DNA of 64,000 nt from Clostridia bacterium (GCA_017461745.1 JAFTXE010000105.1:34070-98069), one strand, 5' to 3'; counted from the stretch's first letter, positions 1 to 64,000 are shown. The notes: generated by a model from the letters alone, not told the origin. Made by a program: numbers and translations.

Positions 1-883
1 CTGCAAGTGCCGCAACAGCTCCGTCGGCAGTAGCCGTCGTTATCTGTCTTATTGCCTTTGTTCTGCAATCTCCCGCAACGAATATACCGTCCGTATCGGT
101 AAGACATTGCTCGTCAGCTATGATATATCCGTATTCGTTGAGTGCTGTAAGATTGGCAAACGCAGTGTTTTCGGGGGCGTGACCGATAGCTACGAACAAT
201 CCGTCAAGAGAAATGGAAAAATCCTCTCCCGTTTTGTCATTGTGAAGCTTGACGCCCGTAAGAACGTCTGCTTTTTCAAAACCCGTAACCACGGTATCGC
301 ATATTATCTTTACGTTTGGCTTTTCTTCAAGTGCGCGAACCATCTTAGCTTCGCCCGTAAGCTTGGAGAGGTTTTGAATAATAACCACCTCGCTACAGGT
401 CTCACTGAGCATCATAGCCTCAACCAAAGCCGAGTTGCCGCCGCCGACTACTCCTACCTTTTGATTAGCGTAAAACGCGCCGTCGCATACGGCGCAGAAG
501 GAAATACCCTCGCCGATAAGCTCTTCCTCACCTTCAACGCCGAGATGTCTGTGCTTAGCGCCCGTTGCGATAATAACCGTCTTTGACTGAAATTCACCCA
601 TATCGGTAATTACCGTTTTGGTGTCTCCGTTGTTGACTATGCCCGTTACCTCCGCAAGCTCTATATCAGCTCCGTGTTCGGTAACCTGAGAGAGAAGCTG
701 CTCGGCAAACTCGTTTCCGCTTACCTGCATAAAGCCGGGATAATTTTCTATTTTAGGAGAATAGGTTATCTGACCGCCAAAGGTCTCCTTCTCGATAACC
801 AAAACCTTTTTATCGGCGCGAAGAGCGTAAAGAGCGGCTGTAAGTCCCGCAGGTCCTGCGCCTACAATAATAATATCATACAT
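1..883 (-). CDS. trxB: thioredoxin-disulfide reductase (C-terminus beyond window start)
   Basis: Absent from the ORF track because it is open at the window edge. Reverse-complement translation from ATG (881-883) reads MYDIIIVGAGPAGLTAALYALRADKKVLVIEKE (GxGxxG FAD fold). Redox-active ISFCAVCDGAFY (CxxC) lies near nt 470-500. Confidence 0.85.
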   Translation of the reverse strand, partial: MYDIIIVGAGPAGLTAALYALRADKKVLVIEKETFGGQITYSPKIENYPGFMQVSGNEFAEQLLSQVTEHGADIELAEVTGIVNNGDTKTVITDMGEFQSKTVIIATGAKHRHLGVEGEEELIGEGISFCAVCDGAFYANQKVGVVGGGNSALVEAMMLSETCSEVVIIQNLSKLTGEAKMVRALEEKPNVKIICDTVVTGFEKADVLTGVKLHNDKTGEDFSISLDGLFVAIGHAPENTAFANLTALNEYGYIIADEQCLTDTDGIFVAGDCRTKAIRQITTATADGAVAALA

Positions 884-936
884 AACAATACCTCTGAAAA
901 GTGGGGCTGCGCGCAATTGTCACAGCCCCATTATTT

Positions 937-3315
937 TTATGCCTTTACCGTATCAATAAACTTACGGATATTGGAAACGTTTACTATCTTTTCTGCCTTG
1001 CCGTCCTTGATAACTACAAGGGTGGGCGCTTGCATGATGCCATACTGCTTTGCGGCTTCGAGATCCTTATTTGCGTAAATCTTATCATAGGAGATTCCCG
1101 CGTCGTCAAGGAACTTTTCTGCCATCTTACAGTTGGGGCAAGTCTCGGTCTTGAAAAGAATTATCTTGTCGTCGGATGCGGTTTCGCATACGCAAGCTTC
1201 CTCAGCCACAGGCGCTGCCTTCTTCTTGTCGAACTTCTCAACGGAGGTTGCAATGTTATAGAGCTTACGGTTCTTGTATTCCTCGGTCTTACCGTCATTC
1301 CAGTTCTGAACGGGACGGTAATAACCGGTTATACGGCTGTATACCTCAGTCTTTTCGCCGCAGAAGGGACAAGTGAATTTCTCACCCGCGATATATCCGT
1401 GAGCCTTACATACAGAGTAAGTGGGAGACATGGTGTAGTAGGGAAGCTTATAGTTTTCAGCAATCTTGCGAACAAGATTTGCGGCAGACTCCCAAGATGG
1501 AAGCTTTTCACCGAGGAACGCATGGAATACAGTTCCCGAGGTGTAGAGCGTCTGGAGCTCGTCCTGAATGTCAAGCGCTTCGAAGATATCTTCGGTGTAA
1601 CCAACGGGCAGATGAGAGGAGTTGGTATAATAGGGAGTCTTTCCGTTCTCGGAAGCAGTAATGATGTTAGGAAATCTCTTTACGTCGTGTTTAGCAAGAC
1701 GGTAGGAGGTAGATTCCGCGGGAGTTGCTTCGAGGTTGTAAAGGTCGCCGTACTTTTCCTGATAATCGGAAAGTCTCTCTCTCATATGATTGAGAACGTT
1801 CTTGGTAAATTCCTGAGCTTCCTTATTGGTAAGATCCTTCTTTATCCAATTAGCGTTGAGACAAGCTTCGTTCATACCAACGAGACCGATGGTAGAGAAG
1901 TGGTTGTTGAACGTACCGAGATATCTCTTGGTGTAAGGATAAAGACCCTCGTCAAGAAGCTTGGTTATAACGGTTCTCTTAATCTTAAGGCTTCGAGCCG
2001 CAATATCCATCTTATGATCAAGACGGGCATAGAAATCAGCCTCGTCCTCAGCGAGATAAGCAATTCTCGGAATGTTTATGGTAACAACGCCGATAGAACC
2101 CGTGCTCTCACCGCTACCGAAGAATCCGCCGGACTTCTTGCGAAGCTCACGGAGGTCAAGACGCAGACGGCAGCACATACTTCTTACGTCACTGGGCTCC
2201 ATGTCGGAGTTGATGTAGTTGGAGAAGTAAGGTGTACCGTATTTAGCGGTCATTTCAAACAAGAGCTTGTTGTTCTCGGTCTCAGACCAGTCAAAGTTGC
2301 TTGTAATGGAGTAGGTGGGAATAGGATACTGGAAGCCTCTTCCGTTAGCGTCACCCTCAATCATAGTTTCGATGAACGCCTTGTTGACCATATCCATTTC
2401 CTTCTTACAATCCTTGTACTTGAAGTCCATTTCCTTACCGCCGACTATAGCGGGCAGCTCTGCAAGGTCTGCGGGAACGGTCCAGTCAAGAGTAATGTTA
2501 GAGAAGGGAGCTTGAGTACCCCAACGAGAAGGTGTATTTACACCGAAAATAAAGGATTCGATGCACTTTTTAACCTGATCGTAGCTGAGGTTATCAACCT
2601 TAACGAAGGGAGCGAGATAAGTGTCAAACGAAGAGAATGCCTGTGCGCCAGCCCATTCGTTCTGCATGATACCGAGGAAGTTTACCATCTGGTTGCAGAG
2701 CGTTGCGAGGTGGCTTGCGGGAGCGGAAGTTATCTTACCAGTAACACCGCCAAGACCCTCTTGAATAAGCTGCTTGAGCGACCAACCTGCGCAGTAACCC
2801 GTCAGCATGGAAAGGTCGTGCAGGTGAATGTCTGCATTTCTGTGTGCGTTTGCTATCTCGTCGTCATAAATCTCGGAGAGCCAATAGTTAGCAGTGATAG
2901 CGCCCGAGTTGCTGAGTATAAGACCTCCAACCGAATAAGTAACGGTAGAGTTCTCCTTAACACGCCAGTCAATATTGTTTACGTAGCTGTCAACGATATC
3001 CTTGTAGTCAAGAATAGTTGACTTCATGTTACGCATCTTTTCTCTCTGTCTACGGTAGAGAATATAAGCCTTAGCTATATCCGCATAGCCCGCCTGAACG
3101 AGAGTGGACTCAACGCTGTCCTGAATATCCTCGACAGCGATAAGACCTTCCTTTATTTTAGGCTCGAAATCCGCAGTTACCTTAAGTGCGAGAAAATCGA
3201 TTACTGTAGGGTGATATTGCTTTTCCTGTGCTTCAAATGCAAGTCGTATTGCTTCGCTTATCTTTTCAAGGCTGAAGTCTACGATCTTACCGTCTCTTTT
3301 TAAAACCTGATACAT
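937..3315 (-). CDS. nrdD: anaerobic (class III) ribonucleoside-triphosphate reductase with fused C-terminal glutaredoxin-like domain
   Basis: 792 aa. ATP-cone N-terminus (MYQVLKRDGKIVDFSLEKI). Zn-ribbon CPFCGEKTE and glycyl-radical motif SRITGYYRPV. An extra ~100 aa tail ends in a thioredoxin fold with CPNC. SD AAGGAGGAAAAA precedes the ATG. Confidence 0.93.
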   Translation of the reverse strand: MYQVLKRDGKIVDFSLEKISEAIRLAFEAQEKQYHPTVIDFLALKVTADFEPKIKEGLIAVEDIQDSVESTLVQAGYADIAKAYILYRRQREKMRNMKSTILDYKDIVDSYVNNIDWRVKENSTVTYSVGGLILSNSGAITANYWLSEIYDDEIANAHRNADIHLHDLSMLTGYCAGWSLKQLIQEGLGGVTGKITSAPASHLATLCNQMVNFLGIMQNEWAGAQAFSSFDTYLAPFVKVDNLSYDQVKKCIESFIFGVNTPSRWGTQAPFSNITLDWTVPADLAELPAIVGGKEMDFKYKDCKKEMDMVNKAFIETMIEGDANGRGFQYPIPTYSITSNFDWSETENNKLLFEMTAKYGTPYFSNYINSDMEPSDVRSMCCRLRLDLRELRKKSGGFFGSGESTGSIGVVTINIPRIAYLAEDEADFYARLDHKMDIAARSLKIKRTVITKLLDEGLYPYTKRYLGTFNNHFSTIGLVGMNEACLNANWIKKDLTNKEAQEFTKNVLNHMRERLSDYQEKYGDLYNLEATPAESTSYRLAKHDVKRFPNIITASENGKTPYYTNSSHLPVGYTEDIFEALDIQDELQTLYTSGTVFHAFLGEKLPSWESAANLVRKIAENYKLPYYTMSPTYSVCKAHGYIAGEKFTCPFCGEKTEVYSRITGYYRPVQNWNDGKTEEYKNRKLYNIATSVEKFDKKKAAPVAEEACVCETASDDKIILFKTETCPNCKMAEKFLDDAGISYDKIYANKDLEAAKQYGIMQAPTLVVIKDGKAEKIVNVSNIRKFIDTVKA

Positions 3316-3364
3316 TTTTTCCTCCTTTTTAACTTCCTTATTTGTTTTTTAGTTAGCATATATT

Positions 3365-3393
3365 ATTATAAATGATTTTATTCAAATTGTCAA
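3365..3393 (-). promoter_or_regulatory. sigma-A type promoter of nrdD (TTGACA-17-TATAAT on minus strand)
   Basis: Minus-strand TTGACA at 3388-3393 and TATAAT at 3365-3370, with an exact 17-nt spacer. It lies about 50 nt upstream of the nrdD ATG. Confidence 0.65.
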
Positions 3394-3404
3394 TTGTGAG
3401 AAAT

Positions 3405-3482
3405 CACAATATATTGGGTTTGTTATTGTGTGTTATAACTACATATTGTGGTACGTCGGAGAAATCAACACTATATTTAGTG
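3405..3482 (-). promoter_or_regulatory. three phased NrdR boxes
   Basis: CACAATATATTGGG (3405-3418). AACTACATATTGTG (3437-3450; reverse complement CACAATATGTAGTT). CACTATATTTAGTG (3469-3482). All match the NrdR-box core acaCwAtATaTwgtgt. Centres are 32 nt apart, and the array sits directly upstream of the nrdD -35. Confidence 0.65.
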
Positions 3483-3549
3483 GAATATCAAAAATGCCCA
3501 CAACTGTTAATTGCTGATTTTTTCATTCACCATAACGCACTTCTTATTA

Positions 3550-4239
3550 TTATATTCCTCTAATACCGCAATCAAGTACGTACGGACGAATTGCTTCAAG
3601 CATTTTTCTTAAAGCTTCCTCCGAATGCTCCGTATATCCCGATACAATCGTCTCGTCGGTATCTCTGAAATTTTGCAAAAAATAGCGTTTAGCTCCCGAT
3701 ATGGATTTGGCAATGCTCAAAATGTCCTCTTCGGAATGAAGCTCCTTGACGACGGTTGTGCGGAATTCGTAATCAATACCGCTGTTCATTATAAGCTCTA
3801 TGCTTTTGAAAATGTTTTCACAAGTATCCTTAATTCCCGCCGTCTCTGAATATTTTTCTTTCGAATTTTTTATATCCATAGCAACGTAATCCACGATTTT
3901 AAGCGAGATGATCTCCTTTAGTCTCTCGTAAAAAGAACCGTTCGTGTCTAACTTTACTGAAAAGCCCATAGAATGAATTCTTTCAATAAAGGGAATAATG
4001 TCATTTTGAAGCAGAGGCTCTCCGCCCGTTATACAAACGCCGTCAAGAATACCTTTTCTTTTTGATAAAAATGAGAAGAATTCTTCTTCCGAAATATCCG
4101 TTACTTCGTTGGGAGATAATACTAACGAAGCGTTATGGCAAAACGGGCAACGAAAATTGCAGCCGCCCGTAAAAACGGTGCAGGCAACCTTGCCGGGAAA
4201 ATCTAAAAGCGTAGTTTTCTGTAGTCCTTTGATATGCAT
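3550..4239 (-). CDS. nrdG: anaerobic ribonucleotide reductase activating protein (radical SAM)
   Basis: 229 aa with a CNFRCPFCHN radical-SAM cluster motif and GGEPLL. It is adjacent to nrdD on the same strand. Confidence 0.92.
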   Translation of the reverse strand: MHIKGLQKTTLLDFPGKVACTVFTGGCNFRCPFCHNASLVLSPNEVTDISEEEFFSFLSKRKGILDGVCITGGEPLLQNDIIPFIERIHSMGFSVKLDTNGSFYERLKEIISLKIVDYVAMDIKNSKEKYSETAGIKDTCENIFKSIELIMNSGIDYEFRTTVVKELHSEEDILSIAKSISGAKRYFLQNFRDTDETIVSGYTEHSEEALRKMLEAIRPYVLDCGIRGI

Positions 4240-4472
4240 GTTTTTACTCCTTTTTTATTATTTAAGGGCAAACCTATTGATTGCTTTGTGATTAATTTAA
4301 CGGGTTTGTTAAATTATGCTTTTTTACAATATTTTACTGTGTGAAAAATTGGATACACTCATAATTGAATTTGATGTCGAAATATGATAGAATAAACTTG
4401 TCGACGACGAATAATTAAACTTTTTATAAGAAAAAACGGAAATATTATAGTCAAAAACGGAGGTTGATATTT

Positions 4473-6230
4473 ATGACGATTTTTGATTTACTTACTCTTA
4501 TATTCGGTTTATCGCTGTTCCTTTTTGGAATGACACTTATGGGCGATACTCTGAAAAAAAGCGCGGGCGGCAAGCTGAAAATAATTCTCGGAAAGCTTAC
4601 GGACAGCCCACTGAAAGGCTTTGCCCTTGGCTTTGCGGTTACCGCAATAATTCAATCGTCCTCTGCGACGACGGTCATGGTCGTGGGCTTTGTTAACTCG
4701 GGAACTATGCTTCTGTCGCAGGCAGTAGGCGTTATTATGGGAGCTAACGTCGGAACGACGGTTACCTCGTGGCTGACGGCGCTATCTGGTATAGGCAGCG
4801 GCGGTGCTGTAAACTCTGTCATGCAGTGGTTTAAGCCCTCAACCTTCACCCCCGTAATCGCGCTCGTTGGATTGCTGCTGTACATGGCAGGGAAGAACGA
4901 CAAAAAGAAAAATCTCGGTCTTATTCTTCTTGGGTTTTCTGTGTTGATGATAGGAATGGATACCATGTCGGACGCTGTTTCGGGACTTGCGGAAAACCAG
5001 ACCTTCCGATCAATTCTCATGATGTTTGAGAACCCTATTCTTGGCATGCTTGCGGGACTTGTTTTGACCGCAATTGTGCAAAGCTCGTCCGCATCTATCG
5101 GTATTCTCCAATCCTTTACGGCAACGGGCGCTATAACCTTTGGAAACGCTGTGCCGATTATCATGGGTCAGAATATAGGAACTTGTGTTACTGCGCTGAT
5201 ATCCTCAACGGGAACGAGCAAGAACGCCAAGAGAACTGCGGTAGTTCATTTGCTGTTCAACGTATTCGGTTCGGCAGTATGTATGATAGTATTTTATTTA
5301 TTGAAGGGCGTCGCCAATATCGCATTCCTTGACGGAAATATCGATATGTGGGGAATTGCGATAGTTCATACCATATTCAATATAATTACCGTTATAGCGC
5401 TGCTTCCTTTTTCCAAGCAGCTTGAAAAGCTTGCTATCAAGCTTGTGCGCGATAAGAAGGGAGACGATAAATTCAGCATATTTGACGAGAGACTTATCGC
5501 TACACCCTCCGTTGCTATTGAGAGAAGCCGTGAAGGCTCTTTGAAGATGGCGGAAACATCAATGAAGGCATTTTCGGATGCTTGCGCGCTTATTGGCTCA
5601 TATGATGAAAAGATATCGCAGAGGGTAAGGGAATACGAGGGAATATCTGACGAATACGAGGATAGGCTCGGAACTTATCTCGTCAGAATTTCGGAAGAGA
5701 GTATACTTGACTCCGAGAAAAAGGAAACGACCAAGCTCTTGCATATGATAGGAGACTTTGAGAGAATTTCCGACCATGCGGTAAATATAGCGGAATCCGC
5801 CGAGGAGATGCACGATAAGAAAATTACCTTTTCCGAGAGTGCTCAAAAGGAGCTTAAGGTGCTTGTTTCGGCAGTGCTTGAAATCACGGATATAACCTAT
5901 AGGGCTGTAAATGAAGATGACTATGCTCTTGCCGCAACCGTTGAACCGCTTGAGCAGGTAATAGACACTCTCAGAGATTCCATCAAGAAGCGCCATATAA
6001 TTAGACTTCAAAATAGCGAATGTACGATAGAGCACGGATTTATTCTTTCGGATATTCTGAATAATCTTGAGCGTGTTGCCGATCATTGCTCGAATATAGC
6101 GGGCTGCTATATAGAAATGTCCAAGCACAACGCGCTTGACCTTCATAAGTACCTTAAGGATTACAGAGATAAGGAAGAGCATTTTGATACGCTCTTCAAC
6201 GAATTTTCAAAGAAATACGCGCTTGAATAA
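4473..6230 (+). CDS. Na/Pi cotransporter family protein with C-terminal PhoU-like repeats
   Basis: Polytopic N-terminal half with duplicated QSSSA(T/S) motifs, followed by a helical PhoU-like C-terminal half. I chose the ATG at 4473, 9 nt after GGAGG, over the TTG at 4464. Confidence 0.82.
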   Translation: MTIFDLLTLIFGLSLFLFGMTLMGDTLKKSAGGKLKIILGKLTDSPLKGFALGFAVTAIIQSSSATTVMVVGFVNSGTMLLSQAVGVIMGANVGTTVTSWLTALSGIGSGGAVNSVMQWFKPSTFTPVIALVGLLLYMAGKNDKKKNLGLILLGFSVLMIGMDTMSDAVSGLAENQTFRSILMMFENPILGMLAGLVLTAIVQSSSASIGILQSFTATGAITFGNAVPIIMGQNIGTCVTALISSTGTSKNAKRTAVVHLLFNVFGSAVCMIVFYLLKGVANIAFLDGNIDMWGIAIVHTIFNIITVIALLPFSKQLEKLAIKLVRDKKGDDKFSIFDERLIATPSVAIERSREGSLKMAETSMKAFSDACALIGSYDEKISQRVREYEGISDEYEDRLGTYLVRISEESILDSEKKETTKLLHMIGDFERISDHAVNIAESAEEMHDKKITFSESAQKELKVLVSAVLEITDITYRAVNEDDYALAATVEPLEQVIDTLRDSIKKRHIIRLQNSECTIEHGFILSDILNNLERVADHCSNIAGCYIEMSKHNALDLHKYLKDYRDKEEHFDTLFNEFSKKYALE

Positions 6231-6240
6231 AATTTTAATC

Positions 6241-6276
6241 GGGGATACTTTTTTGAAAGTATCCCCTTGAAATTTT
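6241..6276 (+). terminator. rho-independent terminator
   Basis: GGGGATACTTT / AAAGTATCCCC stem (6241-6266) followed by a T-rich tail. Confidence 0.7.
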
Positions 6277-6328
6277 CTTATCAATATGATATAATAAAGG
6301 TAATTCTGATTTACCTTGTGAGGATTTT

Positions 6329-7201
6329 ATGAATATAGGTGAAAAAATAAAAAGACTACGTACCTCAAAGCTTATGACTCAGTCGGAGCTCGCGGGAACC
6401 GAAATAACGAGAAATATGCTCAGCAGAATAGAAAACGGAGCGGCACAACCGTCCTTGGATACTCTGAGATACATAGCCAAAAAGCTTAACGTATCCCCCG
6501 GATTTTTGCTTGCGGATGCGGGCGATGAGTATATGTATCTGAAGCATACTGAGATGAACGGTATAAAAACCGCGTACTTGGCAGGTGACTATCAGATATG
6601 CAGAGATATTTGTATGAACTCATCAAGCTATGCCGACGACGAGGTGCAGATGATACTCGCCGAATGTAACCATGAGATAGCAAAGGAGAAATTCAGAAGG
6701 GGAAGCCTTCGTTCAGCCTGTGAATACTTTGATATGGCACTTGAGGCGTGTTCTGCAACCATCTATAACACAAATCACATATCCGCCATTTCAGCGATGT
6801 ATTTCAAATATATGAGAAGAATATCCGCAACGCTTTCGTCGAATTATTTTGAAGAATCGGATATTCCAATTTATGCGGCTCTTGACGATGATTTTTGCAA
6901 ATATATCGGAGCGTTTATCTCCATAATGGATGGTGAGAAATATATTTTCGATATTTCCTCAAATCAATCAAGCTTAACGGGACTGCACATTCAGGCGATG
7001 AATTACGTCAGAGAAAAACGATATCAGGAAGCGTATGATTGCTTGCACAAAATACTTGTCGGTGACGAAAGTATACCCGAGCCTATGATGTATTTCGTTT
7101 TCTGCGACCTTGAGATCTGCTGTAAGGAAATAAATAATTTCAAAGGCGCTTACGAATATTCAATAGATAAAATAGAGCTGTTGCAGAAGCTGTTATCTTG
7201 A
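6329..7201 (+). CDS. XRE-family HTH transcriptional regulator with long helical C-terminal domain
   Basis: N-terminus IGEKIKRLRTSKLMTQSELAG...LSRIENGAAQPSLDTLRYIAKKLNV is a classic Cro/C1 HTH. The ~220-aa C-terminal region looks helical-repeat (TPR-like). A TTGAAA-17-TGaTATAAT promoter lies at 6267-6295. Confidence 0.75.
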   Translation: MNIGEKIKRLRTSKLMTQSELAGTEITRNMLSRIENGAAQPSLDTLRYIAKKLNVSPGFLLADAGDEYMYLKHTEMNGIKTAYLAGDYQICRDICMNSSSYADDEVQMILAECNHEIAKEKFRRGSLRSACEYFDMALEACSATIYNTNHISAISAMYFKYMRRISATLSSNYFEESDIPIYAALDDDFCKYIGAFISIMDGEKYIFDISSNQSSLTGLHIQAMNYVREKRYQEAYDCLHKILVGDESIPEPMMYFVFCDLEICCKEINNFKGAYEYSIDKIELLQKLLS

Positions 7202-7975
7202 TCTTTGCAATAGCTTTGAGGTAATAAGCCATGCAAGCGCGTAGAAAATAACACCTACGAGTATATCTGAGGTATAGTATACTATCATGGTGAGGATTTC
7301 TCCTACTCCGTCGGGAGCACCGTATATCTTGGTGTATTTTATATCGTGGTTAATTCTCATTGCTATCTTAATAAAAGAAAGCATCACACCCGCAAACAGA
7401 GCTCCGCATTGAATTGGATTGCTCTTGGTAAATACGGAGGAAAAATTAATTTCTTCAACCAAAGATAAGTCGCCTAACGCTTGGGCGGCTTTTTGTTTTT
7501 GCGCAAGCTGTGCGCGATATCGCTTGCCTAAGAACGTTGAAAAGGCTACCACGGTAAGCGCCATAGCCACCTCTAAGAGCAGATAAGCGCAAACGTTAAA
7601 AATATCCGTCGCATCAATATAGCTATAGGTAACGTATGTAATACCCAATACGGCAAGTCTGCGTATAAAGCACGCGATAGCGTATACTCCGCACAGCGCA
7701 AAAGCCGCCTTGGACGACCTTAGTATTGCGGCGTATATAATTATAGAATAGCATACCGCAAACGCAAGATTTTCCGCGAGCTCAAGAATTATATTTATGA
7801 TATCGGGAACGATTGAAACGCTTACCGTTATATCCGAAAGAGTCCATACGGAAATCGGCTCTAAAACAAAAGTAATGACGGCAAATAAAATGGCGCATGA
7901 GCAAATAAGAATTTTATAAAGATTTATTTTCTGTTCGCCGCTCGAAGCGGAAACCGAAGCCTTGTCTTTTTTCAT
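7193..7975 (-). CDS. polytopic membrane protein, unknown function
   Basis: 260 aa with at least 6 hydrophobic segments. SD GGAGGAG precedes the ATG. It is convergent with the XRE gene and overlaps it by 9 nt. Confidence 0.55.
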   Translation of the reverse strand: MKKDKASVSASSGEQKINLYKILICSCAILFAVITFVLEPISVWTLSDITVSVSIVPDIINIILELAENLAFAVCYSIIIYAAILRSSKAAFALCGVYAIACFIRRLAVLGITYVTYSYIDATDIFNVCAYLLLEVAMALTVVAFSTFLGKRYRAQLAQKQKAAQALGDLSLVEEINFSSVFTKSNPIQCGALFAGVMLSFIKIAMRINHDIKYTKIYGAPDGVGEILTMIVYYTSDILVGVIFYALAWLITSKLLQRSR

Positions 7976-8129
7976 AGCTCCTCCGTAAATTTAGAGTATA
8001 ATATATTTTATCATATTCCCGCGAATAATTGATGATATATTTGTAAATATTTATATTTTTTATTTGAACAGTTATATCCGCGTTATTTTTTTGATATAAT
8101 GTAACATCAAAAATAAAGGACGGAATCGT

Positions 8130-8969
8130 ATGAAAAACGCTGATAGTAGCTTATATCAAAAGCTTGATTATTATGAAATGAACGAGAAAACAGACATTCT
8201 TTGTCAGAAGTATTCATTTGTCTCCGTGACAAGTCTCGGACAAACCGTTCTCGGTAAGCGTATTCCTATAATAAGCGTGGGACACGGTAATAAAGAAGTT
8301 CTGTACGTTGGAGCTCAGCGCGGAACGGAGCGCTTAACTGCGTCTTGTCTTTTGAGATACGTTGAGGAGCTTTGCGCCGCTATAGAAAATGACGCAAGAA
8401 TATTTAACTGCTCGGCTAAATATTTGTCGGAAAGCAGAACTGTGTCTGTAATTCCTATGTTAAATCCCGACGGTGCGGAATACTGCGAAAAGGGAATGAC
8501 GCAAGAAAATCCATTGTACGAAAGATTTAATTCAAATGGAACGCAATTTGATTTTTCAAATTGGAGCGGAAATGCATTGGGTATAGAGCTTAAGACCAAC
8601 TATGGAGAGCGCTTTGACGATATAGCGTCAAAGGAATGTACGGCTGAATCGGGAGCGCTTAGAAATTATTTGATGTTTAATGAAAATATTAAATTGGTTC
8701 TGACGTTAGGAAAAGGAGCTTGCGCTGTGACGCACTCAAGCCGTGCGGATACATATTTAAAAATAGATTCATTGGGAAGAGCTATTGCAAGGTTCTGTGA
8801 CGCATCGTATTTTAAGAGCGAGGATATAGGAACACTCAGCGGCTTTTGCGCCGCCGAAAGAGAAATTCCTTGCTATGAGTTAAACAGTGAATATAGGAAT
8901 GAAAGCGATATATTCAACGATTATCTCAGATTGAGAAAGGCTTTGTTCCTGTCTCCGACACTCATATAG
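8130..8969 (+). CDS. M14 (carboxypeptidase / gamma-D-glutamyl-DAP peptidase-like) family homolog with degenerate active-site motifs
   Basis: Family-typical VIPMLNPDGAEY is present. The HxxE zinc motif position reads AQRGTE, and the NRN substrate-arginine position reads KTN. Confidence 0.55.
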   Translation: MKNADSSLYQKLDYYEMNEKTDILCQKYSFVSVTSLGQTVLGKRIPIISVGHGNKEVLYVGAQRGTERLTASCLLRYVEELCAAIENDARIFNCSAKYLSESRTVSVIPMLNPDGAEYCEKGMTQENPLYERFNSNGTQFDFSNWSGNALGIELKTNYGERFDDIASKECTAESGALRNYLMFNENIKLVLTLGKGACAVTHSSRADTYLKIDSLGRAIARFCDASYFKSEDIGTLSGFCAAEREIPCYELNSEYRNESDIFNDYLRLRKALFLSPTLI

Positions 8970-9003
8970 ATTGTTATAAACGATTAAAATTTTATAAAAG
9001 CTC

Positions 9004-9100
9004 TTGACAATATTACAAAAAAGTAGTACTATATAAATGGTGAAAGAGCATTTTTGACCTTCGTCTCTTTGCTAAAAAAGACAGACGAAGGTTTTTTATT
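9004..9100 (+). promoter_or_regulatory. internally deleted copy of the ilvA T-box leader (promoter + terminator only)
   Basis: TTGACA (9004-9009), 17 nt, TACTAT. This is followed directly by GGTGAAAGAGCATTTTT and a 10-bp terminator hairpin ACCTTCGTCT/AGACGAAGGT (9057-9092) plus a T-tract. Both ends are near-identical to 10291-10333 and 10556-10613. Confidence 0.55.
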
Positions 9101-9129
9101 TTATTGAAAATCTTTGATAAGGAGCTCAT

Positions 9130-10284
9130 ATGAAACACGACGACAAGCAAAAACTGTTTATATACGAGCGTGGCGTATCAATTATGCGTAAAGCCACTAC
9201 TAAGCAGGAATATCTTGAAGCAGTAGCGTATTTTGGACAGATCCCCGATTTTAACGATAGCTCAGAACTTATGACACAGTGCCTTGAGCTGTCAAAAAAC
9301 GCTGAAAAGAACGAGATATATGACAGAGCTATAGACGCAATGCGCGGCGACAGCGAGGAGGATTATAGAAGAGCGTTAGGATTGTTTTGCAGTATTGCGG
9401 ATTGGCGTGATTCCGAGTCAAAGGCTCAGCTTTGCCGTAATAGAATACAGGCGCGAATAAATCAACGTGCAAAAAAGAAGAAAATAAAAATAATTGTAGT
9501 CACCTCAATTATATCCGCAATTTTGTTGAGCGCTATTATTACTACCGTTGTGGTGGATACGGTACTTAAAAGCAAATATAACAGTGCCGAAAGAAGCTTT
9601 AAAAACGGTAAATACGCTAAAGCATATGAGCTTTATGAGGAGCTTGACGGATATAAGGATTCTATTGAAAAAATCGAGGAAATAGAGAACGAATGCAAGA
9701 AACTTGCTAAAGATATGGCGGCTAAAGGTGAATACGGCGAAGCGTACGAGCTTATGACTTCCGTTGGAATGACTGCCAAAGATTATCCGATTATAAATGC
9801 GTATAAATACGCAATGAATAAGGAATACAAAAATGCGGTAAAGGCTGGACTTACGGAAATAATAATTCCTGCGGGAGTTACTTCCATAAGTAGCGATGAA
9901 TTTCGTGATTGTCAGGAGCTTAAACGTATAACCTTCCCCTCAACACTTGAGATCATAGGAGCTAACGCATTTTACGGATGTACATCTCTTCAAGCCGTTG
10001 TATTTTCCGAAAAATGCGCATTAAAGAGCATTGGCGCTAACGCATTTAAAAATTGTTCGGCACTGCAAGATATAACTATTCCTATAAACGTAACTACGAT
10101 AGGAAAAGGCGCGTTTGCCGATTGTGGTGGATTGAAAAAGATATATTTTGAATTTACTGGAAATTGGGGAATTACCGTTGAAGGAGAGAAGATAAGATTT
10201 GATTCCTCCGAAATGGCAGACCCTACGACCGCCGCTGTAGCCGTGCTTATGGTCAACGAGGAGTTTGCGCTGTCAAGAAAATAA
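9130..10284 (+). CDS. membrane-anchored protein with C-terminal BspA-type leucine-rich repeats
   Basis: 384 aa. Lys-rich stop-transfer plus TM segment (KKKKIKIIVVTSIISAILLSAIITTVVV). C-terminal repeats IPAGVTSISSDEFRDCQELKRITFP / IGANAFYGCTSLQAVVF / IGANAFKNCSALQDITIP / IGKGAFADCGGLKKIYF. Confidence 0.75.
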   Translation: MKHDDKQKLFIYERGVSIMRKATTKQEYLEAVAYFGQIPDFNDSSELMTQCLELSKNAEKNEIYDRAIDAMRGDSEEDYRRALGLFCSIADWRDSESKAQLCRNRIQARINQRAKKKKIKIIVVTSIISAILLSAIITTVVVDTVLKSKYNSAERSFKNGKYAKAYELYEELDGYKDSIEKIEEIENECKKLAKDMAAKGEYGEAYELMTSVGMTAKDYPIINAYKYAMNKEYKNAVKAGLTEIIIPAGVTSISSDEFRDCQELKRITFPSTLEIIGANAFYGCTSLQAVVFSEKCALKSIGANAFKNCSALQDITIPINVTTIGKGAFADCGGLKKIYFEFTGNWGITVEGEKIRFDSSEMADPTTAAVAVLMVNEEFALSRK

Positions 10285-10291
10285 ATTAGAA

Positions 10292-10306
10292 AATTTTCAA
10301 AAAACT
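10292..10306. promoter_or_regulatory. candidate CodY box abutting the ilvA promoter -35
   Basis: AATTTTCAAAAAACT matches the AATTTTCWGAAAATT consensus at 13 of 15 positions. It ends 2 nt before the TTGACA at 10308-10313. Confidence 0.4.
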
Positions 10307-10339
10307 CTTGACAACGTCGAAAAAAAGGAGTATTATATT

Positions 10340-10600
10340 AATACTGCGTAGATAAGGAGCAGCTTTGATTGTGAATTTCAGAGAGTCGTTGGTCGGTGCG
10401 AAACGGCATTCGCTTCATTTGCTAAATCACCTTTGAGCTTGCTGTCGAAAGGCTTCGGCTTAGTAGAACAGTGCGTATTCCTGCGTTAAAGGGCGGTGTA
10501 TTTTAACAGTACATTACGAGTGGTCGAAAGACAAAAAGAGTGGTACCGCGAAAGTATTTTTTACCTTCGTCTCTTTGTGTAAGAAAGAGGCGAAGGTTTA
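10340..10600 (+). promoter_or_regulatory. T-box leader, specifier probably AUC (Ile)
   Basis: Promoter TTGACA (10308-10313), 17 nt, TATTAT. AGAGAG box and GGTGCGAAA distal loop at about 10379-10403. Specifier-loop TAA-ATC-A with ATC at 10426-10428. T-box sequence AGAGTGGTACCGCGAAAG at about 10537-10554. A 14-bp terminator lies at 10563-10597, followed by a T-tract. Confidence 0.88.
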
Positions 10601-10632
10601 TTTATTTTATTTCAGAATGTGAGGAAAATCAA

Positions 10633-11826
10633 ATGTTGACACTTGATAAGGTTTACCATGCGGCGTTTGTGCTAAAAGACGTAGTGAGAGAAACGTCTCT
10701 CATACCTTCGCCTAAGATAAGCAAAACGAATAACGTATTTTTAAAAACCGAAAATCTTCAGGTTACGGGTTCTTTTAAGGTCAGAGGTGCGGGATATATG
10801 ATATCTCAGCTTACCGAGGAGGAAAAGCAGAGAGGTGTTATCGCTTGTTCCGCGGGCAATCACGCGCAGGGCGTTGCGCTTGCGGCGGCAAAGTACGGTA
10901 TAAAATCCGTAATATGCTTGCCCGACGGCGCGCCTATGTCCAAGGTCGAGGCAACTAAGAGCTACGGCGCAGAGGTCGTAATGGTCAAAGGAGTTTACGA
11001 CGACGCATATAAGCGCGCGCTTGAGCTTCGCGACGAAATGGGATATACCTTCGTTCACCCCTTTGATGACGATAACGTTATCGCGGGTCAGGGAACTATC
11101 GGTCTTGAAATACTTAACAATATGAAGGATATAGACGCCGTAGTCGTTCCGATAGGAGGCGGCGGACTTATATCGGGTATAGCATACGTTATCAAGCACT
11201 TGAATCCTAACGTGAAGGTGTACGGTGTTCAGGCGGCGGGCGCTCCGAGTATGTTCAACTCGGTCAAGGACGGAAAAATTGAAAGACTTGATTCCGTATC
11301 CACGATAGCAGACGGTATTGCAGTCAAGGAGCCGGGAGCTAACACGTTTAAGCTTTGCTCCGAGTACGTTGACGATATAGTAACCGTTACCGAGGGCGAG
11401 ATATCATCTGCGATATTGGCGCTTATAGAACAGCATAAGATGATAGCTGAGGGCGCAGGCGCGGTTGCGGTTGCCGCAGTCATGTTCGATAAGCTTCCTA
11501 TCAAGGATAAAAACGTCGTGTGCGTTGTATCGGGCGGTAATATTGACGTTACTATTCTCTCAAGAGTTATTGAGCGCGGCTTGCTTACGTCGGGAAGAAC
11601 CTGCAATCTCTGCATAGAGCTTATGGATAAGCCGGGACAGCTCCAGCTTGTTTCTTCGATTATTGCGTCCCTTGGCGGAAACGTTATATCAGTACATCAC
11701 GAAAGAGCGAGTGAAACGATGGATATCAACGGCTGTTATCTCCGAATAGTTCTTGAAACCAAGAATTACGAGCACATAGACAGCATTACCTCGGCGCTCA
11801 CAGCCGCAGGCTTCAGACTTGTATAA
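10633..11826 (+). CDS. ilvA: threonine ammonia-lyase (biosynthetic threonine dehydratase)
   Basis: PLP-lysine motif GSFKVRGA, GGGGLISG glycine loop, C-terminal ACT-like domain. The start is set at ATG 10633 after GAGGAAAA. The track ORF start at 10540 runs through the T-box terminator. Confidence 0.92.
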   Translation: MLTLDKVYHAAFVLKDVVRETSLIPSPKISKTNNVFLKTENLQVTGSFKVRGAGYMISQLTEEEKQRGVIACSAGNHAQGVALAAAKYGIKSVICLPDGAPMSKVEATKSYGAEVVMVKGVYDDAYKRALELRDEMGYTFVHPFDDDNVIAGQGTIGLEILNNMKDIDAVVVPIGGGGLISGIAYVIKHLNPNVKVYGVQAAGAPSMFNSVKDGKIERLDSVSTIADGIAVKEPGANTFKLCSEYVDDIVTVTEGEISSAILALIEQHKMIAEGAGAVAVAAVMFDKLPIKDKNVVCVVSGGNIDVTILSRVIERGLLTSGRTCNLCIELMDKPGQLQLVSSIIASLGGNVISVHHERASETMDINGCYLRIVLETKNYEHIDSITSALTAAGFRLV

Positions 11827-11845
11827 ATCAAAAGGAGAAAAAATT

Positions 11846-12217
11846 ATGGAAAAGGTATATACTAAAAACGCACCAGATGCGATAGGTCCTTACTCTCAGG
11901 CAGTAAAGGTAGGCGGACTTGTGTTCACCTCGGGACAGATAGCAATTAATCCCGCAACGGCAAGCGTTGAGGCTCAGACTATCGAAGAACAGACCGAGCA
12001 AGTCTGTAAAAATCTTTGCGCCGTTCTTGAAGCGGCGGGAACTTCTATTGATAAGGCGGTAAAAACCGTGTGCTTCCTTGCAGATATGGCAGATTTTGCA
12101 AAGTTTAATGAGGTTTACGGAAAATATTTCACGTCGAAGCCCGCGCGTTCATGCGTAGGCGCAAAGCAATTGCCCAAGAACGTTCTCGTTGAGGTAGAGG
12201 TAATTGCCGAAATATAA
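11846..12217 (+). CDS. ridA: RidA family reactive enamine/imine deaminase
   Basis: MEKVYTKNAPDAIGPYSQAVKVGGLVFTSGQI... is a typical YjgF/RidA sequence. SD AAAGGAGAAAAA. It lies directly downstream of ilvA. Confidence 0.9.
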   Translation: MEKVYTKNAPDAIGPYSQAVKVGGLVFTSGQIAINPATASVEAQTIEEQTEQVCKNLCAVLEAAGTSIDKAVKTVCFLADMADFAKFNEVYGKYFTSKPARSCVGAKQLPKNVLVEVEVIAEI

Positions 12218-12339
12218 GCCTGTTGTTGTAATGGTGCTTCAAAAATAATTAAAATGTCATATAAAATTGTGTAAAATTAATCAAAATGCAAAACATTTTG
12301 CAATTCTATTGACAAAAGTCGAATTTCATGGTAAAATTA

Positions 12340-12634
12340 CTCCATAAATTTTAATTATAATAATGTGGCGTTTGAAGGGAATCAGTAGTTTGCAAAGCAT
12401 TTCCAGAAAGTCGGTGGGTGATGCGAACCGATAATGTTAGCTTATGAATCTCCTCCCCCAGCCTCCGCTTGAAGGTCAGGTTTGATTGCGTAGACGCGGA
12501 CGGGTTGTTTCCGTTATCATGAACAGCTTCACTGTAAGGTGAGGGCAGAGTGGCATTATTGCAATAAGAGTGGTACCGCAGAGAGTTTCTTGACCTTTGT
12601 CTCTTAGAAATTTAAGAGATAAAGGTCATTTTTG
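12340..12634 (+). promoter_or_regulatory. T-box leader (specifier ambiguous: AUC/CUC overlap)
   Basis: Promoter TTGACA (12309-12314), 17 nt, TAAAAT. GA/K-turn TGAAGGGAATCAGTA. AGAAAG box plus GGTGATGCGAA distal loop. T-box AAGAGTGGTACCGCAGAG at 12566-12583. A 15-bp terminator lies at 12592-12626, followed by TTTTT. Confidence 0.85.
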
Positions 12635-12661
12635 ATAAAATTTAAAAATTAAGGAGAAAAC

Positions 12662-14320
12662 ATGATTTTAAACGGTTCTGAAATTCTTGTAAATGTTCTG
12701 TTAGAGCAGGGTGTTGATACCGTATTCGGTTACCCGGGCGGAGCAGTTCTTAACATTTACGATGCGCTGTATAAGAACAGCGATAAAATACGTCATATAA
12801 TGACTGCGCATGAGCAAGGCGCTTCTCATGCGGCAGACGGTTATGCGAGAGCAACGGGAAAAACGGGAGTTGTTATCGCTACCAGCGGTCCTGGCGCTAC
12901 TAATCTTGTTACGGGTATTGCGACTGCTTATATGGACAGCGTTCCTATGGTTGCGATAACGGGTAACGTTTCCACTCCTCTTATCGGTTGCGATAGCTTC
13001 CAGGAGGTATATATTGCAGGTATCACGATGCCCATTACCAAGCATAACTTCGTCGTAAGAAAGGTCGAAGACCTTGCGGATACACTTCGCGCGGCGTTCA
13101 AGATAGCGGCAAGCGGCAGACCCGGTCCTGTCCTTGTGGATATCCCCAAGGACGTTACTGCGAATAAGACTACGTATACTCCCGTAACTTGCGCGGAGGA
13201 TAAGGCTGACGATACTATCGACGGAGACATCATTGAGATAGCCGAGCTTATCAACAGAGCGGAGCGCCCCTTCATTTACTTTGGCGGCGGTGTCGGAATT
13301 TCCTGTGCGTCGGACGAGCTTCGCGAGCTTGTCGAAAAGGCGGATATTCCCGCGGCGTACACGCTTATGGCAGCAGGGGTGCTTGGGTACGGCGAGAAAA
13401 ACAATCTCGGACTTATGGGAATGCACGGCTGCTACTCGGCTAACTGCGCGGCAAACAGAGCCGACGTTATGATTGCAATAGGAACGAGATTCAGCGACAG
13501 AGTTGCGCTCAATACTGAAAAATTCGGTCATAACGCTAAGATAGTTCATATAGATATCGACCCGGGCGAGATAGGCAAGAATATCATTGCCGATTATAGC
13601 GTAGTTGGCGACGTTAAAGCCGTACTTACCGAGCTTCTCAAGCATATAAAGCCCGCAAAGCATGATGCATGGTCTGAGCAGATAAGCAAATGGAAGCTTG
13701 ATGACTATATTCCCGAGGACAGTGATACCGAGCTTAAGCCACATTACGTTATAGGCAAGGCTTGCGAGATAGCAGGTGAGGACGCAGTTTACGTAACCGA
13801 CGTCGGACAGCATCAGATGTGGGCAGCTCAGTACATAAAGCACGTACATCCCCGTAATTTCCTTACAAGCGGCGGCTTGGGTACGATGGGCTACGGCTAC
13901 GGCGCGGCACTCGGTGCTAAGACCGCCCGTCCCGACGTTCCTGTAATTCATTTCACGAGTGACGGCTCGCTTCATATGAACATGAATGAGCTTTGTACCG
14001 CAGTAAGCTATAAAATCCCCGTAATTACGGTTATACTCAATAACGCCGTTCTCGGTATGGTAAGACAGTGGCAGGGCGTATTCTACGGACAGAGATATTC
14101 TTCCAGTGAGCCTGAGCGTGTAACCGATTACGTAAAGGTTGCTCAAGCCTTTGGCGGTCGAGGATATCATTGCGAGACCCCGGCTGAGTTTGAAGAAGCA
14201 ATGAAGCAAGCTATGAAGGCTGACGGACCCGTATGGATAGAATGCGTTATCGACCGCGAGGAAAAGGTTCTTCCCATGATTCCCGCAGGCGGAACGGTTC
14301 ACGATACCATATTCAAATAA
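12662..14320 (+). CDS. ilvB: acetolactate synthase large subunit (ThDP-dependent)
   Basis: 552 aa. Family-typical N-terminus GSEILVNVLLEQGVDTVFGYPGGAVL and ThDP motif GGLGTMGYGYGAALGA...DGS...N. Confidence 0.95.
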   Translation: MILNGSEILVNVLLEQGVDTVFGYPGGAVLNIYDALYKNSDKIRHIMTAHEQGASHAADGYARATGKTGVVIATSGPGATNLVTGIATAYMDSVPMVAITGNVSTPLIGCDSFQEVYIAGITMPITKHNFVVRKVEDLADTLRAAFKIAASGRPGPVLVDIPKDVTANKTTYTPVTCAEDKADDTIDGDIIEIAELINRAERPFIYFGGGVGISCASDELRELVEKADIPAAYTLMAAGVLGYGEKNNLGLMGMHGCYSANCAANRADVMIAIGTRFSDRVALNTEKFGHNAKIVHIDIDPGEIGKNIIADYSVVGDVKAVLTELLKHIKPAKHDAWSEQISKWKLDDYIPEDSDTELKPHYVIGKACEIAGEDAVYVTDVGQHQMWAAQYIKHVHPRNFLTSGGLGTMGYGYGAALGAKTARPDVPVIHFTSDGSLHMNMNELCTAVSYKIPVITVILNNAVLGMVRQWQGVFYGQRYSSSEPERVTDYVKVAQAFGGRGYHCETPAEFEEAMKQAMKADGPVWIECVIDREEKVLPMIPAGGTVHDTIFK

Positions 14321-14332
14321 GGAGGAAATGCA

Positions 14333-14830
14333 ATGAAAAAACAGTGTATGGTGCTTCTCGTTGAAAATAATGCGGGCGTACTTGCAAGAATAAGCTCGCT
14401 TTTTATGCAGAGAGGCTTTAACATCGATTCTCTTACGGTTTCCTCTACAGAAAACCCGAAAATCTCAAGAATTACTATCATGACCACGGGTGACCAGAAG
14501 AATTTCAGTCAAATCATGAAGCAGACGGGCAAGCTCGTTGAAACAAAAATGATATTTTCCGTTGAGCCTACTTTCAGTCTTATTCAGGAGCTTCTTCTTG
14601 TAAAGCTCTCAACCGATAAGGCTGACGTTGAAGCTCTTAAAAATATCATAAAGAGCTTTGGCGCAAATGCCGTTGATATTACCTCAGGCTGTCTTATAGC
14701 GGAGCTTGCGGCGTCATCTCAGAAGATTGACGATTTCCTTGAGGCTATTTCGGGCTTTAAGATGCTTGAAATGTGTCGTTCGGGCGCTATCGCCATGGAA
14801 CGCGGCGACGTTTTTTATGAATTGAATTAA
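14333..14830 (+). CDS. ilvN: acetolactate synthase small (regulatory) subunit
   Basis: 165 aa with an ACT domain (LVENNAGVLARISSLFMQRGFNIDSLTV). It lies immediately after ilvB. Confidence 0.92.
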   Translation: MKKQCMVLLVENNAGVLARISSLFMQRGFNIDSLTVSSTENPKISRITIMTTGDQKNFSQIMKQTGKLVETKMIFSVEPTFSLIQELLLVKLSTDKADVEALKNIIKSFGANAVDITSGCLIAELAASSQKIDDFLEAISGFKMLEMCRSGAIAMERGDVFYELN

Positions 14831-14869
14831 CCGTTTTTGCGGCTATTTTAAATAATTTACTATTTATAA

Positions 14870-15895
<1,026 letters not shown>

Positions 15896-15907
15896 TTATC
15901 GCTTTAA

Positions 15908-15940
15908 TTTCGGGAAACTCCCAAAAGGAGTTTCCCGAAA
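15908..15940 (+). terminator. strong hairpin without U-tract after ilvC (possible attenuator or processing/stability element)
   Basis: A 14-bp perfect stem TTTCGGGAAACTCC / GGAGTTTCCCGAAA with a CAAAA loop. It is followed by CAAAAAAG rather than Ts. Confidence 0.35.
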
Positions 15941-15966
15941 CAAAAAAGATCTTGGAGGATAAAGAG

Positions 15967-16770
15967 ATGCTGCTTGCCGTTGAAATAGATAATTCACGGA
16001 TAAATTTCGGCTTGTTTGACCAACATACCGAGGAATTGATACAGCGCTTTGAGATTACGACCGATATCAGAAAAACCTCCGACGAATACGCGGTCACAGT
16101 TGCCGCAATTATAAAATATTACGGTATTGATGAAAAAAAAGTATACGGAGCGGTTATCGCATCCGTTGTACCTCAGCTTACCGATACGGTAAAACAAGCT
16201 ATCACGAAGCTTTTTGGAAGTATTCAGACCGTGATGGTAGGAAAAGGAATCAAAACAGGATTTCCCATAAAGGTAGATAATCCCTCGGAGCTTGGCACGG
16301 ATCTCGTTGCAAATGCCGCGGCGGTTATTGATATTTTGAATAAAGAAAATATAAGCAAGTGTCCATGCGTAATAATAGACATGGGCACGGCAACCACAAT
16401 ATTTGCCGTTAATTCAAACGGGGAGTATATAGGTGGAAGTATCATGGCAGGAGTTGGAATGTCCTTGGAGGCGCTTCATGGAAAGACTGCCTTGCTTCCA
16501 AACGTAAGTTTGGCGGCGACGGTTCGCGCTATAGGAAAAAACTCTCAGGAATCCGTCCGTTCGGGCGTCGTTCTCGGCAATGCTTTTATGCTTGACGGAT
16601 TTATAAATAAAATTGCTGATGAAATGAAGTGTGGAGACAGCGTTGAAGTTTTTGCTACGGGTGAGTATGCGGAGGAAATTATAGGCTACTGCACACATAA
16701 AATACGCTACGTTAAGGATCTTACGCTTAACGGCTTGCTTTGCATATATAAAAATAATATTAAAGCTTGA
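15967..16770 (+). CDS. coaX: type III pantothenate kinase
   Basis: MLLAVEIDNSRINFGLF N-terminus (ASKHA fold, CoaX-like), ~267 aa. I preferred the ATG at 15967 after GGAGGA over the TTG at 15952. Confidence 0.85.
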   Translation: MLLAVEIDNSRINFGLFDQHTEELIQRFEITTDIRKTSDEYAVTVAAIIKYYGIDEKKVYGAVIASVVPQLTDTVKQAITKLFGSIQTVMVGKGIKTGFPIKVDNPSELGTDLVANAAAVIDILNKENISKCPCVIIDMGTATTIFAVNSNGEYIGGSIMAGVGMSLEALHGKTALLPNVSLAATVRAIGKNSQESVRSGVVLGNAFMLDGFINKIADEMKCGDSVEVFATGEYAEEIIGYCTHKIRYVKDLTLNGLLCIYKNNIKA

Positions 16771-16939
16771 TAATAACGGCTATGTCGATTATTATAAATT
16801 TTTACCGCACTGTACCGCAAATGCGGACGGTAGCCATGGGTGAGAGTCCCGGAAAGGAACATATCATGTTCAACAATATTTTTGTAGCCTCAGCGCAGAC
16901 GGTACATATGACCGTACTTGGCAGTAAGGAGGCGGTAAG
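16767..16939 (+). promoter_or_regulatory. promoter plus ~140-nt unassigned structured leader
   Basis: TTGATA (16767-16772), 17 nt, TATTAT (16790-16795). The leader carries six TACCG/CGGTA-type complementary blocks. One of them (GCGGTAA, 16932-16938) overlaps the 3' end of the SD. I recognised no known riboswitch signature. Confidence 0.35.
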
Positions 16940-17551
16940 ATGAGAAGAGCGGCAAATCAGAAGATTCTCTACATGGTGGAGATGGCAATGCTGACGGCAC
17001 TCGTAATCGTGCTTCAGATATTTGGAGGAATGATAAAGATTCCTTTTCTTCCGTTTTCCTTTTCACTCGTCCTTATTCCTATCGTGATCGGTTCTATTGT
17101 TTTAGGATATAAGCATGGAACGGCGTTGGGAATTGTGTTCGGTATCGTAGTAGTTGTTCAGTGCGCTATGGGTATAGACGCAGGTGGATTTATTCTTTGG
17201 GGAATCAATCCGTTTCTGACTGCGCTTATTTGTCTTGTAAAGGGCGCGGCTGCGGGATTTGTTCCGGGAGTTATCTATAGAGCGATAACTAAAAATAACA
17301 AAACCGCAGGCAAAGAAATACTCGCGTCCGTTTTGGCGGCAGCATCTGCTCCTATTGCAAATACCGGACTGTTCTTGATAGGTCTTTCATTATTCTTCAA
17401 CAGTACCCTTGTTGCGTGGGCAGACGGTACTGACGTAATGCTGTACGTGATCACAGGTCTTGTCGGAATCAACTTTGTGGTTGAGCTTGTAATCAACCTA
17501 ATTCTTGCTCCCGTTATATCAAGACTTGTCAACATATTAAATAAAAAATAA
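16940..17551 (+). CDS. ECF transporter S component (substrate unknown; pantothenate is a context-based guess)
   Basis: 203 aa with 6 TM segments. S-component-like N-terminal pattern (MAMLTALVIVLQIFGGMIKIPFLPFSFSLVLIPIVIG). It is adjacent to coaX, and only 25 nt separate it from ilvD. Confidence 0.7.
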   Translation: MRRAANQKILYMVEMAMLTALVIVLQIFGGMIKIPFLPFSFSLVLIPIVIGSIVLGYKHGTALGIVFGIVVVVQCAMGIDAGGFILWGINPFLTALICLVKGAAAGFVPGVIYRAITKNNKTAGKEILASVLAAASAPIANTGLFLIGLSLFFNSTLVAWADGTDVMLYVITGLVGINFVVELVINLILAPVISRLVNILNKK

Positions 17552-17576
17552 TTTCACTTAAAGGAAGGTAATTGTT

Positions 17577-19244
17577 ATGTCACTTCGTTCCGATAACGTA
17601 ACCAAGGGCGCGGAAAGAGCGCCGAACAGAAGCTTATTTTATGCTATGGGCTATACCAAGGAGGAGCTTGAAAGACCTCTGATTGGTGTTGTAAGCGCTC
17701 ATAGTGAGATAGTTCCTGGACATATCCATCTTGATAAAATTGCGGAAGCAGTTAAGGCAGGTATAAGAATGGCGGGCGGAACTCCCGTGCTTATTCCCGC
17801 AATAGGCGTCTGTGATGGAATTGCTATGGGACATATTGGAATGAAGTATTCGCTTGCAAGCCGTGAGCTTATCTGCGATAGCGTTGAGACTATGACTATG
17901 GCTCATCAGCTCGACGGACTTGTGCTTGTCCCTAACTGTGATAAAATAGTTCCGGGTATGGTTATGGCGGCTGTTCGTATGAACGTTCCCGCACTCGTTT
18001 GTAGCGGCGGACCTATGCTTGCGGGAAGATACGACGGAGAAGAGGTCAGCCTCTCAAAAATGTTTGAAGCAGTTGGCGCGTATAAGGCTGGAATTATTGA
18101 CGAATGTAAGCTTACCGAATGTGAAATGGGAGTTTGCCCCGGTTGCGGAAGCTGTGCGGGAATGTATACCGCAAACAGCATGAACTGTCTTTGCGAGGCT
18201 ATTGGAATAGCGCTCCCTGGAAATGGAACTATTCCTGCGGTAAGCAATAAGAGAGTAATACTTGCAAAGCACGCAGGTATGGCTATCATGGAGCTTGTAA
18301 AGAATAACACTTGCGCAAGAGATATTATAAACGAAAAGTCTATTCGCAACGCTCTTGCTTGCGATATGGCTCTCGGCTGTAGCTCTAATAGTGTATTGCA
18401 TCTGCTTGCTATAGCAAACGAAGCGGGCGTTGAGCTTGACCTCAATCTCTTTAATGAAATGAGCGCAAAGGTTCCTAACCTTTGTCACCTTGCTCCCGCA
18501 GGTCCTACGCATATTCAGGATCTTGATATGGCGGGCGGTATTCCCGCAGTTCAGGCGGAGCTTGTTAAGAAGGGCTTGCTTGACACTACGGCACTGACGG
18601 TAACGGGAAAGACAGTTGGTGAGAATATTGAGGGAGCTTATATAAGAAACGAAGGCTCGATAAGACCTATTGATAATCCTTACAGCGAAACGGGCGGAAT
18701 ACAGATACTCTGGGGTAATATAGCTCAGAACGGTTGTGTTGTCAAGAGAAGCGCCGTAGCTCCCGAAATGCTTAAGCATAGCGGAAGAGCAAGAGTATTT
18801 AATTCCGAGGAAGAGGCTATTGCGGCTATATATTCGGGTAAGATAGTTGATGGCGACGTCGTAGTTATAAGATACGAGGGTCCTAAGGGTGGCCCCGGAA
18901 TGAGAGAAATGCTCAATCCTACAAGCGCCCTTGCGGGAATGAAGCTCGATAAGACGGTTGCTCTTATTACCGACGGAAGATTTTCGGGCGCGAGCCGAGG
19001 CGCATCTATCGGACACGTCTCTCACGAGGCTGCTGATGGCGGTAATATAGCGCTTATCGAAGAGGGCGATATCATTGATATCGATATACCAGCGGCGTCT
19101 ATAAACGTAAAGGTAAGCGACGAGGAATTTGCCGCAAGGAGAGCGAAATACGTTGCTCCCGAGCCTAACGTAAAATCAGGTTGGCTCGCAAGATACGCCA
19201 AGCTCGTCAGCGGTGCTGATAAAGGCGCTATAATGAAATCATAA
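17577..19244 (+). CDS. ilvD: dihydroxy-acid dehydratase
   Basis: 555 aa. Family-typical [32 protein letters not shown] and CPGCGSC Fe-S ligand region. Confidence 0.95.
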
Positions 19245-19271
19245 CATAGAAAGGGGTCTTTTTACGACGAT

Positions 19272-20942
19272 ATGAATAATTCTACCAAATATACAAGACA
19301 GTATTTTCCCGCCCCCGACACAAAAATGAAATGGGCGACAAAAAATTATATTACAAAGCCACCCGTATGGTGCTCCGTTGACCTCAGAGACGGAAATCAA
19401 GCGCTTATTATCCCCATGAGTCTTGAGGAAAAGCTTGAATTTTTCAAGCTGCTCGTCAAGATAGGCTTTAAGGAGATTGAAGTAGGATTTCCCGCAGCCT
19501 CCGAGACTGAATATAAGTTCCTTCGTACTCTTATTGAGGAAAATCTTATTCCCGATGACGTAACGGTACAGGTACTTACTCAGTCCAGAGAGCACATAAT
19601 CAAAAAGACTTTTGAAAGCTTGAAGGGCGCAAAGAACGCTATAGTCCATCTCTATAACTCCACGTCCGTGGCGCAGAGAGAGCAGGTATTCAAGAAATCC
19701 AAGCAGGAAATTATTGATATTGCCGTAAGCGGCGCTAAGCTTTTCAAGAAATACAGCGAGGAAATGGGAGTAAATTACAGATACGAGTATTCTCCCGAGT
19801 CCTTTACGGGAACAGAGCCTGAGTTTGCTCTTGAGATTTGCAACGCAGTTCTTGACGTATGGCAACCAACTCCCGATAATAAGGTAATAATCAATCTGCC
19901 CGTAACTGTTCAGGTATCCATGCCTCACGTTTACGCAAATCAGGTTGAGTATATGAACGATAATCTCAAATACCGTGAAAACGTTATAATCTCCTTGCAT
20001 CCTCATAATGACCGAGGCTGTGCTGTGGCAGATGCTGAAATGGGTCTGCTTGCGGGCGGAGACAGAATAGAGGGAACGCTCTTCGGAAACGGAGAGAGAA
20101 CGGGTAACGCAGATATCGTTACGATCGCGCTTAATATGTTTGCGCAGGGTATTGACCCGAACCTTGATTTCTCGGATATGAATTCCGTTACCGAGCTTTA
20201 CGAGAGAGTTACGAGAATGTCTGTTTATGACAGAACGCCATATGCAGGTAAGCTGGTGTTTGCCGCATTCTCAGGCTCACATCAGGACGCTATCGCAAAG
20301 GGAATGAAGTGGAGAGAGGATCACACCTGTCGTTATTGGACCGTTCCTTATCTTCCCATCGACCCCAAGGACGTCGGAAGAGAATACGAAACCGACGTTA
20401 TCCGTATCAATTCTCAGTCGGGCAAGGGTGGCATAGGTTATCTGCTTGAGCATAATTACGGTTATATTCTTCCCGCTAAGATGAGAGAAGACGTAGGATA
20501 TACCGTAAAGGGATATTCAGACCGCTCTCACAAGGAGCTTGCTCCCGCAGAGGTGCTTGATATATTCCAGAAGGAGTATGTCGGTATCAATGCGCCTATC
20601 GAGCTTGTTGATTATCACTTCGTTCGCAGAGGCGATGTTATCAAGGCGATAATAACCATAAATCAGAACGGTGAGATAAGTGATATTTCCGCAGAAGGAA
20701 ACGGACGTCTTGACGCGGTAAGTAACGCTATCAAGAAGCATCTTACTATAGATTACACAAACCTTACCTATACCGAGCACGCGCTTACCTCGGATTCGGC
20801 TTCAAAGGCTGTAACGTACGTAAGTATAACCTTCAGCGACGGTAAGACGGTTTGGGGCGCGGGCGTTCACGACGATATTATCGCATCTTCAATTTGCGCT
20901 CTCATGTGTGCTATCAACAGAAAAATTGCCGTAAAAAACTAA
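19272..20942 (+). CDS. leuA: 2-isopropylmalate synthase (long, LeuA type 2)
   Basis: 556 aa. VWCSVDLRDGNQAL and HPHNDRGCAVA metal-binding motifs, plus a C-terminal LeuA regulatory domain. Confidence 0.92.
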   Translation: MNNSTKYTRQYFPAPDTKMKWATKNYITKPPVWCSVDLRDGNQALIIPMSLEEKLEFFKLLVKIGFKEIEVGFPAASETEYKFLRTLIEENLIPDDVTVQVLTQSREHIIKKTFESLKGAKNAIVHLYNSTSVAQREQVFKKSKQEIIDIAVSGAKLFKKYSEEMGVNYRYEYSPESFTGTEPEFALEICNAVLDVWQPTPDNKVIINLPVTVQVSMPHVYANQVEYMNDNLKYRENVIISLHPHNDRGCAVADAEMGLLAGGDRIEGTLFGNGERTGNADIVTIALNMFAQGIDPNLDFSDMNSVTELYERVTRMSVYDRTPYAGKLVFAAFSGSHQDAIAKGMKWREDHTCRYWTVPYLPIDPKDVGREYETDVIRINSQSGKGGIGYLLEHNYGYILPAKMREDVGYTVKGYSDRSHKELAPAEVLDIFQKEYVGINAPIELVDYHFVRRGDVIKAIITINQNGEISDISAEGNGRLDAVSNAIKKHLTIDYTNLTYTEHALTSDSASKAVTYVSITFSDGKTVWGAGVHDDIIASSICALMCAINRKIAVKN

Positions 20943-20960
20943 TTTCAGAGGTGAATTAAA

Positions 20961-22223
20961 ATGGGAATGACAATGACACAAAAGATATTGGCAGCCCATG
21001 CAGGACTTGATTCGGTCAGAGCAGGACAGCTGATAATGGCAAAGCTTGACTTGGTATTGGGTAACGATATCACGTCTCCCGTTGCTATAAATGAATTCAA
21101 CAAAAACGGTTTTAAGGACGTTTTCGATAAGGACAAAATAGCGCTTGTTATGGACCATTTCGTTCCTAACAAGGATATCAAGGCAGCTCAGCAGTGTAAG
21201 CAGTGCCGTATGTTTGCTAAGTCCTTTGATATTTCCAATTATTACGATGTTGGAGATATGGGAATAGAGCACGCTCTTCTTCCCGAAAAAGGCCTTGTGG
21301 CCCCTGGTGAGCTTGTTATCGGAGCAGATTCACATACCTGTACCTACGGCGCTCTCGGAGCGTTTTCCACGGGTGTGGGAAGTACCGATATGGCTGCGGG
21401 TATGGCTACGGGAGAAGCATGGTTCAAAGTGCCCTCCGCAATTAAATTTGAGCTTGTAGGCAAGCTTCGTCCATTTGTCTCGGGAAAGGATGTAATCCTT
21501 TACATAATCGGTAAAATAGGCGTTGACGGCGCTCTCTATCGTTCTATGGAATTTACGGGCGAGGGACTTGCTTCGCTGTCTATTGACGACAGACTTTGTA
21601 TGGCAAATATGGCTATCGAAGCAGGTGCAAAGAACGGAATATTTGAGGTTGACGACGTAACTCTTGAATACGTAAAGGGAAGGGTCAACAGAGAATTTAC
21701 AGTATATCAAGCAGATGCCGACGCGGAATACGACGAGACCTACGTAATAGACCTGAGCGCTATTGAGCCTACCGTGGCTTGTCCTCATCTTCCCGAGAAT
21801 ACCAAGGACGCCCGTGAGCTTTCCGATATCGTTCCCGATCAGGTCGTTATAGGCTCTTGTACCAACGGTAGAATTTCGGATATGAAGGCGGCTGCCGATA
21901 TCCTTAAGGGTAAGCACGTAGCGAAGGGAGTAAGATGTATTATAATTCCCGCTACGCAGACTATATATAAGGAGTGCATCAAGCTCGGATATATTGATAC
22001 CTTTATTGACGCAGGTTGCGTGGTTTCTACGCCTACTTGCGGACCTTGCCTTGGCGGTTATATGGGAATTCTCGCCGAGGATGAGGTTGCGGTTGCCACT
22101 ACCAACAGAAACTTCGTTGGAAGAATGGGACATATTACCTCTAAGATTTATCTCGCAAGCCCTGCGGTTGCCGCGGCAAGTGCCGTTGCGGGTAAGATCT
22201 GTGACCCCAGAGACTTGAAATAA
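20961..22223 (+). CDS. leuC: 3-isopropylmalate dehydratase large subunit
   Basis: 420 aa of the aconitase family. [19 protein letters not shown] and CGPCLG Fe-S ligand motifs. Confidence 0.93.
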
Positions 22224-22233
22224 GGAGGCTTTT

Positions 22234-22719
22234 ATGAACGCAAAAGGATATGTACATAAATATGGGGATAACGTTGATACGGACGTAATTATCCCCGCGC
22301 GTTACCTCAACACAGCAGACCACAAGGAGTTGGCTTCTCACTGCATGGAGGATATCGATAAGAATTTTACATCTAAGGTCAAGGTCGGCGATATAATGGT
22401 TGGCGGAGCGAACTTCGGTTGCGGTTCTTCCAGAGAACACGCTCCCATAGCAATAAAGAATTCGGGTATTTCTTGCGTTATCGCCAAGACCTTTGCGAGA
22501 ATTTTCTTCAGAAATTCTATTAATATCGGTCTTGCTATCCTCGAATGTCCCGAAGCAAGTGAAAAGATAGATGCAGGTGATAGCGTTGAAATAGATTTCG
22601 ATACGGGTGTTATTACCAATCTTACTAAAAACGAAACCTATCAGGCAGAGCCTTTCCCTGATTTCGTAAAGGAAATTATAAAGGCTGACGGTCTTATGAA
22701 TTCTATTGGAAAGAAGTGA
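22234..22719 (+). CDS. leuD: 3-isopropylmalate dehydratase small subunit
   Basis: 161 aa swivel domain with [15 protein letters not shown]. Confidence 0.93.
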
Positions 22720-22725
22720 TATAAA

Positions 22726-23796
22726 ATGGTTAAGAATATTACGGTTCTTAAGGGTGACGGAATAGGTCCTGAAATTGTCACGCAGGCAATCAAGGTGCTT
22801 GACGTCGTATGTGAGAAATATTCTCACAAGTTCAATTATACCGAGGTCGATATCGGAGGATGCAGTATTGATAAATACGGCGTACCGATAACCGAGGAGG
22901 GAATGGCAAAATGTAAGGCGGCAGATAGCGTTCTGCTTGGCGCTGTGGGCGGTCCTAAGTGGGATAACGTTGCTCCCTCTGTAAGACCTGAAAAGGCTTT
23001 GCTTGCCGTAAGAAGCGAGCTTGGACTTTTTGCTAATCTCAGACCCACCAAGCTGTTTTCTCAGCTTGCCGACGCATCTCCGCTTAAGCCTTCAATAGTA
23101 GGTAACGGAATTGACCTTATGATAGTCCGTGAGCTTACGGGCGGTATTTACTTTGGAAAGAGAAGAACCGAGACAGTAGACGGCGAAAAGGTCGCTACTG
23201 ACGAAATGACGTATAGTGAGCATGAAATTGAAAGAATAGGCCGCGTAGCTTTTGAATCCGCAAGAAAGAGAGGCGGAAGGGTTGCTTCCGTTGATAAAGC
23301 CAACGTTCTTGATTCTTCAAGACTTTGGAGAGCAGTAATGCATAAGCTTGCAGAGGAATACAGCGACGTTGAATATTCCGATATTCTCGTCGATAATACG
23401 GCAATGCAGCTTATCAAAAATCCCTCGCAGTTTGACGTCATAGTAACTGAGAATATGTTTGGAGATATACTTTCCGATGAGGCAAGTATGCTGACGGGCT
23501 CTATAGGAATGATGCCCTCGGCAAGTCTTTCTGAAGGAACTCTCGGTATGTATGAGCCAATTCACGGCTCAGCTCCCGACATTGCGGGAATGGATATAGC
23601 AAACCCAATAGGAACTATTATGTCAGCAGCAATGATGCTTCGTTATTCCTTTGATATGGCAGAGGAAGCTGACGCAATAGAAAGAGCTGTCAATAAGGCT
23701 CTTGACGACGGATACCGCACCGCCGATATCTATAAGGATGGATTTAAGAAGGTTGGTTGCTCCGAAATGGGAACAATTATTGCCTCCAATATTTGA
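22726..23796 (+). CDS. leuB: 3-isopropylmalate dehydrogenase
   Basis: 356 aa. [13 protein letters not shown] and [20 protein letters not shown] signatures. Confidence 0.95.
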
Positions 23797-23815
23797 TTGA
23801 AAGGAAATAATTAAA

Positions 23816-24886
23816 ATGCTTAACATTAAATATGAGCTTGTAAGCCAAAGAAAAGCAAAGCCTGATTGGAACGCGTTGGGCTTCGGAAAATATTTCACCG
23901 ACCATATGTTTATTATGGATTACGATAAGGGAATGGGGTGGCACGACGCAAGAATAGTTCCTTATCAGAATCTTTCTCTTGACCCTGCTTGTATGGTTTT
24001 CCATTACGCTCAGGAAATGTTCGAGGGACTTAAGGCGTACAGAACTCCCAACGGAGAAATACAGTTTTTCCGTCCCGACAAAAATATTGAGCGTATGAAC
24101 AATACCAATACCCGTCTTTGCATTCCTCACCTTGAGCCCTCGGACGTTCTCGACGCTCTTAAGGCTCTTGTATCCGTAGAGAAGGAATGGGTTCCGACCG
24201 CTGAGGGTACGTCTCTTTATATTCGTCCCTTCATTATCGCTACCGACGTTCAGCTTGGCGTGCATCCTTCAAAGAGCTATAAGTTTATGATAATTCTCAG
24301 CCCCGTAGGCTCGTATTATCCTGAGGGAATAAAGCCTGTAAAGATATTCGTCGAAAGAGAATACGTAAGAGCAGTTAAGGGCGGTACGGGATATGCTAAG
24401 GTAGGCGGAAACTACGCTTGCTCACTTATCGGTCAGGAAAAGGCTGAGCAGATGGGATATTCTCAGGTTCTTTGGCTTGACGGAATTGAACATAAATATA
24501 TTGACGAGGTCGGCGCAATGAACGTCTTCTTCGTAATTGACGGAACTGTAGTTACTCCCGCGCTTGAGGAAGGAAATATTCTTCCGGGTGTTACGAGAGC
24601 TTCTTGTATTCAGCTTCTCAAGTCCTTTGGCTATAAGGTGGAGGAAAGAAAGCTGTCCTTGGACGAGGTTATCGACGCTTACAATGCAGGCAAGCTGAAT
24701 GAAGCGTTCGGAACGGGACCGGCAGCCGTAGTATCTCCTATGGGACTTCTTGATACGGGTGATGTGCAGATGACCATAAACAACGGAGAGATCGGAGAAG
24801 TTGCGCAGAAGCTTTACGATACTCTTACGGGAATTCAGTGGGGAAGAGTTTCGGACGATTTTGGTTGGACTGTAAAAGTTGACTGA
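23816..24886 (+). CDS. ilvE: branched-chain amino acid aminotransferase
   Basis: 356 aa class IV aminotransferase (FEGLKAYR..., GGTGYAKVGGNYA). Confidence 0.92.
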   Translation: MLNIKYELVSQRKAKPDWNALGFGKYFTDHMFIMDYDKGMGWHDARIVPYQNLSLDPACMVFHYAQEMFEGLKAYRTPNGEIQFFRPDKNIERMNNTNTRLCIPHLEPSDVLDALKALVSVEKEWVPTAEGTSLYIRPFIIATDVQLGVHPSKSYKFMIILSPVGSYYPEGIKPVKIFVEREYVRAVKGGTGYAKVGGNYACSLIGQEKAEQMGYSQVLWLDGIEHKYIDEVGAMNVFFVIDGTVVTPALEEGNILPGVTRASCIQLLKSFGYKVEERKLSLDEVIDAYNAGKLNEAFGTGPAAVVSPMGLLDTGDVQMTINNGEIGEVAQKLYDTLTGIQWGRVSDDFGWTVKVD

Positions 24887-24895
24887 AAATATTTT

Positions 24896-24932
24896 CATAC
24901 CGCAGGTGGATAATGATTGCACCTGCGGTATG
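24896..24932 (+). terminator. hairpin terminator after ilvE
   Basis: A 13-bp stem CATACCGCAGGTG / CACCTGCGGTATG. The downstream T-tract is weak. Confidence 0.55.
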
Positions 24933-24947
24933 CGTGCGTTTAAAATA

Positions 24948-25205
24948 TGCATTTGTAAATGCATAAAAATTTTAAAAATTTATGCGGATACTGCGGAAAT
25001 CTCAAAAGTACAGCGTGAATAATATGCATAAAATATGAATAATATGCATTGTTGTGCATAATGACAATTTGAGGGCGAAAAACTTGTAGAAATATCGTTG
25101 TTCGGCGTATTGACATATGGCTCAAGATGGTGTATAATATACAAAAAGAGCGAATACTATTCATTTTATGAATAATTTGCATTCTGTTCGATGAATTTAA
25201 ATTAT
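24948..25205 (+). promoter_or_regulatory. ARG-box (ArgR/AhrC-type operator) array flanking the argG promoter
   Basis: TGCATTTGTAAATGCA palindrome (24948-24963). TGAATAATATGCAT twice at 20-nt spacing (25016-25029, 25036-25049). GAATACTATTCA (25152-25163), TGAATAATTTGCAT (25169-25182) and TGAATTTAAATTAT (25192-25205) lie downstream of the -10. All resemble the TGAATwwwwATTCA core. Confidence 0.6.
25110..25138 (+). promoter_or_regulatory. sigma-A promoter of the arg operon
   Basis: TTGACA (25110-25115), 17 nt, TGTATAAT (extended -10, TATAAT at 25133-25138). Confidence 0.7.
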
Positions 25206-25231
25206 TTACCGTTTTCGGTAAGGAGGAAATT

Positions 25232-26461
25232 ATGGATAAGAAGAATATCAAAAAAGTTGTTTTGGCGTATTCAGGCGGACTCGATACGTCTATCATTATT
25301 CCGTGGCTCAAGGAGAACTACAACAATTGCGAGGTTATCGCAGTTAGTGGAAACGTAGGTCAGAGTGATGAGCTTGAAGGACTTGAGGAAAAAGCAATAA
25401 AAACGGGCGCATCTAAAATCTATATTGAGGACCTTACTGAAGAGTTCGTTGACGATTACGTAATCCCTACCGTTATGGCGGGTGCTAAATACGAAGAATA
25501 TATGCTTGGTACTTCCTTTGCGCGTCCTATTATAGCAAAGCGTATTGTTGAGATTGCTAAGGCAGAAGGCGCGGACGCTATTTGTCACGGTTGTACGGGT
25601 AAGGGTAACGACCAGGTTCGTTTTGAGCTTACTATAAAGGCATTCGCCCCCGATATGCCTATCATTGCCCCTTGGCGTGAGTGGAGCATAAAGTCTCGTG
25701 AGGAGGAGATAGAGTATGCTGAGGCACATAATGTTCCTCTTAAGATAAACCGTGAAACCAACTATTCCAAGGATAAGAACCTTTGGCATCTCAGCCATGA
25801 GGGACTCGACCTTGAGGATGCTGGCAACGAGCCTCTTTACGAAAAGGAAGGTTTCTTGGAAATGGGTGTTTCTCCCATTATGGCTCCCGACGCTCCTACG
25901 TACATCACTCTCGATTTTGAAAAGGGACGTCCCGTTGCATTCAACGGCGAGAAGATGAGCGCTAAGGATATCATTCTCAATCTCAATAAGGTTGGCGGAG
26001 AGAACGGTATCGGACTTCTTGATATCGTTGAAAACCGTCTCGTTGGTATGAAGTGCCGTGGCGTGTATGAGACTCCGGGCGGAGCTATTCTTTATGCGGC
26101 TCACGATTATCTTGAGACACTTTGTCTTGATAAATATACCGCTCATAAAAAGCAGGAGCTTGCCGTTACTTTTGCTGACCTCGTTTATAACGGACAGTGG
26201 TTTACACCTCTTCGCGAGGCTCTTTCCGCATTCGTTGATAAGACTCAGGAAAACGTTACGGGTAAGGTAAAGCTTAAGCTTTATAAGGGCAATATTATAA
26301 AAGCAGGCGCTTGGAGCGATTATTCTCTCTACTCCGAGGAGATAGCAACCTTTGGCGAGGACAACGTATACAATCAGGCGGATTCCGCAGGATTTATCAA
26401 TTTGTTCGGTTTGCCGATAAAGGTTCAGGCGCAGGTAAACGCAAAGAACAACAAAAAATAA
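25232..26461 (+). CDS. argG: argininosuccinate synthase
   Basis: 409 aa. [16 protein letters not shown]-binding motif. SD AAGGAGGAAA. Confidence 0.95.
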
Positions 26462-26520
26462 TCAAGGAGCATTTTGCCTGGCGTCCTTTTGGACGGCGGG
26501 CAAAACGTGTATAAAAAGAC

Positions 26521-27897
26521 ATGGAAAAAATGTGGGCAGGAAGGTTTGCCAAGGCTCTTGACAGCAAGGCAGATGACTTCAATTCTTCAATTCGTTTTGA
26601 TTGCAAAATGTACCGTCACGATATCACGGGCTCGATAGCGCACGCTCAGATGCTTGCGAAGCAGGGTATAATTTCGGCTGAGGACTGCGAAAAGATAACC
26701 GATGGACTTGCGGGAATTCTTGATGATATCGATAACGGAAAGCTTGAATTTGATATGAGCTGCGAGGACGTACATATGTTCGTAGAGGCAGAGCTTACCA
26801 AGAGAATAGGCGACGCGGGCAAGAGACTTCATACGGAGCGTAGCCGTAACGACCAGGTGGCGCTTGATATTCGTATGTATCTTAGAGACAGAACGCAAGA
26901 AATCATAGAGCTTCTAAAGATTCTCGTAGCGGATATAGCCGATAAGGCAGAGGAAAACAAGGCGGTTATCGTCCCGGGATATACGCATCTGCAAAGAGCA
27001 CAGCCTATTACCTTCGGTCATCATATAATGGCTTACGCAATGATGCTTCTCAGAGATATATCACGTCTTGAGGACGCTGTCAGAAGAATGAACTATTCTC
27101 CTATCGGTTGCTGTGCATTGGCAGGAACTACTTATAACACGGACAGAAGATTTGAAGCTGACGCACTCGGCTTTGACGGATTGATGCTCAATAGTATAGA
27201 CGGTGTATCCGACAGAGACTTTTGCCTCGAGCTTATGAGCGCGTATTCCATCATAATGATGCACCTGTCAAGATTTTCAGAGGAAATAATTCTCTGGTCA
27301 AGCTGGGAATTTAAGTTCGTTGAGCTTGACGATTCCTATACTACAGGCTCGTCTATAATGCCTCAGAAGAAAAACTCTGATATGGCAGAGCTCGTAAGAG
27401 GAAAGACGGGAAGAGTATATGGTAATCTGTTGGCGCTTCTGACAACTCTTAAGGGATTGCCTTTGGCGTATAACAAGGATATGCAAGAGGACAAGGAAGC
27501 AATATTCGATTCAATTGAAACCGTACAAATGTGCCTTGAAATATTTGCGCCCATGATAAGAACCATGAAGGTAAAAGCAGATAATATGTATCGCGCGGCT
27601 CAGGAAGGCTTTATAAACGCTACCGACCTTGCCGACTATTTGACCAAAAAGGGAATGCCCTTCAGAGCGGCTTACAAAATAGTCGGACAGATAGTAGCTG
27701 AATGTATAGATAAAAAATGCGTTCTGGATAACCTTCCGCTTGATGCTTATAAAGCGCATAGCGATATGTTTGAGGCGGATTTGTTTGAAGAAATTTCTCT
27801 TGAAACGTGCGTTAATAAGAGAATATCCGAAGGCGGTACTTCGGTATCGTCCGTTGAAAAGCAGATTGCTTACGTCAGAGAGGAACTGAAAAAATGA
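26521..27897 (+). CDS. argH: argininosuccinate lyase
   Basis: 458 aa. MWAGRF N-terminus and the fumarate-lyase signature GSSIMPQKKN. Confidence 0.95.
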   Translation: MEKMWAGRFAKALDSKADDFNSSIRFDCKMYRHDITGSIAHAQMLAKQGIISAEDCEKITDGLAGILDDIDNGKLEFDMSCEDVHMFVEAELTKRIGDAGKRLHTERSRNDQVALDIRMYLRDRTQEIIELLKILVADIADKAEENKAVIVPGYTHLQRAQPITFGHHIMAYAMMLLRDISRLEDAVRRMNYSPIGCCALAGTTYNTDRRFEADALGFDGLMLNSIDGVSDRDFCLELMSAYSIIMMHLSRFSEEIILWSSWEFKFVELDDSYTTGSSIMPQKKNSDMAELVRGKTGRVYGNLLALLTTLKGLPLAYNKDMQEDKEAIFDSIETVQMCLEIFAPMIRTMKVKADNMYRAAQEGFINATDLADYLTKKGMPFRAAYKIVGQIVAECIDKKCVLDNLPLDAYKAHSDMFEADLFEEISLETCVNKRISEGGTSVSSVEKQIAYVREELKK

Positions 27898-28826
27898 AAA
27901 AGATATTTATAGATGGCAAAGCGGGAACTACGGGACTTCGTATTTACGAAAGACTTGCAGACAGAAATGATGTCAGCTTGATACTTTTGTCAGACGAGGA
28001 AAGAAAGCTCCCCGAAGCAAGAAAAAAAGCGCTTAATAGCTGTGATATCGCTTTTCTTTGCTTGCCCGACGATGCCGCAAGAGAAGCAGTCTCGATGATA
28101 GATAATCCTGACGTGGTGGTTATCGACGCATCGACCGCTCATAGAACCGCAGAGGGTTGGAGCTACGGTTTTCCCGAGCTGTCCAAGGAATTTGAGCAGC
28201 GTATCTATAGCGCTAAAAGAATTGCCGTCCCTGGATGCCACGCAAGCGGATTTATCGCTCTCGTGTATCCTCTCGTAAAGGCTGGAGTTCTTTCTCATGA
28301 AGCACTTGTTTCCTGCCACTCAATAACGGGATATAGCGGCGGCGGAAAAAAGATGATTGCCGATTACGATAGTCAAGATAGATGCGAATTGCTTGATTAT
28401 CCAAGACAGTACGGAATTACACAACAGCATAAGCATCTTAAGGAAATGAAGTATATTACGGGACTCTGCGAAGCACCCGTGTTCAGCCCGATAGTTTCGG
28501 ACTTTTATAGCGGAATGGAGGTTACCGTTCCATTGTTCGCTAAAAATCTCAACGACGGATATAGCGTTGAAGACGTTAAAAAGATTTATAAAGATACTTA
28601 CTGCGGAAATATTGTAAAATACGTTGAGGCAGCAGACGATGGCGGCTTTTTGTCAGCTGGAATACTTGCGCAAAAGGACTCCATGATAGTTACCGTTTGC
28701 GGAAACGCCGATAGATTCATACTTGTAGCTCTTTACGATAATCTCGGAAAAGGAGCATCGGGCGCGGCAGTAGAGTGTATGAATATGGTTATGGGAGAAG
28801 CTCCTGAAAAAGGACTTGTTATTTAA
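27894..28826 (+). CDS. argC: N-acetyl-gamma-glutamyl-phosphate reductase (short form)
   Basis: 310 aa with active-site PGCHASG. ATGA start/stop overlap with argH. Confidence 0.9.
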   Translation: MKKIFIDGKAGTTGLRIYERLADRNDVSLILLSDEERKLPEARKKALNSCDIAFLCLPDDAAREAVSMIDNPDVVVIDASTAHRTAEGWSYGFPELSKEFEQRIYSAKRIAVPGCHASGFIALVYPLVKAGVLSHEALVSCHSITGYSGGGKKMIADYDSQDRCELLDYPRQYGITQQHKHLKEMKYITGLCEAPVFSPIVSDFYSGMEVTVPLFAKNLNDGYSVEDVKKIYKDTYCGNIVKYVEAADDGGFLSAGILAQKDSMIVTVCGNADRFILVALYDNLGKGASGAAVECMNMVMGEAPEKGLVI

Positions 28827-28850
28827 ATTCACGAGGGTATAAAAAGAATT

Positions 28851-30077
28851 ATGAAACAGATTTCAGGCGGCGTTTGCGCCGCAAAGGGATTTACCGCCAA
28901 CGGAATTCGTTGCGGTATCAGAAAAAATAAGACAAAGAGAGATATTTCTCTGATATATAGCGAAAAGCTTGGAACAGCTGCTGCTGTATATACCAAAAAT
29001 CTCGTTAAGGGTGCTCCTTTGACGGTTACTAAAAACAATATTTCGGACGGCTGCGCTCAGGCAATGATATGTAATAGCGGTAACGCAAACACCTGTAACG
29101 CCAACGGAATTGAAATCGCTAACGAGACGTGCGCTCTGCTTGCTAAAGAAGCAACGTCGCAAGGATACCCTCTTAAAGCAAGTGACGTTATCGTTGCGTC
29201 AACGGGCGTTATCGGACAACCTCTTGACATCACGCCTATTGCTGACGGTATGAGTGAGCTTGTAAAGGGCTTGGGCGATAATTGCGACCTCGCCTGCGAG
29301 GGTATAATGACGACTGATACCAAGAAAAAAGAAATTGCAGTTTCCTTTGAAGTCGGCGGTGTTGAGTGTAGGATTGGCGGTATAGCAAAGGGAAGTGGAA
29401 TGATACATCCCAATATGGCGACTATGCTCGTGTTCGTTACTACGGACTGCGCCATAAGCTCAGAAATGCTTAAGAAGGCGCTTTCGACGGACGTCGTTGA
29501 TTCATTTAATATGATAAGCGTTGATGGAGATACGTCAACTAACGATATGGTGTCGATAATTGCAAACGGTATGGCGGGAAATAAGGAGATATCTGCCGAA
29601 GGAAAGGATTTTGATTCCTTCTGTGAGGCTCTTCATTACGTAACCGCTTATCTTTGCCGTTCAATTGCGGCAGACGGAGAAGGTGCGACTAAGCTTCTTG
29701 AATGTGTTGTTAAAGGCGCAAATGACGACAATACGGCAAGAATTGTTGCGAAGTCAGTAATTTGTTCCTCTCTTTTCAAGGCGGCTATGTTTGGCGCTGA
29801 CGCAAACTGGGGAAGAGTTCTTTGCGCGATAGGCTACAGCGGAGCTGACGTTGACGTTACCAAGGTAAGCGTAAGCTTCAAATCGGATAAAGGTGAGATA
29901 CTCGTATGTCAAAATGGCGCGGGAGTTGACTTTTCCGAGGATCTTGCAAAGGAGATCCTTCTTGAAAATGAAATACAAATTCTCATAGGACTTGGCGACG
30001 GAAACGGCAGTGCAGTTGCTTGGGGATGTGACCTTACGTACGATTACGTAAAAATAAACGGAGATTACAGAACGTAA
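28851..30077 (+). CDS. argJ: bifunctional ornithine acetyltransferase / N-acetylglutamate synthase
   Basis: 408 aa. Autoprocessing site region HPNMATMLVF and overall ArgJ-like sequence. Confidence 0.92.
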   Translation: MKQISGGVCAAKGFTANGIRCGIRKNKTKRDISLIYSEKLGTAAAVYTKNLVKGAPLTVTKNNISDGCAQAMICNSGNANTCNANGIEIANETCALLAKEATSQGYPLKASDVIVASTGVIGQPLDITPIADGMSELVKGLGDNCDLACEGIMTTDTKKKEIAVSFEVGGVECRIGGIAKGSGMIHPNMATMLVFVTTDCAISSEMLKKALSTDVVDSFNMISVDGDTSTNDMVSIIANGMAGNKEISAEGKDFDSFCEALHYVTAYLCRSIAADGEGATKLLECVVKGANDDNTARIVAKSVICSSLFKAAMFGADANWGRVLCAIGYSGADVDVTKVSVSFKSDKGEILVCQNGAGVDFSEDLAKEILLENEIQILIGLGDGNGSAVAWGCDLTYDYVKINGDYRT

Positions 30078-30091
30078 GCAAGGAGTAAAAA

Positions 30092-30964
30092 ATGGAACTT
30101 GACAATATGCAAAGAGTGCAGGTTATAACCGAAGCACTCCCTTACATCAAAAAATACTACAATAAGATCATCGTTGTAAAATACGGCGGAAACGCAATGA
30201 TAAACGAGGAGCTGAAGCAGGCGGTCATGGGAGATCTTGTGCTTCTTGCTCTTATAGGAATTAAGGTGGTTCTCGTTCACGGAGGCGGACCTGAGATTAC
30301 GGAAATGCTTTCAAAAATAGGAAAGGAAAGCAAATTTGTTGATGGGCTCAGAGTAACCGATAAGGAGACCGTTGATATAGTTCAGATGGTTCTCGCGGGA
30401 AAGATAAATAAAAATCTCGTCAACATCATTCAAAATAAGGGCGGTAAAGCTATCGGACTTTGCGGTATCGACGGTCATATGATAAAAGCAGAGGTTCTGG
30501 ACAAAAAGCTCGGATACGTTGGTGAAATAACCGACGTAAACGTTGAGCCTATTCTTGACGTAATAGATAAGGGCTATATACCCGTCGTTTCTACCGTCGG
30601 CTGTGATAACGAGGGAAATACTTATAATATCAACGCAGATACCGCTGCCGCAAGAATAGCGGGAGAGCTTCAAGCTGAATGTCTTATCTCAATGACGGAT
30701 ATTGAGGGAATACTCAGAGATAAAAACGACCCCTCTACGTTGATTTCCAAGATATACGTAAGCGACGCTCCACAGCTTATGAAGGAGGGAATTATAAGCG
30801 GCGGAATGATTCCCAAGGTCAACTGCTGCATCGAGTCCATTCGCCGCGGAGTAAAGAAAGTATTTATCATAGACGGACGTGTTCCTCATTCCATCCTTAT
30901 TGAAACTCTTACTAACGAGGGTATGGGAACTATGTTCGTTTCGGGCAACAAATATCCAAAATAA
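30092..30964 (+). CDS. argB: acetylglutamate kinase
   Basis: 290 aa. IVVKYGGNAM and LVHGGGPEI amino-acid-kinase motifs. Confidence 0.93.
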   Translation: MELDNMQRVQVITEALPYIKKYYNKIIVVKYGGNAMINEELKQAVMGDLVLLALIGIKVVLVHGGGPEITEMLSKIGKESKFVDGLRVTDKETVDIVQMVLAGKINKNLVNIIQNKGGKAIGLCGIDGHMIKAEVLDKKLGYVGEITDVNVEPILDVIDKGYIPVVSTVGCDNEGNTYNINADTAAARIAGELQAECLISMTDIEGILRDKNDPSTLISKIYVSDAPQLMKEGIISGGMIPKVNCCIESIRRGVKKVFIIDGRVPHSILIETLTNEGMGTMFVSGNKYPK

Positions 30965-30979
30965 TTACGGTGTGAATTT

Positions 30980-32143
30980 ATGAATATCAAAGAAAAAGAT
31001 AATCAATACGTAGCGTCTACGTACGCTCGATTTCCTCTTTGCATAAAATCGGGAAAAGGTTCTTTGGTTTATGATGACGAGGGAAAGGAATATATAGATT
31101 TAGGAACTGGTATTGCGGTAAATACGTTTGGCGTTGCAGATAACGAATGGATAGCGGCGGTTACCGAGCAGCTAAATACGCTTCAGCATACGTCAAATCT
31201 TTATTACAGCGAGCCCTGCGCCAATCTTGCGGAACAGCTTTGCTTGCGTACGGGAATGAAGAAGGTATTCTTCTCGAACTCAGGCGCTGAGGCAAACGAG
31301 TGCGCAATAAAGACCGCAAGAAAATACGGAGAGCTTAATAAGGGCGAAGGATTTACCACCATTATTACCCTTAAGGATAGCTTTCACGGAAGAACTATTA
31401 CGACTCTTGCGGCAACGGGACAGGACGTCTTCCATAAGGACTTTCTGCCGCTGACGGAGGGCTTCGTATATGCGGCAGCTAACAGCAAGGAGGACGTTGA
31501 AAGACTTGCCTCGGAAAATAAATGCTGCGCTGTAATGTTTGAGGTCGTTCAGGGCGAGGGCGGTGTGCTTCCGTTGAAAAAAGAATTTCTTACGTGGCTT
31601 GAAGAATTTGCAAAAGAAAAAGACTTGCTTCTTATTGCAGACGAGGTTCAGACGGGTAACGGACGAACGGGTGAGCTTTACGGATATATGAATTTCGGAA
31701 TTAAGCCCGATATCGTATCAACGGCAAAGGGACTTGGTGGCGGCTTGCCGATTGGCGCGACTTTGCTTGGCGAAAAAGTAAAGGACGTACTTGGTGCGGG
31801 TATGCACGGTTCAACCTTTGGAGGGAACCCCGTATGTGCGGCAGGAGCGCTTAATATTCTTTCAAGAATAGACGATGAGCTGTTAAACGGAGTAAAACGC
31901 AAGAGTGAGTTTATATTCAATGAGCTCGAAGGTGCTAAAGGTGTAAAGAGCGTTACGGGACTTGGACTTATGATAGGAATTGAATGTGAACGTCCCGCAT
32001 CCGAAATAATAGACGAGTGCAGAGAAAACGGAGTGTTGGTTATCAAGGCAAAGCAGAAGATAAGACTTTTGCCCGCGCTTAACATAGATGACGATAAACT
32101 GAAAAAGGCGATTTATATATTGAAGGAGGCTTGCGCAAAATGA
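30980..32143 (+). CDS. argD: acetylornithine aminotransferase
   Basis: 387 aa class III aminotransferase. DEVQTGNGRTG and the PLP-lysine region STAKGLGGG. Confidence 0.9.
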   Translation: MNIKEKDNQYVASTYARFPLCIKSGKGSLVYDDEGKEYIDLGTGIAVNTFGVADNEWIAAVTEQLNTLQHTSNLYYSEPCANLAEQLCLRTGMKKVFFSNSGAEANECAIKTARKYGELNKGEGFTTIITLKDSFHGRTITTLAATGQDVFHKDFLPLTEGFVYAAANSKEDVERLASENKCCAVMFEVVQGEGGVLPLKKEFLTWLEEFAKEKDLLLIADEVQTGNGRTGELYGYMNFGIKPDIVSTAKGLGGGLPIGATLLGEKVKDVLGAGMHGSTFGGNPVCAAGALNILSRIDDELLNGVKRKSEFIFNELEGAKGVKSVTGLGLMIGIECERPASEIIDECRENGVLVIKAKQKIRLLPALNIDDDKLKKAIYILKEACAK

Positions 32144-33042
32144 AACACCTTTTAAAGCTTATGGATCTGTCGGAAAAAGAAATCATAGAGATACTTAATA
32201 CGGCAGATCAGCTGAAGTACGAAAAGAAAAACGGAATCAAGCATCACATTCTCGAAGGAAAAACGCTTGGAATGATTTTTGAAAAATCATCAACGAGAAC
32301 TCGAGTATCCTTTGAGGTGGGCATGTACGATCTTGGAGGTACGGCGCTTTTCCTCAGCTCGCGCGACCTTCAGATAGGAAGAGGTGAGCCTGTTCAAGAT
32401 ACCGCAAGAGTGCTTTCAAGATATCTTGACGGAATAATGATTCGTACCTTTGATCAGGAAGAGGTTGAGTCGCTTGCTCGTTGCGGAACAATTCCGATAA
32501 TCAACGGTCTTACCGATTATTGTCATCCCTGTCAGGTCCTTGCGGACCTTATGACGATAAGAGAGCATAAGGGCGGACTTAAGGGAAATAAGCTCTGTTA
32601 TATCGGCGACGGAAATAATATGACCAACTCCCTTATCGTCGGCGGTATAAAAATGGGAATGAGCGTATCAGTCGCTTGTCCCAAGGGATATGAGCCCGAC
32701 GCTGACATAATGAAATGGGCTTCCGAAAACGGAGAGTTCGTGTGCACCGAAGACGTCATGGTAGCTGCTAAGGACGCTGACGTTCTGTATACTGACGTAT
32801 GGGCTTCCATGGGTCAGGAGGCAGAGGCAGAGGAAAGAAAGAAGATATTTGCGGGTTACCAGATAAACAGCGAGGTTATGGCTGTAGCTCACAGTGACGC
32901 AATGGTGCTCCATTGCTTGCCTGCTCACCGCGGTGAAGAAATTACCGATGAAGTTCTTGAAGCTCATGCAAATGAGATATTTGATGAAGCAGAGAACCGC
33001 CTGCATGCTCAAAAGGCAGTTCTCGTAAAATGTCTTGCATAA
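32140..33042 (+). CDS. argF: ornithine carbamoyltransferase
   Basis: STRTR carbamoyl-phosphate motif, HPCQ and HCLP motifs. The ATG at 32140 overlaps the argD stop (ATGA), so I preferred it to the TTG at 32131. Confidence 0.92.
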   Translation: MKHLLKLMDLSEKEIIEILNTADQLKYEKKNGIKHHILEGKTLGMIFEKSSTRTRVSFEVGMYDLGGTALFLSSRDLQIGRGEPVQDTARVLSRYLDGIMIRTFDQEEVESLARCGTIPIINGLTDYCHPCQVLADLMTIREHKGGLKGNKLCYIGDGNNMTNSLIVGGIKMGMSVSVACPKGYEPDADIMKWASENGEFVCTEDVMVAAKDADVLYTDVWASMGQEAEAEERKKIFAGYQINSEVMAVAHSDAMVLHCLPAHRGEEITDEVLEAHANEIFDEAENRLHAQKAVLVKCLA

Positions 33043-33051
33043 GAGGTGTAT

Positions 33052-34110
33052 ATGAAAAAAGTATATTTGGTAACTGAAGACGGACGTAGCTTTGTGGGAT
33101 ATTCCTTCGGAGCTGAAATCGAGACTTGCGGAGAATTGGTATTCAATACGGGAATGGTCGGTTATATCGAAACGCTGACTGATGCCGCAAATTACGGACA
33201 GATAGTCGTAGATACCTTCCCAATGGTAGGAAACTACGGAATTATTCCCGAGGATTTTGAAGGTAAGTGCGTAGTTAAGGGCTTCATAGTTCGTGAATGG
33301 TGTGATACACCTTCAAATTTCAGATGTGAATACGACCTTGATAAATTCCTTAAGGATAACGGTGTTGCGGGCGTTTGTGGAATTGATACGAGAGAAATTA
33401 CTAAGCATATCCGCGAGAACGGCGTTATGAACGCAAAAATTTGTTACAGTATCCCTTCAAATCTTGATGAAATAAAGAATTATAAGATAATCAACGCAGT
33501 TGAAGCTGTAACCTGCAAGGAAGCTGCTGTTTATGAGGCTGACGGTGAAGCTAAGTATAACGTAACCGTAGTTGATTACGGAGTTAAGAAGAGCTTCGTT
33601 GACGAATTGTGCCGCAGAGGCTGTAACGTAAAAGTAGTACCTGCAAATACTTCTGCTGAAGCAATTCTTGCGGATAAGCCTGACGGAGTTATGCTTTCGG
33701 GAGGTCCCGGAGATCCTGCTGAGAACGTTGAGCTCATTACCGAAATCGGTAAAATGTTCGGCAAGGTTGCTATGTTCGGTATAGGTCTTGGACATCAGAT
33801 GATGGCGCTTGCAAACGGTGCCGCAACGTATAAGCTGAAATACGGTCACAGAGGCGGAAATCAGCCTTCGCATAAGCTCAATACAAACCGTACCTATATT
33901 ACTTCTCAGAACTGTGGATATGCGGTTGCATCTAATAGCCTCGGAAAAGGCGCGGTGAATTTTGTTAATGCTAATGACAATACTTGTGAAGGTATAGAAT
34001 ACGAAGGATGCAAGGCGTTCTCCGTACAGTTCTACCCCGAAGCTGTTGATGGGCTTCACAGTACGTCGTTCCTTTATGACAAGTTTATCGAATTGATGGG
34101 AGGTAATTGA
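33052..34110 (+). CDS. carA: carbamoyl-phosphate synthase small (glutaminase) subunit
   Basis: Class I amidotransferase domain with the catalytic-Cys position in context MFGIGLGHQMM (apparently Cys to Gly; see finding). I preferred the ATG at 33052 after AGAGG over the GTG at 33046. Confidence 0.9.
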   Translation: MKKVYLVTEDGRSFVGYSFGAEIETCGELVFNTGMVGYIETLTDAANYGQIVVDTFPMVGNYGIIPEDFEGKCVVKGFIVREWCDTPSNFRCEYDLDKFLKDNGVAGVCGIDTREITKHIRENGVMNAKICYSIPSNLDEIKNYKIINAVEAVTCKEAAVYEADGEAKYNVTVVDYGVKKSFVDELCRRGCNVKVVPANTSAEAILADKPDGVMLSGGPGDPAENVELITEIGKMFGKVAMFGIGLGHQMMALANGAATYKLKYGHRGGNQPSHKLNTNRTYITSQNCGYAVASNSLGKGAVNFVNANDNTCEGIEYEGCKAFSVQFYPEAVDGLHSTSFLYDKFIELMGGN

Positions 34111-34111
34111 T

Positions 34112-37100
34112 ATGCCGCTTAATAAGGATATAAAGAAAGTATTGGTTATAGGTTCAGGTCCTATAGTTATCGGACAAGCTGCGGAATTTGACTACGCAGG
34201 CGCACAGGCATGCCGCGTACTCAAGGAAGCGGGAGTAAACGTTGTTCTTGTAAACTCAAACCCCGCTACTATTATGACGGATAACGCTCTTGCAGATGAA
34301 ATTTATCTTGAGCCTCTGACCTCGGAAACGGTAAAGCGTATAATTGAAAAGGAAAAGCCCGATAGCTTGCTTGCTGGACTCGGTGGACAGACGGGTCTTA
34401 CAATAGCAATGCAGCTGTCTCACGATGGATTTCTCCGTTCTCACGGCGTAAGACTTCTCGGAACTGACGCAAAGGCAATTGATAAGGCAGAGGATAGACA
34501 GCTCTTTAAGGAAACGATGGAATCCATAGGAGAGCCTTGTATTCCTTCCGATATCGCAAACGACGTTGACACCGCGCTGATGATTGCATCGTCAATCGGA
34601 TATCCCGTTATCGTTCGTCCCGCATTTACTCTTGGTGGAGCAGGCGGTGGAGTTGCTAATACTCCTGAGGAGCTGGCAGTTGTAGCGCAGACGGGTCTTG
34701 ATGCGTCTCCTATAACGCAGATACTTGTTGAGAGATATATTTTCGGTTGGAAGGAAATAGAATTTGAAACCATGAGAGACGCCGCAGGCAACGCTATTGC
34801 GGTTTGTAGCATGGAAAACTTTGACCCCGTTGGAGTTCATACGGGTGACTCCATAGTTGTCGCTCCTGCGCTGACGCTTTCCAATAAGGAATATCAGATG
34901 CTTCGTACCGCATCACTTAACATAGTCAACGCTTTGGGAATAGTCGGTGGCTGTAACTGTCAGTTTGCGCTCAATCCCAATAGCTTTGAGTATGCGGTTA
35001 TTGAGGTTAACCCCCGCGTTTCGCGTTCCTCAGCTCTCGCTTCAAAGGCGAGCGGATATCCTATCGCAAAGATCACCACGAAGGTGGCTCTCGGATATAC
35101 GCTTGATGAGATCAAGAATGATATTACGGGTAAGACCTGCGCTTGCTTTGAGCCTACGCTTGACTACGTAGTTGTTAAATTCCCCAAGTGGCCCTTTGAT
35201 AAATTCAATGGCTCCAGCCGTAAGCTTGGAACTCAGATGAAGGCTACGGGTGAGGTTATGTCTATCGGACCTTCCTTCGAAATGGCTATAATGAAGGCAG
35301 TTCGCGGAGCAGAGATATCGCTCGATACGCTTAACGCGCTTCCTCTTAACGATAAGCCTTTGGAAGAAAGACTTGCCGCAATGGATGACCGCAGAATATT
35401 TACCGTATTCGAGGCTCTTAAGAAAGACGTTTCTATTGAAACTATCCATAACATCACGAAGATAGATCCTTGGTTCTTGAATAAGCTTAAAAAGCTCGTT
35501 GATTTTGAGCTTGCGCTTGCGGAAAACGGACTTGACGCCGATTCTTATAAGCAGGGTAAGATGCTCGGTTATACCGATAAGGCTCTTGCAAGACTTGGCG
35601 GCGATACACCCGTGAAAAAGATGGATGCGGCATATAAGATGGTTGATACCTGCGCTGCTGAATTTGATGCTCAAACGCCTTACTTCTACTCAACATACGG
35701 CGGAGTTTGCGAGGCAAGAGGATTTAAGAAGAGCGGCAAGCCCACCATATTGGTTCTTGGCTCAGGTCCTATAAGAATAGGACAGGGAATTGAGTTCGAC
35801 TATTCCTCTGTACACTGCGTATGGGCGCTTAAGGAATTGGGATATGACGTGGTTATCGTTAATAATAATCCCGAGACCGTTTCTACCGACTACGATACAG
35901 CGGACAGACTTTATTTCGAGCCTCTCACGCCTGAGGACGTTATGAATATTATCAAGGTCGAAAATCCCATTGGCGTTGTTGTTGCATTCGGCGGACAGAC
36001 GGCAATTAAGCTGACTCAGTTCCTTGATGATAACGGAATTAAGATTCTTGGAACTTCCGCGGAGGGAATAGACACCGCTGAGGATAGAGAAAAGTTTGAT
36101 GCGCTCCTTGAAAAGTTCAATATTCGCCGTCCCGTTGGTACGAGCATTATGACTACGCAGGAGGCTCTTGATGCGGCAGAGAAGATAGGTTATCCCGTTC
36201 TTCTTCGTCCCTCATACGTTATCGGCGGTCAGAATATGTCCATCGTATACAGTCCCCGTGAGGTTGAAACGTATATGACGCGTATTCTCGCTACGGGAAT
36301 AGAAAATCCCGTTCTCGTTGATAAATATATGATGGGAACAGAGCTTGAGGTTGACGTTATTTCCGACGGTAAGGACGTTCTTATACCGGGTATCATGCAG
36401 CACGTTGAGCGCGCGGGCGTACACAGCGGTGACTCTATTGCGGTATATCCCCCCTTCAGTATTAACGATAAGCTCTTGACCACGGTCGTTGAGTCCTCCG
36501 AGAAGCTTGCGCTTTCACTGGGAACTAAGGGACTTGTAAATATTCAGTACCTTATCTATCGCAATGAGCTTTACGTAATTGAAGTAAATCCCAGAGCATC
36601 AAGAACAGTTCCTTATATCAGTAAGGTTACGGGTGTTCCTATGGTAGACCTTGCAACTAAGGTAATGATAGGCGCGTCGCTTAAGTCTCTCGGATACGGC
36701 ACGGGTCTTTACCGCACACCTCCTTATTTTGCAGTTAAAGTTCCCGTATTCTCCTTCCAGAAGCTTACCGACGCCAACTCCTACCTCGGACCTGAAATGA
36801 AGTCCACGGGTGAGGTTTTGGGACTTGGTAAAAATCTTAACGAAGCTATATTCAAGGGACTTACTTCGGCAGGCTTCAATCTCAAAGCGCCTTCCTTTGG
36901 CGAAGACGTCGGAGTTTATATAAGCGTTGGCGAGCATGATCTTCTTGAAATCGTATCACTTGCAAAGAAGCTTGATGACCTCGGAATGAAGATCTATTCC
37001 TCCGCTGATACGGCAAAGGCAATTGAAAGTCTTGGAGTTACCGTTACTGCGGTTGGTAAGGTTGGTGAGTCCGACGACGTTTATAAGCTTATCGAATCGG

Positions 37101-38146
37101 GCAATATCAGCTATATCGTTTATACGGGTACGCTGTTTGATTCTTCTCTTACGGATTATATCAATCTTCACAGAAAGGCTCTCCAGCACGGAGTCGCTTG
37201 CCTGACGTCTCTTGATACCGCAAACGCTCTTGCTGATATTATCGCAAGCCGTTACAATCAGCAGAATACAGAGCTTGTTGATATCAATAATATGCGCACC
37301 GAGCCTATGACTATTAAGTTCTCCAAGATGCAGGGAACGGGTGATGACTATATCTTCATTGATAACTTCGACGGAAATATTACCTGTCCCGAATCCTTGA
37401 GCCTTACGATGTGTAACAGACATTACGGCGTAGGCGCTGACGGATTGGTTCTCATAGAGAAATCCGATGTTGCTGACGCTCGTATGCGTATCTTCAATCG
37501 CGATGGTAGTGAAGGTAAGATGGCAGGTAACAGTATTCGTTGCGTTGGTAAGTATCTCTACGATAACGGTATTATCCTTAAGGATAGAATGGATATCGAG
37601 ACGGGAAGCGGCGTTAAGGATCTGAGACTCTATACGAGAAACGGAAAGGTAACTACCGTAAGCGTTGGAATGGGTAAGGCAAGCGTGCTCGTTAAGGATA
37701 TTCCCACGACTATCGAGGCAGAGAAGGTGGTTGACTATCCTCTTACTATTGGTGGAAAGACCTATAACGTAACCCTCGTTTCTACGGGTAACCCCCACTG
37801 CGTAGTATTTACCGATTACGTTGACGGAGTTGATATCGAAAAGGTTGGACCTCTCTTTGAGAACGCACCTGAATTCCCAGAGAGAATAAATACCGAATTC
37901 GTTCGCGTAGTAAATTCCAATACTCTTAAGATGAGAGTTTACGAAAGAGGAAACGGCGAAACCCTCGCTTGCGGAACGGGAGCTTGCGCAGCTGTCGTAG
38001 CTGCTGTTGAAAACGGCTACTGCAAGAAGGGCGATGACATAACCGTTAAGCTTCGCGGCGGAGACCTCGTAGTTAAATATACCGACGAAAAGCTTATTCT
38101 TACGGGTAACGCAGAACTCGTATATCAGGGCTTTATTGAAGACTAA
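34112..38146 (+). CDS. carB: carbamoyl-phosphate synthase large subunit fused in frame to a DapF-like (diaminopimelate epimerase fold) domain
   Basis: 1344 aa. Residues 1-1065 form a complete CarB: two ATP-grasp halves (GSGPIVIGQAAEFDYAG / GSGPIRIGQGIEFDYS) and an MGS-like tail. Residues 1066-1344 (nt 37307-38146) align with DapF: MTIKFSKMQGTGDDY, FNRDGSE, GNPHCV, ERGNGETLACGTGA. No stop codon lies between the two parts. Confidence 0.88.
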   Translation: MPLNKDIKKVLVIGSGPIVIGQAAEFDYAGAQACRVLKEAGVNVVLVNSNPATIMTDNALADEIYLEPLTSETVKRIIEKEKPDSLLAGLGGQTGLTIAMQLSHDGFLRSHGVRLLGTDAKAIDKAEDRQLFKETMESIGEPCIPSDIANDVDTALMIASSIGYPVIVRPAFTLGGAGGGVANTPEELAVVAQTGLDASPITQILVERYIFGWKEIEFETMRDAAGNAIAVCSMENFDPVGVHTGDSIVVAPALTLSNKEYQMLRTASLNIVNALGIVGGCNCQFALNPNSFEYAVIEVNPRVSRSSALASKASGYPIAKITTKVALGYTLDEIKNDITGKTCACFEPTLDYVVVKFPKWPFDKFNGSSRKLGTQMKATGEVMSIGPSFEMAIMKAVRGAEISLDTLNALPLNDKPLEERLAAMDDRRIFTVFEALKKDVSIETIHNITKIDPWFLNKLKKLVDFELALAENGLDADSYKQGKMLGYTDKALARLGGDTPVKKMDAAYKMVDTCAAEFDAQTPYFYSTYGGVCEARGFKKSGKPTILVLGSGPIRIGQGIEFDYSSVHCVWALKELGYDVVIVNNNPETVSTDYDTADRLYFEPLTPEDVMNIIKVENPIGVVVAFGGQTAIKLTQFLDDNGIKILGTSAEGIDTAEDREKFDALLEKFNIRRPVGTSIMTTQEALDAAEKIGYPVLLRPSYVIGGQNMSIVYSPREVETYMTRILATGIENPVLVDKYMMGTELEVDVISDGKDVLIPGIMQHVERAGVHSGDSIAVYPPFSINDKLLTTVVESSEKLALSLGTKGLVNIQYLIYRNELYVIEVNPRASRTVPYISKVTGVPMVDLATKVMIGASLKSLGYGTGLYRTPPYFAVKVPVFSFQKLTDANSYLGPEMKSTGEVLGLGKNLNEAIFKGLTSAGFNLKAPSFGEDVGVYISVGEHDLLEIVSLAKKLDDLGMKIYSSADTAKAIESLGVTVTAVGKVGESDDVYKLIESGNISYIVYTGTLFDSSLTDYINLHRKALQHGVACLTSLDTANALADIIASRYNQQNTELVDINNMRTEPMTIKFSKMQGTGDDYIFIDNFDGNITCPESLSLTMCNRHYGVGADGLVLIEKSDVADARMRIFNRDGSEGKMAGNSIRCVGKYLYDNGIILKDRMDIETGSGVKDLRLYTRNGKVTTVSVGMGKASVLVKDIPTTIEAEKVVDYPLTIGGKTYNVTLVSTGNPHCVVFTDYVDGVDIEKVGPLFENAPEFPERINTEFVRVVNSNTLKMRVYERGNGETLACGTGACAAVVAAVENGYCKKGDDITVKLRGGDLVVKYTDEKLILTGNAELVYQGFIED

Positions 38147-38157
38147 TGTTTAAAATT

Positions 38158-38197
38158 AGGAGCTGAATCATTAAATTGGTTCAGCTCCTTTTGTTTA
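38158..38197 (+). terminator. rho-independent terminator of the arg operon
   Basis: AGGAGCTGAA / TTCAGCTCCT stem (38158-38189) followed by TTTGTTT. Confidence 0.8.
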
Positions 38198-38332
38198 TCT
38201 AAAAAATTCATTAAAAATAAGTAAAAAAATGGAAAAGCAAAACATTGACATTGTTATTTTATTGTCAATCTGTACGGCTGATAATCTTCTTAAACACATT
38301 GGTTTGTCGAAAATAGTACAACTTCTACAAGT

Positions 38333-38350
38333 ATGATAATTTTTTAACAA
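38333..38350. promoter_or_regulatory. candidate Rex operator upstream of adhE
   Basis: ATGATAA-TTTT-TTAACAA compared with the Rex consensus TTGTTAA-n4-TTAACAA. The right half matches 7/7 and the left half 5/7. It ends 7 nt before the -35. Confidence 0.35.
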
Positions 38351-38357
38351 TAACCGC

Positions 38358-38386
38358 TTGACAACTCAAAATAATAATGATATAAT
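38358..38386 (+). promoter_or_regulatory. sigma-A promoter of adhE
   Basis: TTGACA (38358-38363), 17 nt, TATAAT (38381-38386). Confidence 0.7.
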
Positions 38387-38461
38387 TGTATTGTCAGAAT
38401 GGAAGTTCTGTAACAAAACCGAAAAAATAAAATTGATGAAAAATCAAAGAAAGGTTAAGTA

Positions 38462-41080
38462 ATGGCAGAAAAGACGTACGGAATTGTAGACGGTGTAGAG
38501 GCGCTTGAGGCAAAGCTTGCTCAGGTAAGAGCTGCTCAGGCTGAATTTGCAACGTATACACAGGAACAGGTAGACAAAATTTTCTTTGCGGCAGCATCGG
38601 CGGCAAATAAGGCAAGAATATCTCTTGCTAAAATGGCAGTCGAAGAGACGGGTATGGGCGTAGTTGAGGATAAGGTTATCAAGAATCACTATGCTTCCGA
38701 ATACATCTACAACGCTTATAAGGATACCAAGACCTGCGGAGTAATCGAGGAGGACACATCCTACGGAATTAAGAAGATAGCTGAGCCTATCGGCGTAATT
38801 GCGGCGGTTATTCCCACAACCAACCCCACGTCCACGGCAATTTTCAAAACTCTTCTCGCGCTCAAGACGAGAAACGGAATTATCATCAGCCCTCACCCCA
38901 GAGCAAAGCTTTCCACCATAGCTGCGGCAAAGCTCGTGCTTGAAGCGGCAGTTGAGGCAGGCGCTCCCGAAGAAATTATCGGTTGGATAGACGTTCCTTC
39001 TCTTGAAATGACCAACACGGTCATGAAGGAAGCGGATATTATTCTCGCAACGGGTGGTCCGGGAATGGTTAAGGCGGCATACTCCAGCGGTAAGCCCGCA
39101 CTTGGCGTTGGCGCAGGTAACACCCCCGCTATTATCGACGAGTCCGCTGATATTCTTCTTGCTGTCAGCTCCATTATTCACTCCAAGACCTTTGATAACG
39201 GTATGATATGCGCATCTGAGCAGTCCGTTATCGTAATTGATAAGATATACAATAAGGTAAAGAAGGAATTCGCAACCAGAGGTTGTTATTTCCTTACTCA
39301 CGATGAGACCGAAAAGGTAAGAAAGACCATTATAATCAATGGCGCGCTTAACGCAAAAATCGTTGGTCAGAGCGCTTATAAGATTGCGGCTCTCGCAGGA
39401 GTTGAAGTTCCTGAAAAGACTAAGATACTTATAGGCGAGGTTGAGAGCGTTGAGCTTTCCGAGGAATTTGCTCACGAGAAGCTTTCTCCCGTTCTTGCCA
39501 TGTATAAGGCTAAGAGCTTTGAGGACGCTGTCGCAAAGGCAGAGGTTCTCGTTGCTGACGGCGGTTACGGACATACGTCCTCGCTCTATATCGACGAGGT
39601 CGCTAACAAGGAAAAGACCGCTTATTTTGCATCTCATATGAAGACCTGCCGTATTCTCGTTAATACTCCCTCCGCTCACGGCGGTATCGGTGACCTTTAT
39701 AACTTCAAGCTCGCTCCTTCGCTTACTCTTGGATGCGGCTCTTGGGGTGGTAACAGCGTATCCGAAAACGTAGGTGTAAAGCATTTGCTTAATATCAAAA
39801 CAGTAGCCGAGAGGAGAGAGAATATGCTTTGGTTCAGAGCGCCTGAAAAGGTTTATATAAAGAAGGGCTGCTTGCCCGTAGCTCTTGACGAGCTTAAGAA
39901 CGTTCTTGGCAAGAAGAAGGCGTTTATCGTAACCGATAGCTTCCTTTACAAGAACGGCTATACAAAGTGCATCACCGATAAGCTTGATTGCATGGGAATT
40001 ACTCATACCACGTTCTATAACGTCGCTCCCGACCCCTCTCTTGCAAGTGCTATGGAAGGCGCGGCTCAGATGAAGTCCTTCGAGCCCGACGTTATAATCG
40101 CGCTTGGCGGCGGTTCCGCAATGGACGCTGCAAAGATCATGTGGGTGCTTTATGAGCATCCCGAGGTAGACTTCATGGATATGGCTATGAGATTTATCGA
40201 TATCCGTAAGAGAGTTTACACATTCCCCAAGATGGGCGAAAAGGCATACTTCATCGCAATTCCTACCTCTGCGGGAACAGGCTCTGAGGTTACTCCTTTT
40301 GCGGTAATCACCGATGAAAAGACAGGTATTAAGTATCCTCTGGCTGACTATGAGCTCATGCCCGATATGGCAATAATCGATACCGACCTTCATATGTCAG
40401 CTCCCAAGGGTCTGACTGCCGCTTCGGGTATCGACGCGGTAACTCACGCGCTTGAAGCATACGCAGCTATGCTCGCTACCGATTACACCGACGGTCTTGC
40501 GCTCCGTTCTCTTAAGATGGTATTTGAATACCTTCCCAGAGCTTACGACAACGGTCAGACCGACGTTGAAGCAAGAGAGAAGATGGCTAACGCGGCAACC
40601 ATGGCAGGTATGGCATTCGCAAACGCATTCCTCGGCGTATGTCACTCCATGGCTCACAAGCTCGGTGCTTTCCACCATCTCCCCCACGGCGTAGCAAATG
40701 CGCTGATGATAGACGAGGTGCTTCGTTTCAATGCAAGCGAAGCTCCCGTAAAGATGGGTACTTTCTCTCAGTACGATCATCCTCACACTCTCGCAAGATA
40801 TGCGGAGGTTGCTGATTACCTTGGAATTAAGGGTAAGAACGACGAAGAAAAGCTCGAAAATCTTATCAAGGCTCTTGACGAGCTCAAGGCTCGCGTAGGC
40901 ATCAAGCCCACGATTAAGGATTACGTTCCCGATGAGGCAGACTTCCTTGCACGCCTTGACGATATGGTAGAGCAGGCGTTCGACGACCAGTGCACAGGCG
41001 CTAATCCCAGATATCCTCTTATGAGTGAGATCAAGCAGATGTATCTCAATGCGTACTACGGCACGCACACCGAAATATAA
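38462..41080 (+). CDS. adhE: bifunctional acetaldehyde-CoA / alcohol dehydrogenase
   Basis: 872 aa. An N-terminal aldehyde dehydrogenase domain and a C-terminal iron-containing ADH domain ([18 protein letters not shown]). Confidence 0.95.
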
Positions 41081-41096
41081 TTTTGGGAGGCAAAAT

Positions 41097-41846
41097 ATGA
41101 AACTTGATAATATCGTAGCAGTAAGAGACACGAAGACTATTTACCGTGAAGGCGATAAGACTGTAAAGGTGTTTGACGCTGACTATTCCAAAGCAGACGT
41201 ACTTAACGAAGCTCTTAACCAGTCCAGAGTTGAGGAAACAGGTCTCAATATCCCCAAGGTTCTTGAGGTTACAAAGGTTGACGGCAAGTGGGCAATAATT
41301 TCCGAATACATTACGGGCTGCACACTCGCTGAGCTTATGGAAAAGAATCCCGACAAAAAGGACGAATATCTTGAAATGTTCGTAGAGCTTCAGATGAAGG
41401 TCCACGACAAGAAATGTCCCATGCTCAATAAGCTTAAGGACAAAATGAATCGCAAGATTTCTCAGGCTGATATCGGCGAGCATATAAGATATGAGCTTCA
41501 CACCAGACTTGAGTCCATGCCTAAGCATACCAAGGTCTGCCACGGTGACTTTAACCCTACCAATATAGTTGTTACCGAAAGCGGTATTCCTTATATCATC
41601 GACTGGGCTCACGCAACTCAGGGTAACGCATCCGCTGACGTTGCAAGAACGTACCTTCTGTTCTGCCTTGACGGAGATAAGGCGTTTGCTGATAAATACC
41701 TCGATATGTTCTGTGATAAGAGCAAAACGGAGAAGAAGTACGTTCAGAAATGGCTTCCCATCGTTGCCGCATCTCAGTCTGTTAAGGGTAAGCCCGAGGA
41801 GAGAGATTTCCTCCACAGTTGGATAGACGTTGTTGATTACGAATAA
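41097..41846 (+). CDS. APH/choline-kinase-fold phosphotransferase family protein
   Basis: Catalytic-loop VCHGDFNPTNIVV (HxDxxxxN) and IIDWAHATQGNASADVA (DxD-equivalent) motifs. ATG at 41097 after GGGAGG, 16 nt after the adhE stop. The track start at 41025 overlaps adhE and was rejected. Confidence 0.7.
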   Translation: MKLDNIVAVRDTKTIYREGDKTVKVFDADYSKADVLNEALNQSRVEETGLNIPKVLEVTKVDGKWAIISEYITGCTLAELMEKNPDKKDEYLEMFVELQMKVHDKKCPMLNKLKDKMNRKISQADIGEHIRYELHTRLESMPKHTKVCHGDFNPTNIVVTESGIPYIIDWAHATQGNASADVARTYLLFCLDGDKAFADKYLDMFCDKSKTEKKYVQKWLPIVAASQSVKGKPEERDFLHSWIDVVDYE

Positions 41847-41875
41847 TCGACAAAATAATTTTTAAAAATTATGCA

Positions 41876-41910
41876 AAATGCCGTATTTGAAAAAATACGG
41901 CATTTTTGTA
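41876..41910 (+). terminator. rho-independent terminator
   Basis: AAATGCCGTATTT / AAATACGGCATTT 13-bp stem followed by TTGTATT. Confidence 0.8.
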
Positions 41911-41944
41911 TTGACAAAATAATTGAATGAGAGTATAATAACCG

Positions 41945-42205
41945 TATAGAAACCTATGATTAAGAAGAGTAGTTGCCGTGTATTAATTACAGAGAGCCGC
42001 CGTTGGTGTAAGTGCGGTATTAAAGCGACAGCGAATGGACTTATGAGGGCGGTCGAAAGCGTTTTTTATGTAAGTAGTAGCCGACGGAGCGAACCCGTTA
42101 CAGTTCGGAGTTGCTGAAGGGCAACGCAGAGTGGACGCGCAAGCGTCAATCACGGGTGGCACCGCAGGATTTCCTGTCCCTGAGCGAAGGGGCAGTTTTT
42201 TGTTT
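41945..42205 (+). promoter_or_regulatory. T-box leader, specifier UGG (Trp)
   Basis: Promoter TTGACA (41911-41916), 17 nt, TATAAT (41934-41939). AGAGAG box at 41991-41996. Specifier-loop GAA-TGG-A with TGG at 42036-42038. T-box AATCACGGGTGGCACCGCAGG at about 42148-42168. Terminator CTGTCCCT/AGGGGCAG followed by TTTTTTGTTTT. Confidence 0.88.
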
Positions 42206-42305
42206 TCTCGGAGGAATTATGTTTATATTGGCAAGACGATGGCGAATTTACGCTATAACTGAAATATAAAATTATCAAACTTTAATATTTAGGAGAGATT
42301 ATATT

Positions 42306-43526
42306 ATGAAATTTAATAACGTTGATTTTGATACTTATTTTAATAATTATCCCGATAAAAACGGATACTTCGGTAAATACGGCGGAGTTTACGTTGACGA
42401 TAAGCTTAAGGCGGCAATGGCTGAGATAACGGAGGCTTATTATTCGATATGTCAGTCAAGAAAATTTATTGCTGAGCTCAGAAGAATAAGAAAGGAATTT
42501 CAGGGAAGACCTACTCCTGTAACTCACCTTGAAAGACTTTCGGATGCTCTCGGCGGCAAGGTTCAGCTTTACGCAAAGCGCGAGGATTTGAACCATTCTG
42601 GCGCGCATAAGCTAAATCACTGCATGGGTGAGGCACTTTTGGCAAAATATATGGGTAAAAAGAAGGTTATTGCGGAAACGGGTGCGGGACAGCACGGTGT
42701 TGCTTTGGCTACCGCGGCGGCATACTTCGGACTTGAGTGCGATATATATATGGGCTCGGTAGATATCAAGAAGCAAGCGCCAAACGTTGCTCGTATGAAA
42801 ATACTCGGCGCAAACGTCGTAGAAGTAACTCACGGACTCCAGACCTTAAAGGAAGCCGTTGACGCGGCGTTTGACGCATACAGCAAGGAATATAAGGATT
42901 CTATATACTGCATCGGTTCGGTTCTCGGACCTCATCCTTTTCCCATGATGGTTCGTGATTTCCAGAGCGTCGTCGGTATCGAAGCAAGAGAACAGTTTGT
43001 GGAAATGACGGGACATCTGCCAAGCGCAATAGTTGCGTGCGTTGGAGGCGGTTCAAACGCAGCGGGACTTTTTGCAGGCTTCCTCAACGATAACGTTGAT
43101 ATATACGGTATAGAACCTCTTGGAAGAGGACCAAAGCTTGGAGACCATGCCGCAAGCCTTAAGTACGGCACGGAAGGAATCATGCACGGATTTAACAGTA
43201 TAATGCTTAAGGATGAAAACGGAGAGCCTGCTCCCGTGTATTCCGTAGCAAGCGGGCTTGATTATCCGTCTTCAGGTCCTGAACACGCTTTTCTACAGGA
43301 AATAGGCAGAGTAAAGTATGATGTTATCGACGATGAGGAAACTATAGACGCATTCTATAAGCTTTCTCGCCTTGAGGGAATAATTCCCGCAATTGAAAGC
43401 TCCCATGCGGTAGCATTCGGCATGAAGTTGGCAAAAACTATGGATCACGGCTCTATTCTTATAAACCTTTCGGGAAGAGGTGATAAGGATATGGATTACG
43501 TTATCGAAAAATACGGTATCAGATAA
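42306..43526 (+). CDS. trpB: tryptophan synthase beta chain-like PLP enzyme (stand-alone)
   Basis: 406 aa. [14 protein letters not shown]-lysine motif [19 protein letters not shown]. No trpA or other trp genes are in the window. Confidence 0.85.
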
Positions 43527-43535
43527 TTTTATAAA

Positions 43536-43573
43536 TTTCAGGGTGTTAATTATTTAGCACCCTGAAAATTTTG
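43536..43573 (+). terminator. hairpin terminator after trpB
   Basis: TTTCAGGGTG / CACCCTGAAA stem followed by ATTTT. Confidence 0.55.
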
Positions 43574-43583
43574 GAGGAAATAA

Positions 43584-44270
43584 GTGGAGTACCAAAATAT
43601 TGAGACTTGGCTTTTTGAGTTGCAGGATATAAGATATAGAGATTTTCAGAGCGCTCTTATGCCTACGGTCGATAAGGATAAAATAATTGGCGTAAGAGTG
43701 CCCGAATTGCGAAAAATAGCAACGATAATATGGCGTGAAGATAAAGGATATGATTTTATGAGCGCCGTGCCACATAAATATTACGAAGAAAATAATATTC
43801 ATGCGTATTTGATAAATAAAACTTCCGATTATCAAGTATGTGTGAGTGCGCTTGAAAGCTTTTTGCCTTACGTTGATAATTGGGCCACATGTGATTCTAT
43901 TTCTCCCAAAATATTCAAAAACCATACGGAAGAATTACTTAACGAAATAAAAGGCTGGATAACTTCCGAGCATACGTATACCGTTCGCTTTGCAATAAAA
44001 ATGCTTATGGATTTTTATTCAAAGGATAACTTCAAGGAAGAATATCTTGAAATAGTAGCTTCAGTAAAATCCGATGAATATTATGTAAAAATGATGATAG
44101 CTTGGTATTTTGCAACCGAGCTTGCTTATAATTACGATAGTGCGGTAAAGTATTTACGGGATAGAAGACTTGAAAAGTGGACTCATAATAAAACTATTCA
44201 AAAGGCGGTTGAAAGCTATAGAATTACTGATGAGCATAAGAAATATTTGAAAAAACTACGCTGGGTTTGA
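43584..44270 (+). CDS. DNA alkylation repair protein (AlkD-like HEAT-repeat family)
   Basis: 228 aa. LQDIRYRDFQSALMPTVDKDKIIGVRVPELRKIA resembles the family N-terminus. GTG start 5 nt after GGAGGA. Confidence 0.7.
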   Translation: MEYQNIETWLFELQDIRYRDFQSALMPTVDKDKIIGVRVPELRKIATIIWREDKGYDFMSAVPHKYYEENNIHAYLINKTSDYQVCVSALESFLPYVDNWATCDSISPKIFKNHTEELLNEIKGWITSEHTYTVRFAIKMLMDFYSKDNFKEEYLEIVASVKSDEYYVKMMIAWYFATELAYNYDSAVKYLRDRRLEKWTHNKTIQKAVESYRITDEHKKYLKKLRWV

Positions 44271-44349
44271 AAAACTAACTTTTTGATGAAAAATGTCAAT
44301 TACCGTACGTTTTGGGGTTGACATTTTTTTCTTTGCGGTGTATAATATT

Positions 44350-44545
44350 GAGGTATATCAGGGGCGCACTCAGTGCTTAATAAGGAATTCGGTGAAAAAC
44401 CGAAACGAGCGTGTCGCCGTAAGCGAAAGAAAAATACAAAAAAACGAGATCGCCGCAGATTTCGTTATCCATTGAGCATAGGCTTGAGAAGGTTTTTTGT
44501 ATAGTTGCAACAGCACTTTTTCGCAAGTCGGAAGACTTACCCCGT
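44350..44545 (+). promoter_or_regulatory. cobalamin riboswitch
   Basis: Promoter TTGACA (44318-44323), 17 nt, TGTATAAT (TATAAT at 44341-44346). Core AATAAGGAATTCGGTGAAAAACCGAA. GCCGCAG in place of GCCACTG. B12 box AAGTCGGAAGACTTACC (44525-44541) matches rAGyCmGgAgaCCkGCc. Confidence 0.75.
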
Positions 44546-44628
44546 AAGCTTTTTTCGTCGCACGTACCGACGCATTTTTGCAAAAGAGCTTGATATGCAA
44601 AAATATTTTAAAATCAAGGAGAAACAAA

Positions 44629-45087
44629 ATGAACAGAACAATGAAAAAAATTTCAATTCTGTCACTTGTACTCGTGATTGCGCTTATTGCGGCTATGGCG
44701 CTATCTCTTGTATCGTGTGACAAAGAAACCGTAGCGGAAACACAAGATGCAAATACCGTTTCAGACGCAGCAGAAGAAACGGTAGTAGGAACGGGAGACA
44801 CAAGCTTTAATTTTAAGGCAAAGCTTAAGGATGGAACGGTAAAAAGTTATATCGTTAAAACGGATAAAACTACCGTTGGCGACGCGCTTGTTGAAGTAGG
44901 TTTGATTTCGGGAAGCAACGATCAATACGGCTTGATGGTAGATACCGTTTGCGGTGAAACGCTGATTTATGAAAATGATAAAATGTATTGGGCGTTTTAT
45001 CGAGACGGAAAATACGCCAATGCAGGTGTTGATAGTACGGAAATAGATACAAATGTCGTTTATTCCTTTGAAGCAACGCCGGCTTAA
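44629..45087 (+). CDS. lipoprotein, DUF4430-like (transcobalamin-like fold suspected)
   Basis: Signal peptide plus lipobox MKKISILSLVLVIALIAAMALSLVSC. SD AAGGAGAAA. Downstream of the B12 riboswitch. The family call comes from memory of B12-regulon context, not from a search. Confidence 0.6.
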   Translation: MNRTMKKISILSLVLVIALIAAMALSLVSCDKETVAETQDANTVSDAAEETVVGTGDTSFNFKAKLKDGTVKSYIVKTDKTTVGDALVEVGLISGSNDQYGLMVDTVCGETLIYENDKMYWAFYRDGKYANAGVDSTEIDTNVVYSFEATPA

Positions 45088-45106
45088 GCGCAACAGAGCC
45101 TTGGCA

Positions 45107-45667
45107 ATGTCCGAGCGTATTCGTAAAATGGTAGTATTCGCAATGCTTGGCACACTGATGTTCGTATCCAAGATAGTCATGGAGTTTTTGCCAAATATCC
45201 ATTTGCTTGGCGCACTGACTATGATATATACGATCGTATATCGCAAGCAAGCGCTTATTCCAATATACGTATATGTATTTTTGAACGGACTATACTCAGG
45301 CTTTAATTTGTGGTGGGTTCCATATTGTTATGTGTGGACGGTGCTATGGGCAATAACTATGCTTTTGCCAAAAAAGATGTCTGTCAAAATTGCAATCCCC
45401 GTGTATATGATACTCTGCGGTTTTCACGGACTTATATTTGGGGCTCTTTACGCTCCATTTCAGGCTCTTGCTTTTGGATTGGATTTCAATGGGATGCTAC
45501 TGTGGATAATTTCCGGATTTCCTTTTGACGTCTTGCATGCTTTTGGCAATCTCGTTGCAGGCATACTTATAGTGCCGCTTTCGAAGGTTTTAGACAAATT
45601 AGAGAGAAAATATTCGCACAATCCGCCATTGTTCAAAAATGACAAAGAGAATTTGCAAAAAGTTTAA
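45107..45667 (+). CDS. S-component-like integral membrane protein (candidate corrinoid uptake)
   Basis: ~186 aa with 5-6 TM segments. Same transcription unit as the riboswitch-controlled lipoprotein. The ATG at 45107 was chosen because the track start at 45053 overlaps the upstream gene. Confidence 0.6.
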   Translation: MSERIRKMVVFAMLGTLMFVSKIVMEFLPNIHLLGALTMIYTIVYRKQALIPIYVYVFLNGLYSGFNLWWVPYCYVWTVLWAITMLLPKKMSVKIAIPVYMILCGFHGLIFGALYAPFQALAFGLDFNGMLLWIISGFPFDVLHAFGNLVAGILIVPLSKVLDKLERKYSHNPPLFKNDKENLQKV

Positions 45668-45758
45668 AATTTTTACTGTCGATTAAAGACATTTTTTGTT
45701 GACTTTACGTCCGCTATATGTTATAATAAATATGTAAAGGGCTGATAGCCTTTGCTTG

Positions 45759-45877
45759 ACTTTTCGTAACCGGCGGATTGAGTAGAATTAACTACATTGG
45801 GAGCGGAAAGTAATATAAGCCGACCGTCTGGGCAGTCCTTTCCTTTGAGGGGGAGGACTGCCCGTATTTATTTTTTT
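45759..45877 (+). promoter_or_regulatory. ZTP (pfl-motif) riboswitch with overlapping intrinsic terminator
   Basis: Promoter TTGACT (45699-45704), 17 nt, TATAAT (45722-45727). P1 ACTTTTCG/CGGAAAGT. Conserved CCGGCGGATT...GGGAGCGG and 3' CCGACCGTCTGGGCA (45820-45834). Terminator GGGCAGTCCT/AGGACTGCCC (45830-45863) shares the GGGCA pseudoknot residues and is followed by a T-tract. Confidence 0.8.
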
Positions 45878-45891
45878 GGAGGTGTATTTCT

Positions 45892-46386
45892 ATGAAAAAA
45901 GTCGGAATTATTATGGGTAGTGATAGCGATCTGCCCGTCGTTCAAAAGGGAATTGAAAAGCTTAAGGAGTACGGCGTGCCTTATGAGGTACACGTTTATT
46001 CGGCGCACAGAACGCCCGTAGAAGCAAAAGAATTTTCCGCAAACGCCAGAGCAAACGGTTTTGGCGCTATAATTGCCGCAGCAGGAATGGCAGCTCATCT
46101 TGCAGGCGCTATTGCTGCAAACACAACACTTCCTGTTATCGGAATACCTGTAAAATCTAAAAATTTTGACGGCATGGACGCGCTTTTGTCAACGGTACAG
46201 ATGCCCTCGGGAATTCCCGTAGCAACCGTTGCGGTTGATGGCGCTGTCAATGCCGCTTTGTTGGCTATAGAAATTCTTTCTGTTACGGACGATGCCTTGG
46301 CAGAAAAGCTTGACGCGGCAAGAGCAGATGGTGCAAAAGCCGTTTTGGCAAAGAACGCCGATATAGAAGCTAAGTTTAACGTTTAA
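45892..46386 (+). CDS. purE: N5-carboxyaminoimidazole ribonucleotide mutase
   Basis: 164 aa. [13 protein letters not shown] and AGMAAHLAG motifs. Confidence 0.93.
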
Positions 46387-46414
46387 TTATCAATAATATA
46401 GGTACGGAGGTCTT

Positions 46415-47845
46415 ATGGGAGGCTTTTTTGGTGTCGTAAGTAAACACGATGCAATATCGGACGTCTTCTTTGGTACGGACTATCATTCACATCTCGGAAC
46501 TAAAAGAGGTGGAATGGCAGCGTACGATTCGGAAATCGGGCTTCAGCGCGATATTCACAATATTGAAAATTCACCGTTCAGAACCAAATTCAGTGATATT
46601 TTTTCTGAAATGAAGGGAACGGCGGCAATAGGATGCATAAGCGATACACATCCGCAACCGCTTCTTATCCGTTCACGCATCGGAACTTACGCTATATGTA
46701 CTATAGGTTATATAAGAAATTCCGAGGAGCTTATCGATAAATATGAATTGACAGCTGGCGGTCATTTCGGAGTTATGACGGGCGGAAACGTTAACTCAAT
46801 TGAATTGGTTGCTTCACTTATCAACAAAAAAGATACCTTTTGCGAGGGAATAAAGTTTGCGCAGGAGGTTATCGAAGGAACTGTCGCAATATTATTGCTT
46901 AATAACGATGGAACGCTTATAGCAGCAAGAGACAAATTCGGAAGATTGCCGCTTATCGTTGGTAAAAATGATGACGGGTATAGCGTTTCGTTTGAATCGT
47001 TTGCTTTTGAAAAGCTCGGATATCAAAAGGTCAAGGAGCTTGGACCTGGAGAAATCGTTCATATTACCGCGGACGGAATGACACAGCTTTCTCCGCCTCG
47101 GGATGAAATGAGGATATGCGCATTTTTGTGGACCTATTATGGATATTCAACCTCGACTTATGAAGGTGTAAACGTTGAGATGATGCGTTATAAAAACGGT
47201 CAGATACTCGCGCAGAACGATAAAAAAATGGGTGTGGCGCAGGATATAGATTATGTATGCGGAATGCCTGACTCGGGAACTCCTCATGCAATCGGATACG
47301 CAAATGAAAGCGACGCTGATTTTGCAAGAGCGTTTATTAAGTATACACCTACTTGGATGCGTAGCTTTACTCCTTCGGTACAATCCGAACGAAAAAAGAT
47401 TGCAAAAATGAAACAGGTTGCCGTTAAGGAGCTGATACAGGATAAAAGCTTGCTTATAGTAGATGATTCTATAGTAAGAGGCACACAGCTTCAAGGAACG
47501 ATGGATATGCTTCATGAAAACGGCGCAAAGGCGGTTCATATGCGTTCTGCGTCACCACCTATAATGTACCGTTGCAAATATCTTAATTTTTCAACCGCAA
47601 AAAGCGACCTTGAGCTTATAACGAGACGCACGATTCTTGAGCTTGAAGGAGAGGAAGGCTTTGAACACATAGATGAATATAGCTCTCCCGATACCGAGAG
47701 GGGAAAAAAGATGCGTCAGACTATAGCTGCTCAATTTGGCTTTGACTCCCTTGAATTTCAATCGCTTGAGGGAACTATAAAAGCTATAGGACTTGATCCG
47801 TGCAAGCTTTGCACATACTGTTGGAACGGAAAAGAAAATAATTAA
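46415..47845 (+). CDS. purF: amidophosphoribosyltransferase homolog lacking the N-terminal nucleophile cysteine
   Basis: 476 aa. PRPP motif LLIVDDSIVRGTQ and Fe-S type Cys ligands (CAFLW..., CKLCTYC) are present. The N-terminus is MGGFFGV where canonical PurF has (M)CG[IV]xG. SD GGAGG lies 5 nt upstream, and in-frame stops lie just before it. Confidence 0.82.
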   Translation: MGGFFGVVSKHDAISDVFFGTDYHSHLGTKRGGMAAYDSEIGLQRDIHNIENSPFRTKFSDIFSEMKGTAAIGCISDTHPQPLLIRSRIGTYAICTIGYIRNSEELIDKYELTAGGHFGVMTGGNVNSIELVASLINKKDTFCEGIKFAQEVIEGTVAILLLNNDGTLIAARDKFGRLPLIVGKNDDGYSVSFESFAFEKLGYQKVKELGPGEIVHITADGMTQLSPPRDEMRICAFLWTYYGYSTSTYEGVNVEMMRYKNGQILAQNDKKMGVAQDIDYVCGMPDSGTPHAIGYANESDADFARAFIKYTPTWMRSFTPSVQSERKKIAKMKQVAVKELIQDKSLLIVDDSIVRGTQLQGTMDMLHENGAKAVHMRSASPPIMYRCKYLNFSTAKSDLELITRRTILELEGEEGFEHIDEYSSPDTERGKKMRQTIAAQFGFDSLEFQSLEGTIKAIGLDPCKLCTYCWNGKENN

Positions 47846-47875
47846 TACAAATATATTTTGAAAGGATTTTTAGAA

Positions 47876-48916
47876 ATGTCAAAGAGTTACAGTGAAAGCT
47901 ACAAGGCAGCGGGCGTTGATATTACAGCCGGCTACAAAGCAGTGGAGTTGATGAAATCACACATTGCAAGAACAATGACAGGCGGTGTCGTTTCAGACAT
48001 CGGCGGATTTGGAGGACTTTTCGAGCTTGACATCGAAAATATCCGTAAGCCCGTTCTCGTCAGCGGAACGGACGGAGTTGGTACAAAGCTTAAGCTCGCG
48101 TTTATTATGGACAAGCACGATACCGTTGGTATCGACTGCGTTGCAATGTGCGTAAACGATATAGTTTGCGCAGGAGCAAAGCCCTTGTTCTTCCTTGACT
48201 ACATTGCGTGCGGTAAGAACGTTCCCGAAAAGATTGCAGCAATAGTTTCTGGTGTTGCCGAAGGATGCGTTCAGGCAGGTTGTGCCCTTATCGGTGGAGA
48301 GACGGCGGAAATGCCGGGCTTTTATCCCGAGGATGAATATGACCTCGCAGGCTATTCTACGGGTGTAGTTGATAAGTCTAAGATAATCAATAATAAGACT
48401 ATGAAGGCGGGAGATATTATTATCGCGCTTCCTTCCAGTGGAGTTCACTCCAACGGATTTTCTCTTGTTCGTAAGGTGTTCAATATAGGCACTGCCGATA
48501 TTACCGTTCCTTGCGCAGAGCTTGGCGGTAAGTCTGTCGGAGAAACACTCTTGACGCCTACTAAGATTTACGTAAAGCCTATGCTTGACCTTTTTGAGAA
48601 GGTCAACGTTAAGGCGATATCTCATATAACGGGCGGCGGCTTCTATGAGAATATTCCGAGAAGCTTCGCAGATGGCTACTCCGCAAAAATTGAAAAGAGC
48701 GCTGTAAGAGTTCTTCCTATCTTTAACCTTATTGAAAAAACGGGTAAGATAGATAATCGCGATATGTTCAATACCTTCAACATGGGCGTTGGAATGAGCG
48801 TAGTAGTTGATAAGAACGACGCGGATACCGCAATTGCGTCACTTAAGGCAAGCGGAATTGACGCTTATATTATAGGTGAGGTCGTTGCCTCCGAGGACGG
48901 AGTTATTATCTGCTGA
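47876..48916 (+). CDS. purM: phosphoribosylformylglycinamidine cyclo-ligase (AIR synthetase)
   Basis: [10 protein letters not shown]-terminus and DGVGTK motif. I preferred the ATG at 47876 to the TTG at 47858. Confidence 0.93.
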
Positions 48917-48946
48917 TTACTTTTTGATTTTTTGAAAGGAGTTACT

Positions 48947-49579
48947 ATGGGCGTTTTACAAGCGGCAAAAATTGCGGTTTTTGTTTCGGGCGGAGGCACT
49001 AATCTTCAGGCATTAATCGATGCGGAAAAGCAGGGAATAATCAAAAGCGGAAAGCTGAGTCTTGTTATTTCCAATAACGCCAACGCATACGCAATTACCA
49101 GAGCTGAGCTTGCGGGAATTCCGTCTGCAATAGTTACTAAAAAAGAGTATGGAACTCAGCAAGCCTTTGAAAATAAAATCATTGAAATACTTGAAGAATA
49201 CGGAATAGATCTTATAGTTCTTGCCGGATTTATGAGTATTCTCAGCGCGGAGTTTACGTCTAAATACCCTAAGAGAATAATTAACGTTCATCCCTCTCTG
49301 ATTCCGTCGTTTTGCGGGAAGGGCTTTTACGGTTTGCGCGTTCACGAGGCGGCTCTTGCATATGGCGTAAAGGTCACGGGAGCTACGGTACATTATGTAA
49401 ACGAAATTCCCGACGGTGGAGAGATAATTCTTCAAAAGAGTGTTTCCGTAAAGAGAAACGAGACCCCTGAAAGCTTGCAGCAAAAGGTTATGAGGCAGGC
49501 TGAATGGATAATTTTACCCAAGGCGACCGAGCAGGTTTGCGCCGAGATTGTTTCGCTCAGAAAGGAAAATAAAAAATGA
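48947..49579 (+). CDS. purN: phosphoribosylglycinamide formyltransferase
   Basis: IAVFVSGGGTNLQALID, NVHPSLIP and a formyltransferase fold. ATG at 48947 after AAAGGAG. Confidence 0.92.
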   Translation: MGVLQAAKIAVFVSGGGTNLQALIDAEKQGIIKSGKLSLVISNNANAYAITRAELAGIPSAIVTKKEYGTQQAFENKIIEILEEYGIDLIVLAGFMSILSAEFTSKYPKRIINVHPSLIPSFCGKGFYGLRVHEAALAYGVKVTGATVHYVNEIPDGGEIILQKSVSVKRNETPESLQQKVMRQAEWIILPKATEQVCAEIVSLRKENKK

Positions 49580-50310
49580 GTAATAAAACGTTTGATTTAG
49601 CAAAGCTTCTTTCCGAAAATACATACCCGGGAAGAGGAATAGTTATAGGTAAATCCAAGGACGGTAAAAACGCAATGATTGCGTACTTTATCATGGGACG
49701 TAGCGAAAATAGCCGTAACAGAATATTTGAGAGATTTGACGGTGGAATGCGCACAAAGGCGTTCGATGAATCCAAGCTCTCAGACCCCAGCCTTATAATC
49801 TATAATCCGTATTTGAGCTGTGATAACATTGATATTGTTACAAACGGAGACCAGACCGATACCGTATACAATTATATTAAGGAAAACGGTGAGGACGGCT
49901 TTTCATTTGAAAAATCGCTTCATACCCGTGAGTTTGAACCTGATTGCCCTAACTATACGCCAAGAATTTCGGGTATTCTTTACTATGCGTTCCCGGGAAA
50001 CACCTTCAATTATAAGCTTTCTATATTGAAAAGCAGTGACGGCAATCCCGAGGTTTGCAACAGATATTTCTATAGCTATTCGCCGCTCAATGGCTTGGGA
50101 CATTTCATTCATACCTATAAGTGTGACGGTAATCCCATTCCTTCCTTCTACGGCGAGCCCGAGGCAGTAGAGCTTCCCAATACAGCAGAGGAGCTTGCAG
50201 ACCTCGTATGGAAGAATCTGAATGAGGACAATAAGGTTTCCTTGTTCGTTCGAGCAGTTCCTCTTGACGGAAGCGAGCCTACCGAAATAATTATTAATAA
50301 AAACGTATGA
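49576..50310 (+). CDS. purO: IMP cyclohydrolase, PurO (archaeal) type
   Basis: 244 aa. YPGRGIVIGKSKDGKNAMIAYFIMGRSENSRNR resembles the PurO-family N-terminus. ATGA overlap with purN. Confidence 0.78.
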   Translation: MSNKTFDLAKLLSENTYPGRGIVIGKSKDGKNAMIAYFIMGRSENSRNRIFERFDGGMRTKAFDESKLSDPSLIIYNPYLSCDNIDIVTNGDQTDTVYNYIKENGEDGFSFEKSLHTREFEPDCPNYTPRISGILYYAFPGNTFNYKLSILKSSDGNPEVCNRYFYSYSPLNGLGHFIHTYKCDGNPIPSFYGEPEAVELPNTAEELADLVWKNLNEDNKVSLFVRAVPLDGSEPTEIIINKNV

Positions 50311-50322
50311 TAGGAGCTTGAA

Positions 50323-51507
50323 ATGAAAGAATTTGAATTGAAATATGGCTGCAACCCCAATCAGAAGCCTTCTCGTATTTTTATGAAGGACGGCAATGAG
50401 CTTCCCATAAAGGTGCTTAACGGACGCCCCGGATATATCAATTTCCTTGACGCATTCAATAGCTGGCAGCTTGTTAAGGAGCTTAAGGAGGCACTCGGTG
50501 TTCCTGCGGCAACATCCTTTAAGCACGTTTCTCCTACGTCTGCGGCAATCGGTCTTCCTCTTGATCTCGGATTGAAGAAGGCATGCTTTGTAGAGGATGT
50601 TGAGGGACTTGATGAATCTCCTCTCGCTTGTGCGTATGTACGTGCAAGAGGAACAGACCGCCTTTGCTCCTTCGGTGACTGGGTGGCACTTTCCGATGTT
50701 TGTGATGTTACTACAGCAAAGCTTATCGCTCGTGAGGTTTCCGACGGAATTATAGCCCCCGGTTATGAGCCTGAGGCTCTTGAGATACTCAAAGGAAAGA
50801 GAAAGGGTAACTACAACGTTGTTGAAATAGACCCCGATTACCGTCCCGCTCCCATTGAAACCAAGGATGTGTTTGGTATCACATTTGAGCAGGGAAGAAA
50901 CGAGTTCAAGATAGGCGAGCATCTTCTTGAAAATATCGTAACCGAGAAAAAGGAGCTACCCGAAAGCGCAAAGCGTGACCTTATAGTTGCTCTTATTACA
51001 CTTAAATATACACAGTCAAACTCCGTATGCTACGCAGTTAACGGTCAGGCTATCGGCGTTGGCGCGGGTCAGCAGTCGCGTATTCACTGTACAAGACTTG
51101 CGGGAACAAAGGCAGACACTTGGCTTATGCGCCAGCATCCCAAGGTGCTTGCACTTCCGTTCCTTCCCACAATGGGACGTCCTGAGCGTGACAACATTAT
51201 CGACGGCTACATCAACGGAAACGAAGAGGATGTTTGTGCAGATGGTATCTGGCAGGGATATTTCACCGAGCAGCCTGCTCCTATTACAGAGGCTGAGCGC
51301 CGTGAATGGTTGGGCGGATTTAAGAATATCGCCCTTGCATCCGATGCATTCTTCCCGTTCGCAGACAACGTTAAGCGCGCTTATGCAAGTGGTGTAAGCT
51401 ATATAGCAGAGCCGGGCGGATCTATCCGCGACGATCTGGTTATAGACGAGTGCAATAAGAATGGCATTACAATGGCATTCACAGGCATGAGATTGTTCCA
51501 CCATTGA
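50323..51507 (+). CDS. purH: AICAR formyltransferase (PurH C-terminal domain only)
   Basis: 394 aa. LKYGCNPNQ and SFKHVSPTSAA correspond to the AICARFT domain. No MGS-like IMP cyclohydrolase domain is present. Confidence 0.85.
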   Translation: MKEFELKYGCNPNQKPSRIFMKDGNELPIKVLNGRPGYINFLDAFNSWQLVKELKEALGVPAATSFKHVSPTSAAIGLPLDLGLKKACFVEDVEGLDESPLACAYVRARGTDRLCSFGDWVALSDVCDVTTAKLIAREVSDGIIAPGYEPEALEILKGKRKGNYNVVEIDPDYRPAPIETKDVFGITFEQGRNEFKIGEHLLENIVTEKKELPESAKRDLIVALITLKYTQSNSVCYAVNGQAIGVGAGQQSRIHCTRLAGTKADTWLMRQHPKVLALPFLPTMGRPERDNIIDGYINGNEEDVCADGIWQGYFTEQPAPITEAERREWLGGFKNIALASDAFFPFADNVKRAYASGVSYIAEPGGSIRDDLVIDECNKNGITMAFTGMRLFHH

Positions 51508-51528
51508 TCGTTTAAGGAGAAAACAGTA

Positions 51529-52794
51529 ATGAAGATAATGGTTGTAGGTGGTGGCGGCAGAGAGCACGCTATCATTAAAAAAATAAAACAAAGTCCTAAG
51601 GTAGATACGATTTACGCGCTCCCCGGAAACGGCGGAATAGCAAAGGATGCTGTATGCGTAAATATCGGAGCTAAGGATATTGACGGTATAGTTAAATTTG
51701 CGACCGAAAATAAAATCGATTACGCAATAGTCGCACCCGATGACCCGTTGGTTCTCGGTGCTGTTGACGCATTTAACGAGGCAGGTATCGCTTGCTTCGG
51801 ACCTCGGGCAAATGCGGCTATTATCGAGGGTAGTAAGATATTCTCAAAGAACCTTATGAAAAAATACGGTATTCCAACCGCGGCGTATGAGGTATTTACC
51901 GAAATGAATGCGGCTATAGAATATCTTAAGGATGCTCCTATTCCTACCGTTATTAAGGCTGATGGACTTGCTCTCGGTAAGGGCGTCGTAATCGCTATGA
52001 CGCGTGAGGAGGCGGTTGACGCTGTACGCTCCATGATGGAGGATAAGGTATTCGGCGCAAGCGGAAGCAAAATAGTTATCGAGGAGTTTCTCACGGGTCC
52101 TGAGGTATCCGTCCTTTCCTTTACCGATGGAAACGTCGTAGTTCCCATGGTTTCTTCAATGGACCACAAGCGCGCGCTTGATAACGATTGCGGACTTAAT
52201 ACGGGCGGAATGGGAACGATAGCTCCCAACCCTTATTATACCGAGGATATTGCGAAGCTCTGTATGGAGAAAATATTTCTTCCCACGATAAACGCTATGA
52301 ACGCGGAGGGAAGAACCTTTAAGGGCTGTTTGTACTTCGGACTTATGCTTACTCCTTGCGGTCCAAAGGTAATCGAATATAACTGTCGTTTCGGCGACCC
52401 CGAAACTCAGGTCGTTCTTCCTTTACTTGACGGAGATCTTTTGGAGATCATGATGGCTTGTACTAACGGTACTCTTGCGGATACGTCGGTTAAGTTTCTC
52501 GATAAATCGGCTTGCTGTGTAATAATGGCTTCCGAAGGATATCCGGGAAAATATCAGAGCGGTTATGAAATCACCGTTGACAGTGATATCGAGGCTGAGG
52601 TATACGTTGCGGGCGCAAAGCTTGAAAACGGCGCAATACTCAGCGCAGGCGGACGCGTTCTTGGCGTTACGGCAACGGGAGAAAGCCTTGCAGATGCAAT
52701 TGATAAAGCATACGCTAACGTTCCAAAGGTAAAATTCGCAAATGCGTATTATCGTCACGATATCGGCGCAAGAGCGCTTAAAGCACTTAATTAA
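51529..52794 (+). CDS. purD: phosphoribosylamine-glycine ligase
   Basis: 421 aa. MKIMVVGGGGREHA N-terminus and an ATP-grasp fold. Confidence 0.95.
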   Translation: MKIMVVGGGGREHAIIKKIKQSPKVDTIYALPGNGGIAKDAVCVNIGAKDIDGIVKFATENKIDYAIVAPDDPLVLGAVDAFNEAGIACFGPRANAAIIEGSKIFSKNLMKKYGIPTAAYEVFTEMNAAIEYLKDAPIPTVIKADGLALGKGVVIAMTREEAVDAVRSMMEDKVFGASGSKIVIEEFLTGPEVSVLSFTDGNVVVPMVSSMDHKRALDNDCGLNTGGMGTIAPNPYYTEDIAKLCMEKIFLPTINAMNAEGRTFKGCLYFGLMLTPCGPKVIEYNCRFGDPETQVVLPLLDGDLLEIMMACTNGTLADTSVKFLDKSACCVIMASEGYPGKYQSGYEITVDSDIEAEVYVAGAKLENGAILSAGGRVLGVTATGESLADAIDKAYANVPKVKFANAYYRHDIGARALKALN

Positions 52795-52804
52795 GGAGAA
52801 CTTC

Positions 52805-55800
52805 ATGGTTTACAGAGTATATGTAGAAAAGAAAAAGGAGCTTGCTAACGAAGCAAAATCTCTTTTAAACGAAATAAGAAATCTCGTAGGCATCAAGGAG
52901 CTTACCGACGTTCGCTTGTATAACCGCTACGACGTTGAGAAAATTGAAAAATCCTTGTTTGATTATGCAGTAACAACCGTATTCTCAGAGCCTCAGCTTG
53001 ATATCGTTACCTACGAGCTTCCAAAGGAATATGATAATATTTTTGCGGTTGAATATCTGCCGGGGCAGTTTGACCAGAGAGCAGATTCTGCGGCTCAGTG
53101 TATTCAGATAATCTCGCGCGGTGAGCGCCCCGTAGTAAGAACGGCAAGAGTATATTGCCTCTTTGGAAAGCTTACCGAGGAGCAGGTTGCCGCTATCAAG
53201 AAATACGTTATCAACCCCGTAGAGAGCAGAGAAGCGTCTCTTGATACTCACGATACTTTGACTGTTTCTTACGATATTCCAACAGCCGTAAAAACTATCG
53301 ACGGATTTATCGACTTTGACGAAGACGCGCTCAGAGCATTTATCAACGAATACGGTCTGGCAATGGATCTTGACGATATCAGATTCTGCCGTGATTATTT
53401 CCGTACCGAAAACAGAAATCCTACCATTACGGAAATAAGAATGATAGATACTTATTGGTCTGACCACTGCCGTCATACCACGTTCCTTACTACTATTGAC
53501 AGCGTAAGATTTGACGATTCCACGCTTCAGAAGGCTTATAACGAGTATATTGCCGTAAGAAAGCAGCTCGGCAGAACCAAGCCTGTAAATCTTATGGATA
53601 TAGCTACTATCGCAACAAGATATCTTAAGGCTGAGGGCAAGCTTCCTAAGCTTGATGAATCTGAAGAAATCAACGCTTGTACCGTAAAAATCAAGGTCAA
53701 CGTTGAAGGCGAAGAGCAGGATTGGCTGTTGCTCTTTAAGAACGAGACGCATAATCACCCCACGGAGATAGAGCCCTTCGGTGGAGCTGCTACTTGTATC
53801 GGAGGCGCTATCAGAGACCCTCTTTCAGGTCGTTCATACGTTTATGCCGCAATGCGTGTAACGGGTGCGGCTGATCCCAGAAAGCCCGTTTCTGAGACTC
53901 TTGCAGGTAAGCTTCCTCAGAGAAAAATAGTTACCACTGCCGCTGCGGGATATTCCTCATACGGTAACCAGATAGGTCTTGCAACGGGGCAGGTCGATGA
54001 GCTTTATCACGACGGTTACGTTGCGAAGAGAATGGAGATCGGCGCTGTTATCGCTGCCGCTCCCGCAGAAAACGTACGCCGTGAGGTTCCTTGTGACGGA
54101 GATATAATAATTCTTCTCGGCGGAAGAACGGGTAGAGACGGATGTGGCGGAGCTACGGGCTCTTCTAAGTCTCATACTCTTGCGTCCCTTGAATCCTGCG
54201 GAGCAGAGGTTCAGAAGGGTAACGCTCCCGAGGAAAGAAAGCTTCAGAGACTTTTCCGTAATCCCGAGGCATCAAAGCTGATCAAGAGATGTAATGACTT
54301 TGGAGCAGGCGGTGTTTCCGTTGCTATCGGTGAGCTTGCGGACGGTGTTGATATAAACCTTAACGCAGTTCCCAAGAAGTATGAGGGTCTTGACGGCACG
54401 GAGCTTGCAATCAGTGAGTCTCAGGAAAGAATGGCAGTTGTTGTTGATAAAAACGACGCGGACAAGTTTATTAAGCTTGCAAGCAAGGAAAATCTTGAAG
54501 CAACTATCGTTGCGCGTGTAACCAAGCTTCCAAGACTCGTTATGCATTGGAATGATAAAATTATCGTCGATCTTTCCCGTGAGTTCCTTAATTCCAACGG
54601 TGCAGAGAAGCATATCGACATAGTTACAAAAGCGCCCAAGTCCTTTGAAAAGAAGCTTGATGGAACTTTTGCTGAAAGAATGAATAAGCTCGCTACCGAC
54701 TTGAACGTTTGTTCAAAGAGAGGTCTTTCCGAGAGATTTGACTCAACCATCGGTGCGGGTACAGTTATGATGCCCTTCGGTGGAAAGAATCAGAGCACGC
54801 CTTCTCAGGTAATGGTAAATAAGATATCCGTTGAAGCAGCTGATACCGATACTTGCTCTTATATGGCGTGGGGCTACAATCCCTTTATTTCCGAAAAGAG
54901 CCCTTACCACGGCGCATATCTTGCCGTTGTTGAATCTGTTTCCAAGATGATTGCGGGCGGTGCTTCGTTTGAAGACGTTTATCTTACCTTCCAGGAGTAT
55001 TTCGAGAAGCCCAAGAAGGAATCTGAAAGATGGGGCAAGCCTATGGCAGCGCTTCTCGGTGCGTTTATGGCGCAGAAGGAGCTTGGGATTGCTTCTATAG
55101 GCGGTAAGGACTCCATGAGCGGAAGCTTTGAGGATATAGACGTTCCTCCTACGCTCGTTTCCTTTGCAGTTACGACGGGCAAAACAAACGAGGTAGTAAC
55201 TCCCGAGTTCAAAAAATCAGACAGTAAGGTTTATTTGCTTACCCCTGAATATTCCGAGGACGGACTTCCTACCGCTAATTCTCTTATCGCGCTTTATAAT
55301 AAGGTGAGAGCGCTTAACGAAAAGGGAATTATCAGAGCGGCTTATACGCCTACTTACGGCGGTATTGCCGAAGCAATCATGAAGATGTCCTTCGGTAACG
55401 AGATCGGCTTTAAGTACGCTGATGGCGTAGATATGGATACCTTGTTCGCATATCGTTACGGCTCGTTTATACTTGAGGTTGCTTGCGATGCGGTAATTGA
55501 CGGCGCTCTTCTTCTCGGTAATACGACTGACGAAAACGCAATTGTATTTGCCGATGAGCGTGTTGATATGAATGCGCTTTATGCTGATTACGAAAACGTA
55601 CTTGAAAAGGTATTTCCCGTAAATGCAGCCGAGGCTGAAGGAGAGATTCCTGCATATACGTATAATTGCGAAAATCGTGCGCCTTCCATAATCAAGTGCG
55701 CAAAGCCTAAGGTTCTTATTCCCGTATTCCCCGGTACTAACTGCGAATACGACTCAGCAAAGGCATTTATGAGAGCAGGCGCTCAAACGGAAATATTCGT

Positions 55801-56500
55801 TATTAATAACCTTTCCTCTAAGGGAATTTCCGATTCCGTTGAAGAATTTGCAAGACTTGCGGCTCAGTCGCAGATAATATTCGTTCCGGGTGGATTTTCG
55901 GGCGGAGACGAGCCTGACGGATCGGGTAAATTTATTACCGCATTCTTCCGTAACGGAGTAATTAAGGAAGAGGTTAACAAGCTTCTTAAGGTAAGAGGCG
56001 GACTTATGTGCGGTATTTGTAACGGCTTCCAGGCAATTATCAAGCTCGGACTCGTTCCTTACGGAGAGATAATCGATACCGATGCTTCTTGTCCTACGCT
56101 GACATTCAACTCAATAGGACGTCACCAATCAAGAATAGTACGCACGAGAATCGCATCTAATATGTCTCCTTGGCTTGCGAAGGCAAAGGTCGGTGACGTA
56201 TACAACGTGCCGATATCTCACGGCGAAGGAAGATTCTTGGCATCCGACGAGCTTATAGCAGAGCTTGCTGCAAAGGGACAAATCGCTACTCAGTACGTTG
56301 ACCTTGCAGGAAAGCCCACCTCGAATATTCTTTATAATCCCAATAACTCCTGCGCCGCTATCGAGGGAATTACCTCTCCCGACGGTCACGTATTCGGAAA
56401 GATGGGACACTCTGAAAGATTCTCAGACGGTCTTTACAAGAACGTTGAGGGTAACTACGATATGATGATGTTCGAGTCCGCAGTCGAATATTTCAAATAA
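52805..56500 (+). CDS. purL: phosphoribosylformylglycinamidine synthase, single-chain large form
   Basis: ~1231 aa. PurS-like N-terminus, FGAM synthetase core (HNHPTEIEPFGGAATG-like) and a C-terminal glutaminase (GICNGFQ, SHGEGRF). ATG at 52805 after AAGGAGAA. The track start at 52742 overlaps purD. Confidence 0.92.
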   Translation: MVYRVYVEKKKELANEAKSLLNEIRNLVGIKELTDVRLYNRYDVEKIEKSLFDYAVTTVFSEPQLDIVTYELPKEYDNIFAVEYLPGQFDQRADSAAQCIQIISRGERPVVRTARVYCLFGKLTEEQVAAIKKYVINPVESREASLDTHDTLTVSYDIPTAVKTIDGFIDFDEDALRAFINEYGLAMDLDDIRFCRDYFRTENRNPTITEIRMIDTYWSDHCRHTTFLTTIDSVRFDDSTLQKAYNEYIAVRKQLGRTKPVNLMDIATIATRYLKAEGKLPKLDESEEINACTVKIKVNVEGEEQDWLLLFKNETHNHPTEIEPFGGAATCIGGAIRDPLSGRSYVYAAMRVTGAADPRKPVSETLAGKLPQRKIVTTAAAGYSSYGNQIGLATGQVDELYHDGYVAKRMEIGAVIAAAPAENVRREVPCDGDIIILLGGRTGRDGCGGATGSSKSHTLASLESCGAEVQKGNAPEERKLQRLFRNPEASKLIKRCNDFGAGGVSVAIGELADGVDINLNAVPKKYEGLDGTELAISESQERMAVVVDKNDADKFIKLASKENLEATIVARVTKLPRLVMHWNDKIIVDLSREFLNSNGAEKHIDIVTKAPKSFEKKLDGTFAERMNKLATDLNVCSKRGLSERFDSTIGAGTVMMPFGGKNQSTPSQVMVNKISVEAADTDTCSYMAWGYNPFISEKSPYHGAYLAVVESVSKMIAGGASFEDVYLTFQEYFEKPKKESERWGKPMAALLGAFMAQKELGIASIGGKDSMSGSFEDIDVPPTLVSFAVTTGKTNEVVTPEFKKSDSKVYLLTPEYSEDGLPTANSLIALYNKVRALNEKGIIRAAYTPTYGGIAEAIMKMSFGNEIGFKYADGVDMDTLFAYRYGSFILEVACDAVIDGALLLGNTTDENAIVFADERVDMNALYADYENVLEKVFPVNAAEAEGEIPAYTYNCENRAPSIIKCAKPKVLIPVFPGTNCEYDSAKAFMRAGAQTEIFVINNLSSKGISDSVEEFARLAAQSQIIFVPGGFSGGDEPDGSGKFITAFFRNGVIKEEVNKLLKVRGGLMCGICNGFQAIIKLGLVPYGEIIDTDASCPTLTFNSIGRHQSRIVRTRIASNMSPWLAKAKVGDVYNVPISHGEGRFLASDELIAELAAKGQIATQYVDLAGKPTSNILYNPNNSCAAIEGITSPDGHVFGKMGHSERFSDGLYKNVEGNYDMMMFESAVEYFK

Positions 56501-56508
56501 TCAAATCA

Positions 56509-56542
56509 CAAGGCGTTGCAATTGCAACGCCTTGTTTACTTG
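56509..56542 (+). terminator. rho-independent terminator of the pur operon
   Basis: CAAGGCGTTGCA / TGCAACGCCTTG 12-bp stem followed by TTTACTT. Confidence 0.75.
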
Positions 56543-56598
56543 ACAGATAACCAATTTAATGGTATAATAATCGTACTAATGATATTAACGAGGTTGTA

Positions 56599-58329
56599 AT
56601 GAAATTAAAAACCGCATACGAGATAGATAAAATTCCGCACTCCGAATATCCGAGACCACAGTTAAGGCGCGATAGCTTTCTTTGTCTTAACGGTACATGG
56701 GATTTTTCAGTAAAAAGTCAAGATAGCGTAAAGCAATATGGCTCAATACGCGTCCCGTTTTCTCCCGAATGCTTAAATAGTGGTATTTCTGAAGGCTTTA
56801 AGCTCGGAGCTAATGATATTTCGGTTTATAAGAGAACCTTTGAAATTAACGATGAAATGCTTTTGGGTTGCACGATGCTTCATTTTGGCGCAGTTGACAG
56901 CAGATGTAAGGTTTTCGTCAACGACGCTATGGCATGTGAGCACAGAGGCGGATATACTCCATTCTCGGCAGATATAACCCATCTTATAAAACAAGGCTTG
57001 AACACACTTGTCGTTGAGTGTGAGGACGATACGGAGATATCGGAAGGAGCAAGAGGCAAACAAAGCTCTACTCCGGGCGGTATCTGGTACACGGCGCAGA
57101 GCGGTATATGGCAAACGGTTTGGCTTGAGAGTATGCCTGAGGAACACATTAATGACATCACGGTAATTACGGATGCCGAAGCTAAATCCGTGAAGATAAC
57201 TACCGACTATGTCGGCAGGCAAAACTTAAAGATATTTGATAAAGAACAAATAATCCTTGAAAAAGAGTTCTTCGGAGAAGCTAACGTCAGCTTTGACTTT
57301 GAATTATGGTCGCCGGAAAATCCTCGGCTTTATGATTTTGAAATAATCACCGAAAGCGGAGATAAAATAAAATCATATTTCGGCGTTCGCTCATTTGGTA
57401 TTGGAACGGATAAGGCTGGGAAAACAAGACTTCTGCTTAACGGAAAGCCGTATTTTTATAACGGAATACTCGACCAAGGCTATTGGTCTGACGGACTTCT
57501 TACACCGCCGAGCGACCAAGCAATGCTTGACGAGCTTACAATGTTAAAAAATATGGGCTTCAATATGATACGTAAGCATATCAAAATTGAGCCTATGAGA
57601 TGGTATTATCATTGTGACCGCTTAGGGCTTGTGGTATGGCAGGATTTCGTTAACGGCGGTGGGAAATATAAATTTACTCACGTTGCAGCATTTCCATTTT
57701 TGGGCTTTAAGCACAAGGATAACGACTATAAGTATTTTGCAAGAGAAAGCGAGCAGGGAAGAGAGGAATTTGAACGCTCGGTATATGAAACTGTAGGCGC
57801 ATTGAAAAACTCTACTTGCATAGGCGCTTGGGTTCCCTTTAACGAAGGCTGGGGACAGTTTGATTCCGCAAAATATACTGAGCTTGTAAAGAAGCTTGAC
57901 GGTACGAGAATAGTTGATTCAGTAAGCGGCTGGCACGACCAAGGAGTTGGTAAAACAGAGTTTCGCAGTCTTCATACGTATTATACCCCATTGAAAGTTC
58001 CCGATGATATTCGTCCCGTTGTTCTCAGCGAATTTGGCGGTTATTCACTCAAAATCGACGGTCACGTTTTCAATGAGGATAAAGAATTCGGCTATAAGAA
58101 ATTCAAGGATGAAAAATCCTTTGCCGACGCATTGGAAAAATTATACCTTGAAAAACTGCTTCCGCTTATCGATAAAGGCTTATGCGCTTGCGTTTATACA
58201 CAAGTGTCAGACGTAGAAGAGGAAATAAACGGACTTGTGACCTATGATCGAAAGAAAATTAAAATACCCGTTGAAAGAATGAAGCGTATAAACGAACGTA
58301 TTTCATGCGCAATGCAAAAGTTATTATAA
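56599..58329 (+). CDS. glycoside hydrolase family 2 protein
   Basis: 576 aa. Sugar-binding N-terminal domain and a TIM barrel with NMIRKH and acid/base WVPFNEGWG. Promoter TTGACA (56540-56545), 17 nt, TATAAT (56563-56568). Confidence 0.82.
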   Translation: MKLKTAYEIDKIPHSEYPRPQLRRDSFLCLNGTWDFSVKSQDSVKQYGSIRVPFSPECLNSGISEGFKLGANDISVYKRTFEINDEMLLGCTMLHFGAVDSRCKVFVNDAMACEHRGGYTPFSADITHLIKQGLNTLVVECEDDTEISEGARGKQSSTPGGIWYTAQSGIWQTVWLESMPEEHINDITVITDAEAKSVKITTDYVGRQNLKIFDKEQIILEKEFFGEANVSFDFELWSPENPRLYDFEIITESGDKIKSYFGVRSFGIGTDKAGKTRLLLNGKPYFYNGILDQGYWSDGLLTPPSDQAMLDELTMLKNMGFNMIRKHIKIEPMRWYYHCDRLGLVVWQDFVNGGGKYKFTHVAAFPFLGFKHKDNDYKYFARESEQGREEFERSVYETVGALKNSTCIGAWVPFNEGWGQFDSAKYTELVKKLDGTRIVDSVSGWHDQGVGKTEFRSLHTYYTPLKVPDDIRPVVLSEFGGYSLKIDGHVFNEDKEFGYKKFKDEKSFADALEKLYLEKLLPLIDKGLCACVYTQVSDVEEEINGLVTYDRKKIKIPVERMKRINERISCAMQKLL

Positions 58330-58345
58330 ATTCTTACGGCAAGTA

Positions 58346-58379
58346 AAAAACGACAAGCAAAAATAGCTTGTCGTTTTTT
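58346..58379. terminator. bidirectional rho-independent terminator
   Basis: AAAAACGACAAGC / GCTTGTCGTTTTT, flanked by an A-tract and a T-tract. It lies between the convergent GH2 gene and the tRNA. Confidence 0.8.
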
Positions 58380-58465
58380 GGTGCCGGTGGTCGGGGTCGA
58401 ACCGACACGGTATCGCTACCACTGGATTTTGAGTCCAGCACGTCTGCCAATTCCATCACACCGGC
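58379..58465 (-). tRNA. tRNA-Leu (anticodon CAA), class II with long variable arm, CCA encoded
   Basis: The reverse complement is GCCGGTGTGATGGAATTGGCAGACGTGCTGGACTCAAAATCCAGTGGTAGCGATACCGTGTCGGTTCGACCCCGACCACCGGCACCA. Acceptor stem GCCGGTG/CACCGGC, anticodon loop CUCAAAA, T-loop TTCGACC. Confidence 0.93.
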
Positions 58466-58550
58466 ATATGCGTTGAGATATTCAACGCTAAATATTATAA
58501 CACAGATTGGGTATAAAAGTCAATAGCTTTTGCAAAAAAATCTGAATATT

Positions 58551-59102
58551 TTAAACGCTTGCGTATTCAGGTACGCTAACAACGCAATCTTTAAGCAATC
58601 CATCGTAAATAAGCTCGATTCCGCAGATGTGCGGAAAATCGTTGGGAAGCATCAAATACGGGTCCTTGGGTAACTCTATTTCCCGTGATTTTTCAAGAAT
58701 GATAGCTACGAATTGAGAACAGGTAAGACGGAATTTTCTTCTTATCCTTATGCCTATCGCCAAAGGTATCAAGCCTAAAAAATTATATTTCGCTTTTTTA
58801 TAATTGTCGAAGAAAAATGTAATTTCCTCCTTCATCTTCTCATATGCTTCATCAGAGACCTTCAATGCGTACATAGCGCAATGACAGTCAGGGTATTGCG
58901 CAAAGACCTCGGTGTGTATATTTTCGGTTATGAGCCCTGCCTTGAACGGATTTTTTATCTTACGTCGCGCATAGCTGTAAAGACAATCCGTCGAGGGCTT
59001 CAGTGACAGAGAAGTATGAGTAAACGTTCCACCCTTAAATATATGAATTATTCTTGCGGGAAGCGTTCCTGTCCTTGTCAGAAGAATGTATATCGTCTTC
59101 AA
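58551..59102 (-). CDS. hypothetical protein, possible permuted NlpC/P60-like (YiiX/YaeF-type) hydrolase
   Basis: His early (GGTFTHTSL) and Cys late (LTCSQFVA), as in permuted papain-like amidases. This resemblance is weak. I preferred the TTG start at 59102 after AAAGGAA; the track ATG at 59165 is the alternative. Confidence 0.45.
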   Translation of the reverse strand: MKTIYILLTRTGTLPARIIHIFKGGTFTHTSLSLKPSTDCLYSYARRKIKNPFKAGLITENIHTEVFAQYPDCHCAMYALKVSDEAYEKMKEEITFFFDNYKKAKYNFLGLIPLAIGIRIRRKFRLTCSQFVAIILEKSREIELPKDPYLMLPNDFPHICGIELIYDGLLKDCVVSVPEYASV

Positions 59103-59268
59103 AATAAATTCCTTTCGAAATTCATAGATGTTTATAATTGAATACCATAATCTATTATACCACATTTGATAATATTTTTCAATATTATATTTGCACTTTA
59201 TTGACTTTTTATCGGTTTCGTGATATAATTTTTAGTAAGCTAAGATAATGTCAAGAAATGGGGGCTTT

Positions 59269-60459
59269 ATGAATAATTTTTGGAAAAGAATATGGACCGA
59301 AATCAATCTTGACAATCTGATATATAATTTTAATTCAGTCAAATCAAGACTTAAAGATAGCACCCAAATTTGTTGTGTTGTCAAAGCTAACGCATACGGT
59401 CATCATGCGCCCCGTATTGCAAGCACCTTGGAAAAAGCAGGCGCTGATTGGTTTGCGGTTTCAAATATCGAGGAAGCACTACAGTTAAGACAAGAGGGAA
59501 TCACCAAACCCGTTCTTATACTTGGATATACACCCGTGGAATGTGCGTCTGTGCTCAGCGAAAACAATATTTCACAATGTATATTTTCATACGAATATGC
59601 ACTTGAAATGTCGCAATTCGCCGTCGCTTCAAATTGCAAAGTCAAGGCTCATATAAAAATAGATACGGGTATGGGTAGAATAGGCTTCCAATACAGTGAA
59701 AAGCAAAACGCTATCACCGAAATAAAAAAATGCTGTGAGCTTGACGGACTTTACGCAGAAGGCATTTTTACACATTTTGCCGTTTCGGATACGGGTGAGA
59801 GCGGAAAAGAATTTACTTACACGCAGTATCAAAAATTCATCGACATAGTTAAATCACTTGAAGAACAGGGAATACGCTTTGAATATAAGCATTGCGCGAA
59901 TAGCGGAGCGGCTATAGATTATCCCGAATTTCAGATGAATATGGTAAGAGCCGGAATAGTCTTATACGGTCTTTTACCTTCCAAGGATACTGCCTTTTCA
60001 TTGAGCTTGAAGCCCGTCATGTCACTTAAAACCGTAGTTTCATACGTGAAAGAGGTTGATGTTGGAACAACAGTAAGCTACGGTAGTGATTTTGTAGCTG
60101 ATAAAAAAATGAAAATCGCGACCGTTCCTATGGGATATGCTGACGGATTTTGGCGCTCAAACAGCAAAAATTCATTCGCAATGTTGATTAAAGGTCAGAA
60201 GGCTGATATAGTCGGAAGAATTTGTATGGACCAGTTGATGCTTGATGTCAGCGAGATAGCTGACGTAAAGGCAGGAGACGTTGTTACCGTTTTCGGGGAC
60301 GATGAGCTTATAAATACTGTTGATGACCTTGCAACCGCAAACAACACTATCAACTATGAAATATTATGCTCCGTGGGAAAACGAGTTCCGAGAGTATTTA
60401 TTTCAGACGGAAGGGTCGACGGTATTCATTTGGGAATTCTTGATACCACTGTTAATTAG
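59269..60459 (+). CDS. alr: alanine racemase
   Basis: PLP-lysine motif VVKANAYGHH and a C-terminal beta domain. Promoter TTGACT (59201-59206), 17 nt, TGATATAAT (TATAAT at 59224-59229). I preferred the ATG at 59269 (after GGGGG) to the one at 59248. Confidence 0.9.
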   Translation: MNNFWKRIWTEINLDNLIYNFNSVKSRLKDSTQICCVVKANAYGHHAPRIASTLEKAGADWFAVSNIEEALQLRQEGITKPVLILGYTPVECASVLSENNISQCIFSYEYALEMSQFAVASNCKVKAHIKIDTGMGRIGFQYSEKQNAITEIKKCCELDGLYAEGIFTHFAVSDTGESGKEFTYTQYQKFIDIVKSLEEQGIRFEYKHCANSGAAIDYPEFQMNMVRAGIVLYGLLPSKDTAFSLSLKPVMSLKTVVSYVKEVDVGTTVSYGSDFVADKKMKIATVPMGYADGFWRSNSKNSFAMLIKGQKADIVGRICMDQLMLDVSEIADVKAGDVVTVFGDDELINTVDDLATANNTINYEILCSVGKRVPRVFISDGRVDGIHLGILDTTVN

Positions 60460-60493
60460 AGTATGTAGTACATACAAATAATGTTAATATAAT

Positions 60494-60540
60494 AAAATCG
60501 GTATAAGTCAGATGTGTTGGCTTATACCGATTTTTATTAT
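60494..60540 (+). terminator. rho-independent terminator after alr
   Basis: AAAATCGGTATAAG / CTTATACCGATTTT stem followed by TATTAT. Confidence 0.8.
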
Positions 60541-60636
60541 ATTCTATCTTATGACCTTTTAAAGAATATCTGCATATGATGTTTATGAGAATGCAATTCA
60601 GCAGTCTCAAATTTTACAGAAAGGTTTTTATGTTAT

Positions 60637-60963
60637 ATGTATATGGATTTGGACAGCGTATTTGCCTGCTCAAGAGCAGAAAACAATACGCGTTGCAAAC
60701 GTTCGGGCGGTTGTTCAAATAACGGTTGCTCTTGCGAAAAAAGCGAAGCACCTGTAAGAATATCCGACGGCGCTTGCCAGAAAAAAAAGACTTGGGGTCT
60801 TGAAAACTACCCTTTAGCTTCCGTGTTTGCGCCTATGCAAAGCTTTGATAAAGTATTGGATAAGGATACGGCGTTAAGCAACGGAACTATGTTCGAGGAA
60901 CTCGTTTTGCCATTTATGGGCGAAAGCGTTTATAACGGTAAAGGAGGTAATTGCCGTGGTTGA
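60637..60963 (+). CDS. cotJA: spore coat-associated protein CotJA
   Basis: 108 aa. The C-terminal PLASVFAPMQSF...ALSNGTMFEELVLPF matches the CotJA signature. Confidence 0.8.
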   Translation: MYMDLDSVFACSRAENNTRCKRSGGCSNNGCSCEKSEAPVRISDGACQKKKTWGLENYPLASVFAPMQSFDKVLDKDTALSNGTMFEELVLPFMGESVYNGKGGNCRG

Positions 60964-61288
60964 CAGATATGCGGGAAGGGGAGCATTCAGAAATAATTCT
61001 TCATCTTGCTCCTCTTGTGGTTGTAACGATAACAAAGACTGCCAAAAGCTTAAACAGCGTTTGCAAGCAGTTGACTTTTCGCTGATAGATACCGTTCTTT
61101 ATCTGGACGCATATCCCGATTCCTGCGAAGCCTTGGGATATTATCATAAATTGAAAAAAGAACGTCAGATGCTTATGGAAGCATTATCTGAGAGCTGCAA
61201 TATGCCAATAACGAGCTTTGATAACGCAAGCACGGATTCATGGAATTGGACGGATAGTCCTTGGCCATGGGAGCCTGCTGCAAATTGA
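60956..61288 (+). CDS. cotJB: spore coat protein CotJB
   Basis: LQAVDFSLIDTVLYLDAYPDSCEALGYYHKL is typical of CotJB. GTG start 7 nt after GGAGGT, overlapping cotJA by 8 nt. Confidence 0.82.
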   Translation: MVDRYAGRGAFRNNSSSCSSCGCNDNKDCQKLKQRLQAVDFSLIDTVLYLDAYPDSCEALGYYHKLKKERQMLMEALSESCNMPITSFDNASTDSWNWTDSPWPWEPAAN

Positions 61289-61309
61289 TTTGAGAAAGGA
61301 AGAACTGAT

Positions 61310-61876
61310 ATGTGGATTTATGAAAAAAAGCTTGAATATCCCGTAAAAATAAAAAATCCCAATCCTCAGACGGCGCAGATAATCATTTCTCAGTTGGGCG
61401 GTCCCGACGGAGAGCTTGGCGCATCCATGAGATACTTACATCAGCGTTATTCTTGTCCTTATAGTAAGGTTACGGGAATTCTTACCGACGTAGGTACAGA
61501 AGAGCTTGCGCATCTTGAGATAGTAGCGGCAATACTGCATCAGCTCACGAGAAATCTCACACCTGAGCAGATAGCGGGTACACCGTTTGCTACGTACTTT
61601 GTCGATCATACCACGGGAATATATCCCGTTTCAGCGGCAGGAGTACCTTTTGATATAAAATATATCGCTTCAAAGGGCGACTTAATAACCGATCTTAACG
61701 AGGATCTGGCAGCAGATGCTGCAATACTGCAAGAGCAAACTTTATCAAAAAATCGCCGAAAGCCTTGTAAAAGAAGGATTTTTCGCACTTCGGCAAAACG
61801 CTCAAAATTTGCCACCCTGCTATCATATAAGAACAACATCAAGCATTTTTATCAAAAAATCAACTTAATTTATTAA
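61310..61876 (+). CDS. cotJC: CotJC (manganese-catalase family) with aberrant C-terminus
   Basis: MWIYEKKLEYPVKIKNPNP, GGPDGELGASMRYLHQRY and GTEELAHLE (first ExxH) are typical. The last ~55 aa are basic and low-complexity, and I could not see the second ExxH motif. Confidence 0.7.
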   Translation: MWIYEKKLEYPVKIKNPNPQTAQIIISQLGGPDGELGASMRYLHQRYSCPYSKVTGILTDVGTEELAHLEIVAAILHQLTRNLTPEQIAGTPFATYFVDHTTGIYPVSAAGVPFDIKYIASKGDLITDLNEDLAADAAILQEQTLSKNRRKPCKRRIFRTSAKRSKFATLLSYKNNIKHFYQKINLIY

Positions 61877-62088
61877 AAAATGATAAGGACAAGCTGTTTT
61901 CTCAAAGTAATAAAATATTCTTTTTCAAGGTAAAGCACATAAAGTTTTATTAAAAATCAAATCAGCGAAAAAAACAATAAAACAAGCGAAATATACTTGC
62001 ATTAAAATATCTTTTAACGTACAATAAAAGCAAGGGTAATCGACAGTTTGAAGTTTGGACTGATATCAAAAATTAAGGAGAAATTTTG

Positions 62089-62538
62089 ATGTATAAATGT
62101 ATTTTGCGGCGTTGAAATATCGTATATGGGAATTGACTTTTTGATATATGGCTTGGACAAAGCCTGGTACCTTGCGCACCCTGAAATAATGAATATGAAG
62201 AAAAAGGAAGAGCTTTTGTACTTTATGGCGCACGGTGCGTTGGTTATTCATGCGCATCCGTTCAGAGAAGACCCCATAACGATTATATCAGGTTGTTTCC
62301 AAGACAGGTTCACGGTGTTGAAATCGTCAACGCAAGTCGTTCCGATGATGTCAATGAAATGGCAAGACTTTATGCAGAGCATTATGGGCTTCTCTCATTT
62401 GCCGGTTCTGATAATCATTCGGGTAGCAGAATGAGAAATCTTGCAGGAATGTATTCGTCGAGAAAAATTGCAGATGAATAGGATTTTGTAAGGGAAATAT
62501 TGAACTGCGAGATGGCGATTTTTCACGATACGTATTAA
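62089..62538 (+). pseudogene. decayed PHP-domain phosphoesterase gene
   Basis: SD plus ATG (62089) gives only MYKCILRR before a stop. Homology resumes in another frame (FCGVEISYMGIDFLIYGLD...VIHAHPFRED). A frame switch occurs at the CCCC run 62272-62275 (...HNDYIRLFPRQVHGVEIVNA...AGSDNH). An in-frame TAG at 62479-62481 is followed by a further 18 sense codons (DFVREILNCEMAIFHDTY) and a TAA stop at 62536-62538. Confidence 0.7.
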
Positions 62539-62820
62539 AAAAAGCTCTTAAAGATATTATCTCTTCAGGAGCTTTTTGCTAATTTTGGTAAGAATAATGT
62601 GAGATTTTAATTGATTTACAAATTAAAATCAGCGAAAAATGTAAATATACAAGCGTTTTTTGCTTGTATTATAGACTTGTTGCATGGTACACTATTTAAG
62701 AGAATAGGGAAGTGTGCTCTAAACATTGTGGGAAAGGAGGACAAAATTCTTTTCAAGGAGATATGCTTCGCATCTTATTGCCGAAAAACAACATTATTTT
62801 TAGAAAGGAATGTATTAGAA

Positions 62821-64000
62821 ATGAAAAAACACAATTTTAATAAGATTTTATCATTTTTGCTCGTTGCTGTTATGCTTTCAAGTATAATTGTAATGACAAT
62901 CCCCGCAAGTGCGGATACGGGATATACCGAAATAACCCCGAATACAGATTTTACACATAATGGTATTACATATCGTTTTGACGTAAGAGACGGCAACACG
63001 GACAGCTATGCTCGTATCATGGCGGATGGTTCCATTGAGTTTAAGTATAGCTACGGAGACATACTTTGGTTTCCGGAAATTAAGATGACAGACACCTCTG
63101 CTATGCACGCTGAGGTAACCGCTATTGCTCACGACGGTGATGCGTCAGGAATGGGTAATGTGTTTATGGGTGTCGTTTATGGTGCTACCGAAAAGGCTGA
63201 TGGTTCTTTTGATAACGGTATTGCCGGCATTCTCAGAACAGCGGCACGTGCTCGAATTACCATACTTTCGCGTGATAACCTTACCAATAAGAACGGCGGT
63301 GACCACGGAAACGGTGGCGGCACCAAAATTTACAACGAGGGCGATTTCAAGGCTCATGAAAATTATGCTTCTGTAAAGAACGGCAATAATGACTGGGCAT
63401 TTGATAAGACTATCTCGTTTGATGTTAGCCGTGTAGATAATACAGCAACCTTTGCAATGAGCAGCGTTGACGGAGAGTTCTTTACACATAGCTATGATAC
63501 AAGCTCTTATGCTTATGCGGGTGCGATCGGCTGGACGAGTGTTTGGGCGAACAACGCAGGCTACAAAACCTTTAGATTTGATAAGCTTACCTTAACTAAC
63601 TGTACTGTTGAGAGTGAAGCTAAGGATAGCTACACAGTTCTTGAAAGACAGGCTCGTCCCATGGAGATGCTCAAGAACACTGTTGAATTTGAGGACGGAT
63701 ATGCGTTTGTAGACCTTGGATTTACCGTTGCGGCGGATTATGTCGCAGGATCCAGCTTTGTGGTTAAGATGAATGACACCGAGATTGAAAGAATGGCAAT
63801 CAGTGGACTTACATCTGATAACGGATCTTACTCTGAATCGATATATTTCGAGTACGCGGATAATAGCCAAACAACGGACACCCTGACGTTCTATCTTGAA
63901 AAGGACGGCAGCGCGGTTAATTTAACGTCCTCAACATTGAACATAGGCGAGCTTTACGATAGATATAAGAATAGTCCTGCCCTTATTACCAATGGGGATG
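62821..64000 (+). CDS. secreted protein of unknown function (3' end beyond window)
   Basis: Absent from the ORF track because it is open at the window edge. By hand translation the frame from ATG 62821 stays open to nt 64000. Signal peptide MKKHNFNKILSFLLVAVMLSSIIVMTIPASA followed by DTGYTEITPN. Confidence 0.7.
   Translation, partial: MKKHNFNKILSFLLVAVMLSSIIVMTIPASADTGYTEITPNTDFTHNGITYRFDVRDGNTDSYARIMADGSIEFKYSYGDILWFPEIKMTDTSAMHAEVTAIAHDGDASGMGNVFMGVVYGATEKADGSFDNGIAGILRTAARARITILSRDNLTNKNGGDHGNGGGTKIYNEGDFKAHENYASVKNGNNDWAFDKTISFDVSRVDNTATFAMSSVDGEFFTHSYDTSSYAYAGAIGWTSVWANNAGYKTFRFDKLTLTNCTVESEAKDSYTVLERQARPMEMLKNTVEFEDGYAFVDLGFTVAADYVAGSSFVVKMNDTEIERMAISGLTSDNGSYSESIYFEYADNSQTTDTLTFYLEKDGSAVNLTSSTLNIGELYDRYKNSPALITNGD

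Follow-up and report, generated by a model that had tools for sequence, protein, structure and literature searches.

The last gene of the arginine operon in a 64,000-nucleotide stretch of DNA from a Clostridia bacterium (hereafter the window) encodes the carbamoyl-phosphate synthase large subunit CarB tethered by approximately ten residues to a complete diaminopimelate epimerase (DapF) module in one polypeptide, in which Ala takes the place of the first catalytic cysteine of DapF (Cys73), and the same fusion is conserved across hundreds of species of gut Clostridia rather than being a one-off. The open reading frame (positions 34112–38146, plus strand; 1344 aa; NCBI MBQ8818578.1) starts with ATG, ends with TAA (38144–38146) and contains no internal stops. 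Its CarB part is complete (34112–37255, plus strand), as aa 1–1048, comprising two ATP-grasp halves and the oligomerisation domain, matched the NCBIfam equivalog models NF003671 (1435 bits; cutoff 599) and TIGR01369 (1394 bits; cutoff 1027). The two-domain DapF module (37313–38137, plus strand; aa 1068–1342) matched TIGR00652 with 280–285 bits (cutoff 114.65) over model positions 1–268 of 270, and PF01678 twice. Since the equivalog matches span both models, CarB and DapF are both of full length, with only the short joint between them. Pfam gave the order CPSase_L_D1, D2, D3, a second D1/D2, MGS and DAP_epimerase twice, up to aa 1336, with the MGS-like allosteric domain of CarB at 36947–37207 (plus strand; aa 946–1032; PF02142, 43.4 bits). 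The junction (37286–37315, plus strand; aa ~1059–1068, ...VDINNMRTEPMT...) holds neither a stop nor a Shine–Dalgarno sequence. The original prediction of a single in-frame gene with CPSase_L, MGS and DAP_epimerase domains was therefore confirmed.

The fusion gene is preceded by carA (33046–34110, plus strand), encoding the glutamine amidotransferase small subunit (Pfam CPSase_sm_chain and GATase on the identical gene of contig L002), whose TGA stop (34108–34110) is separated by one base from the fusion ATG at 34112, an arrangement of translationally coupled genes. Sequence inspection found a Shine–Dalgarno sequence, GGGAGG (34098–34103, plus strand), 8 nt 5′ of this ATG. None was found 5′ of the internal ATG at 37307, as had been claimed; that ATG itself, however, is peculiar to the window's own sub-lineage, and most relatives have RQSLKF or RQKLKF there. 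The DapF module has no start or Shine–Dalgarno sequence of its own and is a C-terminal module of CarB. Beyond the stop codon lie an intrinsic terminator (38158 to 38189 or 38199, plus strand; 13-bp stem with six GC pairs, and a T-tract), which closes the arg–car operon, and then an adhE promoter with a perfect TTGACA-17-TATAAT, so the gene is indeed the last of the operon.

The identical 1344-aa protein was present on four contigs from at least two samples, and its 90 % cluster had six members, including NCBI and Logan assemblies. Carriers of the fusion comprise at least 361 species-level genomes, among them cultured Oscillibacter and Dysosmobacter. In a genome survey of the best 80 loci of at least 361 related GTDB species, the DapF part was in frame with carB in all 80 (62 intact, with fusions of 1337–1347 aa, and 18 cut by a contig end), no stop or interruption was found within the fusion in any of the 80, and position 73 was Ala or Gly in every one. 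The same uninterrupted architecture occurs in RefSeq isolates (WP_235228438.1 and WP_441626869.1), and the Ala/Gly clade spans Oscillibacter, Dysosmobacter, Acutalibacteraceae, Aristaeellaceae and many uncultured gut and rumen Clostridia. In NCBI and RefSeq these proteins are named only ‘carbamoyl-phosphate synthase large subunit’, and a literature search across 8 million full texts found no description of a CarB–DapF architecture, in line with the earlier impression that it was undescribed.

We analysed the active-site columns using phmmer alignments to the solved DapFs 2OTN, 9MRO and 3EJX, all of them ungapped, and a MAFFT alignment of 248 sequences. In the former, SEGKMAGNSIRC of the window tail aligned onto SEGKSCGNGLRC, SEPEMCGNGIRC and SEPEMCGNGVRC; in the latter, tail residue 73 fell exactly in the E. 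coli C73 column. Both alignments placed Ala rather than Cys in the catalytic Cys73 column (codon GCA, 37523–37525, plus strand), and the second catalytic cysteine, Cys217, is retained in ACGTGA (codon TGC, 37970–37972, plus strand). In addition, Asp occupies the position of Asn11, the GNDF residue in contact with the reacting amino group (GNDF to GDDY; codon GAT, 37343–37345, plus strand) and Ser the Gly76 position (CGNG to AGNS; codon AGT, 37532–37534, plus strand). The original prediction of an end-to-end DapF tail without the first thiol, but with the second and with GDDY, was correct, down to the codons given for positions 73 and 217. Position 73 was Ala/Gly in 122/122 members of the clade compared with Cys in 125/125 canonical DapFs, position 11 was Asn (68) or Asp (54) compared with Asn in all 125, and position 76 was Ser, Cys, Ala or Asn, whereas canonical DapFs had only Gly or Ala. 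Residues N64, G74, N75, N157, H159, N190, E208, R209, C217, G218 and T219 were invariant in 120–122 of the 122 clade members (Cys217 in 121) and equally fixed in the 125 canonical DapFs. The window protein has all of the DAP-binding residues (N64, G74, N75, N157, N190, E208, R209, G218 and S/T219) together with the dimerisation aromatic residue Y268.

All four Ala codons as well as GGC were observed at position 73 across the clade, suggesting that the substitution is old and that a small residue is actively maintained. No reversion to Cys was found among more than 200 sequences, though GGC to TGC is a single step, which argues against a thiol being wanted at this position. Nor was a single replacement acid/base common to the whole clade found, given the variation at positions 11 (N/D) and 76 (S/C/A/N). 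In Corynebacterium glutamicum DapF, the mutants C83A and N15A (equivalent to Cys73 and N11 respectively) are almost inactive (PMC5296763), and Cys-to-Ser variants in the DapF family keep only ~0.1 % of activity (PMC8225329). Judged from its residues, the tail cannot use the textbook two-thiol mechanism, and the C. glutamicum mutants bear out the original prediction on this point.

The structural model agreed with the family assignment. AF2 gave pLDDT values mostly >90 over the DapF module, dipping to 65–76 at the junction, and a pTM of 0.72 for the two-module construct. The tail is predicted to adopt a complete DapF fold, with its best fit to a ligand-bound DapF (Foldseek against 9MRO: TM 0.91, rmsd 1.8 Å). 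Similarity to the proline racemase family (TM ~0.5–0.55, 15 % identity) was at the superfamily level only, PhzF gave TM ~0.5 with 14–15 % identity, and the single-Cys hydroxyproline dehydratases 6R76 and 4K7G had the same superfamily fold. Membership of the proline racemase/hydroxyproline dehydratase family (PF05544) was rejected, as the Pfam Pro_racemase match of 22.7 bits is below the gathering threshold of 27, and so was membership of the PhzF family (PF02567), for which the window protein had no Pfam match at E ≤ 0.01. The bifunctional DapF/glutamate racemase model of the Chlamydia type (NF038284) was not reached either (116.6 bits compared with a cutoff of 350). Like canonical DapF (TIGR00652/PF01678; H. 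influenzae 1BWZ/2GKE, B. anthracis 2OTN and cyanobacterial 9MRO), the tail has the two-domain fold, the DAP-binding residues, His159, Glu208, Cys217 and the dimerisation aromatic, and it scores far above the cutoff. It differs in the substitutions Cys73 to Ala, Asn11 to Asp and Gly76 to Ser, and in being a module of CarB rather than a free ~280-aa protein.

Complete CarB–DapF fusions with the canonical MCGNAIRC also exist (P0124, 1349 aa; P0123; P0125; P0136). P0124 (NCBI MGI6497870.1, from an Oscillospiraceae MAG) has the same architecture and the same short junction (..ELIDINRMRTEKYKLPFTKMQG..) as the window protein, and these fusions also have the carA–carB::dapF arrangement of the window; they differ in keeping Cys73, Asn11 and Ala/Gly76. 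Annotated as CarB only and uncharacterised, they are presumably ordinary bifunctional enzymes. In the DapF tree, the Ala/Gly types were monophyletic with no Cys type nested within them, and their nearest neighbours included the fused Cys types P0123–P0125. The fusion is older than the loss of Cys73, because full-length fusions with the canonical residue exist; the tree indicates that the two were separate events and that Cys73 was lost once, in a single clade. It follows from the canonical-Cys fusions that the architecture alone implies no new function. The tail had a dN/dS of 0.03–0.19, similar to the CarB core, and its mean pairwise identity (0.65) exceeded that of the oligomerisation (0.58) and allosteric (0.57) domains of CarB; the junction was less similar (0.47) and conserved in length. 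The ligand-binding residues were invariant although the sequences overall were only 46–89 % identical. The frozen DAP contacts and Cys217, together with the low dN/dS, thus indicate a maintained, remodelled DAP site and no relic.

Carriers of the fusion need meso-DAP, which is present in the wall of Dysosmobacter welbionis (PMC13599835). A curated reconstruction of Oscillibacter ruminantium contains DapL, DapH, LysA and one DapF, and neither Ddh nor DapF2 (PMC9026213 Table S2). That one DapF is peg.2707, which may or may not be the fusion; similarly, E. siraeum has the arg-operon order of the window, is flagged ‘missing DapF’ and may or may not carry the fusion. No second dapF or ddh was found within the ~8–10 kb flanking the fusion at each locus, and, for the nearest stand-alone DapF of canonical type, no relative bore the name Oscillibacter or Dysosmobacter. 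In other Oscillospirales, including Anaerotruncus, C. leptum, Intestinimonas, Pseudoflavonifractor and R. bromii, a canonical dapF commonly adjoins dapL, so a redundant paralogue in carrier genomes is plausible. A low epimerase flux should be tolerable, because E. coli ΔdapF grows normally (bioRxiv 10.1101/2024.10.14.618325). DapF2, a DAP epimerase that depends on PLP and resembles alanine racemase (Ashniev 2022, with confirmation in GapMind 2026), is likewise a non-canonical enzyme filling a ‘missing DapF’ in Firmicutes; it is, however, non-homologous to the tail, with no report for Oscillibacter or E. siraeum.

We weakly and tentatively favour the explanation that the tail is a re-optimised epimerase with a non-thiol acid/base on the L-face. 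Its ligand is most likely still DAP, because every DAP contact is invariant. The fusion arose first, with an ordinary two-cysteine DapF of the kind surviving in P0124-like relatives; the L-face thiol Cys73 then changed to Ala/Gly once, in one descendant clade, with two neighbouring sites remodelled too (Asn11 to Asn/Asp and Gly76 to Ser/Cys/Ala/Asn) and the remaining DAP contacts, His159, Glu208 and Cys217 frozen under strong purifying selection. LL- or meso-DAP would bind in the unchanged pocket, and the tail would still perform the LL- to meso-DAP interconversion of the lineage in both directions. Cys217 would handle the D-face proton, and the L-face proton may be handled by water or a proton relay in the cavity that the obligatory small residue 73 leaves, with the Glu208/His159 network and the remodelled residues 11 and 76 (Asp11/Ser76 in the window) holding it in position. 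As part of the last arg-operon gene, fused to CarB, the tail would be expressed at the level of CarB, which could offset a slower turnover. In favour of this explanation are the reality and fixation of the gene, its descent from fused canonical DapFs, the enzyme-like conservation and selection, the varied Ala/Gly codons at position 73, the complete fold, the need for meso-DAP, the O. ruminantium and E. siraeum gene inventories, the naming of the stand-alone DapF relatives and the tolerance of low flux in E. coli; against it are the almost inactive mutants, the lack of a shared substitute acid/base, the absence of reversion to Cys and the plausible redundant paralogue. The anatomy, conservation, phylogeny and selection are shown by the data, whereas the ligand identity, the continued catalysis and the water-mediated step are proposed with low confidence.

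A less likely possibility, also raised in the original prediction as a ligand-sensing appendage, is that the module is a DAP-sensing pseudoenzyme. It would be catalytically disabled so as to bind DAP without turnover, with meso-DAP coming from a separate enzyme (stand-alone DapF, or Ddh) and the ligand-driven open-to-closed movement typical of DapF being relayed through the ~10-residue tether to the MGS domain. A whole binding pocket with one catalytic residue gone is the classic pseudoenzyme signature, and the inactivity of the C83A mutant (PMC5296763) and the small, never reverted residue 73 also speak for this reading. Attachment of the module to the allosteric domain is also direct and rigid (short, length-conserved linker; pTM 0.72), and canonical dapF–dapL operons occur widely in the same taxonomic order, a redundancy that may have allowed the loss. 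However, Cys217, His159 and Glu208 show an enzyme-like invariance (121–122/122) where drift would be expected in a pure binder, control of carbamoyl-phosphate synthase by DAP has no known physiological logic or precedent, the canonical-Cys fusions show that the architecture needs no sensor role, and the ~8–10 kb flanks contained no second dapF or ddh. If this explanation were true, carbamoyl-phosphate supply (for arginine and pyrimidines) would be coupled to the status of the cell-wall and lysine precursor.

We regard it as improbable that the tail performs a new one-base reaction on a compound resembling DAP. Cys217 would then be the sole residue to remove or add the proton at the α-carbon, while a leaving group or extra substituent would fit into the room left at position 73; the reaction could be elimination, or decarboxylation followed by protonation. 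Single-Cys analogues occur in other racemase superfamilies, namely trans-3-hydroxy-L-proline dehydratase and arylmalonate decarboxylase. In arylmalonate decarboxylase and E. coli YgeA (Asp/Glu-racemase superfamily), one Cys is replaced by Gly/Thr and the remaining Cys does the chemistry; their fold is unrelated to that of the tail, and they provide a mechanistic precedent only. The dehydratase (Cys/Thr; 6R76 and 4K7G) shares the superfamily fold with one catalytic Cys naturally replaced, but belongs to another Pfam family and has its own replacement residue, Thr/Ser rather than Ala/Gly. The strict retention of Cys217, His159 and Glu208, the small residue selected at position 73 and the confinement of the remodelling to positions 11 and 76 on the Cys73 side would all suit such chemistry. 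On the other hand, none of the residues that recognise the two ends of the DAP molecule has changed, which points to DAP itself as the substrate, and DAP offers no leaving group; primary metabolism has no known suitable DAP derivative, the operon context (arg/car; leu in Oscillibacter) suggests no new pathway, and the Pro_racemase match is sub-threshold. The dehydratase analogy drawn in the original prediction is therefore weak, as the pocket there differs from that of the racemases and every DAP contact here is invariant.

It is very improbable that the tail is an inert relic, a redundant dapF fused by accident that lost its Cys and was kept neutrally or as structural ballast of CarB. The fused genes are unrelated as to pathway, and stops or deletions were seen in the gene on a few metagenome contigs (L001, L004, L005, L007 and L008); those contigs, however, are a sample skewed by the apparent length selection of the search, the 80 best reference loci had no interruptions, and the selection data (low dN/dS, a tail more conserved than two CarB domains, and invariant ligand contacts in divergent sequences) already contradict this explanation. 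An assembly or sequencing artefact joining carB and dapF through a lost stop or frameshift has a negligible probability and is refuted by the identical protein on four contigs, its mixed NCBI and Logan cluster and the 62 independent genomes, RefSeq isolates included, with the same uninterrupted architecture.

Overall, the tail may be an undescribed way to handle DAP, the precursor of the cell wall and of lysine.

The carB::dapF gene is one uninterrupted ORF of 1344 aa on the + strand (34112-38146). NCBIfam assigned residues 1-1048 to the carB equivalog (1435 bits) and residues 1068-1342, the tail, to TIGR00652, the DapF equivalog, with 280-285 bits where the cutoff is 114.65 and coverage of positions 1-268 of the 270-position model; thus both enzymes are complete and joined by about 10 residues (...ELVDINNMRTEPMTIKFSKMQG...). 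Pfam analysis of the 1344-aa protein gave the full CarB set, with the pre-ATP-grasp and ATP-grasp domains present twice and the oligomerisation domain, as well as the MGS-like allosteric domain of CarB (aa 946-1032, + strand), followed by two DAP_epimerase domains, the last of which ends at aa 1336. The start codon lies one base past the carA stop with GGGAGG 8 nt upstream, and inspection of the window sequence revealed no ribosome-binding site in front of the tail alone. The Met that opens the tail in the window is not kept among its relatives (63 intact fusions). The original prediction of a single in-frame CarB-DapF ORF, whose internal ATG lacks a Shine-Dalgarno sequence, was therefore borne out in both parts by the ORF reading, the full-length domain matches and the missing ribosome-binding site.

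A strong terminator follows the fusion stop (38158-38189, + strand). Between the terminator of this arg-car operon and adhE (38462-41080, + strand) lies an AT-rich intergenic region of 315 nt (GC ~0.35) that carries the adhE promoter, a perfect extended sigma-70 element (TTGACA-17 nt-TG-n-TATAAT, 12/12; 38358-38386, + strand). The fusion is part of a long co-directional biosynthetic super-cluster (~10540-60459, + strand), in which it is preceded by ilvA, ilvB, ilvC, coaX, ilvD, leuA, leuC, leuB, ilvE, argG, argH, argC, argJ, argB, argD, argF and carA, and followed by adhE, an APH-like kinase gene, an orphan trpB (42306-43526) next to which no trpA was seen, a DNA-alkylation-repair protein gene, purE, purF, purM and further genes.

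The window protein corresponds to NCBI MBQ8818578.1, labelled only 'carbamoyl-phosphate synthase large subunit', and four contigs, which come from at least two samples, encode the identical 1344-aa protein. A scan with one genome per GTDB species detected relatives of the tail in at least 361 genomes. In the best 80 of these (at least 361) loci the DapF part was always in frame with carB, with 62 intact, 18 truncated at a contig end and no stop in any of them, and position 73, the column of the first catalytic thiol of DapF, was Ala or Gly in 80/80 and never Cys. A stop or frameshift at the junction, which the original prediction had named as the sign of two genes, was seen neither in the protein shared by the four contigs nor in the 80 reference loci. 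Cultured carriers include Oscillibacter valericigenes and a Dysosmobacter sp. (RefSeq WP_235228438.1 and WP_441626869.1, both labelled CarB only), and cluster look-ups returned no cultured names besides these two genera. Further carriers include MAGs of Acutalibacteraceae and Aristaeellaceae, as well as a human-gut organism of very high prevalence, with 6949 members in its protein cluster. As in the window, the fusion gene stands behind argF-carA in 45 loci; in Oscillibacter and Dysosmobacter it is preceded by a gene for an AsnC-type regulator and carA, with leuA-leuC-leuD-leuB downstream. On contig L001 (NCBI MAG GCA_054290425.1) it is followed by a Mur-ligase-family gene (9805-11154) and an N-acetylmuramoyl-L-alanine amidase gene (12264-12827), a peptidoglycan context absent in the window, where adhE follows.

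The first protein search, with the 279-aa tail, listed proteins of 272-488 aa, many of them 448/449-aa 'MGS+DapF' proteins encoded on long contigs. This search appears to list targets of up to 1.75 times the query length (488 aa for the 279-aa query and 1225 aa for a 700-aa query), so that intact 1344-aa proteins were hidden and broken ones enriched. The inspected cases of apparent split genes or stand-alone tails of 272-488 aa were contig-edge fragments, a scaffold N-gap (L006) or rare lesion contigs, and the L070 cluster contained a 355-aa 'member', present on 41 contigs and resembling a recurrent split allele, which was actually CarA. The lesions, in five metagenome/MAG relatives, were a TAG at a Lys codon (L001, ~7941-7943), a TAA in L004 (~5955-5960) and in L008 (~3950-3955), a deletion (L005, ~1000-1010) and a TAG at a Gln codon (L007, ~5956-5958). 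Four of the five fall within one ~12-codon stretch ('AVKVPVFSFEKL') just upstream of 'LGPEMKSTGE', equivalent to window codons ~880-887 (nt ~36750-36775), and comprise the Lys-codon TAG, the stops in 'VFI*EKL' and 'SFE*L', and a deletion of ~56 nt; the fifth is the TAG at Gln in 'YNQQNTE'. The recurrent 448/449-aa 'MGS+DapF' ORF calls stem from these five lesions. Most of the apparent enrichment comes from the dependence of the search on target length, and 0/80 reference loci have a lesion; the stretch may still be a mild hotspot.

Ungapped phmmer alignment with solved DapFs placed the Ala of 'KMAGNSIRC' on the catalytic Cys of 'CGNG' and the second Cys, kept in 'ACGTGA', on its counterpart, and in a 248-sequence alignment tail residue 73 fell exactly in the E. 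coli Cys73 column. Codon reading on the + strand gave GCA for Ala at position 73 (37523-37525), TGC for the retained second catalytic cysteine, Cys217 (37970-37972), GAT for Asp replacing Asn11 (37343-37345) and AGT for Ser replacing Gly76 (37532-37534). The GCA and TGC codons had been predicted at exactly these positions, and the proposed check of the Cys73 column returned Ala by both alignments.

The Ala/Gly clade, comprising the fusion relatives with Ala or Gly at position 73, was sampled with 122 members 46-89 % identical to the window sequence and compared with 125 canonical DapFs of the Cys73 type. The known DAP contacts N64, G74, N75, N157, N190, E208, R209, G218 and T219 were invariant in 120-122 of the 122 clade members, His159 and Cys217 were as invariant as these contacts, and the canonical DapFs gave the same pattern. 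Just three positions differed between the two sets, all on the Cys73 side of the reacting carbon: position 73 (118 Ala and 4 Gly in the clade, Cys in all 125 canonical DapFs), position 76 (Ser, Cys, Ala or Asn against Gly or Ala) and position 11 (68 Asn and 54 Asp against 125 Asn). Asp11 was paired with Ser76 or Cys76 in 50 of its 54 occurrences. All four Ala codons and GGC are in use at position 73, and no reversion to Cys was found in more than 200 sequences, though GGC-Gly is a single step from Cys. Two residues were considered as a compensating cysteine and rejected. Cys76 is found in only about a quarter of the clade members; Cys27 ('TCPES') is enriched in the clade, yet also present in P0163, a canonical stand-alone DapF ('ACPEE'), and is therefore older than the loss of Cys73. 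Cys27 (tail residue 27, TGT/TGC at 37385-37387) opens the first outer helix in the N-domain of DapF, and it occurs in 110 of the 122 clade members and is near-absent from canonical DapFs.

When compared with known families, the N-terminal part of the fusion passed every CarB test. The tail passed the DapF tests on fold, HMM, binding site and Cys217, but failed those on two defining catalytic features, Cys73 and, in the window, Asn11; it is therefore called DapF-derived and is not classed as a DapF enzyme. It is not a member of the Chlamydia-type bifunctional DapF family (116 bits against a cutoff of 350), of the proline-racemase family or of the PhzF family. The closest relatives of the fusion are uncharacterised CarB-DapF fusions with canonical DapF, and within the searchable literature we found neither a CarB-DapF fusion nor a natural Cys73-less DapF.

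Complete CarB-DapF fusions with canonical Cys73 were recovered in an exhaustive representative search. One of them, P0124 (1349 aa, 'EMCGNAIRC'), belongs to a carA-carB::dapF unit located on a MAG contig of 1.68 Mb, and P0125, P0123 and P0136 resemble it. Both catalytic columns hold Cys in 130 of the 150 nearest representatives at 50 % identity. When the DapF domains were placed in a neighbour-joining tree, the Ala/Gly types grouped in one clade that included no Cys type, and its nearest neighbours were P0163 (from a dapF-dapL operon), fused Cys types and the stand-alone P0097. The fused Cys types among the nearest neighbours, together with the monophyly of the Ala/Gly types, indicate that fusion came first and that Cys73 was lost once afterwards. 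CarB-derived N-terminal parts are also carried by the distant Cys-type DapFs P0236 (692 aa), P0238 (1046 aa) and P0136 (418 aa), which are 42-49 % identical to the tail, one of them looking like a half-CarB (D1-D2-D3) plus DapF; hence the CarB-DapF association may be broader and more varied than the Ala/Gly clade. A further protein from the representative search, P0121 (512 aa), is an odd chimera in which the carbamoyl-P-binding N-domain of ornithine carbamoyltransferase runs directly into the C-terminal part of the allosteric domain of CarB, with a DapF tail of the Gly73 type behind it; it could stem from a deletion that brought argF up to the 3' end of carB::dapF, or from misassembly.

Across the 63 intact fusions (1337-1347 aa) the mean pairwise identity was 0.65 for the tail against 0.57 for the CarB allosteric domain and 0.58 for the oligomerisation domain. 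The dN/dS of the tail was 0.03-0.19, like that of the CarB core, with dS near saturation for window pairs and the less diverged pairs more reliable. An AlphaFold model of aa 930-1344 had a mean pLDDT of 90 and a pTM of 0.72, with a dip to 65-76 at the junction alone; its DapF part superposed best on the ligand-bound cyanobacterial DapF 9MRO (TM 0.91, rmsd 1.8 A), and the dimerisation aromatic residue (E. coli Y268) is retained. Contact-residue conservation, dN/dS and the model together show that the tail is no relic but a DAP site that has been remodelled and is being maintained.

In textbooks DapF stands as a two-base (Cys/Cys) enzyme, and it is a target for antibacterials. The readings of the tail were weighed on (a) the unchanged DAP pocket, (b) Cys217, His159 and Glu208 being as invariant as in true enzymes and (c) the need for a small residue at position 73, with no reversion to Cys. 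We tentatively favour a re-optimised epimerase without the Cys73 thiol, which would explain all three together. The small residue at position 73 would leave a cavity in the active site, in which a water molecule or proton relay could serve the L-face. This reading conflicts with mutagenesis data, and there is no universally conserved helper residue. The C83A (Cys73 equivalent) and N15A (Asn11 equivalent) variants of Corynebacterium glutamicum DapF were almost inactive (PMC5296763), and Cys-to-Ser variants of DapF-family enzymes had ~0.1 % activity left (PMC8225329); these mutants are laboratory evidence against plain epimerase activity of the tail. A pseudoenzyme that senses DAP and is attached to the allosteric domain of CPS, which we consider rather unlikely, would account for (a) and (c) but leave the invariance in (b) unexplained. 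A new one-base chemistry, an improbable reading, accommodates (b) and (c) and gives no reason for the unchanged pocket. A crippled epimerase would fit (a) and (b) but not the small, never-reverting position 73. An inert relic is very hard to credit for a maintained site, and the chance of an artefactual fusion is negligible, as the identical protein on four contigs and the intact fusions of 62 other genomes rule out both an artefact and two separate genes. Part of the probability falls on none of these readings.

Carriers of the fusion need meso-DAP and may have no source of it besides the tail. Dysosmobacter welbionis has meso-DAP in its cell wall (PMC13599835). In Table S2 of PMC9026213 (Lys and Arg sheets), the curated reconstruction of Oscillibacter ruminantium GH1 lists DapL, DapH, LysA and a single DapF (peg.2707, not adjacent to dapL), with no Ddh and no DapF2. 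Eubacterium siraeum DSM 15702 is curated there as prototrophic for lysine 'with missing DapF', a flag shared by just one other reference genome; DapL, DapA, DapB and LysA are present, Ddh and DapF2 absent, and its arg operon (pegs 283-290) is ordered like that of the window. If its CarB (~peg 292) is the fusion, that gap would be explained. No second dapF or ddh was detected by tblastn in 1.14 Mb of local flanks around fusion loci, no Oscillibacter or Dysosmobacter names occurred among the relatives of P0163, the sister canonical DapF, and a literature search for dapF in the carrier genera gave nothing relevant. Canonical dapF adjoining dapL is common in other Oscillospirales, so redundancy in carriers is plausible. 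Normal growth of E. coli delta-dapF (bioRxiv 10.1101/2024.10.14.618325) shows that low flux can suffice.

It is possible, if somewhat doubtful, that a large and prevalent clade of gut and rumen Clostridia whose peptidoglycan contains meso-DAP (Oscillibacter, Dysosmobacter, Acutalibacteraceae, Aristaeellaceae and numerous uncultured species) has no DAP epimerase other than the single-thiol tail. The tail would then be a cofactor-independent amino-acid epimerase naturally without the 'obligatory' thiol pair, and curated 'missing DapF' gaps such as that of E. siraeum would be accounted for. The Ala/Gly-for-Cys73 variant is naturally fixed in hundreds of species with every other active-site residue intact except at positions 11 and 76. 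If the tail still epimerises DAP, the thiol pair would be shown not to be obligatory; if it does not, it would be a clean natural case of an enzyme turned into a sensor or a new catalyst. Current annotation labels the protein 'CarB' only and does not show the DapF module. For major gut Clostridia, reconstructions of lysine and peptidoglycan synthesis as well as predictions of auxotrophy can therefore err both ways, with DapF reported 'missing', or counted as functional when it is not.
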